Below are positions 1-64,000 of a DNA stretch of 64,000 nucleotides, in pieces. The stretch's first letter is position 1, and every line of letters starts with the position of its first letter. The DNA is from Pseudogymnoascus verrucosus. Lineage: Eukaryota. A program made the position numbers and the translations under genes. Below the pieces are notes generated by a model, which worked only from the letters and a program-made list of their open reading frames with translations, was not told the DNA's origin and did not search any database. The stretch is taken from assembly GCA_001662655.1 (NCBI GenBank), contig KV460214.1; one strand, written 5' to 3'.

Positions 1-1
1 G

Positions 2-190
2 GAGAAGGGACCGTTGGGGAAGTTGGTTAGTGTGGCGGCGGCGGCGGCGGCGGGGCAGACGGAGAGTGATGTGTCGAGGAGTGGGGAGAGTGTGGGGAGT
101 CCGTTGAGCTCGAGGGAGGGGGATGGTGGGGGGATGAGCTCGTCGGCGGAGACGTCGGTTTCGCCGGGGAAGTCGGTGTCGCCTCATTGA
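2..190 (+). CDS. 3' end of an unidentified gene truncated by the window start
   Basis: Frame 2 is open from base 2 to TGA at 188-190 (EKGPLGKLVSVAAAAAAGQ...SVSPGKSVSPH*). It has the G-rich codon style seen at the 3' ends of other genes here and is followed by AT-richer UTR-like sequence. Confidence 0.55.
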   Translation, partial: EKGPLGKLVSVAAAAAAGQTESDVSRSGESVGSPLSSREGDGGGMSSSAETSVSPGKSVSPH

Positions 191-1099
191 TGCTGTGGAG
201 GCATATGGGTGGTGTAAAATTGGGTTTGAAGGGGGGAGTTGGGTGTTTGTGGCGGTTATGCTGCATGTGAGCGTTTTTTTGCTTATTATTATGATAGATG
301 AAGAGACGACCGAAAACCTAAATGCAACAACGATGATGAAAGAAATCCCATGCTTCTGGCGCGTTTGACTCCCTGTAGTCAATTTTCAGCTTGCCAATTA
401 ATGGCGTATCTATGGATAATACTGATATAAGAGAGATGGGGTTGCCTCATTTTCGAATCAGGTATAATACAGAGCCACTCACGTCGGACCAACCTAACTC
501 TGGGAAAAAGATACTGGTTCAGAAAATGTCCAAATCGTCAAGTTTGTAACTTCGAATCAATCGGAATACAACACTTATGTGTGTTCTTGACAATATGCAA
601 TCCCATTAATTTTCTCATTTTCTCGCCTGACGGCGGAGGAGTATGTGGTAACTAGAAGATACTGTCAACGAGAGAATGCTTCGGCAACAAGATATAATCG
701 ACAGCGAGAGAAAACCCAGCGAGAAAAGAATTCCTACTGAGCCAGCGTCTTCCGGGAGGGATATTCGTACCTTATCGGGCACAAGTCGCTTAATAGGGGT
801 GACGCTGGTCGTTTTGATTCTCGAATGATTCCTTTGTCGTCGATAATGTGCTTATTACTATCATCAGGAAGATCCTGAAGTAGGTGGAAACTGGCATTTA
901 CTTGCTCACGGGTCAGGGCGGGAGTTGGGGAAGGTTAGGAGCGGGATGGGGTTTTGAGAGTTCAGCGTTAAATAGATCTATCTGTTACCTCTTTCCTTCT
1001 TGAAAAAAGGGTTTGTGTGATCGCTGTCTCCTCGAGTTGCTGTTCTCTCAATGTGGATGTGATTGATGACTTCGGGGGCTAGGAGAGTAACCTATAAAT

Positions 1100-1245
1100 G
1101 TGGCTCAACAACCAACTACACACCGTTATCTGCACTTGAAACCGCATGGGAAGATAATCATAGTCTCACCTTGTAACTCTCGGAGCTTTGGTAGAACATG
1201 TCATCTGAATGGCAAACAATCGGGCGCATATGGCGCCAGGGAAAA
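1100..1245 (+). pseudogene. SNF2-like helicase C-terminal fragment (motif V-VI region)
   Basis: Reads ...HTVI / LETAW [degenerate intron ending TAG at ~1194] NMSSEWQTIGRIWRQG, resembling the SNF2 consensus VI..E..WN...E.QAIGR..R.GQ. Frameshifted, with no full ORF. Confidence 0.5.
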
Positions 1246-2532
1246 CGATCTATGCAAGAGGGTACTTTGGACGATGAAGACAAGGCAATGCGTACCGAGG
1301 AAATGGGACTCATGCGCCAGTACAGTCTGTCCAATGCCTTGGTCCTCGGCACCACGCCTATCAACGCCTGCTCGTCGGCTTATTTCTGAATAGAGCCACG
1401 ATTGCTGAAACCGTTGCTGTTATGACAAACTATGAAGCCGGAAGAGTACACAGTGAGAAATCATACTGACAGTAGAGGAGCTCGCGGTGAGAGAGCGGTA
1501 TCGACAACAAGAGAGCGTTGACGGCAAGAAGATTAGGCACTCAGGAGGACCGATTATTCGCTCTATAGTCGCCAGGACAGCCGCACGACACGGTACTCAA
1601 TGAACACTCCTCCTCTCTCGATATCCTTACGGATGAGTGAAATCTTTTCTGCTGTGATCATAGCCTCCGTCAGCTACGTCGCATTGAACTGCGTAACGAA
1701 GTTGGTAGCATCCTTCTCATTGAACGTTTCAGTGGTGTCCAAGAAAAGACGAACTGTTTGCCACGGTGAGAGAGACTCCAGGACGAGAAGCTTTCCGGCA
1801 AAGACACTGTACTGTAAGTGGTCAAAAGGGAATGGGAAGTCACCAGACTTTTTTTTTTTTATAAAAAAACGCCGTTGGAAGGCGTTCGATGTAAGTTGCT
1901 GAAATGTTTCGAGTGATGATATACGCTGCGATGAAGAGTAAAGATATCAAATATATGATCACATATCTGCTGGATGGCGCGGTTGGAGGGAGTTGAGAAA
2001 GATCATCATCGGGGTCTGGAAGTTTGATAAGATCAGAATTTGATATATATTGTTTCTATAGTCACGCTACCCCTGAGCAATGGCAACTGGAGTGCGTGGT
2101 GGCAAGAGAGTTCAGTCATACCCCTATCCCCATTTTTATTAATAATATTGCCGCTTGTAAGCGTGGAAAAAGAGACGAAGAGGGAATATGGACCTGGAGA
2201 CACACAAGTGAGTTATCAGAATAGCGGGATAGGGGTATGAGCCCAAAAGAGATGGCCATCTAGATTTGATTATATTAGAATATTAACACAGGGCCTAGCG
2301 AAATACGCATCGTGGCAGCAAGTGAAGAATACAAGGCGTGATCAGGGAGTGCTGATGCGATTCACTCCTATGTTTCGTATTAAACGTGCATGTATGGCTA
2401 GCACAAATCCAGGCCATGGAGTCACACATACATATTGAAGCGAATGATATGACTGTGTGTCATGGAAAGCAGAAATCAAGAGTTGTGCAGTGTATCTTGG
2501 GAGACACATATTAAGAGCTGCACAGCACAGGC

Positions 2533-3220
2533 TGTCGTCATGTCTCGCTATTGTCCCCGTTCTCTCCGTCGCCTGAGCCGGATGCTGTCACCTCTGACTT
2601 CTTGTTCTTTACGGATGCTGTCACAGTCTCGCCGTTGCCGTCACCCTCTACGAACACATCTTCTTGAGCCCCGCTGTCCCGCCATCCCGAAATGCCTCCA
2701 CTGCATGGTCACGGGCATCTATGGCAAACATGTCGCGCTAAGTATAGAGATAACAGCTAACTAAATCTATTTCCTCTTCTGTAGTATTCGAGTATAGGGC
2801 TGAGACAGCAGTTTTTGTTTATCCCACCCAAGACCGGAAAGCTTCCACCATAGTAAATTAGATATGCGCCATCATCGTGCAGGCCGACGATTGACCTATG
2901 CCGCAAAGACAACTGCAAAGGAGCACAGGGGATTGCAAGAAACTCACATATCTCTTCGAGCTATTCACTGACGAGATGGGCATGAATGGAGTCCCACTAA
3001 GAGAACGAAAACGAAATGTCATGTTTACCATCGGAAATCATAAGATCGGAGGAACTTTTGACAGCGAGTTGAGACTAAAGGGTTGGGAGATACTATCAAG
3101 AATCGAATGAAAGACTGCTGATAAAGTCAGACTCTCGGCCACCTCTGTCGTCATGCCCCACTGTTTCCATCACTCATTCTGTCGTTGGAGCCGGATGCTG
3201 TCACCCCCTGCCTGCTGTCG
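2533..3220 (+). repeat. Pair of degenerate ~80-bp direct repeats (2533-2610, 3145-3220)
   Basis: Identical 18-bp core GAGCCGGATGCTGTCACC at 2575-2592 and 3188-3205; both copies are preceded by CTGTCGTCATG. A partial third core lies at 2612-2624. Confidence 0.7.
2930..3110 (+). pseudogene. Possible SNF2-like helicase fragment (motif IV region)
   Basis: KKLTYLFELF...RKRNVMFT...LRLKGWEILSRIE resembles the 'KL..L..L....K.++F.....L...G....RI' start of the helicase-C domain. Judged by eye only. Confidence 0.3.
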
Positions 3221-4502
3221 ATGTCAACTTCTGTGAGCGCAGATTGGGCCCTGGAATCTATCCTCTCTTCTTGCTATCTCTATATCTAAGATAGCCAATA
3301 TTGTTTTCCGATGAGCCATGCTGTCTCCACACAAGATGCCGTTGAGTTATGACTTTCAACAGAAGCGAGTCTAAGTAGCCCCTTAAAGCTGGTGCAGATT
3401 CGGAGTTATTGACAGCAACAGAGAGACCTCCAACGGTGAGACTTCGAACAGCGTCCCGCTTTCCCCGCCACTGGGCAGCATAAATCTGGATGGTAAAAAA
3501 GGCATCGTCTAGGTCTCTTATAGTTACTTCGGTTGGACCATGGAGGTAACAGAGCTGGAAACATTTCTTCAGGGCCAGCATTTGGGGCCTTCTCGCAGAG
3601 TACCAAGTAGATGGTGCCACCATTATCTCCAATCAAGCCTCATCAAATGGCCATCCCTGGAGACGAAAAATAAATAGGAGCCTAGGTAACCATTATCACT
3701 TGATTTTATTTGGCAACAAGAAGAGATGTAACTGCGAGATATATAACCGGATCTGAGAACAGCATGAGAGGAGAAAAACTGGTGGACGTTATTGCAACTC
3801 AAATAAACACAAGAGTTGCAGCAGTGTCTACCGACTATATAAACAAGTTCAATTTCTTCGTCGTTGAGTGTAAAGCACCCAAACGGTAGACGCAAGAGAG
3901 AACCGTGGCTAGAATCGGATCAGTCTACAACCTCGTTCCTAGCCGCGAATGCGAGGCTCGCGTCATATTATGCTGTTGCTACCGGTCTTCGTGTTGTCGT
4001 TCCTCTTTCTTGCTACCGCACCTCTTGCTACCACTACTACATCCTGGTGAGTTGACGGCCCATGTTAATTTTTAGGTTAGCGTATTTGTTCATCGCACCC
4101 CCGGCGCCCAAGAGCATTCTCTAGCATCCTCTCCGCGTTTCTAGCTGAGATTTGAAAGTTGATAAAGTTGGAGAGATAGACAGATGATGGAGTTAAGGAC
4201 GTAGTGATGACGAAGTGAAGGGAAATGACATACGGAAATGGAGAACCTAAAGTGGATGAATAATTCCGTTGCTGCCATCTCGCCACATAACTGTAATACC
4301 TTCTTTACTTCGAGTTTCCCTCCCTCCTATCATATTGTATTGAATCGCACCGCAAATTTAGTAAGATTTGAAATTATTCTAGTTATGCCAACCCCTAATT
4401 TTTTGGAGATGATGTAAAAATTGGATGAATAGTCTGGTATTGTCGCCGCAGCTATCTATTTCTATGTATGGTTTATTCCACTTATATTCTGCCGAGAGCA
4501 CC

Positions 4503-4652
4503 GGGGGGGGGGGGGGAGCTGTCCAAGACTTTGAAGTACATATGGTATCAATTCCAATCTTTGCANNGGGGGGGGGGGCCGGGGGGGGGGGGGGGGGGGG
4601 GGGAGCTGTCCAAGACTTTGAAGTACATATGGTATCAATTCCAATCTTTGCA
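4503..4652. other. Poly-G tract and NN gap with a duplicated flank (probable assembly artefact)
   Basis: Poly-G + AGCTGTCCAAGACTTTGAAG...CTTTGCA occurs twice, identically, on either side of 'nn' at 4566-4567. Confidence 0.75.
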
Positions 4653-5376
4653 GAGTCCCTCTTCGGCTTTTCGGCCAGCACAATGCCACCTTTGGAGCAG
4701 CCATCATTGCCTGCACGTTTCATATTCCCATTCTCAAGAGCACAGGGATTATGGCTTGTTAATGGACATGCCCGGCCCCAATTCCGGCCTTGAGAAGAAC
4801 TCTGCCCCAAATGACGACGCTGACAGGCATAATCTAGTTGGAAAAATGCCATAACACTCCGCCAGCCAACAGTCCGTTGGCCTCCGTGGGCCTCATCCAT
4901 CTGCGACCTCTAAATTGCCCATTCGAGTTAGACCACACATGGCGTACACAGATGGCGGCCCGCACCGATCACCGATTGGACACGACGACGCTATTCCCAT
5001 TGAGGCTGTGCCAATAGTATGCACGGGGTTGGGGTACGTACCTCCACACGTCCAATCGCCGTACTTGATGCCTCGACCCTCTCCAACTCTCACCCATTTA
5101 GCCAAGAGATGGACCCTGCACCACCCACTAATCGCCCACTAATGGTTGACAGATGGATGTAAGGGCTTCCTCGGGGGTGTCAGGATGGAACCCTCAGATC
5201 ACCAGCACGCATATACCCATGCGGTCCACGACAGCCGACCTCGACCTTACTCAGCAGGACAACTCACTCAACCTCGCAACCCCGCCGGCGACCAGCTCTG
5301 ATGGCGATATAAGCACTCATCCCGCCGCTCCCGACGAATGTAGCATCTTCTAGGATCGCCGACGACGCATCTCACC

Positions 5377-6661
5377 ATGCGGCGCATCAATCTCCGGCGC
5401 GCCGCCGTGGTTCTCGGTCTCTTCTCTCCGATATCAGCTATACTCGTCGCGCCCGATTCCGACTGCGCCATCAGCTGTGGAAACGTCCTCGACGCGACTA
5501 CGCCGCCCGATATCGCATGTGGAGATAATAAATTCGGCAGCGGGGTGGGCCAGACCTTCAAGGCATGCGTGGAGTGCGAGCTAAAGAGCACTTATGTCGA
5601 TCCGACGGGCCTATCCGATTTGACTGCTGCGATCTGTATGTATCCCATATACCCTCTGTTATTCTCGTACGCGATGCTGATGGCGGCGCGACAGATAACC
5701 TGCGCTATGCGGCCGACTATTGCATCTTCAACGACTCGAAGATCGCGACCACGCCATGCATCACCACCTCCGCCTGCGAACCTTTCCTCGACTCCCTAAC
5801 TTACCATAACAACATCGCTCCATCCGGCGCAACCGACTACGGTTACTGCAATCAATGGGATGACTCAGACATATTGAGATGCCAGAACTGTGTCGCAGCT
5901 CTGGAAGAAGAGGAATACCTCGTTAACTGTACGCCCCTTCAATCCCCCATATGAGCCCTGCTAATATCCCACCCCCAGTCATGACCATCCTCAGCGCAAG
6001 CTGCCAGCAGAAACCTGGAAAGGGAGCCCTCATCGGCGTAGAAGGCGACCCCTTCTCTGGCTCGCGCGTGTCAATCACCAAGCCCTACTCCTCCGCCGAC
6101 ATAATTGCATCCTCGTTCAACCCGCCCTCCGGCCCCCTCGATCTAGGCGCCAAAATCGGCATAGCCGTCGGCGGCTTCCTCCTCATCCTCATCGTCCTCG
6201 GGACCTGCATAGTCTGGCGCGGCCGCCGACGCCGTCGCGCCATACTCGCCAACTACGCTGGATCTCCCGCCATGGCACAGGCGCCGCGCTGGAAGGGCAC
6301 GGACGACAGCCCTCAGAGCATGAGCAGCGGCGCCTTCATGACCAAGGCGTCAAATTACCAGTGGCCCGCACAGTCCACTGATGACAGCCCTGCAAGCGCG
6401 GTCAGTAAAGGAACCGGAGGAGCAGGAGGGGCCGGTTTTAGTCCGTACGTGAGCCAGCATACGAGCCCGAGTGGCCCAGCCCCCGGAGAGTTCCCTCACG
6501 TCCCCATACCAGCTCCATATAGGAGAGAGAGCATTGGAAGTTTGCGCCCGCAAGGAGAGTTAATCGAGATGAGTCCACTTGGGGAGAGTGAAAGGGAGAG
6601 GTGGGAGAGAGAAGCAGGGGCTGTAGGATTTGTGCCTGCCCCTGCGCCGACTAGAGGATGA
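5377..6661 (+). CDS. Cys-rich type I membrane protein, paralog A (family often annotated 'LPXTG-domain-containing' hypothetical protein in fungi)
   Basis: Exons 5377-5635, 5695-5928 and 5979-6661 with GT-AG introns. Signal peptide; Cys-rich ectodomain (SDCAISC...FKACVEC...YNLRYAADYC...PCITTSAC...YGYC...RCQNC...NFMTILSASCQQKP); TM GAKIGIAVGGFLLILIVLGTCIVW followed by RGRRRRR; tail with FSPYVSQHTSP. Confidence 0.85.
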
Positions 6662-6730
6662 TGGAGCAAGGGCGGTGAGATTCGTGCCTGGCCCTGAGCC
6701 AACTAGAGGATAATGGAACGAAGGGGGTGG
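6627..6730 (+). repeat. Imperfect 52-bp tandem duplication spanning the stop codon of paralog A
   Basis: GATTTGTGCCTGCCCCTGCGCCGACTAGAGGATGATGGAGC vs GATTCGTGCCTGGCCCTGAGCCAACTAGAGGATAATGGAAC. Confidence 0.7.
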
Positions 6731-9653
6731 CAATGTTTGTGACTGCCGGAATCAGGGACGGGCGGTGGCATGGATAGGGTCTCGGCGTAAATGTTTGCTG
6801 TCAGCTCCGCCCTTGGTAGATAGCCGATGTGACTGTGGCGAGCCTCGCGCTATCGATGCCACACTAAATATTAAACCACTACCACTCCCTTGCTTCCCCG
6901 CCGTCCAATCCCATCTGCATTCCATGTCTCGCGCCAGCGCCCCCTCGCAGCCGCGCACGCTTATCAATGCCGCGCTGCACTCGGGCTTACGTCTTATCAC
7001 AGGCGCCGCCCCCGCGCGAGTCACTCTACACGATGCACGCCCCGATGGGGTAGGTGGCTGCGTGCGCAAGTCTTGCCTCATCTGTCTTAAGTAGACTCGT
7101 AAGAGGGGTCACGCTGGCCGGGTAGCTAACGGCTGAGACCGCCACCAACATGTTGGTTTTCTCGGGGTGGGGCACAAGAAGGGCAATGAGGTGTTGGATG
7201 GAGGCGGTGGAGGGTGTGCGCGAGACAGAGAGGGGTGGGGACTAGACTGAGGGTGAGTTGTTGGTGGTGGGGAGGTGGATTGGTAGATTGCATAGAAGGG
7301 ATGGTGGCTTGAGGGGTATTGCTGTGATCGGCGGCATGTTTGGATTGGCAGAGAGTTCGGAGTAGTAGCGTGCTTGGAGAATGCTTGGAAAGTTCCGAAC
7401 CAGCAGGAGCATTCATCCAAGCGCGCCTGTATATTAAACAGACCTATAGCGCATCCGGTAGGCTGGTCTGCACCTCCAATCCCAGTCATTCGCCGAGAAC
7501 GCGTATGCACGCATCGTTCGTCTTGTCCCCGCCGCACATAGTTCACCGGACCGAGCTCCACTCTTGTGTTGGACATTCTTCATCGTCGTTGGCCGCGGTC
7601 TACTAGTATTGCCGTGCTTATGCCCCCAAACCTTGTCTTGACTCGAACTCTGCGTCTAGGCCCCACGACAAGAGAGGAACGTGAAAGCGCTGGCAACATC
7701 TTGTTGGCTGGCTCTTCCGACGCTACGGCGCTTGTTATAGTGGAGCGCGCGGACGTGCGTTAGTGTAAGACAGCGATGCTACCATCCCCTCCCAGAGGCG
7801 CGATAGTCCGCGATTTTAGAGGGTTACACTCTAGTTGGGGGCTATCTCGACGTGACAGTCGGAGGGAAACCCCGACCACCCGCACCCAGATACAAGTCAA
7901 GAATCGGACAAATCGGAGATGAGACGTATCACCAACAAAATAGAGTGCTCCGTGGAAATGGGAGGGGAACGGGAAGCAAGGTCGGTACCCACCAAGGCTG
8001 GGAAAGGAAAGGCTTGATGTGATTGGAACTGTGGAACCTGCATCACAATGAGATTTACCCGTGTCACCGGGCGATGCCGCAACAGTGGACCCTTCCCCTT
8101 TCCTTTTCGTAGACCCTCAATCTCCACTAGTTCTCGGGCTTGACCTTGCCTCGCGTTACGCAGCGGCTGTGTAATTGTTTGTGCCCCGTACGTGTCCTGT
8201 TCCTTGATGCTAGCGGCGCTCTTTGGGCTCCCTTGCTTGGAGCCAGCAACGTTAGAACACAGCAGCTATCGACGTACGCACAGTGCTGGTTGAGTAGTGA
8301 GCGCGGGGAGATGATTATCACTGTACTGCGCAGCTCTCGCACAAGTTCAAAACATAGTGCTACGCGACACCACACTACAGCACATCATACTCGGCCGAAT
8401 TTCTCTCGTCAAATCATACGTTGTGTTGCGTCCCAGCAAACCGCTACCAGCGCCTAATGACTGCCGCTCATTGGCCTCTGTCAGGGGTTGTCACTGGTGT
8501 CCGCCCCTAGCAGAACCACCTACCCTAGGTGGATGGTGGCGTTTGATCTGATCTGTCGACTCGCCCGTTCTCATCGGCTTTAGTTACACTGCATCGGAAA
8601 TCCTCGACAAGGTGAAAGTAGTGAGATTAGTGACACTTGGCAACTCAATTTCCTGAGACGTCGAGAAGCGGCCGGAATGTAGTGATCGACAAGACAATGT
8701 GTTTGCTTTCTTTCGTGCCATCGATGCACCGGCCATCACGTAAGTGATGTGTGCCTTCTTGTGAGACGACCTTGCTTGCACTACGTGAACTCAGCTCAGC
8801 TTCCAGTTCTCCGACTTTCATTCGTGAGTGACAAATCACCAGAAGAGAGCATCCCTTGCATGATTGGCCTACAGTGATCCAAGGTATCCATCTTGAGGGC
8901 TGCACATGGGTTAAGGAACGCGCATAGCCTTCCCGCAGGGGGGGTACTTTTGCCGCGCCGCCGACGACATTCAGGCTGCAGCGAGAATTCTATGAGAGTG
9001 TATGCGGTGCCACCACCTCATTGCTCCGTAGGTGGCCTGCGCCTTGCGTTTGCCACTTCCCGGAAGGAGAGACAGCAAGCGGGCTAGGTTGCCTAGTGCT
9101 AGAATCTGCCGTATGGGATGCACTGCATACTCCCCGTTAGGCTGCCCGAATGCGGGAGGACATTGTTGTACATGCCGAACAAGGCCCTGGGTGGTTGTTG
9201 GATGTTTGGTGGTGAGTGAAAGGCTGCTTAAGTACCGCATGTGGGACGTCGATGGATATGAAATGCACCCTCAGCCCTCTGGCACATTGTCCTCTTGAGT
9301 ATATATCGAGTGTTGCCGGCGAGATATAGAATGAGGCTTTGACCCAGAGTATTGAAGTTCTCTGGATGCTGATGAGCTTCTGCACTGCTTGTGGCTAGGT
9401 GGACTGGAATGAGAGGTTAGTCATCCATACGAGGCAAGCTTATGATAGCTCACCTGCTGCCATGCATCTTCACGCATCGTTGGAACTATTAAAGACCAAA
9501 TGCTTCCTTCCAACGTCCAACAAACTGACGGTGCATTGCAGCCTCGTCAAACGGCTTGCTATGAGAGGTTCGGCCTCAACCAACATCAACCTCGACGCCA
9601 CCGACATACCCAACAACATTGCCACAGCTTTGCTCCAATATTAATCCGCCAAG

Positions 9654-10619
9654 ATGTGTCTTTGGTGGCGTAACCGCGAGCCCATCGAAAGCTCTTTCGA
9701 CCCGCGTTTCGGCTCTGCTGCCATTACGGCCCCAACCTCGGGAGCGTTCACCGATCCCTCCACGGCCCCTCCTCTTACCGTCGCCATCCACTCCGCCGGT
9801 ACTGTCGACCAACCGCCCCCATCACCACCCATGTCCTCCATATCTCACCTCCCAAAATTCCCCAACGCAAAGCCACCCTCTTTAAATCTCGCCCGCTCAA
9901 ATAGAAGCAGCGACGCACCATCTATCCCACAACCGCTCACATCGAAATCTGCCCAGTCACACCATTCCCACCACTCTCATCACTCACTCTCCACCAGCAC
10001 CCAATTCTCCAGCTACAACTCCACGCCCTCATCTCCAGCCTCCCAGCTCCAACCCTCCCCGCAATGGCCCAAAACCTCCCCCGGCATTGGACGGCCAACA
10101 AGCCCCGTCCCGGTCCACCAGGCCTACATCCCCGCCGATCAGCTCAGCATAGGCAGCAAGTTGAGCCCAGGCTTCTCCGCCAGCAGCGCGCCAACACCCA
10201 CCACGAACGGTCCACGGACAGGCAATTCTGCCACAACCACTGTGACGAATGGTTGGGGTAGCGCTCAACCCTCGCCGACAAACATTAAAACATCATCCAT
10301 GCCACCTACTCCTGCGTCCTCCCCGCCCCTACCACAGCTACCAGAGGTGCATGGCGAGTTCCCGCAGTTCCCACAGCCGGTACAGAGCATAATTCTGCCC
10401 CCGGTGGACCAACAGCAGCAGCAACAGCCTCGCCAGTCCATGCAGCGACTCTTTGGCATCCAGGGCACGCAGGCATCCCATCCGCAGAGCAAGACGAGGA
10501 TGAACAGGATTACGCTTCCGAGTCTGAAGCTTGGGGCAGCGCCGAAGAGGAGGCCGGCGAAGACGTGGGATGAGAGGTCGCCCGAAAGTGATGTCGAGCA
10601 GTGGCCAGGGAGTATGTAA
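9654..10619 (+). CDS. Pro/Ser-rich protein, paralog B: homologous only to the cytoplasmic tail of paralog C
   Basis: 321-aa ORF with ATG in good context (ccaagATG) and an in-frame TAA at 9642-9644. N-terminus MCLWWR...FDPRFGSAAITAPTSGAF matches C's CFKWRR...YDPRYGSSSISPPTDGAY; C-terminus ESDVEQWPGSM matches C's ESVEQWPGKM. Confidence 0.75.
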   Translation: MCLWWRNREPIESSFDPRFGSAAITAPTSGAFTDPSTAPPLTVAIHSAGTVDQPPPSPPMSSISHLPKFPNAKPPSLNLARSNRSSDAPSIPQPLTSKSAQSHHSHHSHHSLSTSTQFSSYNSTPSSPASQLQPSPQWPKTSPGIGRPTSPVPVHQAYIPADQLSIGSKLSPGFSASSAPTPTTNGPRTGNSATTTVTNGWGSAQPSPTNIKTSSMPPTPASSPPLPQLPEVHGEFPQFPQPVQSIILPPVDQQQQQQPRQSMQRLFGIQGTQASHPQSKTRMNRITLPSLKLGAAPKRRPAKTWDERSPESDVEQWPGSM

Positions 10620-11205
10620 GGACCGAGGGTAGAATGGTGGCGGAGGTCGAGTGTTCTGGGCGTATAGCGGGTGCATTTTATAGGCCATGCGAGGATGGGA
10701 GTTTGTTGATTGGAACTGGGCAATTGTGTATGCCATTAGTAATTATGTGCAGACGACTTTCCTCCTGGATACGGGAGGAGCCTTCTCCCTAGTGGTGGAT
10801 ATATATCATTCATTAGCAGACAAAGAATGCAAGACAAATGTGTCCATCACAACCACATAATGCCTACAAAAAAGGAACGCACAAAGGGTCATGTCAACCT
10901 CATAATCACAATAGCATGTTTGAAAGAACATCTTGGAAGCTCTTGGCCACAGCTATAACAGTGTTGTATTAATACATCTGGGATTAATGTGCTCGTATTC
11001 AGAGCTATTAACCAGATGAATAAATTCACTCTCTGGTATTAAAAGCGGAGAAGGTCGTCCAGAGGAAGCTGCGACCTTGGTGGTTGCCTTGTTTATATTT
11101 TGAACTTCACCCAACTTCAGTTTGTTATGACGCAACTCGATCGTTCCTTCCCTCACGCGTGTATCCAAGCCTCCGATAAACTCGCCGTGGTGCTGACAAC
11201 ATGGT

Positions 11206-12351
11206 ATGTTAATCAAAGCAGCATTTGGAGTAATTACGCTAATTACCAACGTGAAGGAGGATACCAACGTGAAGGAGAAAGCCAATGTGCAGGAGGATGC
11301 TAAAGGGCAGGAAGATGCCAATGTGCAGGAGAAAGTCAACGTGCAGGAGAATGCCAATGTGAAGGACAAAGGCAATGTCCAGGGGAAGGACAATGTGCAG
11401 AAGGATGCCAATGTCGAGGATGCCAATGTCGAGGAGAAGGACAATATGCAGGAAGATTCCAATGTCCAGGAGGATTTCAATGTCCAGGAGGATTCCAATG
11501 TCCAAGAGGATTCTAATATCCAGGAGAATACCGGTGTGAAGGACAAAGCCAATGTCCAGGAGATGGACAATGTGCAGGATGATTTCAATGTCCAGGAGGA
11601 TTCCAATGTGAAGGACAAAGCTAATGTCCAGGAGAAGGACAATGTCCAGGAGGATTTCAATGTCCAGAAAGAAGCCAATGTCCAGGAGAAGGACAATGTC
11701 CAGGAGGAAGACGATGACATGAAGCCTCTGCCCCGCGATAAGCCCATTCGCGTACTCATCTCCATTTACACAAAATTGCTCCAAAGTGGTGACAGGATCC
11801 AAGAATTCCGCGGCCATATCAATGAGGCCCTTCCTATCGTTTTCAAGGATCCCGCTTTCGACACTGATGTACCAGTGGACTTGAACCTCCTGTCAGTCGA
11901 GATTAGAGTTAGACACGCATTTGCTGTCCTCGATGCTCACCACGATGCCTATGACTTTCTCACCGCTCACGAGGCAGAGAACAACAAGCTCCCTGTTTAC
12001 TCAGTGAGGCTTGGCAAGCATGGTGTGGTGGTTCAGTTTGAAAGGGCACGCTACCTCGACCAGACGATCAATTTCACAGTAGGCCAGTTGCATAAGTTGA
12101 ACGGATATGAAGTGCAGCCGCCTTTTCTTCGAGACTACACGCTTGGTCCTGTCGAGTATCGTAATAGGAGGGAATTCAAGGCGCTACTTCCAGAGAAGGA
12201 AGCGACCAAGGTGGCCGAAGAGAAAGACATTAGAGAGAATGAAGTTGAAGAGAAAGAAGTTGGAGAGAAAGATGTTGGAGAGAAAGACGTTGGAGAGAAA
12301 GACGTTGGAGAGAAAGTGGCAGAAGAGAAGTTGCCAGACGAGGCCGCTTAA
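11206..12351 (+). CDS. Hypothetical acidic repeat protein (26 NVQE(D/K)x hexapeptides, globular middle, EKDVG pentapeptides); true 5' end uncertain
   Basis: 381-aa ORF. The repeats preserve frame and the unique segment (PIRVLISIYTKLL...) looks like a folded domain. Upstream exons may exist but could not be joined in frame. Confidence 0.6.
   Translation: MLIKAAFGVITLITNVKEDTNVKEKANVQEDAKGQEDANVQEKVNVQENANVKDKGNVQGKDNVQKDANVEDANVEEKDNMQEDSNVQEDFNVQEDSNVQEDSNIQENTGVKDKANVQEMDNVQDDFNVQEDSNVKDKANVQEKDNVQEDFNVQKEANVQEKDNVQEEDDDMKPLPRDKPIRVLISIYTKLLQSGDRIQEFRGHINEALPIVFKDPAFDTDVPVDLNLLSVEIRVRHAFAVLDAHHDAYDFLTAHEAENNKLPVYSVRLGKHGVVVQFERARYLDQTINFTVGQLHKLNGYEVQPPFLRDYTLGPVEYRNRREFKALLPEKEATKVAEEKDIRENEVEEKEVGEKDVGEKDVGEKDVGEKVAEEKLPDEAA
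11248..11712 (+). repeat. Coding minisatellite, ~18-bp unit (AATGTCCAGGAGGA/AA...), 26 units
   Basis: Directly visible; units counted from the translation. One unit is 15 bp. Confidence 0.9.
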
Positions 12352-12881
12352 GGGTAGATGCAACACACACGAGAAAGCCCTACAGGAGCGAGATACAGCA
12401 CGGAAAAGCAACAAACAGAAAAGGATCGCACATTTTATACCGTTCAAGAAACCCAAGAAGCCAAGAGGTTAATACCAATGAGATAAATTATGAGGTGGGT
12501 TGACTGACAACAACAATTGGCCTTTACTAACGGTAGTAGATGTTTACTGATTTGTTCTGCTGTACCCGTTGAGCATTGCGTGGAGATGGCAAAGTTTCGG
12601 CACCTGAGCTGTTGTGTTGTCTGCAGCTATGTTCATTCTCTTTCAGACCAACCACATGAAATGCACCTTTACGGTCTACTCTCTGTCCCACATTGCATAT
12701 GATACCCTGACTTCACATTGTAACCAGCAAACGTCATAAACCCCCAAAGGGCAATCAATTCCAGCTACGGAAGGGCCATATTACTTCCTCCATCCCTCCC
12801 CAATTTTCAAATCTACAATGCCCAATCCAAGCCCCCAAAACGCCATAAGTACAAAACCTAACCACCCTAACAACCCAATCA

Positions 12882-14927
12882 TCACATCTTCCCCGGCCAC
12901 TGCTCCACACTCTCCGCCGCACTCAACGGACTGACCGTCTCCCTCCCCACAGCATCCTGCCCTCTAAACTCAAACTGCCTCCTCTCCCCCTCAAACCCCC
13001 CATCACGTAACCTCGTCCTCGACTCACTCCTCTCCCTCCTCGGCCGACTCCCACTCCTCCTCCTCCCCCTATCCTGCCTCACGCCCTCCTCAGCCTTCTC
13101 CCCTTCCTCCCCATTCCCAGCACGCGGCAACAACTTCGCCGCCAGCTCCCGCAGACTCGCGTTGCGGGATAACGGCACGGGTCCATCAGATTGCACAGCG
13201 CTGATGGGCACCGATGCTGGGACAGGAACGGTGTTAGGGCTCGAAGTAGAGATGCCGAGGCCGATGAAGGAGCGCATATCCATTGTGTCACGGCGCGGTG
13301 CGGGGATGGGCATGGCGATGATGGGGACGGTTTGTTTGTCGAGGCGTTGGAGGGGGGGTTGGGGGAGGGGTTGGGTGGGGGGCGGTGCGAGGCGGGGGGC
13401 GTAGTCGCGGGGGGCGTAGTCACGGGGGGCGTAGTCACGGGGGTTGTAGGTGGGGAGGGGGATGGGGGGTCGGTGGTTGTGGAGGGCTGTTGGGTAGGAC
13501 GGTGGGGAGGTGGCGGAGGGAGGGGAGAAGGTGGTTGATGTGGAGAGAATGGAGGAGGCGCGGCCGGGGCGGTTGAAGTGCATGTAGGTGGAGGATGAGG
13601 AGCGGGGGTTGTAGGGCGCTTGTGTGGGTTGAGTTGGTGCTGAGGGTCGTTGGGTGGGTGCGATGACGGAGTTCATGCGGAGAGGGTTTGGAGGGCCTGC
13701 TGGGGCCTGTGGTGGTGCTGGTGCCTGTGTTGGCAGTGGGGTGATAGCACGCATGCCAACGGGTGCAGCGGCTTGAGTCAGTGGTTCTGGCGACCCAACT
13801 AAACTTGATCGGCCAGATGATATACTCGAGAACTTTGTGTAGGCGCTGGCTGGTGGGCTTGCACTGCGGTTAATACCGTCTAAAGTGATACTGTGACCAT
13901 TCCAGTCTTCAGAGACAGGCTCGGCTTTATAATTCGAGTACGGTGCCGGAATAGGTTCTGATTTGTACGAGTAGGCGCCGTCTGTAGGAGGGCTGATGCT
14001 GCTCGAGCCATAGCGTGGGTCGTAATGGGTATTTAATTTGGGAGAATTGCGGACACGGCGCCATTTAAAGCAGTAGATAAACGTGGCGGCGGCAATGATC
14101 AGAGCGACAAGCACACAAGCAACTGCAATGCCAGCTTTGGCGCCTGTGCTAAGGCCATTTGAGGAAGTGGGAGTTTCTTTGACGGGGTTGAAGGGGGTCG
14201 AGGTGATGTTGACAGGGAATCCTGAGAAGACGGACCCATCGAGGCCGATGAGTGATGATTGTGATGGGTGTTGGTTGCAACCAGCTTCGAGAGCAGTGAG
14301 AACTAATATTGTCAGTTTTGCAAAATGGAGGCGATTTTGAATGCACTACTAACAGTTTGTCACATAGATATTGCCCACCATGTGCTTCAGGCATGTGTAG
14401 CAGACCGGCTTCCGATGTACAAAGCTCTGGCTGTCCGCAGCACAGTAATCGAAGATATCTCCTGCCTCTATACTTTCATTCCCTGCACTGAGTGATTTGG
14501 AAAGCGGGTTACACGTCGTATCGACCATGCAAGGGCCGCTCAATGTCTCAGCGTTGTTGGTTCCAAAAAGGCACCCTGTCCCAAATTAGTAAATGGAGAG
14601 AATAGAGATATTTCTGTACTCACAGTCCGAGGCGAATCTCAAATTATAGATGAACCACATTTGGTCATTTTCAGCATCGGTGCCGAAGCTGCTTCCTTGC
14701 AGACAATTCAGGCATTCCTCGAACTGCTGTCCCTTCTTGGAAGTGTAGTCTTCGTCATTGCATACGATGTCTCCCTCGTGTGTCCCTGAAAGCGATTGGT
14801 CTAATGTGGAGCCGCCATTGACACACACGGTAGTGCATGGCGAGTTGGGCGTTACTCGTAGGGCAGATGCGAGGGTAACGGTGAGGAGAAGAAGTATGAA
14901 TCTGGTCCTAAAGAATGGCAAAGCCAT
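12882..14927 (-). CDS. Cys-rich type I membrane protein, paralog C
   Basis: Exons 14927-14624, 14575-14354 and 14302-12882. Signal peptide; LRVTPNSPCTTVC...FEECLNC...YNLRFASDWCLFG...PCMVDTTC...FDYC...CYTCL...NFLTALEAGCNQHP; TM GAKAGIAVACVLVALIIAAATFIYC; long Pro-rich tail with YAPRD repeats ending EQWPGKM. Confidence 0.85.
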
Positions 14928-16359
14928 CTCAGCAAAGAGATAGGGCGAGGTTCATATGAGGCTCCAGGCAAAGCAATCAGTCGAACGGAAACTGCAGCCA
15001 GTACAGCGGGGGCTGACAATCGTTGCCGGCGTCGTCCTCGTGAGAAGAGATGAGAAACGAAGCAGTAGAAGAGGGAAAGAAAGCTAGTTCTTTCAATGGA
15101 AGTCCCAACACCAGTGATCCTACACGGCTCTCGAAGAAAGGGAACCTCAATGCCTCAAAGCCATCAAGTATGCAAAGGGAAACAAAGCCAAAGGAAAACA
15201 GCAGAGCTACAGACTATATCTTAGCTCACGCACCTACCACGCTGTCCCAGGGCTACCCGCAGGCCCACGAGCAACATCCACACAACCTACCTTATGTGAG
15301 GGCCCCCGTCACGGTCTCCCATTGGCAGGTCGTTGTCCAGCGAGGCGTCTTTGTGCTGGATATGGAGACGGCTGGTCTAGTCCCCGTCGAAGGCTGGAAG
15401 GAAAGCGATTTAGCCCTCGTTATTGTTTCGTGGGATACGCCACCTCCAATAGAGGAGGCCATATGCATTGGCCTGGATATAGGCGCCGTGGGCCGCAGAT
15501 GTAGCGCCCTAGCGTGCGGATGGGGTCAGCGACAGGCCTCCTCCTGTCATGTTGCTGTGGTGGTGTTTATGATGATGAGAGCTGTAGCATAGTTCTTCAC
15601 CGCTTGAGATGGAGGATGCATATGAAGTCAACATTCTAATCCTCCTCTTCAACCTGTCTGTCTTCCAGTAAATCATAACTTCACAACTGTCTCATTGCTC
15701 AATTTCGTGTTCTTTGTTCCTTCCAAACGGAAAGTTCGACCTACATACCACATCCGTCCCCACACGCACCAGATAAGCAGCTGCCCGCCCACGATCCTAA
15801 GCGAAGCCACTCACTTCACATCATAAGCGCTCAACCCAGCTCCACGATCATCTACACGCTCTCATTCGTCCACGACCTCAGACCTGTAAACGCTCTTCAG
15901 CGGAGACAATTGTCCAATATCAAATCAGGACTCACGTGAATGGGGTGATGCTGTGCAGAGTAAGCCTTGGACCTGCCAACTTCCAGGATCAACATTACCA
16001 ATGAACGATGAACTCCACCCGAGTTTATTGCTAGGCTAAGGGCGCTTCCGGGAACCCCTTCGTGAAATTGGAAGTTGCCTGGCTGGCGGCTAGTGGATGC
16101 CACAATACTGAGGTTGTTGGGCTCCTCGTGGCATAAGCGCGCCGAGAAGGAATGGAGTAAGTGTTCTGTTGGTCTCTTTCTATTTGACGCGGGTATTCGT
16201 GTCACGGTTGGAATTGCCAGCTGTACAACAACAGGTAGTATATTTCGATTCGTATTCACTTTCTTTTCGGGCTTGTTGGTTTTACCAAGTTTTGGTCTTG
16301 TTGGTTTTCCACGTTCTGGTCCTATTAGCTTTGCCACGTTGCTCGTGGTGTTGGTGGTT

Positions 16360-16532
16360 TTCATTGACTTCCTATTATAGACCAGGGAAAGCGATGATCA
16401 CTGAAGCCAATGAGAGCATTGTTGACTTCACATCACAGGTCCGGTAACAGGTGATCACTGAAGTCAATGAAGACTTCATCAACTTCAAACTATAGACCAG
16501 GAAAAGCGAAGATCACTGAAGTCAATGAGAAC
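16360..16532. repeat. Three ~57-bp tandem units, each bounded by imperfect 12-bp inverted repeats
   Basis: Units begin with variants of TTCATTGACTTC and end GATCACTGAAG(T/C)CAATGA(A/G); TTCATTGACTTC and GAAGTCAATGAA are reverse complements. Confidence 0.7.
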
Positions 16533-16725
16533 TTTTCTGGATAATAATGGCACAGCGTTTACTACTGACGATTCCTACGAGCCTGAGTGGCTGAATCCTC
16601 CACACCCATTACTGCTTTATGAAACAAATCATAAAATGACCCCCGGTCTCCCAAAAAACCCCAGCCTCCAGCAGGAAAAACCATTTCCATATCCAACATA
16701 AAACCCTCATCTCTCTCGACATCTC

Positions 16726-18051
16726 CTACTGCCTTGCCCTCGGTGGTGGCGGCGGCATACCCATCGACGACGAAACCGTGAACCCTCTCGTCGCCGCCTC
16801 CATCGCCCATTCATTGTGCAGCCTCTGATCCTCCTGCTCCTTATCGACCGGCGTCACCACACTCGAAACCTTCTCCATCTCATACCCATGCTGCTGCGGC
16901 CACTCCCACTGCTGGGGCGCTACCGCGTCCCTCGCGCTGACGGGGCTGTTATACTGACTCGAGTACGGCGAGAAGCCGTTCTTGTCATTCAGATACGCGT
17001 TAGCGGACATGGGACTCTCTTCCTGAACGCCGCTCATGTTCGACTCCCACTTTGTGGTCACGCGCGGCGCGGGCAGCACGCGATTCGTCGAGCCGAAGCC
17101 GGTGTACTCCTCTGCGCGGCGCTGGCGTTCGGCGATTCGGGCGCGGCGGCGTCGCTTACCGCAGCAGACGATCGTGGTTCCGATTATAGCGAGCAGGACA
17201 CAGATTCCGGCAATGGCGATGCCGATGCGGGTTCCGAGGGACATGGTTGGGGCGTTGGATGTGGGTTTAGAGTCGCCATGGCTCGTAAAGTCCGTGAGGT
17301 CGACGTAGTCTCCGCCAAAGAGGTCTTTTTGCAGGGGGAGGGGGGCGCCATTTTGGTTAGCACAGCCTGCGAGGATAGTGATGAAGTCTAATGCGTGGTT
17401 AGTATTGTATCTTTGTCGTCTCCAAGGGTCAGGCTTACAATTTGATAGGTATGTTTGGTCGCCTTGTCGGATACAATCCTTGCATTTATCCACTGAAGCC
17501 GTCGGAGGAATGCTCGGGCAGTAATCGTATGTGGTAATATTGGGAGACAGGCCTTCGTATTGGAGACTACTCTGGAAAGGCTCACATGCCCGACTTGTGA
17601 GGCACGGCTAACAAACGATCAGTATATGCAGTATGAGATTCAAGGTTGGGCAATAAAGCTCACTGAATTCTGCACGGTCGAGTTGCCTGGAAAACCCCAC
17701 ATACAACTACTCATGGCATACCGAATGTTATCTTCAAAATCGCAAGTCAGCACTGACACATCTACATGAGAGAGTGATAGAAAGAAGCTTACAGAGTACC
17801 CATTTCAGGTCTGTATCTCCCGTTTTGGAGTCCATCGCAGTGCTTGTCATTTGGCATGATATGCATTTCGAGAATTCCTGACCTTTGGCCGTATTCAAAT
17901 CTGCTTCGGCGCAGAGGATCTCAGAGCCCGTCGTCGACGTGACATCCCCGCATAGCGACGCACACGGCGACGTTGGGACTGTTCGTATGGCAGCGCTCTG
18001 TCCGACGAATCCAGCTGCCACTATCGCCGTCGACGGAATTAAAAGACGCAT
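16726..18051 (-). CDS. Cys-rich type I membrane protein, paralog D
   Basis: Four exons, start MRLLIPSTAIVAAG at 18051. IRTVPTSPCASLC...FSKCISC...YNIRYAMSSCMWG...PCLTSRAC...YDYC...KCKDC...NYFITILAGC; TM GTRIGIAIAGICVLLAIIGTTIVCC followed by GKRRRRAR; tail with FSPYSSQYNSP. Confidence 0.85.
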
Positions 18052-19202
18052 GGCTAAAATATCAAATGGGTATCTTCTCGCAAATAGTAACGATGGTATG
18101 AGTGGTATGGAGTGGGTATACGGTGCTGGTCCAGTAACGAGCGGGACTGGTAGCTCAACGTCTATCTTGACCAGCAAGAGATGGGACAGTATGCCATTAC
18201 CTTGAGCATCAAGAAACGTAAGACAGACACCATGGAGACAGAAGAAGTTCTATATACCTCCCATCCCATCACCTACCTAGGAACTCCCTCCCCTCCCCTC
18301 CCCGCCCCCCAAAAGCCACACATCCGTCTCGCACAAGTGCAACACCAACGCGGTAGCGTAAACAGGAACCCTCCCACAAGATTCGATCAATATAATATCC
18401 ACCAGAACGGTCACCCCGCGACAACCAACGCGCATTAGCCAGTCCCATCCCTCATCACACTTCTTTCTCATGCAGGGGACCATCGGTGCGAGTTGCCCGA
18501 TGGCAATCCCGCCGCGCGATTGGCTTGGCTGAAAGCTTGGCGGCCTCGATCACCGTCAACCATGGGGCATTCACACAATAGTGATAGTGTGTGATAGTGA
18601 TGAGATGACGGCGGCCCCCAATGAGGGCCCATGAGGCGCACGAAAGCGACGGGACGAGGCACAACACCCGTTTGTTTAGTGGGCGGGCCGGCGATTGGGC
18701 CTGGGGATGTTGGTCTATGGCCCCCAACCGCCCGGAGCGGAGACATCCATCGCTACTTTCTCATCTGTGGCTCCGGCGGTGGCTGCGGCACGCTCGATTG
18801 AGAATGTCGGTGAGCACGACTGCCGTGAGTCTGTGTGAGTACTACTCAGGCCAGTGCATAGAGTTACAATTTCTCTGGATAAATTGCCGCCGGTGTGAGA
18901 CCTGTCGCAGTGTAACAGGGTGAATCAGGGCAGGATGTACGGCGCGCTGTGCCCTTGGGGACAGGCGATTTGGTTGCCCAGACCCGCTAATACAAATCTG
19001 TAAATGCAAGGATTCTCCCAAATGGACTGTACGTACCTCATGGATCCTTCAGGCCTCTACTCGTAAAACCACCTACGATTCACGCTGTATACACGATCAC
19101 CAGCGATACCCCGGTAATTATTCTGAGGGTGTTTGCGATGACAGCCGGCTAGGAAGTAATTTGTGTATTTGATCGTTGGCGTGGGCCTTGGAGAGAGGGG
19201 AG

Positions 19203-20524
19203 ATGGCGGCCATCAACTATAATGGCAGGACGGCGTGGGCCATTGCCCTGACGGTGCTGTTTCTGATATGGACGGTCAAATTTCTGCAACCACCCGCAGT
19301 GAGCCATGTACGAGCACTTGCCTACCCGATATACAGAATGCAAAAGCTAACGATGGAGCAGTTACAACCTGCCAGTCCGGTACCAGCAGTAGCAAAAGAG
19401 GCCCCGAAGGTCAACCCCTCTATACCCAAACCGCCGTTGCCCTCGGAGGCCTCAAACATCCAAGGCGGAGGAGCGCATGTCGCAGTACCAGACTCGAAGA
19501 AGGAAGCTGCTGTTGAAGAGTCAGCAAAGGCAAAAGAAGCCGCAGCTGCTTCCACCAAAGCTGCGACACCACAACCTACATCCGCGAAGGGTCCATCAGC
19601 CTCTCCCACCGATAGACCCCTAATTCTCTACGCCTATAGCGAAACCCCGAATGCCCGCACAAACCTAATTTTCTTCCTGGCGCATGGCCTCCACCAGAAT
19701 GCCGACTTTGTGTTTGTCATGAATGGCAAGTCTAGCGCTACTGCTCTCATCCCCAATAAGTCGAATATACGAATCGTGCAGCGCGAGAATGATTGCTACG
19801 ATCTTGGCGCATACGCGGAGGTTCTCACAACGGACGATTTCTACAAGGCGTATCAGAGGTATATCCTTATGAACGCTAGTATTCGTGGACCGTTCTTGCC
19901 TGCGTGGGCGTCGGGATGCTGGAGCGACATGTATCTGGGGAAAATTACAGATAAAGTCAAGGTTCGTTAACTGCTATCTACTTTTCTCCCTTACCTCACT
20001 ATCCAGAACTTGGTTCCTGCCAGCACATGCAGCTACTCATCCTTACCTAACGAAAGAGTCTCACTAACACCATCCAGCTCGTCGGCATGACAGGAAACTG
20101 CCAACCCATCTTCCACGTCCAATCCATGATCTGGGCCACCGACCGCACGGGCATCGAGCTCCTCCTCCACCCCCCCGCGGACCCCAAGCTCCCAGCCGAC
20201 AAACAAGAAGTCGGCATCAACTCCTGCTTCCACACCTGGGAGACAGCCGTGCACGCCGAGATCTACGCTACCCAGATCATCCTGTCAGCGGGCTACGAGG
20301 CGTCAGTCATGATGTCTGCGTTCCATGCTAAGAAGACGTTTGTACAGGACTGTGATAAGGGCGGGAATGGTGATGCGTTGTGGAATGGGAAGTATTATGG
20401 TACGAATGTGCATCCGTATGAGACAGTGTTTATGAAGTCGAATCGTGATATTGATCCGATACTCATGACGCGCTTGACGGAGTGGACGGATGGAGGGGGG
20501 TATAGCAGCTATGACCACTGTTGA
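19203..20524 (+). CDS. Type II membrane protein with RgpF (rhamnan synthesis F)-like putative glycosyltransferase domain
   Basis: N-terminal anchor AWAIALTVLFLIW, Pro/Ala stem, then PLILYAY...DFVFVMNG...QRENDCYDLGAY...YILMNASIRGPF...LVGMTGNC...HVQSM...HPYETVFMK. Introns 19299-19361 (in frame, probable) and 19962-20077. The RENxxYDxGA...NxSxxGP pattern recalls RgpF-like proteins. Confidence 0.7.
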
Positions 20525-20645
20525 GGAGGGGTTGTATGATGTGTGTGTATATATAATGACCACTGTTGAGGAGGGGTTGTATGATGTGTGTGTATATATA
20601 ATGACCACTGTTGAGGAGGGGTTGTATGATGTGTATGTATATATA
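20511..20645 (+). repeat. 45-bp tandem repeat x3 overlapping the stop codon of the RgpF-like gene
   Basis: ATGACCACTGTTGAGGAGGGGTTGTATGATGTGTGTGTATATATA at 20511, 20556 and 20601 (one mismatch in the third copy). Confidence 0.95.
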
Positions 20646-21061
20646 ATGGATTTAGCTTCGGATTGGGACATGGATGGCATTATGAGCGGCCAGGCGTCCT
20701 TGTATGATTTTTCTGGTGGCAATCATGCTCGCCACATATAGGGGGGAAAAGCGTTGCTTACATAGTGGAGAGCGAATAAAAGGTTGCTAGGCAATCTGAT
20801 GTCTCTTCGCCCACAATGAGCGGGCTCAATCAATCGTACTTGTTTCCATTTTGATGACATGAGATTGTGGTGAAGTCAATAAAGCCTCTAGCTTTCTTAT
20901 GGGTAGTTTAACGAGCGGTTGGCAGATGAAACTGTGATACCAGCACAAAGCGCTAACTGCTTCATGAGGTGTAACACCAACAATATGAATTGTATGTAAA
21001 GCTACACCTAATGATACTACCACTCCCAAACTCAGTACCGTACGCCCAAACACAACATCCC

Positions 21062-22549
21062 CTACTTCCTCGCAAACTTCGCCTTCGGGAACTCCAACGG
21101 CAGCCGCAACCTCGCAAACTTGTGCTGCATAGCAGCCGCCTTGTCCAACCCCAACCTCTTCTTCTCGCCCTCATTCGCCGCCATGATCCGCGCCCCAATC
21201 TCCGAAAAGTACGTCTGCATCTGCTTCCCCTCCAGTTTCAGGTCCTCGCGCAGGTCATACACGTCGACCTCGAAGTTATCCACGATCAGCGCCAGGGCAC
21301 ACACATTCGTGATCAGCAGATCCATCTGGAACTTTGACATCATGCCGTGATCCGAGAACTTGCGCTGAATGTTGCCCGCCACGGCCTCCGGAATACCCGG
21401 CATGGCCTTGCGAAGCTCGTCCTTCTTGGGGAGCGCGCGCACGCCCCGGCGCGGGATGGTGGCGCCGTAGAACTCGAGGATGGTGAGGAGGTAGCGGAGA
21501 ACTTTTAGTTTGGGGACGCTGGAGGAGGCGAGGAGGATGCGGTCGGAGACGAATTTGGAGCTGGTGATGATTTGCTCCTTGGCTTTGACGGCGTCTTGCC
21601 ATTCTTTGACGGGGATCACTTTCATGATCTCTGAGCCGACGAGGTCGTCGATCGTGTAGACGTCCTTGGGGCTCTCGGCGGCGAGGTTCGCGCGGGGGCG
21701 GGGTTTCGACTCGTCGACTACGGTCTGAAGTTCTTCGGTCGTGGCCATCCCGGATGTGACTTCGGCCATGTTGCGGAGCATGGCTGCGGTGACGGCATCG
21801 TGCTTGACTGGCTCGGTGTTGGCGAGCTCAGCAGCTGTTCTGGGCTTGGAGATGGCGTTCTCGGTAAGAGATGCAATAGCCTTCTTCGACTTCTTCGTTC
21901 CGAATGTTTGGCCGAGGTCGTTTCGCAATTCTCTCATATTCTATTTTTGTTAGTATTTGCATATAGCGTAGTATCGCAAAGTAACATACCTTGTAGTCTC
22001 CCTTCTCCGCAAATGCTTCTGGTGCAGCATTCTGTGCTCTTACAATCCCTCTCACAGTCATTTTCCTCGACTCGATAACCTGCAGGCCACCCGTCGCTGG
22101 GTCATAGACACCGATGTAGTGCTTTAATAAACTGTCTGTGCCGCCCGCCTCTTCCTCCCTACCAACATAATCAATCGCTGGGTGCTCTGAAGACTCAATT
22201 AAGAGTTCATTGGTGGCTATCGATCCGCTCTGGCCTGGCCGTTGAGGGGCATTGCTGCGGCGCTTGGTGTATGGTTTGAGGGACAACGACTTGTCGAAAG
22301 CGAGGCCAGGAGTAGAAGCTAAATATTGTAAGCATTATTCAGTGTAATGATAGTATGAGGAGCCGCCAATTTGCACGGCGACGAGGGAGAAAATAATCTT
22401 TACATACCTACGATAGGCGCCCAATCGTCGGTATTCTGGACGACGGTTACCGTGACTTCAGACGCCCCAGGAGTTTCCACAGCGACTTTTTTGCTCGACT
22501 TCTGTGAGCCATCTGCATTTCTCTTGCGTTTCTTGGTAGGTTCCGACAT
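21062..22549 (-). CDS. RPA49: RNA polymerase I subunit A49-like
   Basis: Start MSEPTKKRKR at 22549; introns at ~22408-22319 and ~21989-21941. Contains HYIGVYDP, LGQTFGTKKSKKAI, YFSEIGA and a C-terminal ARLRLPLEFP typical of A49. Confidence 0.9.
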
Positions 22550-23339
22550 GGTGTCTTGTGTTGCGGAAATGTACTCGAGAACAGCCTTGTCGTGACCTTT
22601 GCACTGCGATATGGGGTTCAACTTTTTTTTGTGCCAGGGCGGTGAAGCAAGCTTGGTTGGCGGGCTTCCCCACACGACCATAGACCCTCCGATCACACAC
22701 AAATGCAGTTTACTGACGAGAAGGAATTGAACGAGAAATGCAACTTTACGGAGTTATGAAATGCTCATTCAGACATAGATTCAGCTATATATTTGCGACT
22801 GATTTAATTGAAGGGCCAGAAATTATATTTTCGCTGTTATGTTCGCTGCTATTTTCGCTGTGTTTATGATCATTCCATGACCGAATCATGACGTGTCGCC
22901 CAACAGCGCCGCATTTACAGCTGAAGCAATTCGAATACAATTATGTCACTTGCAATTGGATTCAGATTTTGAAGTAGAACTTCTTATTTCATTGGTTTTG
23001 TAGCATGTTTGAAGTTTAATGGGTTCCAGCATCGTAATCGGCAGCCTTGTCACCACAACTCAAGTATGTTTATAAACATCGGCTTGTACTCGACAATGAG
23101 TTTGACCAGATCCATTCTTCCACCGGTCCTTCCACCACATGCTGATAGTACGCGTCATCAATCTGTCTTGTCCTAGAACACCCTGCCCCCAATTGCACAA
23201 ATTGCCCAAACGGTTGTTGCTGGAATGCTGGAATAGGATTTCGATGTCGATGCGGGAGATGGCGAAACTTTCAGATCATCTTGTCATCGTGGGCGAACTC
23301 GCTGGTAGCTGAGTCTGAGATCGAGTAGGAGCGAATTGT

Positions 23340-23520
23340 TTACTTGCTGCAGAGGTTGTTAGAAGCTTGTCCAGAGCTATAATCAGTGGGAAACTCACGA
23401 TCTGGCACGAGTCTTGCGGCGCTTACGCTTCAAGCGCCGAGTGCGCTTCTTTCTCCACTTAGCTCTCACTATAGGCTGTTAGCATTGTAAATGAAGCAAT
23501 TGGAAGTTGTATAACATACT
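23340..23520 (-). CDS. RPL41: Ribosomal protein eL41 (25 aa), three exons; absent from the ORF track
   Basis: Coding exons 23520 (A of ATG), 23468-23399 and 23346-23340; introns GTATGT..GCTAAC..TAG and GTGAGT..CTAAC..CAG. Spliced product MRAKWRKKRTRRLKRKRRKTRARSK*. Confidence 0.97.
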
Positions 23521-23651
23521 CTTGTTAGACTTGTGCTGGTGAAGTTGATGGTGAAGGAGGGAAGATGTTGTGGTGAGAAGCGAGGGTTGATAATTGAGTG
23601 TCTCGCTAGCGCCGAATTGACAAGCGATAGGTCTTGCCCTACGGTGGTTGC

Positions 23652-23660
23652 GTCACGTGA
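23652..23660. promoter_or_regulatory. Cbf1-type E-box (GTCACGTGA) upstream of RPL41
   Basis: Exact RTCACGTG match ~130 bp upstream of the ATG; the same element occurs upstream of CBF5. Confidence 0.4.
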
Positions 23661-24692
23661 TATACGATGTCATAATGGGCTGTTCCAGCTGTCAGACTCG
23701 ACAGCATCTGTACGAGAAGTAGCGGACAATGGCCACTGTATCTACATGTAGGGATTGATAGTAACTGTAGGCTCTAATTGTCATATCATAATACTTTTTT
23801 ACATAAACTCATTTACAGTTCCAGAGTTTGAATATGCCATTTACCGATCACGTGGTAAAAATATGTCATGACGATGTCATACATCCGTAAAGCTCGTTAT
23901 AGCGTCTATACGGGGAGTGGGAGTTAACAGTAACTGTGCGTATAGATGGGGCCTTCGGTCACTATGCCTACAAATGAAGCTTTCCGTCACTAATACTATG
24001 ATTTAACATATTCCATTCCTTCCTTTATATAAGCTACTAGAGTGATTATCATAAGGCACGTGACATACAATAACTAATACACTCTAATAGACTCTAATAC
24101 TTTCACAGTGTCTCTACTCGTAGCAACCGTTAATAGCAACTATATTTATAGACCAGACTTTCAGTAACTGTGTATTTAGATTAGACTTACAGTAACCGCA
24201 CATTAACATTGTAATAATATGATATTTTTCCATCGTACGAGCTCATATAGACATTTTAGCAGTTAGAGTGCTGATGTATGTGGTTGTGGTAAAGCCGCTT
24301 GTCCCCACTTTATTTTAGCTTTCCGTAGCGTCGTTCGTCTCGAGCTTTGACATTCGTAGCGTCTCCATGGTTCCCGACAACCATGGAAAGTGGCAGCTTG
24401 CTACCAAGATCAGCCATTCATATGAGCCATCCTCAGTTTGTACCAATAAGGGAGTATTAAATTGTTTCTCTATCTATCGTACGTGTTATAGGTCATCGTC
24501 CCTTTCCATTTCTGTCCTTTCCTTCTCATTCTCGTAATCCCCCCAGCCGTACCACCCACTAAACCACCAATACACACAACACTGGTCCTGTTGGTCCCTT
24601 TTCCACCTTTCTGCCATTTCCATATATGGCCTGAAACCCCTCGTTTCCATTCCATCAGCCCATCCTCAGTTTCATTACTTACGTCCAGCACA

Positions 24693-27016
24693 ATGGCTGC
24701 CACCCTCGTGTTCCGCACGAAAAAGGACGATGGTAGCCCTGACCAGAGTAGGCGTTCTACTCCACTTGACATATTCTCTATCTGATATCTCTAGCAATCA
24801 ATATACAGTTACATCCTGGCAAAGAGTTCACCGTGAATCGCACACCTGATGACCAGTCACCTTCCCATACTCTCGGCACTTTCGTGAACGAGCGCAACTG
24901 CTTGAACATCGACTCAGGACTGATCTCGAAGAATCACTTCCGCATTTACGGCATTCAATATGAAGATGCCGGCGGGATAGAGTCGATGTTCTATTGCGAG
25001 GATTCAAAGTCTATAAATGGGACTTACGTGAACAGATATCTCATTGGGAGAAACGGCAAGACGAGCCGGCCCTTCCTCCTCAGCGATGGCGATAAAATAA
25101 ACCTGAAGCCTGACTTCAGTTTCAAATTCAAACAGCCCATCAACAGACGGAGAGAAGAAATGGACCCGATTCAGTTGGAACAGACGGCGGTAGGTTTATA
25201 TAGGGACCTTTTATTCGTTATCTAACTTTATCACAGTCGTTCGCGAAGCGGTATTCCATCAGCGATCGACTTCTTGGAAGTGGTATTTGTGGCAAGGTAT
25301 ACCTGGCGACGGAAGTAGCAACGAGAAGACAGCTTGCATGCAAAGTAGTCAGCCTCCGGGCGGCAACAGTTTTCTTGGAAGATGGCCAGGCACGAGAGGG
25401 GACAATGAGACTAGAAAGTCAAAGGCTCAAACGTGAGGTAGAGATTCTCATGAGGGTGAACCACGTATGCGAAATTCCACCTAGTCTATGGCAACGGCTA
25501 ACCATTGTAGCCGAACATTGTATCCATCAGAAAAGCTTCTCGCTCTGCCGATAATTTGTAAGTTTCCAAGATTTGTCGGTGCATCATAAACTGATCATTA
25601 GGTATTTATTCATGGAACTTGCTCCGGGTGGAGATCTTTGCTCGTTCGTATCGGCAAACGGTGGGCATCTATCGGACCTAGATACCCGGGTCATTGTAAG
25701 GCAACTTATCCTCGCTGTACAGTATCTCCATTCGGTTGGGATTGTACACCGTGACATCAAACCCGAGAATATCCTGATGATGAACACGGCAGTTGGGTAT
25801 CCTGTTGTCTTAACCGACTTTGGCTGTGCAGCAAACTTGCGCGTGATGAAAAGAATGGGATCTTTGGTCGGAACCTTTGATTATGTTGCACCGTACGTGT
25901 TCCTGCATAAAGCACAACTCAATGCTAACACCAGCCAGGGAAGTCCTTCGTATCGGGAGGTTAGATGGTACATCGTATACCAAGGCTGTAGATATGTGGT
26001 CTCTCGGTATCGTGACATTCTGCTTGTTGACTGGGGAATCGCTTGCTTCATACCTCGAGATGAAACATATCAGCCAGGAGGATATTACGGCGAGGCTTGA
26101 CCGACTTTTCCCGAATCTTGAAAGCATCACCGATCATGCCAAGGACTTCTTGACAAAGCTCCTGATGCTTGACCCCGCCCATCGAATGACCGCCGATGAT
26201 GCGATTGCGCATAGCTGGTTCACCACCCCTTCGGAAATGAGCCGTGAGCTCGAACATCTCTACGAACGATCTATTGAAGGGTGGATACCTCGAAGGGATA
26301 TCTACAGTGCGGTCAAATGCGTCCCTCGCAATGGATTACCGACAGACATGATAAAGACCCCCTCAAGTCAGTCCCAGGCGGACTCCGATGAGTCGCATCA
26401 AGAATCCCAAAGCGAAAGGCGCCGCTCTAGGAAACCGAGCGACTACACAGCGTCAGTGTATTTCAGCCTCGATAAGCACACCCGTAAGCATTCACATAGG
26501 CAACATCGCGGCAGAGAGGCAACACAGAGAAGTAAACAGCAGATCATCAATGCCCTCAATGAATCTGGGGAACTGTTCGTGAAAGATGGAGATGTCTCGT
26601 CATATACATCACCAAATCGCAAGCGTGCGCGCACGTTACTCAAGAGGGTCCGAGACGTGTCGCCTACAGACCTTTTTGGGAAAGCGCCAGCAGCTCGCGC
26701 CGATTCACAGCGGCCTCAGTCTAAGAAACCCAGAAAGCTCAGCCAGTCCTCAAGCGATGCGGTCACTCGACTTGATCATGTGGATGCAAGTCAGAGTCAT
26801 ACACAGCTTGAACAACCCAGCCTCCTTACTGAAGAGGCATTGAGCATAATCTCGTCCGCCTCCGGCTATGGAAGCAGGGGGATGAGGCCTCGCAGATGGT
26901 CCACGGAGACGACCAACAATGGATATTTACCGGACAGCTTTTATGACAGTCTTCCAGATGAGATGGAGGGGTATTTGAAAGGCGACCCTTGTATGATGGA
27001 ATGTTTGAATGTTTGA
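24693..27016 (+). CDS. MEK1: FHA-domain Ser/Thr kinase, Mek1/Chk2-like, multi-exon
   Basis: FHA motifs ISKNHFRIY...YCEDSKSINGTYVN, then kinase motifs LGSGICGKV, QLACKVV, HRDIKPEN, LTDFG, GTFDYVAP|E and VDMWSLG, split by several GT-AG introns. Orthology to Mek1 is inferred from domain architecture. Confidence 0.7.
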
Positions 27017-27858
27017 GAAGACCAAGTCGGAGAGAACGTCGAGAGAAGTAGGTCATTTTGGACTGGGGTGAACTCGTGGATAACTTGGCTGAATGGACTA
27101 AGTTTGCTATTTTGTTGTCGATTAGCTGGGCGTTACATATGAGGCTATTCAAAAGGGGAAAGTGATGGAATGGGAAGATACCTATTGCTGGGCTGTTGGT
27201 TGCAGAATATGATGTTTGCTTCGGAGGGTGTTTTGGAGTGGATATGAATATAGTTGGCTGAGCTGGCTGGATATATTTCCAATGCTATAGCTTTGGAACA
27301 GTAATAATATATAAGATTTTGGACTTGTTTCGTAACTCGCTGGTGACTTTGCATATTCAAATTAGAATATAAATTCATGAAGGAAAGAAGCTATTTTAAT
27401 TCTATGGTAAATTTAATATGACGTTTATATAATATTGGTGTGAGTTTTAGTTTTCAATATCCCCCCTCCGACAAATGAAGAAGCCTAGAACCAAAGAATA
27501 TTTTAATTCATTAGATTAAAACTCAGACTACTCTGTATTGCAATATATAAATTAGAATAAATCCCCATTGGGGCGGTGGAGACTTTTGCCACCAGAGCTC
27601 TATACTGGAGCTTGTAGGGCGGTGGCAGAATTATGCACAGTAGAATCTTGGCGCCGCCAGATCAGGTACTCAACCTCAAGATGCGACTCCAAGAGCTGAA
27701 TCACCAAACAATAGATAACGACTCTCCAACCATCGCCACACACGACGCTATTTCTCCTCCCACAATCGAGGAATGGCACAAGACGACACATCTCCCCTTC
27801 CCGATCGTCTGTGAACGATGAACTCCTTTGAACTGCGGCTCCAGCGACAATAAACACA

Positions 27859-30800
27859 ATGCAGCGCGGCACTTCAAACCGCGGGTCGCGTGGCACGCCT
27901 GCCGGCACGAGGGGTTCATCTTTCAGAGGGCGAGGGAGGGGAGCTGCACGATCATCGGGCTCCTCCAGTAAGTTCCCCCGAAAAGCATTCCCGTTTCATT
28001 GGGGTCCAACACCTGCCCAAAGGATCCCGATCACGCCCAAACAAAGGTCAAAGTTGATCATCCTGCGGAACTTCCACGCAAACTTCCATTCACTTGTTAC
28101 ACGCCAAATGCACATATAAACCGATGCAAATACTCAAACCTACCTGCAGATTCTACCCCCGAGCCGACCACCGAGAATTCATTCGAGGCCGAACGGAATG
28201 CGAATGCCGCCAAACGATCGCAGCGCGGACAACCAAGAGGTGGCAGCGCAAGCCTCCGAGGCGCCCCAGAAGCAAGAGGAGCTTTCAAAAACAAAACTGT
28301 GCGATTCTCCAGCCCACCGGCACAAGACAAAAACGCACCACAACCACAGAAGTCATTCACCATCTCAAAGAAACCTGGTTCAGCGCCTCCCAAGAGCAAG
28401 CTATCCCAAACGACAAGCGCATCCGATCCGGACGACCATACTGCGAAAATTGAGAAGACTCTACAACAAAATGGACTTTCGACTTATCCAGACTGGCCAA
28501 CGGAGCGGCCTGGAGATCCCAGTGAGAAGGATGCGATTAAAGGATTCTGGAACACCACCAAGGCATACCGCGCGAAAGTTCGAACCGTGCTGATGAACAA
28601 GGGCCTCATTGACGATCCGGACAAGCCAAAGAAGCTCAGTGAAGCTATCGACTTCAAAGGAACTTGCGATGGGATGTGCCCAAGGTTCGAGCAGATTACT
28701 CGGATTATGGAACACGATGTGAAGAACTTGGAAAAAGAACTGGCGTTCGATGGATCTCTCTGGCCCGCTCCCCAGAAAATGATCAAAGCCTACGGCCGTT
28801 CGTCTGCAGGCCAGGATGCACCTCTCCCAAGCGATATCCGCATGCCCTCTGCGCTGAGGAAAACCTTGGACTACCTGATTCAGGATGTCCTCGGCGACGA
28901 GAATAGGCTTGCGACAGTCCACAACTTCCTTTGGGATCGCACTCGCTCAATACGTCGCGACTTCACATTTCAACAGGCGTCTCTCACTGCAGCGGATTAT
29001 ATCGATGAGGTATACTGTTTGGAGACGATAGCTAGGTTCCATGTCATCGCCTTGCATCAGATGTCCAACCCTTTCAATACTTCGGACGATTTCTCTGAGC
29101 ACCAAGAAATCGAACAGCTTGGCAGGACCCTGCTCTCTTTGATACACACCTACGAAGACTGCAAATCCCAGAATATCCAGTGTGACAACGAGGCTGAATT
29201 TCGGGCGTACTTCGTGATCTATCATGCCCGCAACCCTGCCATGATGGAAGCTGTCCAAGACTGGGGCAAGGATTTTTGGGACAGCGATGAGATCCAGACT
29301 GCTACAGCGCTTGTGGAATGCCTGCACAACATCTGGGAAATCAATGGCCCCTTAAAGCCACAGTCCGCCAGCGAAATCGCCTTGAATATGTATAGCCGAT
29401 TTTTCAAAATTATCCGCCAACCTGAAGTCTCCTACACAACAGCTTGTTTTGCAGAGATCCATTTCAACAGTGTTAGAAAGACGGCACTGATGACGATACT
29501 CTCGGCATATCGCAAACAGAGAGAGCAAACAACGGACTGGACGCTTCCTACGCTGAACACCTATCTCCACTTCGACACGCTCGACGACGCGGAAGCATTT
29601 ATCGAAGGCCACGGGCTTTATATCAAGGAGGGACCAGAGGAACCTTATCTCGATTTCAATTCTGGGAGCTCGTTAACGGAGCCGGAAACGAAGATCAAGC
29701 AGCCTCACTCGAAAACATTGGTGGAAACGAAGCGTGGCCAGAAAACATTGCCGGCGTGCATATACCACAACGCCTTCGCGGATGCCGAGATTCCAGTGGT
29801 GGATGACAGTAACTCCCTGTTTGTCTCCGGGTTTGATGATGGATCCAATGTATTTGCCAAAGCGCCTGCACAAAATCAAAATATCTGGGGGTCTCCTGCA
29901 GTTCAGGACTTTGGAAAGGGACCGACCCAACAGCAGAATATCTGGGGTGCTCCAGCCCAAGTGGCTGCAAAGGCTCCTATATTTGGTGCGCCGACTCCAG
30001 CCGCGCCGCTGAAAAAACTCGGAGGCTTCATTGATAGCGATGATGAGTCGACAACCAGAGTACCGACCACAACCCCGTCTATTTTCGCGCCTACGTCAAA
30101 CACACCTGCCGCAGCGCCGTCTTTTAGCTGGGGTGCACCCGCAGCGCCAGCCGCGGTGTCGTTCTTCCCCCCTTCTCAAACAACCAACGCGCCAGCTGCA
30201 ACTTTCCTCGCGCCACCCAGCAATATTGGGGCTGCCCCTTCTATATTCTCAAAGCAGCCGGGCACCGAAGCACCTAGCCCTTTCTCTTTCGCGCCGACTG
30301 CGGCCCAAAGCCAGCCAGCAGCCCTTCAACCCGTCACTCAACCACCCACTACATCCTTCTTTCCGGGAATACAACAGACGAAACCAACTGCAGCAGGTGG
30401 CACCCCGTCCGCTTCGTCAATATTCGCACCAGCGGCATCACCAGGAGCAAAACCGCCCGCTGCAACAACTCAAGCCCCGGGGTCATTTTCATTCCTTTCA
30501 CAGGGGGGCGCTGCACCCACACAAACCACATCATTATTTGCACCGAAGACGGGGGAAGCACAACCTCCTGCCCCTGTACCGACCGCTCCTTCTTCGTTCT
30601 TCCCCTCTGCCACTCAGGTTCCTGAAACATCGTCGCCTTTCATGCAGCCTGCTTCAAATATCGAAACAAACATACCAGCGATCAAAGAAAGTCTGGGAGC
30701 AGCAAAACCACTGTTCACCCCTTCTATTTCCACAGGCCAGGCTCCCGCGACAGCGACGGAACCTACCACAACTGCGGCACCTCCACTACAACCTCCGTCA

Positions 30801-32519
30801 AATTTCTTCCCTACTGCTGGAAGCGGAGCTACACAAGCTGTAAATATTCCACCAGCGCCACCAGTAACACAACATCAACCTGCCCTGCCTCCATTTGGCG
30901 CTATTGGCAACGTTCCCCCTCCACAAGCAGGAGCTCCGGAGAAACCTCCTGGGGAGCAAGTTCGATACAATTGGCTTGCGCCGCCATCGACAAAGCGTGC
31001 CAAACCAGCGGTATCAAGCACGGAGAAGAAGGCTGCCGATATGCAGCAAAGCCTACCAATGGCAACTGCGGCGAAGAAAGTTGACTCTTCGCCAACTAGC
31101 AAGACAGTCGTATCCAACCTGACGCCTTATTTGGCGGATCTGGCCTTATTTGGTGATGGCGGTATTATTGATCAGTTCACAGCTGCCGAAGTTGACAAGG
31201 CGTGTCGGGCCGCATACGACGAATACTATGAAGAGCTTGAATCTGCTGCAGCCGAGGTCGTTGAAGAAGAGAAGAAAGCCCGGCTTGAGGCTGACGACTT
31301 TAGGCAGTACTCGCTCGGGGTAAAATACTTCTATCGCTGGCGTGCAAATGCGCAAAAACTCTGGCAGCGTAGACGTGGCAGACAGGCACGCGAACAGCGG
31401 AAACTAATGGCTGAGCGAGACCAAGCTTTAGCGCAAGAGGCAAATGAGAATATAGTGGGGGACTTCAATAGGATTCTGGCGAGTTCAAGAAATAACAAGC
31501 GGAAGACCCAGGAGGATTTGCTGGCATCTACGGGCGTGCTAAGTGGCATTCGAAACTCCGCCGCAAAGATTAGGAAGGTCGTCCACGGAGATATGGCGCC
31601 ACCGCCGCATCAAAGATCAACAACGCCAACAGGAAGCCCGCGAACTGAAAGCCGCTTCGGCAGGTCGACGTCATCTCTCGGCCATTCAACTTCATCGTTA
31701 CAATCACTCATTGATCCAGACCATAGGGCTCGCAGCACCACCGTTAGAGACCCCAGCCTCAGGTCTTCTCACAAACGAACCCAATCAGAATCTGTGGGCC
31801 AGAAAGCACCTCTCAACATGTCTGTTGGAGGCTCACGCATTCATCTAATGCCATCCGGTTGGAATCCAAAAGACGACAAAGGCCCGAAACCCAACAACGT
31901 CCAAACGGATTATTTCCGTCTCAAAGCCCGCGGAATCCACACGATGCCAAATGGGTCACCACTTGCAAGCTCTGCAGCGCTGCTCATGAGGCCTAGCCTG
32001 ATCAATAGTGTGAGGCAGTCAATGTCGACAAGTGCTGCGAGCAGCGTCAGCAGCGGTTTAGCCACGCCGGACAGGCAGCTAAAACGTTCCATCTCTAAAC
32101 TTTCACTCTCTGCACCGGCGAAGCGCTTTAGGACAGATCCGCAGCCGAAGCCGAGCCCCAGCAACAAGCAAGAGGCGGATGATATCAAGGCAAATGCAAG
32201 GAGGATTATGAACGAGGACGCCTCGAAGAGGCGGAAGGAGGAAGACAGACGGAGGAGCTTGGAGAAGGAGAAGACAAGGGATGAGGAGATGGAAGAGCTC
32301 TTCAGACGGAGTAGGAAGTTGAAAGACGACATGGCACAGGGCGAAGAATGGTTTAAGAAGTATAATGAGAGTTGGAGCAGAAGCGCGTCTCGGAATTTAG
32401 AGTCTGCGGCTACATCACGCGAGAACACTAGACCGACTCCTACTTCTGCGCCTCAACGTACAGGGCCTCCTAACAATAGAGGTCCTGTTCGCGAGCCGGA
32501 GGTGATTGAACTGGACTAA
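27859..32519 (+). CDS. SAC3: SAC3/GANP-family mRNA export (TREX-2) scaffold
   Basis: Start 27859, intron 27968-28149. GTCDGMCP, PLPSDIR, HNFLWDRTRSIRRDFT and NEAEFRAY motifs, followed by an FG-like low-complexity region. Confidence 0.92.
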
Positions 32520-32891
32520 GAATTAGGAGGAGGGTAGGCGTTGAGGATATAGTTGGTGGATGCATATGAATGGCGTTTATTTGATTGAGATACAACTCTT
32601 GTAACAAAGCAAGCAAGCATTTGATGGCGTTCGAATCGACCTATCTCAGATAGTCCGGGGGATTTTTTTATACTACTATAGAACCAAGGAGGCCTTGGAG
32701 GGGCGCGTATATAGCAGGGATTGCAAGTGGCAAATATAAGTTGAACAACTACGTTTGATAATTGATATTGCAGAATAACTCGGTGATAATAATTATGCTA
32801 CGGGTTTTCTTTATTTCTGTGACTTGTATACAGCACTCTATCGCCGGACTCAGATGGGTACAGAGGCGTAAATTTTGAAGTTTTAAACTTG

Positions 32892-32937
32892 GTCACGTGT
32901 GCGGGCGCTAGCTCCAACCCACAAATGAAAAAAGTTT
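32892..32937 (+). promoter_or_regulatory. E-box (GTCACGTG) and RRPE-like element (TGAAAAAAGTTT) upstream of CBF5
   Basis: Motifs lie 120-165 bp upstream of the CBF5 ATG; a similar AAAAAAAAGTT lies upstream of RPA49 (22620-22630, minus strand). Confidence 0.35.
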
Positions 32938-33057
32938 AGCCCGATGCTTGGTAGCTCCAGAATTTCGAGAATTTGATTTCTGCGAAACACCTGTTGCGAC
33001 AACACCAAACCAAACGACAAGGCAATTACCTCGAACCTCCACGGTAACTGTCTTACA

Positions 33058-34658
33058 ATGGCCATGACTGTGGCAAAGAAAGGAGGGGATGTGGATTATA
33101 GCATCAAGCCGGAGGCTGTCGTTCCTGCAGTGGATACCAGCACTTGGCCGCTGTTGTTGAAGAATTATGATAAGCGTGAGTTTGATCTTGGGTCAATGGA
33201 CCGCAACATACGTGGTTGTGTATGTGAACTGCATGCTGATAGTTGTTTGAACAGTTCTCGTTCGCACTGGACACTTCACCCCAATCCCGAACGGCTGCAC
33301 GCCACTCAAGAGAGATCTCAAGTCATATGTTAGCTCGGGTGTCATCAACCTTGACAAGCCCTCCAACCCATCTTCTCACGAAGTTGTCGCATGGGTGAAG
33401 CGCATGCTCAGGTACGCATATTTTGAAGCCACGGCGTGTTGGTGCTACTAGCGAAAAGATGCTAACAAATTTGCGCAGAGTCGAGAAAACTGGACACAGC
33501 GGAACCCTCGATCCTAAGGTCACCGGATGCTTGATCGTCTGTATCGACCGCGCCACCCGCCTTGTTAAGTCCCAGCAAGGTGCCGGAAAGGAGTACGTTT
33601 GCGTTATCCGTCTCCACGACAAACTGCCAGGTGGCGAGGCTCAATTCGCCCGCGCCCTGGAGACCCTCACCGGTGCCCTCTTCCAGCGCCCTCCTCTCAT
33701 CTCCGCCGTCAAGCGTCAACTCCGTATCCGCACAATCCACGAGTCCAAGCTGTACGAGTTCGACAATGAGCGCCACCTCGGTGTCTTCTGGGTCAGCTGC
33801 GAGGCTGGTACCTACATCCGTACCCTCTGTGTGCACTTGGGTCTGCTTTTGGGCGTTGGTGCTCACATGCAGGAGCTGAGACGTGTGCGCTCCGGTGCCA
33901 TGGACGAGAAGGTTAACATGGTTACTCTTCACGATGTCCTCGACGCCCAGTGGATGTCCGATAACACTCGCGATGAGTCCTACCTCCGCCGCGTCATTGC
34001 GCCGCTCGAGACTCTTCTCACCACCTACAAGCGCATTGTCGTCAAGGACAGCGCTGTCAATGCCGTCTGCTACGGTGCCAAGCTCATGATTCCGGGTCTT
34101 CTCAGATACGAGGCTGGCATTGAGGTCCACGATGAGGTTGTCCTCATGACCACCAAGGGTGAGGCCATCGCCCTTGGCATCGCACAGATGTCTACCGTGG
34201 AGCTCTCCACCTGCGACCACGGTGTCGTGGCCAAGGTCAAGCGTTGCATCATGGAGCGCGACCTTTACCCACGCCGCTGGGGCATGGGCCCAGTTGCTCT
34301 TGAGAAGAAGAAGATGAAGGCCGATGGCAAGCTTGACAAGTACGGTCGCCCCAACGAGGCCACCCCCGCCAAGTGGAACACCGAGTACAAGGACTTCAAC
34401 GCCCCGCTAGAGGGCGCACCTGTTGCCGCATCGGAGCAAGCCGCCGCACCAGCTGAGGAGGAGCCAACCGTCGACGCTGATGTCAGCATGATGACCGTGG
34501 ATGATGACAACGACAAGAAGAGGAAGAGGCACGAGGGCGAGACTGCGGAGGAGAAGGCCGAGAGGAAGAAGAACAAGAAGGAGAAGAAGGAGAAGAAGGA
34601 AAAGAAAGAGAAGAAGTCCAAGAAGGAGAAGAAGGAGGAGAGCGATGACAGCGAGTAA
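33058..34658 (+). CDS. CBF5: H/ACA snoRNP pseudouridine synthase (dyskerin)
   Basis: [43 protein letters not shown] domain and a KKE-rich tail; introns ~33176-33253 and 33412-33478. Confidence 0.98.
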
Positions 34659-35179
34659 TCATACTCTCGTGTCATCTCTTTCTGATTTCTCTCATCTGCG
34701 GCGAGGGCTCAGCATCATTGTAGTAATGGCGTTATGTTGGGTGTATATTAGGGCAGTGAAAGTTCACTACCTTTCGCGTGGTGCACAAAATATGGAGTTG
34801 TTTTCTAGTTTAGTTCAATAGTACTCTCCGGGGAAGGGAGAGGTGGGATGGATATGAACCAGTTTATCTTACCCAAGCACTCTGACAATTTATTGTGGAA
34901 TGGCTGCATATACGGCATTGTTTGCTTATTGTCGTTCTCATCCTCCCGTTCTACGCGCCGGAAACATGCAACCAACCGTCTAGTCTGGTCGTCCACCCTC
35001 CCCCTCCCTCATCTGAAGCAGTTCATCCTTAGGACCCGAATATATACGACACGTGCCACCGGCGGAGGACTAGTTATCCCGACCAAGGCGTACATGTATA
35101 TATAGGAGTTGTGGCTCGCATAGCAAATTCATGATCACAACAGCTCAAACTCTACCGCCATCGGTATGCTTTTATAGTT

Positions 35180-36778
35180 ATGCCGCTGCGGACTCGCCGT
35201 CTTCCTCGTGAGGATATTACATACTCTGTTGCGCAAGACAGAGAAGTCAATGTCCTGCATCAGCTTGAATATTGTGACAAAATAGACAGGTTCTTCGATG
35301 GTCTCAACAGTAAACGCAACTTGATGTAGGCAGTTGTCGCTCATCATTTGAGCCTCCAGTTTCCCGATGCGTGCAATATAGCGGATATGTCGGAATGGCT
35401 CCATGGCAGCTTCAACGTGTGTGTCCCAATTAGCATTTCAACGTGGCAAGGGAAGCGTTTCCTTCTGCGGTTCCCACTACCATACCGTGTTGGAGACTCC
35501 TTTCAGCCAGGCAACGGAGACGAGAAGGTGCGATGTGAGGCGGGCACATATGCATGGCTAGACGAAAATTGCCCTGATGTGTCAATTCCACAGTTATATG
35601 GCTTTGCGTTGTCTACGAGTCAGACGATAGGTAGCGACAACTAGTTATTGAGATTTCAAATATTGATAATGTGTAGTTTACACGGGTAGGAAGTTTACCA
35701 TTCGTTCGCAGATATATCCAACGCTTACGCCGGCAGTTCTTGTCGTGGCTTGGGTACCCTGTCCCTTCACGATATGTCCGACACGATATCAGAAGCTTAG
35801 GTTTTGCAGATGCAGGCTATCTATTGACCGAGTATATCGAGGAAACACAAGGAGAGATGCTCTCTAACTCATGGTTAGAAAAGCAACATGATTCGAGGTT
35901 ACAGACCAATCTTTTTCGGGATCTTGCGCGAATTATCCCAAGTATTAGTCGAGTTGCCTTACCAAGAATTGGCTCCTTTGTTATTGACAACGACGGGGTT
36001 TTGAAGTTAACAAACAGACCACTCTCGATAGAGATTCAGACATTAGAAAACGAGGAGATTCCTACAGACATTCGAAGAGACTATACCTACACTACTGTCG
36101 ATTCCTACATCGTCGATATGCTTGCTTTCCACGATAATCGTCTTCGATGCCAGCCGAATGCAATTATGATATTAACGACTCTGTATCTCAGATGTCAGCC
36201 GTGGGGGCGATGCGTACGATTATGCCCCTATTCTTGCGGCGGGAGCTACGGCGAGGGCCGTTTGTTTTTACTTTGACAGATTTGCACCAGAGCAACATTT
36301 TTGTAGATAAAGACTGGCATATTACCTCTCTAGTAGACCTGGAATGGGGATGCTCTCGGCCTATTGAAATGGTAGAACCACCGTACTGGCTTACAAACAA
36401 AGGCGTCGATCAGATACAACCAGACGAATACAACAAGGTACGGGTTGAGTTCATGTCGATTTTAGAAGAAGAGGAATTGCTAGCAGGGAGTAATACTATT
36501 GGGAAGGGAGGGTTGCGACTGGCGGACATAATGAACCAGGCTTGGGAGATGGGGACATTCTGGTTACACTTGCGCTGTCAAGTCCGACAGGCCTTTTCCA
36601 ATTATTTTATCATCACATCCAACCACGGCTCATTAGCATCTATGAAGAAGACCCAGACAACGTCATGCCGTACTATTGGGCACAGGACGTCTTTCAGATC
36701 ATATCACGCAAGTTATCTGATAAGAAAGAATATGACAAGCAGCTTCGCAAAGCTTTCGATGTCTCTGCAATGGAGTAG
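35180..36778 (+). pseudogene. Fungal aminoglycoside phosphotransferase/kinase-like gene, disrupted
   Basis: WLHGSFNVC, RFPLPY, DEKVRCE, RIGS and LTDLHQSNIFVD..W.I...DLEW motifs. Lesions: in-frame TAG at 35327-35329, intron donor reading AT instead of GT at 35627, and frameshifts near 36166 and 36564. Confidence 0.85.
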
Positions 36779-37196
36779 CCTTCTTTCCTTACTTATTACC
36801 TCCACTGCTCGACGAACTGCATCCACGAGAAGACGTTCGTGCTGAAGGATGGCTATAAGTTCTACCTAATATCGAAGCACTAGTTATTTACAGCTAAGGA
36901 GCACAATGAGCATATGGTTACAAAGCAGAAGTAGGACATCGATGACGGAGATGGGAAACGCAGTTGCGGTGGCAGTTTGCGATGGCAGTTTGCGGTGGGA
37001 GTCTACGGTGAGAGTTTGCGGTAGGAGTTTGCGGTTGGTTGGAGTTGCGGCTGTGGAACGTACGAGGTTTGATGCCAGAGGGGGGAGTTGGAGATGTCGA
37101 GTGGGTTTAAAGATACCGCTGGAAGAGAGGTTGCGGAGGATGGAGGTGCGGGGAAGGGCGGAACGAGGCGATAAAAGCCTATTATATTTTATTGCT

Positions 37197-37585
37197 TGCC
37201 AGTGCAGTACGAGGACCCGAAGACAGATCACGGTGACAAAGGACGACAGCGTGCGCGCGGGCATCACGGTCAAGTCGCTCAGTCGCATCGAGCCTGCGTT
37301 CGCAAAGGACGGCAGCATCCACGGCGGCAACGCGGGCTAAATCAACGACGGCGTGGCGGGCATTCTGCTGATAATGAAGCGCAGCACGGCGGCGCGGCTT
37401 GGGCCGCGCGTCCTCGGCAAGTACATCACGGCGAGCGTTGTTGGCGTCGCGCTGCTGCTAATGGGGGTTGGGCCCTGGGCGGCGATCCCGCTGGCGATCG
37501 AGAAGACGGGGGTTACCAAGGAGGCGGTTGATGGGTGGGAGATCAACAAGGCGTTCGGCAGCTAGTGCGTGTTATGCGTCGAGGG
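37197..37585 (+). pseudogene. 3-ketoacyl-CoA thiolase internal fragment
   Basis: ITVTKDDSVRAG...PAFAKDGSIHGGNAG*INDG...MKRSTA...MGVGPW..IP.A...EINKAFGS*CV matches the thiolase C-terminal half. Both stops sit at conserved Gln positions (37338 TAA, 37563 TAG); N- and C-termini are missing. Confidence 0.85.
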
Positions 37586-38939
37586 AGTAGTTGGGGAAGG
37601 GGCGGTGTATGATTATAGGGGGATTAGTTGGCTGGCTGGCTGGCTCGCGGGATGGGACGGGTCGAAGGGAATGGGACGGTGCGCTGTATCACAATAAACG
37701 AGATGAATGAGTTTCTGGAGCTGGCGGCGCTCAATAATCACCCATCGGCTTCCCCGTTGCCCTGCATGTACTACGACCCGTACCACTCCTCCGCCTACGG
37801 CTGGCTGTGTAAGCCACTCTTGGGATCACTGGGCCGTGTAGGCAACTACTGTGTGGTCCAGGTTGTTGAAAAGAGGAGAGCAAGCACACTATCGAGCGCC
37901 GCACCATTATGGCCATGGGTAGGCTGGGCTGGAAGGCGTCTATTTGCCTCTGTGGCAGGACTAGGTAGGCCTAGGCCCACGTGGCTACCCTAGCCCTTGA
38001 TCGAGTTAAGCTTTTCAATAGTGTATGGGGTCGCAACATGCATGGGGCATCTAATTTGGCCTCTCAGCTCTCCTCAAGCTTTCTAGCTAAGCGCCACCGT
38101 ATTTGCGCATTCTCTGTGCCTGACGAAGACATAGGCAAATACTGGAAAAGCGGACCCTAGTGGATGCCATGGGGAAGTTAGGGAAGCTCGGCTTATCTTA
38201 CTCCTCCTGGTATGGCTAGCTCACCGACGGCCGACCTTGCGGATGTCCAAAATACGAGAACGTGTCCACGCGTACTCTGTACACGTAGAACGACTCCCAA
38301 TATTACGGCGTCAGAATAGGAGCTGATAGAGGGTGGGGGAAACGCGCTAGCGGGAACATCCTCGCATCAACTAGAAGATGCGTTGATTTACTAGTGCCCG
38401 AATTATGCCCTACCACAAGGTCTGATACTACTCCACCGACCACTTTTGGGCCAATCTATCGAAAATCTCTGGCGTTGTTAATAGTCCGCATCTAGTCCAG
38501 AGTAGCGATGGCCGCCTTATTCGTAGCAGGTCCCACTTGCTTAACCTGTCATAAACGTGGTAGAGACCCAGGGACAGGCACATGGTGAGACCCACAGCAG
38601 TAGCTGAGGACGTCAGATAATCAATAGTTAACATAATGCTCAGACTCGAGATCATGTTCTTTCTTTTGTCTATCGAGGGGAACCTAGGAATGAATGGACC
38701 GGCAGTTGGGAGGAAGGGTTCCTCTGAACCTCGAGGATCCAGAAGAGAAGCGAAGAGCACTGCCTGCCTCTATATAAACTTGGGAATCCGGTGCTCCTTC
38801 TAAATCTCCTATCCACTGTTGTCCACCGACAATTATCAAGTCATTCTTCAGAGAACGCATCGATTCCGATCGTGTCCCGAGCGGTCCTTTTCTAGTCCTT
38901 CTCAATTTCACCTAAGTTTCGACCCCAAAATCCGCCGAG

Positions 38940-40825
38940 ATGAAGGCTGTCGTGGTTTTCAATGCCCTTTTGGCTCTCGCGGCCGCATCCCCTTTGGTCC
39001 CTCGTCAGGATATTGACTTCGAGCTCGTGGATGCCGCGCCGGACCCAACTCCCGCGTCGATTGCCATAGGACCCACGGCCCAATCAGCCACCTATGATCT
39101 TACTGCTGCCACCGAATCAGCTGGAGTTCCTCTGATTGTTGACACGCCTGTGGAAAAGCGAAAACTCGTGGGAAGGACTGCATGCTCCCTACAGCCGGCG
39201 GGAGCAGGACCTGTCCCATCGCCAGACACGGATTCGGCTTTCCTTGCCTATGCCTCCTTCGCATCGAGCGCCTCTGGTGCTCCAACCCCTCCTGGATACA
39301 CAAACACCTTCACCAACCTGCAAGCAAGTGTCAATGCGTATGGGTATATGGGATATACCACCCTTAACACATACGACACGTCTCAGTGCGCTGCCCAATG
39401 CTCTCAAATGGATAGTTGCTACGGTTTCAATATCTTCTTCGAACGCGATCCTTCAGTTGAGGCAGGCACGGGTTGCATGGATCCGCCCTCGACGACGGTT
39501 ATCAAATGCTCGTTCTGGGGTGGTTACGTTGCTGCGGAGAACGCCCTCAACACTGGACAATGGAGAAGCGACTTCCACGTCGTCATTGCCGGGTCCAACG
39601 GATACATGACTACCGAATCTCCTGCCGTTGAGGGCTTCACGGTTCAATCACTTGGGAACAATGCCATCAATGCCCCTTTGGATTGTAATGGGAATGATAC
39701 CTATATGGGCTCCAGGATGTATACAACAAGCACCTTCGATCCCAACCTCTGTGCACAGACGTGTGCTTCTACAAATGAGTTTGACATTGCTCATCCACCT
39801 GCTGACGGCGTACCTATGATCTGCAAGTTTTTTGTCACGTATCTGTTGTCTAAGAATGGCGCTCCTCAGGGGCAATACTGCGCTATGTACACCCAACCCT
39901 GGGACCTCTCATACGCAACGAATAATGTAAGTCGCGGGGGATTGTCTTTCCTCTTCAAGTCCGTCGTATGCTAACTAGCCAAAGGGTCAATGGAATGGCG
40001 ATGATCACTATACGGTCACTTACGGCTTCTCCTATTCCAACGATGCATCACCAGGACTTCCAGTGTGCCCGAGCGACATCGATTACCTTCAGAGTGTTGG
40101 CGGCGATTTCTGTACCTCGTATAACGAGTATTCAGCACCAACAGCAACCTCTACTGTATTCGATACAACTTATACAACCACAGTTGTTGTTGCTACTGCA
40201 CAAGAAACATCCACTGTGGTTGTACACACCACTACTACGTATGTACCGCTCCGTTTCTTCCCTAAACGTGTATTACTTGCCATTAAACGCACAAACTGAC
40301 GAAATCAGTGCCACTATCACAGCCGCAGCATACAAGCGCGACGTCGTTGCCAAGCGAGCCATCGCTACACCAGCGTCTATCTCAAATTGGGAAGCAGCAT
40401 CGATTTCATCGGCGTGCTCGCAAGTCGCCACAGGTACCATCACCACCGCAGCAACAAATACTGTCACCATCCCCAGCACCACCACTAGTTCCACGACACA
40501 GTTAAATCTCGTCTCAACAACTACCGCCGTCACCGCCATAGTCACCGTCCCGGCTGTTGTCAATTGCCCTTCGGGCTTCACCAGTGGCGCTAACGTCTAC
40601 AGTGGTGCAAGCTTCACCGTCTCATGTAGTGCCACCATGTCTGGAACCACATTCGCCACCACAAACGAGCCAAACTTACAAAATTGTTTGTCGTGGTGTA
40701 ATTCCTGGGGCGCCTATTGCCACGCTGTGATCTATGATACAAGATATTACCAAAACTGCATGCTGTACAGTGCTGCTGGAACCTTAAGTTCATCGTCGAC
40801 AGGTACCGTCGTTGTAAGGGCATAG
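38940..40825 (+). CDS. Secreted Cys-rich protein with PAN/Apple-like (putative carbohydrate-binding) modules and Thr-rich linker
   Basis: Signal peptide MKAVVVFNALLALAAA; FTNLQAS..AYGYMGY...CAAQC..C.GFNIFFERDPS; introns 39927-39984 and 40239-40308; C-terminal CLSWC...C.AV.Y...C.L module. Confidence 0.75.
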
Positions 40826-41331
40826 TAGATAGAGTCAAATTTTCTGTCTTGTTTATCAAGTCAAAGCTCCCGATTTTTTTTTAAAGAATCTAGAATGCTA
40901 ATATGAATATTATTAATATATAATTTATACTACAAGTGGAAGAGTTGGTCAAATTAACAATATTTAGCCTTATGAACCCCAATTCTCTTTAAGTCTATGG
41001 TCGTATGTGATTGTTCTTCGAGAATAGTTGAATATATACTGATAGTTCAAGCTATGGTGAAGATCGTGAGATTGGTGTAGTTCTTCAATTTCCAATTTGT
41101 CACGAGCCGTCTCACCCCTACAAGCGGTCCCCAACGCCCAGTCTTGCCAAGCTTCATAAGGAATGCCAACTTCTCTACGGCCAACCAAATTGGCATGTTA
41201 AATTAAATAAGTTAACAGTCTCAAGGCAACAGTATTAAAATATGGGATAAAGATGAGGGGACCCAAAAATGTATGGGATCTTCAATAATATATCACGCTC
41301 GAGACGGTGAGCGACTTACGGATTTAGAAAG

Positions 41332-42332
41332 ATGATGTTCTCCCGCTATCTTGTCGGCCTGTCTATCGTGGGGCTTGCAGCCGCGATTGCTGCCTATAGT
41401 ACGTGCCTCTTGTTTACCCTATTTTGATGTTTCCCTGGCTAATTTATGGATACACAGATAGGGAGTGCGGTCCTACTTTGGAGGATACTGCTAAAACTAC
41501 AGATGCGGAGTTCTACTTCGATGTCACAGAAGATGTGGACTTGTTTGTCCGCTGCGCAGAAACTGTATACGAATGTGATACCAAACTCTACAATGCAAGG
41601 TGGTTTATGATCGATAGCACGAAGGAGCCTGTTCCCGTTGGTTGTCGTAAACAATTGGGCCACCTAACCACGTCTCACAACTACACAGGGCCGCTGGAAG
41701 TGCCCGGCTTGACTGAACTATATGGTCTTGGGATCAGAGGCACCTACGAGGGAACTTATGAGGATAACGGCCTCCTATTACCTACTAATGTTACTAGCAT
41801 CGATCTACCCGACCTTGTTAATATCGCCAATACCATGACCATCAACAATGCGGCTTCGATAACGAGCTTGAATTTGCCAAAGCTCAGACATATTAACAAG
41901 CTATTGCTCAACTTTACGGGAGGGCCAGCCATCAACCTTACTTTTCCAAGTCTAGTCGATGTCAGTAGCATAGCAATTTATGGCGAAATCGATACGTGAG
42001 TGCTGTCTTACCACCTCCCCGCGGCACCCTGCCGCGCTTTCGAGCGGATGAGACTAATCTGGCATTCTAGTCTTGATTTCCCCGCTCTAAATGAGACGAG
42101 GAATACAATTATGGTCAATTCGACTGGGAATCTCGATTGCGACACTTTTTCGAAGAGCTTGGTGAACACGACTAGGTACGATCAGAGTGGTGTATCGTGT
42201 GCTTCAAGGAGGGGAAATGTTACCCTTACCCATGTCGAGCCACCCAAGCCCACGGTTACCAGTGGGGCATTCAAGATCCCGGGGGGTTCACTGGCTTTGA
42301 CAGCTCTTCTGGCGTATATATTGGCGCTGTAA
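41332..42332 (+). CDS. GPI-anchored cell-wall protein, Ecm33-like (receptor L-domain repeats)
   Basis: Signal exon MMFSRYLVGLSIVGLAAA; SIDLPDL / SLNLPKL / LTFPSL / LDFPAL repeats; GPI-type C-terminus SGAFKIPGGSLALTALLAYILAL; two introns. Confidence 0.75.
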
Positions 42333-42686
42333 TGGAGACTATTGTTTGGCCTCACCCGCCCCTCCTGACCCTCTCTCCCCCTCCGACTGAAGTCCTTCAA
42401 CTTCGGCGAGCGAAATATAAACAACATAAAAACGGCAAACGAAGCAGGAAAAAAAATACCTGCAACAGTGCGTTTTTAATGCCCTTACGTTTGATCTCGC
42501 TGTCAATCCGAGCTACGAGATAGTGACCACTACAGCGCAAGGCATCGAAATTCTTCACATCCGAATTAGCGATCCATTGCATTTTCAGGGTTACTGGGAG
42601 TGTCAGAGTTATGTCGTACAAGACGGCCACCTCATGAGGTAGAATAGCTCACGGTTGGGCCGGAACATATATAACACGTCTGAAAA

Positions 42687-44100
42687 TTACACTATCTTTG
42701 TGCTAAGCTCCGCTCCAACTCCCTGAATCCTTTCTATAAGATCCGCTCCCAGAAAAGCAGGAGTAAGTAAGCCACCCACAGCACCGCCTTCTAACTTCCT
42801 AACGTAGAGCAACGAAGCCGCCCCTTGGGCGAGGAATGCACCTGTTGTATGGTATGGACCCCCTGGATAAGCAAAGTGGGAATATACCTTCGGGGCCGCC
42901 TTGTCATCATCTACGTCTGCGATCGCGACTGCTTCCATCTCGACCCGGTAGTTTTTTTCTTTCTCCAGATCAGGGCCTTCGCCTGGAACTGGTAAGAACA
43001 TCATTGCAATGGCCTTCAAGGGGGGAATGGTTAGTAGTAGCCCTATCGCTCTGGTATTAAGTATCTGGAACACCCCAGCAAGTGTCGACGACGCCTTTTT
43101 GTACTCGTTGTATTGAAAATTTGGCCCGTAATCCTTGCCGCCGCCTAACAGACCCCACGTCCTATGGATGACAGCTCTGTTCTGCACAGCGTTTATAGCG
43201 CTCGCCGACAGGCCTCCGAGGAACGAGTCGTGACGCATGCCGAAGAAATTCGTCGAGTTCGATGATTGCTTGCCCATAGTTGGGGACAGGTACCACGGCT
43301 GCTGGGCTTTTTCCAGAACCTCGGCTCCAAAGGCTCCTCGCTCCATCATCGACTCGATGGTTCCGCCGCTTGGGTCCGATGCGATGCTAACCACAGATAA
43401 AACTAGCTCCTTGGTCTTCATAGAGAACTTTTTTGCTAGTTCCCGAACAGATGCCCATGTGAGGAGGTCCTGGGGGGCGCTGAAAGCGCCACAGGAATGG
43501 ATGAGCTGTTGGTAGGATTAGCGTCGTGTAAAGAAGTAGTCAAGTAGAATAGTAACTTACAACGACGCCTGCTAACTCGGCTGCTTTATGATACTTATCA
43601 ATCCAATTTCGTATATGAAGTACACTGCCAGCACTATATTTTGATACATAGTTAGCCCAGGAATAGGATGGTTATGACACGTGTAGTTCTCTTGCCCACT
43701 TACGTATCAATATAATCTGTCCGGTTCTTGATGCACGCCTCTATGACTTCTGCCCCGACATGATGGTACGAGACAACGCTAATGCACACCCTTGCCTTTT
43801 TGACAAGGGAGCTCAATTTAGACTTGTCTTCAACATCTACGATCTCGATTGCTACGAAGCCGTAAGCTATAGCTCTACAGCATTATGTAGGTGAATCGTA
43901 CCTGGCTGCAATCTATCTGGAGATAGCTTCTTCAGTTCTGCGGCCAGAGCCTCGAGCTTCACGCCGGATCTTCCAGCGATAGCCCATTTCAGGTTCGTTG
44001 GAAGGTGCTCGGCGATGTGCGTTGCGGTAATGGTACCGGTATAGCCCGTTGCACCGACAACCACAAGGTCATACTCGCGATCACTCTTATCTTTCGACAT
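42687..44100 (-). CDS. Saccharopine dehydrogenase-like oxidoreductase
   Basis: Rossmann motif YDLVVVGATGYTG...KWAIAGRS, plus PSGGTI, WGLLGGG.YGPNF.Y.E and PGEGP; multi-exon. Confidence 0.85.
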
Positions 44101-44652
44101 AGTCTTTATTGCTGGTTCTGATACTGCGATTTGAATCTTTAAGGTAAATTGGTCATGGGTCTAGAGTTCTTAAGTATGGGTTGGATATTCCGGAGTCCGG
44201 AGGAACTCAAAGGTCCACCGGACCAATCAACCTTCAATCTGTCCGACTTTGAACTATTGACTATTCCCCCAGGAACGAGTCTCATATAGGGAACCATGTC
44301 AGGAAATGTCAAGCACATGGACTGCTCGACCCAAGAAAATGCTATATTAATAATGACCCTTGAGGAAGCACAACCAACCGCAAGACAAACCTTCGTGGAG
44401 CTGAATACCAAGCCGTCCTGTCATTCGCCCCGGCACTTTTTCGCTTCGTGCCGATCATTCGCCAATCAATGGATCCCAATTCTCATTTTTCATTTGACGA
44501 AGCTATGCCAAGCCTGCAGATCACGTTAATAAGCCTACTAAGAGTTACCCCCCGACCCGCATTGACGTGACATAAATACCATAGGGGTATCTCCCTGGCC
44601 ACGGGATTTTTTTGAGGGGGTGATAAAAGATATCTATCGCGAGGCAGGCAAC

Positions 44653-46148
44653 ATGGCAGAAAACGCTGATGCTCAGCCAGAGAATACTGATGCTCAGCCA
44701 TCACTTACCCAGCCATTAACCCAGACATCGACTTCGGGGCCGAAGAAGCGCGCTCTTTTCCGCCAGCCGCTTGCGCTACAGTGGTTTGAAAATGGGGTGC
44801 TGAAAAAGCTGAGTAACGAGGAGAGACAGGCCGGAAGGTTTGAGCTGTTCCTAGATTTACTCTACGTTGCTATCCTTGCAAGTTTCGCCGATGGCCTCGC
44901 TGAACACCCCTCTGGTGTTCAGGTGGTAAAATACATTGTAAGTCTCACATCTAGACTTTTGCCATTGTGTATTTCAGCGCCTAAGTGTTTGTAGCTCATC
45001 CTGTCCCCATCATGGCACATCTGGAGTGACCTGCGCGAGCTGATGAACTCGTTCTATAACGATGATCTCGGCCAGCGCATTCTGATTCTCTGGATCATGG
45101 CGGTACTCGTCGTCTACGGCAACAACGCTGTACTCGTCGACGAGGACCTCACCGCTATGCGCGCCACAGTTGGAGCCTACATGACGGCACGCCTGTCTGC
45201 CAACACCGCGCATCTGGTCTATTCATTCTCTAGCTACCACCATCGCGCGCAGCAACGTCTTTGGTTTGTTTGTTCCTTCTTCGCTCTGCTGCTTTACATC
45301 CCATTGTACATGGAGTCGCTCTCTCTCCGCAGCAAGATCGCCGTGGCAGCCGTCGGCATCATCGTTGAGGAGATTCTCTGGGTCTTCTGCTATTCGCCCA
45401 TTGCGAAGCGTATTACGCGCTCAAAGTACACCACCGCTGCCGATATTGGACACGAGATTGACCGATTCGCGGCGTTCTACATTATTGTCCTGGGAGAGTT
45501 CTTGTATGCGATTATAGTCGGCCACCCCGCAGCTTCTGGGTTCAATGTCAGACTCCTGAGGGCAATCTGGACACTTATCATCGCATTCTGTTTCAACTGG
45601 CTTTATGTGCACAATGATGGATCGCTTCAGTTCGAGCATGCCATCAGGCACAGCATCATCACAGCATTCACTTGGGTCATGATGCACTTACCGTTGGTAG
45701 CCTCCATGCTGGTTGGGGGACACGTCGCAGCTGCGAGCACAAAGACAGAGGAACTCGAAGGCGCAGAGCTTTGGCTACTGTGCGGTGGACTTGGCATAGG
45801 CATTCTCTGCCTGTATGTGATTGCGATGTTGCACCGGTCAGATGACCCTCCGGGGACATTGATGCTGCCAAAGGTTGGTATATTCAGAGCTATTGAGATT
45901 CACCTCGCTGACCTTGAAATTAGCACCTCCGCCTAATTATGCGTCCTGTTATAGGCATCATTATCATCTGCCTCCCTCTGAGCCCACACCTCGGCGCCAC
46001 CGCTTTCCTCTCGATAATCATGGCCCTGGTTGTTTTCTGTGTCGTTTATGAGAATATCACGTCGCTGCAGTGTGGCGCGAAGTTTTGGGAGAGCTGGGAG
46101 AACACGGGGTATCCAGATGACTACAGATTGACCGATACAAAGTGCTGA
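44653..46148 (+). CDS. Low temperature requirement A (LtrA)-family membrane protein
   Basis: RFELFLDLLYVA and HEIDRFAAFYIIVLGEF motifs with multiple TM helices; introns 44938-44994 and ~45873-45923. Confidence 0.85.
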
Positions 46149-46605
46149 GCAGGTGGGACATCGACGACGAGGCGCATGTGTATATCACGTGCGTCGACCT
46201 ATTAATGCCAAGTGATGCCAAGTGACTAGCCTAAGACAGCCAAGCTCCAGTACTTCACCAATCTAGCCAGATCGGGCGTACAAGTCCTGAACTTCAACAC
46301 CTGACAGATCAATCTCCTGTCTCCAGACGATGAATGAACTGCAATATATATAATTTCTCTAATTACCGATATCCAACAGCTATTGCGACTATTTCCCGAA
46401 GAATGCAACGGCATCTGACAAAATCTGCGTGACATTTGTTCTATTGGAGCACATCGTGTTGGAGGGTACAGCTTTCACACCAGGTTCGGAAGCTGTTTTC
46501 AGCAACTCCCACGGATTCCATCGATTCGTCCATTCCTCGGACTCCTATCTGAAACAATTATACATATCCGATATAAACTCTAATTCTCAAGATTGTGGGG
46601 TAAAG

Positions 46606-46728
46606 ATCGCCAGGTGAGGAGGGGGTTGGGATCGTTCTTCTGATACCATTCGCCAGTCGGTTCTCAATCGCCAGGTGAGGAGGGGGTTGGGATCGTTCTT
46701 CTGATACCATTCGCCAGTTCGGTTCTCA
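46606..46728 (+). repeat. Near-perfect 61-bp tandem duplication upstream of the GH78-like gene
   Basis: ATCGCCAGGTGAGGAGGGGGTTGGGATCGTTCTTCTGATACCATTCGCCAGT(T)CGGTTCTCA at 46606 and 46667. Confidence 0.9.
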
Positions 46729-46948
46729 TTACCCCGACAACCTGTTTTACCTGTTCCGTCACGAGATTCAAGAGGTCAAATGTACATTTATGTCACAAGC
46801 TTCAAATTAAATCCAACGGTTACACTAGGCATATATATCATTTCCATTTTAATACATATATATTGGGGGTGTCACTTACTTCCTCCCTTTGCGCTTATCG
46901 AGATTTAACTGATCTTGGTTGCCAAATTTTACTGCCTCGGCCATCGAA

Positions 46949-49477
46949 ATGATGGTCTTTTTTATCAAATGTTTTCAGTTTTATAACACATTCTTATTCT
47001 GGCTATGGGCAATTAATCTGGCAGATGCTGCTCCAGACGCCGGACGCTCTTATACCCCGGTTGCCTATGCTATTGGCACCGGGCCAGTAATTGACGGCCT
47101 TGTGAAATATGCGGGCGAGCCACTGAAGCTGGACGCTGCAAACCCCGTCGTTACTCTCGACTATGGAGCAAACGTTGCTGGATTTCCCTTTGTTGAAGTC
47201 TCATCCGTTTCTGCATCTGGTGCCCAGATCGAACTGAAGTACTCTGAGCCATTTGGAGGTTTGAAGGAGCCATGGTCAAATGGACCCTTCTTGTACGTCA
47301 ACGGTCTTATGAATTCTTTCCGCACGGAGACCTTCAATGTCTCCACGGCCGGATCGACGACGTCTTTCTTCATTCAGGGTGGTCAGCGTTGGCAATCGAT
47401 AACTCTCCTATCGAAGGAGCCCATCACCATCAACGGCGTAGGCTTTAGAGCATCTGTCGATATCAGGCCACTCAATGAACTCCCCGGGGCATTCTCGACC
47501 TCGAATAACGTCCACGATGGAGTCTGGGGCCTTGGTGCCCGGTCTTTAGACCTGGCCTGTGTCGAGGCAAAGTCGCAACCTTCAACCTGGGAAGTCAGCA
47601 GCGAGGGAGCCCTGGTCCGCGGTCAGTATCCCGCCATTTCTCTGCGGGGTACTGGCTTTAAAAATTACGAGATGTCTTTCTCAACGAAGATCGTCACAGG
47701 CGGAGTGGGATGGAGAGTTGCTGCAGGTCCTAATGGCGGCTATGGGCCATATTTTGTCTTAAGCACTGGAGGACCCAAGCTTCTGAGCACATCTCCGCTA
47801 CAGTTGAAACCGAATAGTCTTATTGCCGGCTATGGATTCAGCATTATTAACCAGCAGCTGCTGCCTTCTGCGCCTGCTCAGAACTTCAATGTGCCGATGG
47901 ATTTGGCGGATAATGAGTGGTATCGCATTACTACGTCCATCACCTCTACGGGATACAATATCTCGATTAATGGGACACACGCCGCATTTGTTCCCGGCGA
48001 GCCCTTTAAGCCATACATCCACCCTGGCATTGGTACTTCTGCGCTCACAGATGGCACCTTTGGATTCGGACCCTTCTTGAACCAGGCAGCGTACTATAGA
48101 GACGTCGAGGTTATTGGTCAAGACGGCTCAGTACTCTACACCAACTCTCTCACGGGGGATGATGTCTACGAAGAATATGGGATAGCCATGAACCCCCGTG
48201 CTGTTTGCTTGGATGGGTCTGCGAGGGATCGAGAGATATGGATCGGTGATTTCGTGCACACGGCTCGGATGATTGCAGTCAGTACTGGCCGCTATGACTA
48301 TATCCAGAGCATGATCGACTTTGAATTCGACTGGCAGTTCCTGGATGGGCCTGGTGCAGGACTGGTTCCCATGCAAGCACCGATGGGAGTAGGGAAGCAG
48401 TACAGAGACATACTCTACCCATTGCAATTTGGCCAGACCGACTACCATTTCTTTTTCTTGGTTACTATCGGAGATTATTACACTCTGACAAACGACTTGG
48501 ATTTATTAAGCAAACACTGGAATGGAACGAAGTTCCTCGTCAAGACGCTTGTTTCTCGCTATCTCGACACCAAGACCAACCTCTTTGCAGCTCCCGATGC
48601 ATTCTGGTTCACAGCCCAGAACACACAGCACGCCACGGCCCCAACAGCATTATTCGTAATTGCCCTCAACAAGCTTGTTGAAATCGCCAAAGCCCTCAAA
48701 GATACCGAAACAGCTGATTACTACACAAGTCTCTCCAGGACCATCAGCAAAGCCGTAAACGACCAGCTATGGTCCAAAACCCTAGGCGCATACAGCATGT
48801 CCCTTGACCACCTAGGCGACACCGCCCTCCTCGCCACCGCCTTCACCATCCGCGCCGGAATAGCCAATACCACACAAGCCACAACTGGGATCCAAAAGCT
48901 GAGCGACCTCTTCTACCAAATCGGGTACAAAGACTCTACCGCAATCGGCAACGGCCCCGGCACCCAACTCTCACCCAACGTCCAGGGATTCTTGCTTGAA
49001 TCCCTATTCCTCGCACACACCCAGCTCAACGTCGCCGCTAGCGTCGTCGTCCCTGTGATCAAGGACCTGCTCGAAGTATACTGGCCGAAAATGCTCAACC
49101 AGAATCAGTTCCGCACAGGCTCATCATGGGAATATGTCTTCCCCGATGGCAGCCCAGGGATCGGGTTATTCACCAGCTTGAATCACCCCTGGGGCGGAGC
49201 GCCGACGTATGTTTACACGGACTTCATCTTGGGTGTAAGGAGGGAGAGGAATGCGGCGACGGGGGTGGTGGGGTGGGTGTTTGATCCGGTTTGGGAGGTT
49301 GTGGAGGGGTTGGGGTTGGAGTGGGCGAAGGGGAAGATGCCGTTGCCCGAGGGAGGGTGGATTGAGGCGAGTTGGACGGGGACGAAGGGGAGTACGCAGA
49401 TGGAAGTTAAGGCCCCTGGGGGGGTGGTGGTTGAGGTGAGGCAGAGGGATGGGTCGAAGAGGAGGGAGTTGGTGTAG
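46949..49477 (+). CDS. Secreted GH78-like alpha-L-rhamnosidase / six-hairpin glycosidase, intronless
   Basis: TLDYG, QGGQRW, CLDGSARDREIWIGD, SSWEY and SLNHPWGGAPT motifs; N-terminal hydrophobic signal. Confidence 0.8.
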   Translation: MMVFFIKCFQFYNTFLFWLWAINLADAAPDAGRSYTPVAYAIGTGPVIDGLVKYAGEPLKLDAANPVVTLDYGANVAGFPFVEVSSVSASGAQIELKYSEPFGGLKEPWSNGPFLYVNGLMNSFRTETFNVSTAGSTTSFFIQGGQRWQSITLLSKEPITINGVGFRASVDIRPLNELPGAFSTSNNVHDGVWGLGARSLDLACVEAKSQPSTWEVSSEGALVRGQYPAISLRGTGFKNYEMSFSTKIVTGGVGWRVAAGPNGGYGPYFVLSTGGPKLLSTSPLQLKPNSLIAGYGFSIINQQLLPSAPAQNFNVPMDLADNEWYRITTSITSTGYNISINGTHAAFVPGEPFKPYIHPGIGTSALTDGTFGFGPFLNQAAYYRDVEVIGQDGSVLYTNSLTGDDVYEEYGIAMNPRAVCLDGSARDREIWIGDFVHTARMIAVSTGRYDYIQSMIDFEFDWQFLDGPGAGLVPMQAPMGVGKQYRDILYPLQFGQTDYHFFFLVTIGDYYTLTNDLDLLSKHWNGTKFLVKTLVSRYLDTKTNLFAAPDAFWFTAQNTQHATAPTALFVIALNKLVEIAKALKDTETADYYTSLSRTISKAVNDQLWSKTLGAYSMSLDHLGDTALLATAFTIRAGIANTTQATTGIQKLSDLFYQIGYKDSTAIGNGPGTQLSPNVQGFLLESLFLAHTQLNVAASVVVPVIKDLLEVYWPKMLNQNQFRTGSSWEYVFPDGSPGIGLFTSLNHPWGGAPTYVYTDFILGVRRERNAATGVVGWVFDPVWEVVEGLGLEWAKGKMPLPEGGWIEASWTGTKGSTQMEVKAPGGVVVEVRQRDGSKRRELV

Positions 49478-49615
49478 TTGTGAATGATTTTGATAGTTGC
49501 TGCAAAGGTATTGGAGACGATTCTGGATGCACGATACGGGTTGACGAATGGAGCAAAATTATTTTTAGTTATATTTCAATGGGATCTCACACCTCTGCGT
49601 CGGCCAGATCTTGGC

Positions 49616-49743
49616 AACTGGTCCGCCACCACTCCTCGTGTTAATTTTTACAGTGCCTGTCCAGAATTCCATGCTGGAGGGTAACTGGTCGGCCACCACT
49701 CTGTTACAGTGTCTGTCTAAAACCCTGTACTGGAGGGTAACTG
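49616..49743 (+). repeat. Imperfect ~60-bp tandem duplication
   Basis: AACTGGTC(C/G)GCCACCACTC...TTACAGTG(C/T)CTGTC...CTGGAGGGTAACTG occurs twice. Confidence 0.65.
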
Positions 49744-49880
49744 TTAGCATAACAATCCTAATGAGTGACCCTCCAATATACGCCTACCTTCAGAGACCAA
49801 TAGTTGCCACACGGACCTTTAATGTCCATTAACTCAGATGCCCCGAGCCAGTAACCCACATACCGCACCCTGCCCCCAGC

Positions 49881-50084
49881 GTCTTAAAACCTTAAGATAT
49901 CATAGAGTGACTGCGGGGTAATACGACATCTCCGCACGGTTCCCAACCAAAAACCGCCGTTGCATGATTCAGCCCCCCTGCCATTCGAAGCTTCGACGAA
50001 TCGGCGGTTTTTGGGTTGACTATGGACGGGCATATTATATATCACCTTCCTACTCTATATCTCACGTAAATCGAGTCTTAAAAC
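49881..50084. mobile_element. Candidate degenerate MITE/foldback element
   Basis: Inner inverted repeat CAACCAAAAACCGCCG (49944-49959) / CGGCGGTTTTTGGGTTG (50002-50018), weaker outer arms, and flanking 10-bp direct repeats GTCTTAAAAC at 49881 and 50075. Confidence 0.4.
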
Positions 50085-51046
50085 TTCATAGCTACCTCCG
50101 TGCGTAAATACGTGCGTAAACGACAGTGAGTAGAGTCCCATCCTCGCCCTCTATCAGCTTATGTCAATCCAGTAGTATCACACAATCCATCTTCTACCCG
50201 CCCGGGTTACCAGATCATCACCCGGCACGATGCGATAATCGCGCTGCAGCAGAGTGAGATGTGATCAGCGAGCTGAGTTGCACATCATCAAGATAAACCT
50301 GTATCCCACCATTAGCGCCTAAGCGGAATCGCGGACGAGAGCGTCGATCATGGTCTTGGCGTCGGGGAATGGGGATGCCGATGGCCATGTTTATCTGCCG
50401 CGATGCCCGAGATGCAGGTGAGAAACCCGCAGAGATGGGATGATTAAGCTTGTATGAGAGAGAGATTGAGTTGAGTCTCTGTGTTTATTTGGGGGGTTTT
50501 AAGTGCTGTCAATTGCCGCTGTCATTTACGGTTATCCACGCGGGTGGCTTTACCAAGCTTCAACGCCACGATAACGACCTGCCGCCCAAGGCACTCGACC
50601 GGAAATCAGAGCCCACGGCGTTCTTTCTCCACTTGGCACGCACTGGATACGAAGTGTGGTGAAATACGATAAACGAAGTTATCAATATGCTGTACACGCT
50701 TACTTCAGCACGTTTACGTGGGATGAAACTTTGGAAATGTTCGGCGTTCCTGCGCATTGTCCGGATCTACGAGTAGGGCCGAGTCGGCGATGTCAGAGCG
50801 TTGCAGATCACTGTGATCATCGTCATGGCGAGGGTTTGACGTGTGGTTAAATGAAAAGTTAGTTCCGAAGAAGAAGCTGGTATCGCTAGGTGGCTATTAC
50901 GGCCGAATTGACTTGACGCTTGGAATCAGTATGGGAGTGGGGATTGAGGAGAGGTATAAAGATAGCTTCATCCCAACCTCTAAGTTCTGTTTGGAGTTCA
51001 ACTGAATCAGCTCCTACCTCCTGTATACCAATCTAAGCGTTTGAAA

Positions 51047-51845
51047 ATGGGCAAATTCACCTACGCAGCTCTCGCTGCACTGCTCGTCGCTACTGGGGAT
51101 GCTCAATCCAAGAACCCCGGCCTTGGGATAAACTCTCACGCCCAAGGAGCCACGGAGGAGGTAACACCGGGAGGGGGTCCAAACGGGTGAGCAGTTTCCA
51201 CGCCCAACTCCATCTCTTACCCTCAACTAACCTCCCCCCTCCAGCTCCGAAGACTGGCTCAACACCGGCCTGACTGGCAACGGCTGGGAACCACCCTACC
51301 TCAACCTCAACGACGTGATCCACATCTCTCGCCCCGACTTCTACTCCGGCGTCGGCTCGCGATGCCAACAATACGACAGCTACTTCCAAAAAGCCGGTGA
51401 CGGGCATGGCATCGACCCCGTAATCCTGGCCATCATCGCCATGCAAGAGTCCTCCTGCAACGCCGACGCAGGCGGCCCAACACCCGGCCTGATGCAAGTC
51501 TCGTGCGCCAACTACCCGAATGGAGTCTGCACGGACAGCATCCAGGATAACGTTGACGCCGGGGCGAATTACCTGCGCGGCCAGCTCGATGATGCGGGTG
51601 GGAATGCTGTGTCGGCGTTTGGGAAGTATAATGGCTGGTTCACAGCGGGGTTGGGGCTGAATGGGAATAGGGGGCTCACGACGGATTATCCGTGCTCGGC
51701 GGAGGGGAAGGCGAATGGGTGGCCGCAGAATTTGGATTATTTGCAGCAGGTGCTGAATGGGTGGTTGTTGGGGCTGGATGTGTATGGGGATGATAACTGG
51801 ATTGGCACGTATAACTGTGATCAGTCGTGTTCGAATGGGTGTTAG
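51047..51845 (+). CDS. Secreted GH23 / SLT lysozyme-like protein
   Basis: Signal peptide MGKFTYAALAALLVATGDA; intron 51187-51244; GPNG|SEDWLN.G...GW.PP; IAMQESSCN (catalytic Glu), GLMQV, N+.AGA.YL and YNGW. Confidence 0.85.
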
Positions 51846-52454
51846 AGGGTTTGCGGTGAAGACTGTTTATCAATTGTATCTACTGTACAGTACAGCATTG
51901 TCCAGTAGTAGAATATCTTTTGTTCTGTGGTAAAATGGATCTTGGATCGATGCTTGTTAAGGCTTCTTATCGAGGTTGAGTGCCATGTGGACGGGAGGGA
52001 CGTTGGATTGGACGGAGACGGGATCGATGCCGGAGCACGGAGCCTTGGTCCGATGCTTATTTATCCGGTACCTAGTATTTAAGGCACCGACTCCACTTCG
52101 CCATGGCACCATCGCGTACAAATAGCGCTGAAACCGCATAAACTCTACTAGAACAACAACGCCGATGGATCAAATATCATATCTTCTTCGCTTCAATTCT
52201 TCTTCATCTTTAGAATCACGGTACACTAATCGTGTCTATCTGCCGCTGCGATCCGTCGAAAATTCAGGAAAATAACCAGAATACCCATTTAAATTGCCCA
52301 GTACCAGTCTAATGCATAATGACTCGTTTACAATATGATCGTCAACAGCTAATTTCTGATATTCACATGTTTTCCCCCGTCCGAAGCCGCGGCATTTTTT
52401 GCAAGGTTCTTCCCCACATGCTCCAGTATTTGTTCCAGTACTACTCTAGTACGC

Positions 52455-52610
52455 CTAACCTGCTAAACTCCTCCTAAACTCTCCACTAACATCTCTCTAA
52501 ACCCCTCTAACTCGCCTCTAAACCCCTCTAACTCGCTTCTAAAACCCTCTAATCCCTCTAATCCCTCTAACTTCCCCTCTAAACTCCCCGTCTAACCTTC
52601 CTAACTCAAC
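52455..52610 (+). repeat. Degenerate (CCCTCTAA)n-like low-complexity repeat
   Basis: Many variants of CCCTCTAA(A/C/T) in tandem. Confidence 0.7.
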
Positions 52611-53146
52611 TCCGTACCTGCCGCAATCCTGGTTGATCGCATCTAACCCTTGCTCCTTCCCCCCCGCAAACGCTAAGCGCTTTTATGTCTTGTTTACACC
52701 TTCATCCCCGCCGATCGCCTGTCGTGTTTCCTCAAACTACGACGCTGCAAGCATAGTAAGCCCGCTGTCCCTGCTGCCGACTGCTTCTAAACCTTGGATC
52801 TTCCACTTTCCGCAATTATGGGTATTGTCATGCGGCCAATCGCAATGTCACCTCATCTTGTTCCCCCGCGATTGTGCCCTGCCCACATGCGATGATGATC
52901 GACTTTCCCACCTTCAACCCCCGGAGGAACTAGGCTCACGGACTCCGTCAGCGCGGCGAGGGGGAGAAAAAAGGGAAAGGATCCCATGTGCAAATGAGGG
53001 AGTAATAAAAGAGAGTATATAACCAATTCGTCCTCCCACCACCCATTCCTTCTTTTGCCCCTCTCCCGTAAGAAACCAACAAGCTTCAATCCATCCAAAC
53101 AAACCACCTTCACTTCCACCCTCAACCCCCCAACCAAACCGTCAAC

Positions 53147-53674
53147 ATGCGTTTCTCCATCCTCCCCATCGCCCTTCTGGCCACCACCGTCGTCGCTGAT
53201 GGCGCCTCCATCCTCGCCGCCATGGCCAAGATCTCCAGCGACACCTCCAAGCTCAACGCGACCATCTCTAACTTCCACGGCGGCCTGATTGGTCTCGGCG
53301 AGTCGATCCCCATCCTGATCCAGAGCACCACCCTTCTCCACGACATTAACCAGGGCACCAAGACCGCGACCGCCTCGGCCGAGCTCACCTTCGACGAGAC
53401 CATCCAGGTCGCCGGCGCCACCGCCGATCTTGTTAAGGGCGTCCAGTCCTCCCTCCAGACTATCGTCGATACCAAGCCCGAGTTCGATCAGCTGCTGGTT
53501 ATCAGCCCGGTTATCTTGATCAACCTTGAGCAGCAGAAGGCGGCGACGGATAAGTTCAGCAAGGCTGTTGTTGCGAAGCTGCCGGAGCAGTTCCGTGCTA
53601 TCGCTGAGAGCATCACTGCTCCTATTGATGTTGCTTTCGATGATGCTATTGCGAAGTACAAGAAGTTCTTCTAG
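53147..53674 (+). CDS. Hydrophobic surface binding protein A (HsbA) / Mp1-like secreted cell-wall protein
   Basis: 175 aa, signal peptide, amphipathic helical pattern; K..FD...V...L...K.....FS.A+..KLP...F..AI..Y is typical of HsbA. Confidence 0.8.
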   Translation: MRFSILPIALLATTVVADGASILAAMAKISSDTSKLNATISNFHGGLIGLGESIPILIQSTTLLHDINQGTKTATASAELTFDETIQVAGATADLVKGVQSSLQTIVDTKPEFDQLLVISPVILINLEQQKAATDKFSKAVVAKLPEQFRAIAESITAPIDVAFDDAIAKYKKFF

Positions 53675-54048
53675 ATGTAGAACGGGATGTTAATTTTTTG
53701 GGGGTGTTTCTTCGGAGGAGGGTTTGGTGAATGATTGGATGTTTTGAATATGAGGGGGAGTGGGATAGGGGTTGAGTTGGAAATATAATTCAATTTATTC
53801 ATCCTGCATATCTGATCTTTTTCACTTTAGTGTTGACTTTTGCGAATTGAGTTTAGATTATCAAGTAGCTAAAGGTAATACTTCCCACGATATTTAAGGT
53901 TTACCGAGAAAGGTGGAGATATCGATATCGGCGACTACGAGGGGAAGGTATCATATTCATCCCACTACTTATGGTCGGGAGCAATATATCCATGGGGGTA
54001 ATTACTTAGGTGTGTGTAGGACCACCACCAAGCTATCAAGGAACCGCG

Positions 54049-55652
54049 CCTCTGTCACCGTCACTGTCGTCACCACGCGGCATTCTCACCACTTCACTAT
54101 ATCACTGCGGTGCTTCTGTCACCGTGATGCTAGGCGATATGGGGAGAGCAGTGGAATCTTCTTTGGCTTCTCCTCATCCTTGCGGACGAGTGGCTTCATG
54201 AGATATCAGTCTTCCTTCCTTGAACTTTCAAGATCTCCAGGTCGACTTCGCTATTTTGCGCGCGTGAGATTCACGCCACTTCCGACTAGTTGTTTAGGAC
54301 GAGACTTGTGGTGCAATGTGCTCTATCTGCAGGATGTAACTGACTACGAAGTATAGTTCTATCCCATGCTTACATATGGGTCATCGGTTTCCATAATATA
54401 CTTTGTCTAAGGAATTGAAGTCATTTTTCGAGATGATTCAACTGCTCTTAAATGGCCCTCTCTCCCAGAAACAACTCGATACCACCCAACCAACGAATAT
54501 CCCAAGGACCAAACCCCTGACACAAGCGCTCTAACAGTCAGCAGAATCTACACATACAGCTGAATTCCTGGAATGGCATTTATTTCCAAGAACAGCCGAC
54601 GGCATTGAAGCCACGCACCTTCATTCCCAACAGCAGCCGGTGCCAGCTGAGCCAAGCAAAAATTTCAGTCATGCCCTCCCGGTACCTCTGCTGAATATAA
54701 CAGGTTCCGGCGGGCTGGAATCAAATATTACAACGGTGATACAATTAGAGATGTGGTGGAACATGTCCTCGGAGGCGCAGGAGATTGGGCGCGATCCGGA
54801 CGCCTGCCGATGGAAAACCTCATCTTCGTCGCTGCGTACACGTCCTCTGTCACCGTTACTGTCACCACCACATCGCGATATTCTCACCACTTCGCTCTCT
54901 CACTGCGACATTGTTGTCGCCGTGGGAGATTTTCACTACTTCCGACTGATTTTCCCTCAAATTACGAAGGGACGAGGCGACCAGGAAGTCCTCCAAATCG
55001 TCCCAGAGGATGTAGCCCAAGACCTCGATCTCATTGAAGAATTTGACCGCATTAGTTACGGCCTACGCGGTTCTGGGGTGTAAATCAGGATATATATATG
55101 TGTGTGTTTGTGATTCCCTTGTATCCCTTCGTCATACTCATATAACCTGCTCGTCTATCTATAGCTATTTACAGCGCCTGTGATAGGATGTACACAATTG
55201 AGTATTACATCCTTGGTTCGGTTCTCAACAGACATGTAAGTTAATCGTGCAGCAACTTCTCACAGACTTTCATGGCTATCATCCCTTTGGGCGTGACACA
55301 TCGTGACAACTCAAGACGTAACAGAGACTCCATCGAAAGAATGGAATGGACATCTCTGAGTCAAGTCAAACTTCGAACTTGATTTCGTATTATGAATATG
55401 AGAAAGATCATGTCAGAAGAAGATGCGAAGAGGGAAGATGAGAGGATTATCAACGCTGCATCTAAGGACCCTAGGTACAAAATTCTCACAAACCACCTCA
55501 TACTCAGATTCTCGAATATCATCGAAAGGGGCCCAGTGTGACGAGAAAAGTTATGATTCAAGAACGGCCGTCACTGTCACCCTCATGGGGGAAAATTCTC
55601 ACCGACTTTGGGCTCCCACCACTTCGCTCTCTCACTGTCGTTCTGTTGTCAC
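54049..55652 (+). repeat. Three dispersed ~80-bp degenerate direct repeats (54049-54126, 54844-54924, 55568-55652)
   Basis: Shared CCGT(C/T)ACTGTC...ATTCTCACC...CCACTTC(G/A)CT(C/A)T(C/A)TCACTG; copies are ~720-800 bp apart. Confidence 0.75.
54680..54830 (+). pseudogene. SNF2-like helicase C-terminal fragment
   Basis: VPLLNITGSGGL..ITTVIQLEMWWNMSSEAQEIGR, then frameshifted GRLPMENLIFV; shares WNMSSE.Q.IGR with the fragment at ~1200. Confidence 0.55.
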
Positions 55653-56837
55653 ATTAATGATCCGTTCGTCTCCTCTTTTCCATCTTCTGATATAATTTTG
55701 CCTTTCATCACTTGTACTACCCCGTCTTCGTCAACAAGGTCACATTAGTCTGACTAGAAATCAGTGCTTCCCTCGCTCTCCGTTTCAGAGGAATTGCTTG
55801 GATTATACTTGTTGTTAGGGTCGGGATCCACTGCGGATTATTCCTTTGATTATACGAGTATGTTTCAAAAACTTATATAATACAACATTTGTATTTTATA
55901 ACCTCGATCTCTTCCACCTTCTACGTCTATATTTATTTTCTTTGCTCCGCACCCCCAGGACCCCACCCCATCCTCTTTTACATACTTGAGATATATTGAT
56001 TTCTTTAAAAACGAGCGCCCACAACTCCGCCTCCGACAGCCATTCCAGCGATCCGCGACGACGCGGCCGTCGTAACCCACACAAACGTCTTGGCCGACAG
56101 CGCTCAGCGCAGGTGATAACAAGACAACCTCGACGACAGGTCAATCTCGACAGCAGGACGGCATTGACGACAGGATGGAGCGATGGCGAGAGAAACGACG
56201 GCAAGAAAATATCATGGCATATTCTTTTCGTGTTCTTAGACACCTTGAACCTACTTCCAACATGCATTGCACTTTCTGTATCCGTGTCCAACTTACCGCA
56301 ACGGAGACGGTGCACAACTCTGCATTCCACTCATTGATTCGATTCCTGACAGCTATCGCGGATGTCCAGAAGTAGTGCAAAAATACACGTTCTTCGTTGG
56401 AATGGTATACGGTTTCCTGTACGGCTTCCGAAAATTATCATTCCCTGGAGCAGAACATAGTGCTAGACGTTCACGGATCATTCAGCACCTTACTCCCAAT
56501 TTCACTCTCTGACGATTCATTGGGCCCATAGTCAGAATGAGAACATTCTTAGAAGCATCACAACAGTAGTAACATTGGCAAATTCAAGAATGTTACAGGC
56601 GAAATATGTATCATTGTGCCTATTTATCAAACTCGACTCTAACCCTCTTCAACCGCCGTAAACCCCAAAATAACAATCATATCTCAACATAAGCCGCTTC
56701 TTAGAATATATACAGACAGCAGAAGCTCTATTCCTATATACACCACTCCCTGCCAGTCCCCAAGGTCCGAATCTAACCACCATAGACGGTCTTCCTCGCC
56801 CCTACGTGCCCGACATGAAGCAATTGACTTTCTTTGC

Positions 56838-58444
56838 TTACAAGCACTGGGAGTACCAGTCGTTGCCGTAGGTGCAGGTGGAGCCGGCGACGCAAGTCTT
56901 TGGGCCAGTCCATCCGATACCACCACACTGTCCCCACTTGGGAGCAGTGCCGCCGCCAGTTGGTGGGGTGGTGCTCTGGGTAGGAGGGGCGGCGCTGGTG
57001 GTGGTGCCAGTGCCAGTGCCGGAGCCGGAGCCGTAGGTAGAGCCGATGGGGCCAACCTTGATGTTGGAGTAGGTGACGGAGGAGTTGGGGACGTTGGCCT
57101 CGACGTCGCTGGGGACACCGGAGGTGGTGGCGCAAGTACCACGCTTGGCACCGAGCTTGGTGGAGTCGGTGGGGAAGGTGCTGTCGAGCCAGAGCATGTT
57201 GGATGCATGGTCATCCCAGACGGACATGACGAGGACCATACCAGCCTTGAGGGCAGCGCCCATGTTGGCGAGGCCACCGTGCTTGGCGAAGTCGTTGGTG
57301 TCACCGAAGACGGACTTCTGGGCAGTGCAGAAATCGGTGGTGATCGAGTTGCCGCTGGTGCCGGCGATGGAGGAGACGGAGTTGGGGATGACGACACCGT
57401 TCTGGACGTAGAAGCGCTTGATGTCGGTGAGGGTACCGGTGGCGGTTCCGTCGTTGGTGATGAACTGGGTGACGACGGTGAACTTGGACTTGGTGTCGAC
57501 GGTCTTGCCTGGGCCGTAGAAGTTCAGGTTACCCTGGCGGTAAGGGTTGAAGTCGCATCCATCAGGATCGCAAGTTCCGGCGTAGCGGTCGTTGCTGTAG
57601 GTGCCACCGCAAGCATTGCCGGTGCACATGGTCTGGCCGGGGGTGTCGCAAGGGTGGGGAGTGTAGGCGTTCGAGATCGAGTTGGCCTCCCACAGGTCCA
57701 TCTCAGCACAGCACGAACCGTGGTTACCGATACCAGAGTTGGCATCGTTGGAAGACTTGGTCCATCCCTCAACGTTACCCTGGATATCTAGTTAGCAATC
57801 AAATCGATTTGTTATATGTGAGTTTCTCATACCTGGCCGCTGATGAACTTGAGATCACGGGGGCATTGGGAGTCGCAGTATCCCGTTCCGTACTTGGCAC
57901 CAGCCTTGTTGGTAGGGAACTTGGTCATTCCTCCGTCAGCATCCATGGAAACGAAGTACAGAGCTCCGTTCAGTCCACAGGGCAAGTTCGACACATCGAC
58001 ATCGAAGGTGAACTCCTTGCCGAGCACCTTGAACATCTCGTAGTTGCTGTCATCCTTCATCATGTACAGACGAGAGCCGATGTTTGTCTGGGCGGACTTG
58101 GTGACAAACTTCAGGGAAAGGGCGTTTCCGCTAGTCGTAGCACCGTAAGTGCCAGAGTAATCGGCTCCGTCCAGGGCGCAGTTGGCGGCACAGGTCTTGT
58201 CATCTGGGCAAAGGGTCGCGTCCCAAGTCTGTCCATCGTAACAGTTGGTTGATCCGCTGGTGGAGTGAACCCAACGCCAGTTGGCATCAATGACGACCTT
58301 TCCGTTGTTGGTAGTGCAGCTGCCTGGGGCAGTGCAAGTCTGCCAGGTCATGGAAGGGTGAGTTTCCGCGGTGAGAGTGCCGACCTGTTGGCCAGCCACA
58401 GCGGCTGCCAGAGCAGAAACGAGAAGGGCGCGTGGGTACATCAT
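56838..58444 (-). CDS. cbh1: GH7 cellobiohydrolase I with Gly/Thr linker and C-terminal CBM1
   Basis: Signal peptide + [24 protein letters not shown]; intron 57832-57780; catalytic EMDLWE; CBM1 [15 protein letters not shown]...YSQCL. Confidence 0.97.
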
Positions 58445-58523
58445 GATTGAAGTGAGCTGGAGAGTCTTGAGAGTTTGATACTGTGATGATGAGAGAAAGG
58501 AATTTGAGGTGGGATCGGGCACA

Positions 58524-58531
58524 GCTTTATA
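58524..58531 (-). promoter_or_regulatory. TATA box of cbh1
   Basis: TATAAA on the minus strand ~80 bp upstream of the ATG. Confidence 0.5.
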
Positions 58532-60901
58532 CGCCATGATCTACCGGGAGTAGACAACTCAGGCTGTGCCTGTCGGCACGCATGATTATCCATTGGCCTG
58601 TATCTGCAGCAAATGGCTTCGAGACGGCGCTTCCAGAAGGATAATGGAAGGTGGACCCCGGGCTGACGGGCCAGACGGGAGAATGCAAGAAATGGACTGT
58701 GGGGATGCCCATGGCGGAGAGATAGAGAGGCTGACTAGGTCAGACTTCAATCTATAGAGGCGGCCCGTGTGGCCTGAAGTTTTGTGCGGAGATGCAAATA
58801 CTCCGTGAGATTCAGGGGGACTGCAACGGCATTCACCAGGCATATCGCCGCACCTAGAGGTAGTATTGTGGAGAGGATGCCAAGATACGCCTCCACTGAC
58901 CCCGCGACCTCATCTCCCCGCCTTCTCTCATTCTCCCGCCCCACTGCCCCTCTCATCGCGCTGCCACATTGCTGAATGCGCCAACCACAGTATGCGTGGC
59001 GTTGAGGTGTTGAAACGCCCAAAGGCGGGCAAGATTAGTGGCGCCTGCCATCCCGTCTTTGGTGCCTCCCTCAGGTCCCGACGGACCTGGTATCCTAGCG
59101 AGCGGCACTGAGTGCGAAGCATACATGGCAAAACTGACGTAGAGTCAACTCTCAACGAGATGCGAACTCGGAATATCGATTAATTTGTCGATATTGTCAC
59201 CTGGTCTTTGCAAAATCGAAGGGCGCCAAGTATGCTTCGCGATGTGAAATAATGGGAGAATGTTCCTCGGCACGGAGCGGTGCGTTCGCCGCATCTCCAG
59301 ACCACTCTATAGCCTCTCGGCAGCCGCATCCGAACAAAGCAAACCGATAGCGCCAATCTATATATTAAAAATTAATCAATGCCAGAATTCAACCACTTTA
59401 CGGTTGTCGGCCCTTGTTCATACTATTTTCCGCGCTCAGTCCCCTCTGTGAGCTAACGAGCCGTGTTCGCTTTCTTAGTGAAGATAATATCTGTTCCGTG
59501 TCGACAAACCCCGCATATACAACCTTGTCAGAGCCTATAGCTACCGGAACCTTCTTTCCCCAGTTTTCACTGGTTGCTCCACTCAGCATCGCGGAACTCG
59601 TCGCCGCCACCCGATTCGGCGCTGGTGCTGCTTCTAGAAGCCTGCCCGACGATCTCGTGACAGATAATAGCTTCCTGAGTGCATCTATATTATCGGTTGG
59701 GGGACCGAATAACCGCAGAACAGGCTGGGCTTCCGCATATTGGATTGCTTTGATTGCTTTGCGGTCCCTTAATTTGCACTGGCGGCTGGCTAGAAGCGTT
59801 TTGTTCTATGCGCCGAAGGTTTTTCGAACCACTGTGTCAGAACTGCATCTTTTTACCCAGGCTCGTTGGACTTGGATATATTGATGGATGATTAAGGACT
59901 CGCTGAGGTCTCAAGATCTATACACGAGCTGGTCAGCTCGAGGGTAATGGTGTTTCTCATACTCTTTACAATATTAGCCGGAATGTTCACGATTGCTGTG
60001 CTCCGAAAGGCACCGAGCCCCGCCAATTATCCACCTCGTCGGCGCTTTCTGGCTGGTGCTGCGCCTACTTTCACCGGAAAAGCGGTGCGGATCATGTAGC
60101 CACGTGCAAATTCATTCGTCTCGTGCATGGTGAGGGTAAACAGGGTCCAGATGCGGGCTTGAGGCAATAATATAGGTTTGTTGATGGTGGCGCTCAAGCT
60201 GGAGTGGCAAACACCACGGCTCTGCAACATATAAATATCGCGGTTGGAATCCCTTTTTTCATACCCTCGACTGAAGTCATTGAAACTGAGTGTGTTTATT
60301 AGCATCAATTTGTGGGATATTAAGCTTTTGAAGCTGCCAAGAATACCTAGCCAACTTTGCAACAGATCGTCATCCCCGCAATTTGCGATATATGGAGAAC
60401 TTTTCCTTACTTAATTGCTGTCAATGAAGCTGGATAATTTTTTGGGTCGGTGAGTTTGGACACGCAGAGAATTTAAAAAGGATAAAGCGCATAACAGATT
60501 TTCCGCTGTCGTTGCGTTTAGTATTCCCATGGCGGTATATTCTTGGGGGGTGCGATGTGCAATTTTCAAATTACTCTGGCGAATGAGAGCTTGGGGGAAA
60601 ACAAACGTGTCTCTCATCTGAGTAAAATATAAAATTTAACCGTTCGTGTATTTCTTAGTTTGTTCTATTCGTTCATACCTTACCTTTGCGGGTTTGCTAC
60701 AATGTGGAGGTTTTCTCCCTCTTAACGCGCGGCGCTTCGAGCGTTTCTATCGTTGATCTTTGGGCACGCAGCAACACAGTACAGTACATATCCTACAAAC
60801 AGCAAGCGCTCAATTGAAAACAAAAATACACCCATTTCTAGAAATACGGCACTTCTTCCAAACCATGTGCAATTGACGAACATTCCCCCATTCCTGTCGA
60901 T

Positions 60902-61540
60902 ATGGAGGATCCTCAGACGTCCGCCACACCAGCACCTCCGAGCTGCTTCAACTGCAAGAAGCTGCAAACCGAGTTCCCAAAACTTCTCATGCGCTGTGCA
61001 AAGTGTCGAACAGCTCTCTACTGCTCCCTCGAATGTCAGAAGGCCGACTGGAAGAGCCACAAACCCACCTGCCACCTTACAGGATCTGCCCCTCCTCCCA
61101 ACCCGCCCCAGGGGCCCAAGGCCCGCCACAACCCAGGCTTTCAGGCCATGAACGACATGTTTGGGCTTTCCAACGACGACTTCCTCCACGACCGTCCCGA
61201 GGGAGAGGTCTTCAATCTTCTCATCGACTCTTTCAGAATGCGAGTGGAAGACGAGTCTGTGTACGGCGGGAATACAATCGGCGTTTACAATGGAGAAAAT
61301 ACACTTCCCCTGTTCAAGAAGTTTTTGAGTCTTGCAGAATCGAGACAGAAGCTTCTTCCAACTTGGTGGAGCTCGGTGGAGAGAGGGGAGTGCGAGAGGC
61401 TCGCGGAGAGCGGCAGTCAGTGGAGCGATATCAATTGTGCTGTTGAGAAAAGTGAAATCCAGGATCATTATAACGACAACTTGATGCCAATGAAGTTGAG
61501 AATCCTGGCAGAGAAGATTTATGGCAAGGGCTTCATGTGA
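60902..61540 (+). CDS. MYND-type zinc finger protein
   Basis: CFNC...RCAKCRTALYCSLECQKADWKSHKPTC plus a conserved-looking fungal C-terminal domain (LIDSFRMR, LLPTWW, VEKSEIQDHY..MPM.LR). Confidence 0.9.
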   Translation: MEDPQTSATPAPPSCFNCKKLQTEFPKLLMRCAKCRTALYCSLECQKADWKSHKPTCHLTGSAPPPNPPQGPKARHNPGFQAMNDMFGLSNDDFLHDRPEGEVFNLLIDSFRMRVEDESVYGGNTIGVYNGENTLPLFKKFLSLAESRQKLLPTWWSSVERGECERLAESGSQWSDINCAVEKSEIQDHYNDNLMPMKLRILAEKIYGKGFM

Positions 61541-61933
61541 AAGGCGAAACTCCAACACGTGTACAATATGTGCTCTATCTTTGGCTTGCTGATTGGTGAT
61601 GGGTGGGAAACAACTGCTGGTGACCAAGTTATGCTAGGCTTTACTTTTGACATGGAAGTCTCCAAGGAGATGGAACAAATTGTGGCGCTATTCAGATACT
61701 TTCAATCCACCCCTGCTCTTGTTAAGCTGTGAACTGTAACGCAGTTACGCCAGAGACCGTTGATACTAAATAGAGTGCCATATAACGTTGGCTTGCTATT
61801 ATGCTTCTTTATAATACATATTGTATCTGCAAATTATTGTACACCCATAGTCCGCATCTATCTATAATACATATCTGTACATGGGGAAAGGCGTAACGCC
61901 TGCTCTCCCAGAAAATGGTCGCGGCCTCCTATA

Positions 61934-64000
61934 TTACACCTTAACAGCCGCCTGTTCTTTCTCCTCCTTGAGGCTCTTCAGCTCTTCGATCTCTTCCTCG
62001 ACATCCTTTCTCACCTTCTCCTCCCTCTTCTCCAGGCTTTCGAAATCCAGAAACTCCTGCTTATCATACACCTTAACTCCATGTTCCTCATCCAGCCTGT
62101 CCATTTCCTTTCTATACTCCTTTCCCATGCTCACATTATCCTGTATGTCCCCGCCATATCTTTGACTCATGTACGACGAAACATGGGATTTACCCAGCGA
62201 CTCCTTCCTACGCTTTACGCTCGATGCGTACAACGTCTCGATATTGCCAGTCATCTCTTCAAGGCAGTACTTCACCTCCCAGTCGTCGGTAGCTTTCAGC
62301 TTGTCGGGACGAACCACCTGGTGACCGTTGACAAAGTTGCGGATGTTCAATTTGAATACTGCTAGACGGCCAACGGAGCCCTCAACGTCGCCCTCGCTTG
62401 AGGTATTACAGTTCCGCGCCTCATCCGCCGCTGCTGTATCCGCATTTTCACCTGAAGATTCCGCAACAACCTCGTTGACATCACGGGCCATGGTCTCTGG
62501 ATCTTCCCTTTCAGCACGGGCAACCATGAGATCCAGCATCTTGTTCATAGCCGCCTCAACCGGTGTGCCCTTTTCGACTTTGCCAAATGCATTGCGGATA
62601 GTCTCTACGGACGCTGACTGGTCGAGATGGTTGAAGGCGTCCTCGAAGATTTCATTTTGATCGTCGGCGTTTACGGCTTCTGCGGCGTCTCTAATTGCGG
62701 CGCGAAGGACCGCTTCTTGCCCGTCTGCATCCAGGCCAATTACTCGCCTCTCATATTCTTGGATTTGCTCGATATTGGTCTCCTGGATACCTTGAATGTC
62801 CTCCTCGGCGACGGGGCGGGCGAAAATATACATGAAACAGTCGCCGTCAGAAGCACTCTTCGGCCTTGTTTCGAATTGTAGCTCCAAAGACTCTCCTGGA
62901 AATTTCTCGGTTGCGCGGTCCAGCACTTTGTTCAAGAGCTCCAGGCTGACTTTAAATTCGGAGTCTCCCAGTGTAGTATCGTTAGACCCATGAAGAGACT
63001 GGTCCATATCCGGCAGGGGAAGATACTGGAAGCCAAATATCCTCTCCGTGTTATGGAACGCAACGAAAATGCCGTCCATGCGGCCCATCCGGACTTGAAG
63101 GGAGTATTTCAAGAAAGCAGAGCGGGACATGTCGTAGAACTCACGTTCGTACGAGTCATATTCACCGTACCGAGATGTGATCTCGTAACCCAGCCCTTTC
63201 TCATAATCTGTAGCGTCTCTGCGAATAGAGATGACAGCGCGAGTCTTAAGATCGTACATGCCTGTCCCAGGTAAACGAGGATCATGGGCATCAAGCTGCG
63301 AGCGCATAAGAAAGTCGCCAAAGGTTGTATAGTGATATGATTCGGGGCTGTTTTTGTCATCATCCGTAAGAGCGTGCGAATTTTCCTTTCGGTACTTTAT
63401 ATATTCTTCCTTGTCCGAAGTTAAGAACTTCTCCATTGATTTCCCAAGCCATTGGAGGACGTTGGATGTGTCAAATCCTTTGTTCGCATCAATAGCGTAA
63501 ACACCATCTCTGCGTCGAAGGAATATAGAAGCAGGCGCTCGTTGAATGGCAGTGAACGAGCTTAAAGGTCTTGGGAAGCCTCGTGATAGTTGATCATGGT
63601 TGACAGGCCGCCATTTTGATAGAAGGTAGTGGAAGTGTGCCAAAGCCGAGGTCATGCTAGATGTTGACCCAGTGTACTTGCTGCCCTCGGCAACTGCTGT
63701 ATCAATCAATGTTTTGTCTCGCGAAGAAGTGATGTATTCTTTCAGCGCGTTGTAGTCGAATTCTTTCACTGGTGTTATGGATTCCAAATAGGGGTCAAAA
63801 TTGTAGACGCGGGTATGGGGGTCCCGAAGTCGATAAACTCCCTGATTGAAGAGCACTCTTTCAAGGCCGCAAACAAGGCCAGGCACAGGTGGCTGAGGTT
63901 TCTCAACTGGAACCAACTTTAGCGCCTGTGCATGGACGCTTCCAGAACTGTAACCTTCCCCTTCCTTTAGTGGTTTAAACACAGCATCTATAGCTTCTGG
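61934..64000 (-). CDS. PET127: Mitochondrial RNA-processing protein Pet127 (5' end beyond the window)
   Basis: GLERVLFN.GV, YITSSRD, GSTSSMT, DFLMRSQLDAHDPRLPGTGMYDLKTRAV and LKYSLQVRMGRMDGIFVAFHN motifs. Confidence 0.95.
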   Translation of the reverse strand, partial: PEAIDAVFKPLKEGEGYSSGSVHAQALKLVPVEKPQPPVPGLVCGLERVLFNQGVYRLRDPHTRVYNFDPYLESITPVKEFDYNALKEYITSSRDKTLIDTAVAEGSKYTGSTSSMTSALAHFHYLLSKWRPVNHDQLSRGFPRPLSSFTAIQRAPASIFLRRRDGVYAIDANKGFDTSNVLQWLGKSMEKFLTSDKEEYIKYRKENSHALTDDDKNSPESYHYTTFGDFLMRSQLDAHDPRLPGTGMYDLKTRAVISIRRDATDYEKGLGYEITSRYGEYDSYEREFYDMSRSAFLKYSLQVRMGRMDGIFVAFHNTERIFGFQYLPLPDMDQSLHGSNDTTLGDSEFKVSLELLNKVLDRATEKFPGESLELQFETRPKSASDGDCFMYIFARPVAEEDIQGIQETNIEQIQEYERRVIGLDADGQEAVLRAAIRDAAEAVNADDQNEIFEDAFNHLDQSASVETIRNAFGKVEKGTPVEAAMNKMLDLMVARAEREDPETMARDVNEVVAESSGENADTAAADEARNCNTSSEGDVEGSVGRLAVFKLNIRNFVNGHQVVRPDKLKATDDWEVKYCLEEMTGNIETLYASSVKRRKESLGKSHVSSYMSQRYGGDIQDNVSMGKEYRKEMDRLDEEHGVKVYDKQEFLDFESLEKREEKVRKDVEEEIEELKSLKEEKEQAAVKV

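Follow-up and report, generated by a model that had tools for sequence, protein, structure and literature searches.

Five neighbouring genes, here called A to E, lie at positions 5377 to 20524 of a 64,000-nucleotide stretch of contig KV460214.1 from the soil fungus Pseudogymnoascus verrucosus (the window). They raise the question of whether receptor-like surface proteins and a glycosyltransferase work here as one co-regulated polysaccharide system, as an earlier note on this DNA had proposed with a heteromeric sensor complex as the alternative, or whether the receptor genes form a unit of their own. The features considered are the following.

Gene A, 5377..6661, plus strand: exons 5377-5635/5695-5928/5979-6661, introns 5636-5694 and 5929-5978; 391 aa; S-type, single-pass, with a signal peptide, a 12-Cys helical ectodomain, a TM helix at ~224-242 and the tail motif FSPYxSxxxSP.
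Gene B, 9305..10619, plus strand: ORF 9654-10619 in one coding exon; 321 aa; tail-only L-type paralog.
Intervening ORF, 11197..12351, plus strand: 384 codons stop to stop; acidic repeats; unrelated to the receptor family and without a Pfam family above cut-off.
Gene C, 12882..14927, minus strand: exons 14927-14624/14575-14354/14302-12882, introns 14623-14576 and 14353-14303; 648 aa; L-type, single-pass, with a long P/S-rich tail and EQWPGKM at its end.
Gene D, 16726..18051, minus strand: exons 18051-17793/17731-17664/17607-17439/17387-16726, introns 17792-17732, 17663-17608 and 17438-17388; 385 aa; second S-type, tail motif FSPYSSQYNSP.
Gene E, 19203..20524, plus strand: exons 19203-19307/19362-19961/20078-20524, introns 19308-19361 and 19962-20077; 383 aa; type II membrane protein.
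RPA49 (RNA polymerase I A49) exon, 21062..21940, minus strand: housekeeping neighbour.
CBF5/dyskerin main exon, 33399..34658, plus strand: synteny marker, also beside the receptor family in metagenome locus L017, Verticillium and Colletotrichum.

We compared the gene models with contigs assembled from four runs of two studies, the RNA nature of these runs being a guess. In three of the four runs, contigs skipped the coding introns (9/9) as well as the 5'UTR intron of B (9416-9541); intron 1 of A had the correct length of 59 nt and was placed 2 nt further left by the tool. The stretch 11257-12430 was without contig cover and carries no weight as evidence. The public protein records P0294, P0308 and P0321 are letter-identical to A, C and E, respectively. 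With the runs presumed to be RNA, the paralogs A, C and D are transcribed and spliced, and B is transcribed. Over their N-terminal ~250 aa, A and D are 34% identical, A and C 33%, and C and D 29% (E-values 1e-29 to 1e-38), and each of the three has 12 ectodomain Cys and a single TM peak (KD19 2.7-2.8), in agreement with their earlier description as receptor-like paralogs. The intron positions reported at that time were also found: a phase-1 intron after an Asn is common to A, C and D, and another, in Tyr87, to A and D, the first intron of C sitting elsewhere (Trp102). Since the L-type gene of locus L017 also has both introns, they are old family features and not signs of local duplication. A recent local duplication was considered and rejected because no DNA-level similarity was detected among the four receptor-family genes, protein identity is 29-34% and the introns are family-wide. 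Every ectodomain match in the genome fell inside the A-D locus, which is the genome's entire family set.

The receptor family consists of two types with near-exclusive tail motifs, S (A and D) and L (C and B). In a tree that kept 153 of 168 rows and was rooted at the midpoint only, A and D grouped in one 28-row clade (SH-aLRT 95) with C outside. Gene C has a long branch in this tree, and its assignment to L leans more on the tail motifs. Counted with hand-written patterns, FSPYxSxxxSP was present in 19 of 27 S members and in none of 115 others. Among the Leotiomycete-type L members, 18 of 27 had DxRFG...ITxP; P.H.AY was present in 22 of 27 L members of one group and in 29 of 43 of the other, and neither of these two motifs was found in any of the 27 S members. 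QWPG was seen in 20 of 27. Gene B has DPRFG..ITAP, HQAY and QWPG and no TM peak (KD19 max 0.36). Its ORF opens with MCLWWR, at the position of the TM end in full-length members, and an in-frame stop stands directly upstream of its ATG. No ectodomain relic was detected upstream (6600-9700), where the best tblastn match had an E-value of 0.003 and no HMM matched. With 92-98% identity in seven other records, B is conserved across the genus, and its reading as a tail-only paralog is upheld.

An AlphaFold2 model of P0222, 93% identical to A, showed an all-helical ectodomain with pLDDT mostly >90. The cytoplasmic tails (130-470 aa) are disordered, and the family has type I single-pass topology with a motif-bearing tail. 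When PDB and BFVD were searched for the fold of the full-length A-type model, nothing was returned at E<=0.001. In the wide search the TM helix took most rows; the best VIA rows on the ectodomain, a designed cage (Z 5.7) and the PMEI 1x8z (Z 4.4, rmsd 4.5, 105 aligned), were within noise. In a profile search of PDB sequences, family matches were confined to the TM/tail. The ESM Atlas gave two clusters at 0.80, neither of which has a name, and no match that has one. An internal 2 x 6-Cys repeat received weak support (HHalign probability 45%). Complex prediction for A (22-250) and C (23-260), run without alignments, scored 0.00, which weighs neither way.

Wsc1-3, Mid2/Mtl1 and Msb2/Hkr1 are single-pass wall sensors of fungi that signal to a Rho/PKC or MAPK pathway, and the Wsc head is Cys-rich. 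The receptor family resembles Wsc, Mid2 and Msb2 by its signal peptide, single TM, basic stop-transfer and Ser/Pro-rich disordered tail with short conserved motifs, but it is without the long Ser/Thr stalk and its head is a 12-Cys all-helical one; no WSC, Mid2 or mucin Pfam match was found in pieces of A, C and D or in five full-length members. CFEM and Frizzled/GFR-alpha-type domains are small disulfide-held helical extracellular modules. The ectodomain, which starts PCxxxC...CxD, resembles them in this general build, but no Pfam match and no structural match were reported for it, and its 12 Cys may form a 2 x 6 repeat. UniRef labels homologs 'LPXTG-domain-containing protein' and, in Colletotrichum sojae, 'exo-alpha-sialidase'. 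Of 137 members one has an LPxTG motif, and A, C, B and E have none; the sole sortase-type match was weak (E-value 0.067) and lay on the TM/basic stretch, and sortase-anchored LPXTG proteins have a short basic tail, unlike the long tails of this family. The name 'LPXTG' is an artefact of annotation. The member called a 'sialidase' gave no Pfam domain.

Across the genus, ectodomain residues ~140-170 vary more than the disordered tails, with identities of 67% against 89% for C (15 pairs) and of 83% against 97% for A (6 pairs). Relaxed constraint on a surface loop may account for this patch. A variable outer patch on tightly linked paralogs could also suit a self/non-self or cell-contact recognition locus acting before or at hyphal fusion: doc-1/doc-2 and cwr-1/cwr-2 are linked allorecognition pairs of Neurospora, and the receptor genes are likewise linked, held together and possibly given to a surface or contact role, and a weak further hint comes from a HET-domain-like ORF, which lies ~8 kb to the left of the window. 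However, the variation is moderate and was seen between species, and a single 90% cluster takes in the eight named Pyricularia records, and likewise one the Verticillium records, unlike deep allorecognition polymorphism. We consider a recognition locus quite improbable.

In related fungi, the conserved unit is the L/S pair, not 'receptors plus glycosyltransferase'. L(+) and S(-) were convergent (tail-to-tail) and 0.9-1.7 kb apart in metagenome loci L010, L016 and L017, the only three long enough for this comparison (3/3), all of them apparently Helotiales-like. In two Clarireedia strains, L and S have neighbouring tags or accessions. A CN-hydrolase gene (71% identical) and CBF5 flank the family both in L017 and in P. 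verrucosus, S genes are directly beside CBF5 in Verticillium and Colletotrichum, and in Colletotrichum an L2-type paralog is two accessions from the S gene, with a GH43 gene between. L1/S adjacency was seen in the Helotiales-like loci, and the Sordariomycete evidence covers S-CBF5 and an L2-type paralog. In M. oryzae, the G-alpha gene MagC lies two tags away from the S gene; this link was rejected because the P. verrucosus G-alpha genes are on other contigs. As far as gene order can suggest it, the conserved L/S pairing fits a heteromeric sensor. Since the housekeeping CBF5 and the CN-hydrolase are also retained, the pairing may be the inertia of a slowly rearranging block, and the proteins could have a structural or trafficking role in the membrane (as wall tethers, Axl2/Rax2-like polarity landmarks or cargo adaptors) in place of ligand sensing, their linkage being the remnant of an old tandem duplication. 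Conserved disordered tails suit landmarks equally well as receptors, and expression in P. destructans is low and flat (medians of the normalised counts: 38 for A, 9 for C and 28 for D). Yet the flanking UstYa, AA9, ApbA and GH43 genes turn over between lineages while the L/S adjacency persists, and a conserved tail-only gene with a variable outer patch would better match signalling. This structural or trafficking role seems rather unlikely to us.

Gene E encodes an N-terminal anchor, a P/A/S stem and a GT-A domain, in which the motifs NASIRGP and HVQS occur. The GT-A fold of the 19203 protein, on which the earlier note had made its reading depend beforehand, was found in a model of P0034, 94% identical to E (pTM 0.74). 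This model aligned with hyaluronan synthase, KfiA and CHSY3 (Z 12.6, rmsd 2.8-3.4, 168-177 aligned), nucleotidyltransferases scoring nearly equally (Z 12.2), and its Foldseek top match was BoGT6a (E-value 6e-6), a metal-independent GT-A enzyme without DxD. The E family is likewise without DxD (0/43 homologs): NxSxRGP stands at the site in 43 of 43, Asn replacing the first Asp in all of them. The RgpF-like motif described earlier persists as a resemblance below threshold and not as a domain match. E weakly matches RgpF (PF05045) positions 23-68, exon 1 reaching 14.3 bits against a gathering cut-off of 25, and 26 of 43 homologs matched RgpF at E<=0.1 (best 7e-4); full-length E gave no RgpF match at E<=0.01, and no PF05045 match was found in the genome. 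It also differs from solved GT-A enzymes, with 7-13% identity to them, and by its type II anchor. A profile search of PDB sequences with E gave nothing, no E homologs were found in viral contigs, a GTDB pattern scan or phages, and among bacteria the nearest homolog found was a Paracoccus plasmid protein that has no annotation and is encoded beside a GT2 gene. E is probably a separate Golgi-type, metal-independent glycosyltransferase; its product would be a surface glycan, with rhamnose as the leading guess for the sugar. Sporothrix rhamnosyltransferases have been discussed in one paper as being of another, non-DxD type (PMC12295706). The genome has two further E paralogs, both away from the receptor family. 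One of them lies 52 kb to the left of the window and belongs to a nucleotide-sugar cluster of its own, which also has an NDP-sugar 4,6-dehydratase, a TPT-family transporter and two DUF5672 genes.

That A to E form one co-regulated system making and anchoring or sensing one extracellular polysaccharide gains from this GT-A fold, from the divergent arrangement of D and E (1.15 kb from ATG to ATG) and from the closeness of C and E in seven other Pseudogymnoascus annotations (two tags in six, three in one). Over the 21 P. destructans samples of one dataset, A and E were correlated (rho 0.72), against a background of 11% of 210 local gene pairs above 0.5, but D-E reached 0.07 and C-E 0.37, and the receptors were weakly correlated with each other (A-C 0.36, C-D 0.40, A-D -0.03). 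S genes elsewhere adjoin AA9 (L016, L017), GH43 (Colletotrichum) and avenacinase-like (M. oryzae) genes; these carbohydrate neighbours are degradative, lineage-specific and were spotted after the fact. The predicted linkage of the family with RgpF-like genes elsewhere was not supported: an E-type gene was present in 0 of 21 metagenome loci, two of which extend 3.6 kb and 7 kb into the region upstream of S and have an AA9 gene there and no E-type; in Phlyctema a distance of 395 tags separates the S gene from the one E homolog listed, and an E-type gene was found adjoining the receptor family only in Pseudogymnoascus. With both other E paralogs distant from the family, we hold a single polysaccharide system including E to be improbable.

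The explanation we prefer, with about even confidence, is an old locus that encodes two single-pass surface proteins, the paralogs S and L, which serve as receptors or sensors; here it is doubled and accompanied by a tail-only modulator. S and L stand as a single tail-to-tail pair in Helotiales-like fungi, and in Pseudogymnoascus the pair would have been doubled, giving A and D as S, and C and B as L. B would be an L copy that lost its signal peptide, ectodomain and TM and was retained under selection, and E would have come to adjoin D within Pseudogymnoascus. The disulfide-locked helical ectodomain may bind an outside ligand through the variable patch, most likely a wall or substrate glycan and possibly a protein of a neighbouring hypha. 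The signal would pass through the single helix to the disordered tails, where the SP/TP- and Tyr-containing motifs of each type, probably sorting signals and sites for proline-directed kinases, may attract different cytoplasmic partners. S and L could share one pathway and might form a heteromer, and B, with L-tail docking motifs and no input domain, could be a ligand-independent adaptor or decoy, possibly held at the membrane through Cys2. A more detailed version, in which tail-to-tail S and L encode a hitherto undescribed two-subunit receptor system in filamentous ascomycetes with a new disulfide-rich helical ligand-binding fold, type-specific tail signalling, B as decoy and a wall or plant glycan as ligand, appears somewhat unlikely. 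Its glycan ligand is in line with the carbohydrate-enzyme genes beside S in four lineages.

In accordance with the earlier statement that no experimental function was known, no functional study of the receptor family was found in the literature searched, subscription papers lying outside its scope, and the part of the PMC5810475 supplement that was covered gave no match.

To our knowledge, few single-pass receptors have been characterised in filamentous fungi. The receptor family is widespread in Sordariomycetes and Leotiomycetes, including Trichoderma, Fusarium, Pyricularia, Verticillium, Colletotrichum and Clarireedia, and has been hidden under a wrong 'LPXTG' label. The E family is a fungal GT-A family with a paralog among nucleotide-sugar genes, and is a candidate builder of wall glycans that contain rhamnose. 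For the receptors, experiments can start directly from the division into S and L, the motifs of the tails, the variable patch of the ectodomain and the tail-only gene as a natural allele.

The cluster at 5377..20524 holds three receptor-like paralogs, A (5377, +), C (14927, -) and D (18051, -), a tail-only paralog, B (9654-10619, +), and E (19203-20524, +), which encodes a glycosyltransferase-like type II membrane protein and is divergent from D. Tail motifs split the receptor family into an S type (A and D), an L type (C and B) and a further L group, L2. The window is Pseudogymnoascus (Leotiomycetes), and C exon 1 has its nearest homologs in members of this genus (84-92% identical). Once spliced, A, C and D encode 391, 648 and 385 amino acids, and E encodes 383 after removal of its second intron (19308-19361). 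All nine coding introns were skipped by assembled contigs of three of four runs (two studies; the runs are only guessed to be RNA). A, C and D are 29-34% identical across their first ~250 residues, with no DNA-level similarity among the three. The intron after the same Asn, previously claimed for these genes, was found in all of them, and the second position claimed for A and D was located at Tyr87; the first intron of C is at Trp102. Both the Asn and the Tyr87 introns also occur in the L gene at L017, a metagenome locus, and are therefore ancestral. The gene models and the paralogy are virtually certain, and the cluster is real, beyond chance grouping.

A tree was built from 153 of 168 rows, the other 15 being too short in coverage; it had a midpoint root and SH-aLRT as its only measure of support. 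In it, 28 rows including A and D formed an S clade with a support of 95, and C fell outside it. Using hand-written tail patterns, FSPYxSxxxSP was found in 19/27 S sequences and 0/115 others, while Leotiomycete-type L tails carried DxRFG...ITxP (18/27), P.H.AY (22/27) and QWPG (20/27), and SFxCQ was present in 27/41 of the L2 group. B is indeed a tail-only paralog, as the earlier note had proposed: it matches L-type tails (best E 4e-7), with all three L motifs and one Cys, at position 2. No hydrophobic segment was found in B and no ectodomain relic upstream of it. Its 5'UTR is spliced in one contig, with an in-frame stop ahead of the ATG. Seven other records are 92-98% identical to B (97% across the first 45 residues), which argues that B is a maintained gene and not debris.

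Clear family genes were present in ten of 21 metagenome loci, and three distinct ones had enough flank. In all three (L010, L016 and L017, Helotiales-like by best hits), L (+) and S (-) lie tail-to-tail; in Clarireedia, L and S tags are adjacent in two strains. The arrangement here, S+, L+, L-, S-, amounts to two nested convergent S/L pairs. The order in L017 is CBF5, UstYa, L, S, AA9, CN-hydrolase, and in this genome CN-hydrolase, A, B, X (an intervening ORF), C, D, E, RPA49, kinase, SAC3, CBF5; the two CN-hydrolases are 71% identical. Comparison of these orders suggests that A and C are likely the positional equivalents of the metagenome pair. CBF5 adjoins the S gene in Verticillium and Colletotrichum (consecutive accessions, fused gene models), and in Colletotrichum an L2 gene is two accessions off, with a GH43 gene between. 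In the records P0344 and P0364, from these two genera, an S-type protein is fused to CBF5, probably through annotation errors where the genes lie close together. Inertia may account for part of the pairing, since housekeeping neighbours are retained too. Conservation of the pair in Leotiomycetes is highly probable, and the conserved core of the cluster is this pair of S and L receptor-like genes rather than a polysaccharide pathway that includes E.

In four lineages, the S gene lies next to a gene for a carbohydrate enzyme, of a different kind in each (AA9, GH43, avenacinase-like, GT-A). Such neighbours are at:
L016:12600-13700
L017:15500-16500
Colletotrichum, protein record P0353
M. oryzae, MGG_04205

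The earlier note had suggested that E and the receptors could form one polysaccharide system, and this was not supported. Outside the genus, an E match was found in 0/21 metagenome loci (several kb upstream of S were available only in L016 and L017), and in Phlyctema the S tag and the listed E tag are 395 apart. In other Pseudogymnoascus annotations, the C and E tags differ by two in six cases and by three in one case; in one more, the two genes are on separate short contigs. Expression was taken from P. destructans normalised counts (one part of the PMC12113139 supplement, 21 samples; 21/28 rows, seven near-zero rows being dropped), with VC83_07895 assigned as D by tag order only. In these data, Spearman rho with E was 0.72 for A, 0.37 for C and 0.07 for D; among the receptors it was 0.36 (A-C), 0.40 (C-D) and -0.03 (A-D), and 11% of 210 local gene pairs exceeded 0.5. 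Co-regulation, which had been proposed for the set, is weakened rather than excluded because this is one copper-stress dataset from another species. A functional tie of E to the receptors is quite improbable.

Of the description of E as an RgpF-like glycosyltransferase, the fold stood: a homolog 94% identical to E was modelled with a GT-A fold (Z 12.6, with nucleotidyltransferases next at 12.2), and the top Foldseek match of the model was BoGT6a. The RgpF similarity was under the cut-off. DxD is replaced by NxSxRGP in 43/43 E homologs. We are confident that E is a glycosyltransferase; that it is a rhamnosyltransferase is a tentative reading. E has a clear homolog on a Paracoccus plasmid (HHalign 99.6%), divergent from a GT2 gene, and this genome has two further E paralogs, 32-39% identical:
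L038:8983-9972 (Paracoccus marcusii plasmid), unannotated bacterial E homolog spanning the whole catalytic domain; RTX-repeat protein nearby
G000:C9:255000-271100 (L031:3210-7447, L034:1-9234), glycan-synthesis cluster, 39-55 kb to the left of the window
L032:2300-6128 (G000:C49:230-234 kb), third E paralog, immediately downstream of a Mid2-like gene for a Ser/Thr-rich type I membrane protein

The paralog at G000:C9:258 kb is flanked on both sides by DUF5672 genes, and at most 12 kb away are a TPT-family transporter (sub-threshold match) and the best match to an NDP-sugar 4,6-dehydratase in this genome. The order is DUF5672 (-), E paralog (+), DUF5672 (+), transporter (-), dehydratase (+). DUF5672 had scant mention in the literature searched. 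Fungal UDP-rhamnose synthesis passes through UDP-4-keto-6-deoxyglucose, according to the available part of PMC5698552. This cluster is possibly a rhamnose-glycan pathway, its dehydratase may be an enzyme of the UDP-rhamnose route, and E may use rhamnose.

Other features in and near the window were:
11197-12351 (+), ORF X, between B and C; it has ~25 short acidic repeats as well as a core without repeats, and only a sub-threshold LED-repeat match
4500-4660, short tandem duplication (unit ~70 bp) that follows poly-G with N bases, likely an assembly join
20524-20650, tandem duplication, three ~44-bp copies across the E stop codon; one contig skips 89 bp
L030:740-2530 and L030:6189-7457, HET-domain ORF (weak) and BIM1-like copper-acquisition gene, both no more than 10 kb to the left of the window
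38916-40825, 44995-45936, 46913-49477 and 56838-58540, ORFs with weak PAN matches, LtrA-like gene, rhamnosidase-6H-like glycoside hydrolase and GH7-CBM1 cellulase

At E<=1e-30, a profile search with low-complexity tails in the profile found 330 representatives, rising to 1054 at 1e-10; the best 150 were listed. The named family members found were from Sordariomycetes and Leotiomycetes, together with Vezdaea, Cirrosporium and Claussenomyces. Elsewhere in this genome, no ectodomain match was found among the best-scoring candidates, the only ones scored. Twelve Cys are retained in at least 99% of 127 aligned family sequences. No Pfam or NCBIfam family matched. The UniRef name 'LPXTG-domain' is unfounded, the motif occurring in 1/137 members. 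In the AlphaFold2 model of P0222, an A ortholog, the ectodomain is all-helical, with most blocks at pLDDT >90, and the tail is disordered; the top ectodomain rows in fold searches had Z of 5.7 and 4.4, which is at noise level.

No functional study of the family was found in the literature searched, which covered papers outside subscription. The M. oryzae S gene, MGG_04206, is an 'unknown' H3K4me3 target with the GO term 'mycelium development' in the available part of PMC7938624, and made no other appearance in the literature searched, itself partly in excerpt. Its neighbours, from excerpts, are an avenacinase-like gene (PMC2832786) and MagC (PMC8208561).

The receptor-like proteins would work much as single-pass fungal sensors do but belong to none of the described sensor families tested. 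Among genus members, ectodomain residues ~140-170 show 67% identity in C (15 pairs) and 83% in A (6 pairs), whereas the tails show 89% in C and 97% in A over the same numbers of pairs. Judging from these few sequences, disordered tails that are conserved, together with an outer patch that varies, would be the pattern expected of a receptor. A heteromer of S and L is rather unlikely; the chances are even that the S and L proteins are signalling receptors in one pathway.

Follow-up and report, generated by a model that had tools for sequence, protein, structure and literature searches.

The window analysed here, a stretch of 64,000 nucleotides from contig KV460214.1 of Pseudogymnoascus verrucosus, contains a 13-kb cluster in which A, B and the repeat-bearing ORF E lie on the plus strand and C and D on the minus strand (Table 1). 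The products of A, C and D are built alike, with a signal peptide, a Cys-rich ectodomain, one transmembrane (TM) helix and a disordered tail, an architecture which suggests that they are receptors. The two introns of A (5636-5694 and 5929-5978) are spliced in all four RNA runs, the first joint being placed 2 nt to the left of the GT..AG pair by the transcript tool. Removal of the introns 14623-14576 and 14353-14303 from C gives a three-exon model identical to P. verrucosus record P0057, and the model of D reproduces record P0064. A genome search with the first exon of C recovered A, C and D, i.e. at least three full-length members.

Table 1. Features of the A-D cluster, in window coordinates.
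Feature	Position	Strand	Description
Paralog A	5377..6661	+	391 aa; signal peptide, Cys-rich ectodomain, TM helix, short type-1 tail
B leader exon 1	9305..9415	+	Non-coding; 5' ends of contigs at about 9305 and 9338
B leader intron	9416..9541	+	126 nt, GT..AG, CTGAC branch-like site; from RNA contigs
Leader part of B exon 2	9542..9653	+	27-codon upstream ORF in the frame of B, ATG at 9561, TAA at 9642-9644
Gene B coding sequence	9654..10619	+	321 aa, one coding exon, P/S/T-rich, tail-only
N-terminal MCLWW and two basic residues	9654..9677	+	Predicted lipid/surface anchor in place of a TM helix
Juxtamembrane motif FDPRFG..I.APT.GAF	9696..9761	+	Residues 15-36; common to C and P0055; shuffle tests
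Third motif PVHQAYIP	10110..10133	+	Residues 153-160; common to the TM-bearing outgroup P0055, absent from C
C-terminal SP.S.VEQWPG.M and stop codon	10578..10619	+	Also in the distant fragment P0054
B 3' untranslated region	10620..10829	+	Contigs of all four runs end at 10767-10829
ORF E	11197..12351	+	Acidic, repeat-bearing, unrelated to B; at the centre of the mirror
Paralog C	12882..14927	-	648 aa; signal peptide, Cys-rich ectodomain, TM helix, long type-2 tail
Paralog D	16726..18051	-	385 aa, type-1 tail; introns 17792-17732, 17663-17608, 17438-17388

Tandem repeats are found at several places in the cluster. In ORF E, an 18-nt repeat in about 25 copies (11255-11708) and another of 15 nt (12219-12316) lie on the two sides of a conserved middle; its relatives P0022 and P0025 are without most of these repeats, and P0025 is without a Pfam family. 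In the tail of C, a 15-nt repeat (3.4 copies at 13393-13443, minus strand) varies in copy number between orthologs, and a 52-nt tandem duplication (6613-6729) spans the stop codon of A. In the segment 4413-4909, identical sequence flanks two N (4566-4567) on both sides, which probably results from an artefact of assembly joining. Elsewhere in the window, the region 44995-58540 contains ordinary enzyme and surface genes: an LtrA-like gene (44995-45936), an alpha-L-rhamnosidase (46913-49477), HsbA (53072-53674) and a GH7 enzyme with CBM1 (56838-58540). The plus-strand ORF 51231-51845 has a transglycosylase SLT domain (PF01464, E 1.7e-7), as in a lysozyme-like enzyme, here in a fungus.

The protein encoded by B contains a single cysteine, at position 2, and no hydrophobic segment, its best 19-residue Kyte-Doolittle mean being 0.36, whereas the TM helix in an ortholog of C reaches 2.96. 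According to an earlier note on this DNA, B begins where the cytoplasmic tail of C begins and has juxtamembrane and C-terminal motifs in common with it. Both observations hold: in the alignment, Cys2 of B falls opposite Cys253, where the TM helix of C ends, and the scores of residues 1-40 of B with the tail of C (84) and of its last 15 residues with the end of C (45) were each reached by none of 1000 shuffles. In the same alignments and shuffle tests, neither the tail of A nor that of D matched the first 40 or the last 15 residues of B. The claim that only two motifs had been kept has to be revised, since PVHQAYIP is a third ancestral motif, bringing the number to at least three: this segment scores 54 between B and P0055, a value reached by 1 of 1000 shuffles, as compared with 110 of 1000 for the corresponding comparison with C. 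The middle of P0055 is moreover collinear with the tails of both B and C (none of 500 shuffles in either case). A second Trp pair is present in B only, being absent from C and P0055. When B was compared with the tail of C by plain, composition-adjusted BLASTP, no alignment was better than E = 13; evidence for the homology of the two thus comes from the short motifs, the shuffle tests and the profile search described below. No Pfam family matched B at E up to 0.1, and a protein kinase domain is absent; a PDB sequence search returned four weak matches, none below E 0.019, and the best score in an Atlas search with B, 0.85, is a lead at most.

Transcription was followed in contigs from 4 of 24 listed RNA runs (X1, X2, X9 and X15, from three studies) over positions 5000-11200; such contigs are blind to start sites, expression levels and rare isoforms. 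The splicing of the A introns indicates that all four runs contain RNA. The GT..AG joint between 9415 and 9542 sets the strand of the B transcript as plus, and this leader intron is spliced in X1, X2 and X15 (two studies) and retained in X9. The in-frame stop just upstream of the B ATG, described in the earlier note, is the TAA of the upstream ORF; the note, which reported no signal, Cys-rich or TM exon upstream, is right as to coding exons, but overlooked the non-coding leader exon. In the spliced leader, stops close the frame of B and five upstream ATGs occur, the ORF of the last one ending 9 nt before the B ATG; code for an ectodomain or a TM helix is absent from it. The depth over 7484-9139 is zero in X1 and X2, so that B is separate from A in those runs. 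Contigs of X9 and X15 cover the interval between A and B, which may reflect read-through from A or DNA. In these two runs the A contig continues for about 1 kb beyond the stop codon (6662-7760) and contigs of lower depth lead onward to 9415; in X1 and X2 a short segment near 7200-7480 is also covered, and a loose end occurs at 7308. On the other side of B, the contigs of all four runs end by 10829, which corrects the gene models of five database records that join B to ORF E; we consider these fusions to be mis-models.

The same contigs bear on the idea that B forms the final exon of a larger membrane protein, which would arise by rare splicing from A or from some other exon upstream, or by editing of, or read-through past, the TAA. 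In favour of this, a branch-like site precedes the phase-0 AAG at 9651-9653, and near 7560 and near 8168 there is a hydrophobic 19-mer free of stops; contigs of X9 and X15 cover the interval between A and B, and an isoform rare enough would be dropped by contigs. However, the contigs of the four runs pass straight through the start of B, and their crossing of 9542-9654 without a joint means that this AAG is not an acceptor in these data; neither splicing into it nor an upstream coding exon was seen. Read-through would add non-hydrophobic sequence only, and no exon of the family lies upstream. A longer form is therefore, in our estimation, very improbable.

The absence of a family exon was established for the interval 6662-9653, where the best tblastn match to an ectodomain or TM remnant had an E of 0.26 and three family exon HMMs gave -2.8, -1.5 and -4.3 bits, scores equalled by 64, 40 and 84 of 100 shuffles, respectively; A, C and D, all of them in the training set, score 68-143 bits. 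The earlier note, which had found no signal, Cys-rich or TM exon in the upstream 3 kb, is thus confirmed by searches that stay at chance level. Two apparent traces of such exons were rejected. The leader intron of B and intron 2 of C both begin with GTTAGT, but their phases differ, and against the exon HMMs the leader does no better than shuffled sequence; the other trace, SSNGL, a match of five residues in another frame of the leader, was spotted post hoc and is treated as chance. At the DNA level, the interval from A to B and that from D to C showed no similarity at E up to 1.

Named homologs of B are found in Pseudogymnoascus only. We counted as orthologs the 21 records with the central motif, leaving out P0022 and P0025, which correspond to ORF E, and the fragment P0023; all of them come from one genus and they are thus not independent. 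The MCLWW start is present in 20 of the 21, the remaining record beginning at an internal Met on a 1181-nt contig. Cys2 is invariant and, in all 21 full-length N-termini (B included), is flanked by LWW and two basic residues, the latter being retained despite variation at positions 6-8 (RNR, RSR, SKR or RKS). The 22-residue stretch 15-36 is identical in 20 of the 21 records, and EQWPG is kept in 19. The reading frame is likewise kept in 19 records, with 86-94% identity and length changes that are all in-frame; the orthologs P0009 and P0026, from two isolates, leave the frame after about residue 214, owing either to a real lesion or to a gene-model error. Over 18 orthologs, conservation amounts to 96-99% in residues 1-40, 75-81% in residues 41-80 and 75-98% in the other 20-residue blocks. 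The middle of B, described earlier as diverged, is so with respect to C (28 of 300 shuffles score as high, or 43 of 300 with local shuffling), but not among the orthologs. In X9 and X15, B differs at about 7-10% of bases and its flanks at about 6-7%, so that B is no less divergent per base than they are; gaps, in contrast, are rarer in the coding part of B than in the flanks and appear right after the stop codon. Of eight listed differences within B, five are synonymous where 25% would be expected, which in so small and selected a sample lends weak support. In metagenome contigs, from which near relatives are possibly absent, a search for B ortholog DNA yielded 597 pattern stretches, none of them confirmed, and a degenerate scan yielded none.

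B is thus a real, transcribed, tail-only gene that is conserved throughout the genus. Expressed here, and with its frame intact in 19 of 21 ortholog records, it shows neither the disrupted frame nor the lost expression of a pseudogene, in agreement with the earlier suggestion of function rather than decay. A transcribed remnant, that is, a truncated duplicate which is little translated and slowly decaying, and whose conservation reflects the youth of the genus, would be consistent with the five upstream ATGs, the two records out of frame, the leader intron retained in X9 and the failure to find, among 1.84 billion representatives, a tail-only ortholog with a known N-terminus outside Pseudogymnoascus. 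It would not, however, account for the frame kept elsewhere with in-frame length changes only, for the peak of conservation at residues 1-40, for gaps that are rare before the stop codon and begin right after it, or for ectodomain exons erased past recognition next to an intact tail. We regard decay as quite improbable, and the conclusion that B is functional as well supported.

A, C and D are members of a family of ascomycete proteins that has been named automatically 'LPXTG-domain-containing protein' (Atlas scores 0.92-0.94, with 28 of 30 hits in one set); P0057 bears the same family name in UniRef. No Pfam model of this family was found and no curated definition of it exists; its features were read from alignment A6. 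Since neither B nor C contains an LPxTG motif, the name does not describe them. The core of the family, NLR(Y/F)A, lies in the Cys-rich ectodomain, and this core, the signal peptide and the ectodomain as a whole are all absent from B, which has the juxtamembrane Cys followed by basic residues that is found in the family, together with the tail motifs of the C-type branch, (D/H)PR(F/Y)G..I..PT.GA(F/Y) and EQWPG.M. Lacking ectodomain and TM helix, B is a derived paralog of the C-type branch rather than a full member. The fold predicted for the C ectodomain is too weak a model (mean pLDDT 53, pTM 0.44) for searches with it to carry weight: Foldseek gave no match at E up to 0.001, and the VIA matches involved the TM helix only (best Z 4.3).

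A profile of B and the C tail, run against 1.84 billion representatives at E up to 0.001, gave five hits: two B clusters, C, P0054 and P0055 (E 3.4e-4). P0054 is a distant, B-like C-terminal fragment of 93 aa whose N-terminus lies outside the record, and P0055, a TM-bearing protein, carries the juxtamembrane motif, EQWPG.M and PVHQAYIP. The tail-only orthologs that the earlier note proposed to look for in related genomes exist across Pseudogymnoascus, but none with a known N-terminus was found outside this genus among the representatives searched, by a profile which, being built from one genus, may miss remoter forms. The sharing of PVHQAYIP with P0055 and not with C implies that B is not a clipped copy of present-day C. 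Both descend from one TM-bearing ancestor, of which they have kept partly different pieces.

The arrangement of the cluster may tell how this came about. Tail similarity separates A, D and P0040 from B, C and P0055, and a tree of the ectodomains splits (A, D, P0040) from (C, P0041) with support of 100/99, under a long-branch warning; A scores 319 against D but still 301 against C. Taken together, tails and ectodomains show that the order of the cluster, type 1 > type 2 ... type 2 < type 1, is mirror-symmetric. The spacing is similar in the two halves, with 2996 nt between the stop codon of A and Cys2 of B and 2651 nt between the stop codon of D and Cys253 of C. The annotation of P0041, from Stylonectria, places it after a GH43 domain in one fused protein, probably through a merged gene model, and its tail is of neither type 1 nor type 2. 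We lean somewhat towards an old inverted duplication of a two-gene unit, made up of a type-1 and a type-2 gene, which would have produced A>B and D>C and been followed by loss of the outer part of B; independent duplications are the alternative. B would then have lost its signal peptide, ectodomain and TM helix so as to start at the last turn of the old helix, and the truncation would have turned the ancestral juxtamembrane Cys into residue 2.

A Cys at the end of a TM helix is a usual acylation site, and removal of Met1 is expected when Cys follows. Such a Cys is present in 18 of 20 TM-bearing relatives and missing in 2 of 10 C-type records. In B, the cysteine is invariant, is homologous to the juxtamembrane one and is flanked by LWW and basic residues, which makes Cys2 a plausible candidate for palmitoylation; a conserved N-terminal Cys in a protein with no TM helix is also what is seen in N-terminally S-acylated peripheral proteins. 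The reading that we tentatively prefer is that B, a tail protein, would be held by a lipid against the cytoplasmic side of the membrane and would there provide the full-length receptors of the cluster with a docking subunit independent of ligand. After removal of Met1, Cys2 would be S-acylated, aided by LWW and the basic pair, and the three short motifs could recruit at the membrane the cytoplasmic partners of the ancestral tail. It counts against this reading that the leader, with its five upstream ATGs, may limit translation of B. The mirror layout makes A as likely a partner of B as C; B could serve A, or C and D, and the most likely beneficiary would be A, which itself lacks a type-2 tail. 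The earlier observation was largely right and is backed by RNA and orthologs, and the role that it proposed is plausible from the sequence; an adaptor or competitor of C is nevertheless too narrow a description, in view of the mirror and of the loss of PVHQAYIP by C, and the proposal was too centred on that paralog.

The absence of a Gly2 or other myristoylation site and the presence of a single Cys count against a lipid anchor. Together with the want of any hydrophobic segment and conservation that extends over the whole length rather than to the ends only, they would suit a soluble intracellular domain, encoded by its own gene and mimicking a tail released by proteolysis, which would act in the cytosol or nucleus and in which MCLWW would be a binding or degradation signal. 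The compensating changes that preserve the basic patch in 21 of 21 N-termini speak against this. PCO/ADO Cys dioxygenases act in the oxygen-sensing Cys N-degron pathway; a search for them (PF07847) gave no candidate in this genome, an absence that, in an intron-containing genome, is not proof but weakens such a role for MCLWW. A soluble protein thus seems to us unlikely.

If B is instead tethered to the membrane, as we prefer, it might still be a decoy, binding the partners of the C tail while not being triggerable from outside and so damping C signalling or setting its threshold. A protein that combines the juxtamembrane and C-terminal motifs of C with no ectodomain and is transcribed as a unit of its own could behave in this manner. 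Yet B retains PVHQAYIP, which C does not have, and in both records from P. destructans C ends before EQWPG while B is whole and includes it (P0028, P0061 and P0062), which fits better with B supplying the motif than with B competing for it; we find the decoy doubtful. One annotation of P. destructans splits C in two.

It is tempting to speculate further that type-1 and type-2 proteins work in pairs, D with C, and that A and B are a receptor split after the duplication, although we would not put this forward as the likely state of affairs. B would in that case exemplify a natural exchange of a TM helix for a lipid within a paired-receptor system of ascomycetes, with sensing left to A alone and lipid-anchored B supplying the ancestral signalling motifs in trans, an outcome of which we are equally doubtful.

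In their general layout, A, C and D resemble Wsc1/Mid2, Msb2 and Opy2, which we take to be fungal single-pass sensors and adaptors: a Cys- or S/T-rich outer part, one TM helix and a disordered tail with docking motifs. Pfam gave no match to WSC, Mid2 or Opy2 at cut-off; the best was Mid2 (E 0.016), which stayed under the gathering score and fell on the TM region of P0055, and an Atlas cluster containing Opy2 scored only 0.76. To our knowledge, no tail-only paralog of any of these proteins exists. Sortase-anchored LPxTG proteins have their LPxTG before a C-terminal TM helix and a basic tail, an arrangement seen in neither B nor C, and no such Pfam family was found in them. Within the fungal 'LPXTG-domain-containing' family, B stands out in having a tail from the C-type branch with no signal peptide, ectodomain or TM helix, and according to one paper (PMC10779208) fungal 'LPXTG domain' proteins have no reported role. 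No study of A, B, C or D, by locus tag or by family, was found in the open-access literature, a scope that leaves out most subscription papers. The closest parallels come from elsewhere. Plant BKN pseudokinases are described as relatives of receptors without extracellular and TM parts that carry N-terminal lipids and are proposed scaffolds (PMC6907349). BKN- and BSK-like proteins, however, have a kinase fold and are both myristoylated and palmitoylated, whereas B shows no homology to them and lacks both a folded domain and Gly2, so that the likeness is an analogy only. Env7 of Candida albicans (CaEnv7), which is palmitoylated at its N-terminus, lacks a TM helix and depends for its location on N-terminal cysteines (PMC4973633); it is a kinase with two such cysteines that is not derived from a receptor tail, in contrast to B, with one Cys and an origin in a receptor-like tail. 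Each of these precedents uses two lipid sites, as compared with the one candidate Cys of B.

How signals are relayed by single-pass surface proteins without a kinase is poorly understood in filamentous fungi, and A, C and D belong to a family without a described function. On the reading that we prefer, B would be a receptor-derived adaptor devoid of an ectodomain, a known kind of protein which here occurs in an orphan family and whose known range is one genus. As a natural truncation, it marks the parts of the long, disordered tail that matter, namely three short motifs and the juxtamembrane Cys, and these are directly usable as baits for finding partners. If Cys2 is acylated, B would offer a clear example, in a fungus, of how a receptor can become a cytoplasmic adaptor, like the receptor-like cytoplasmic kinases of plants.
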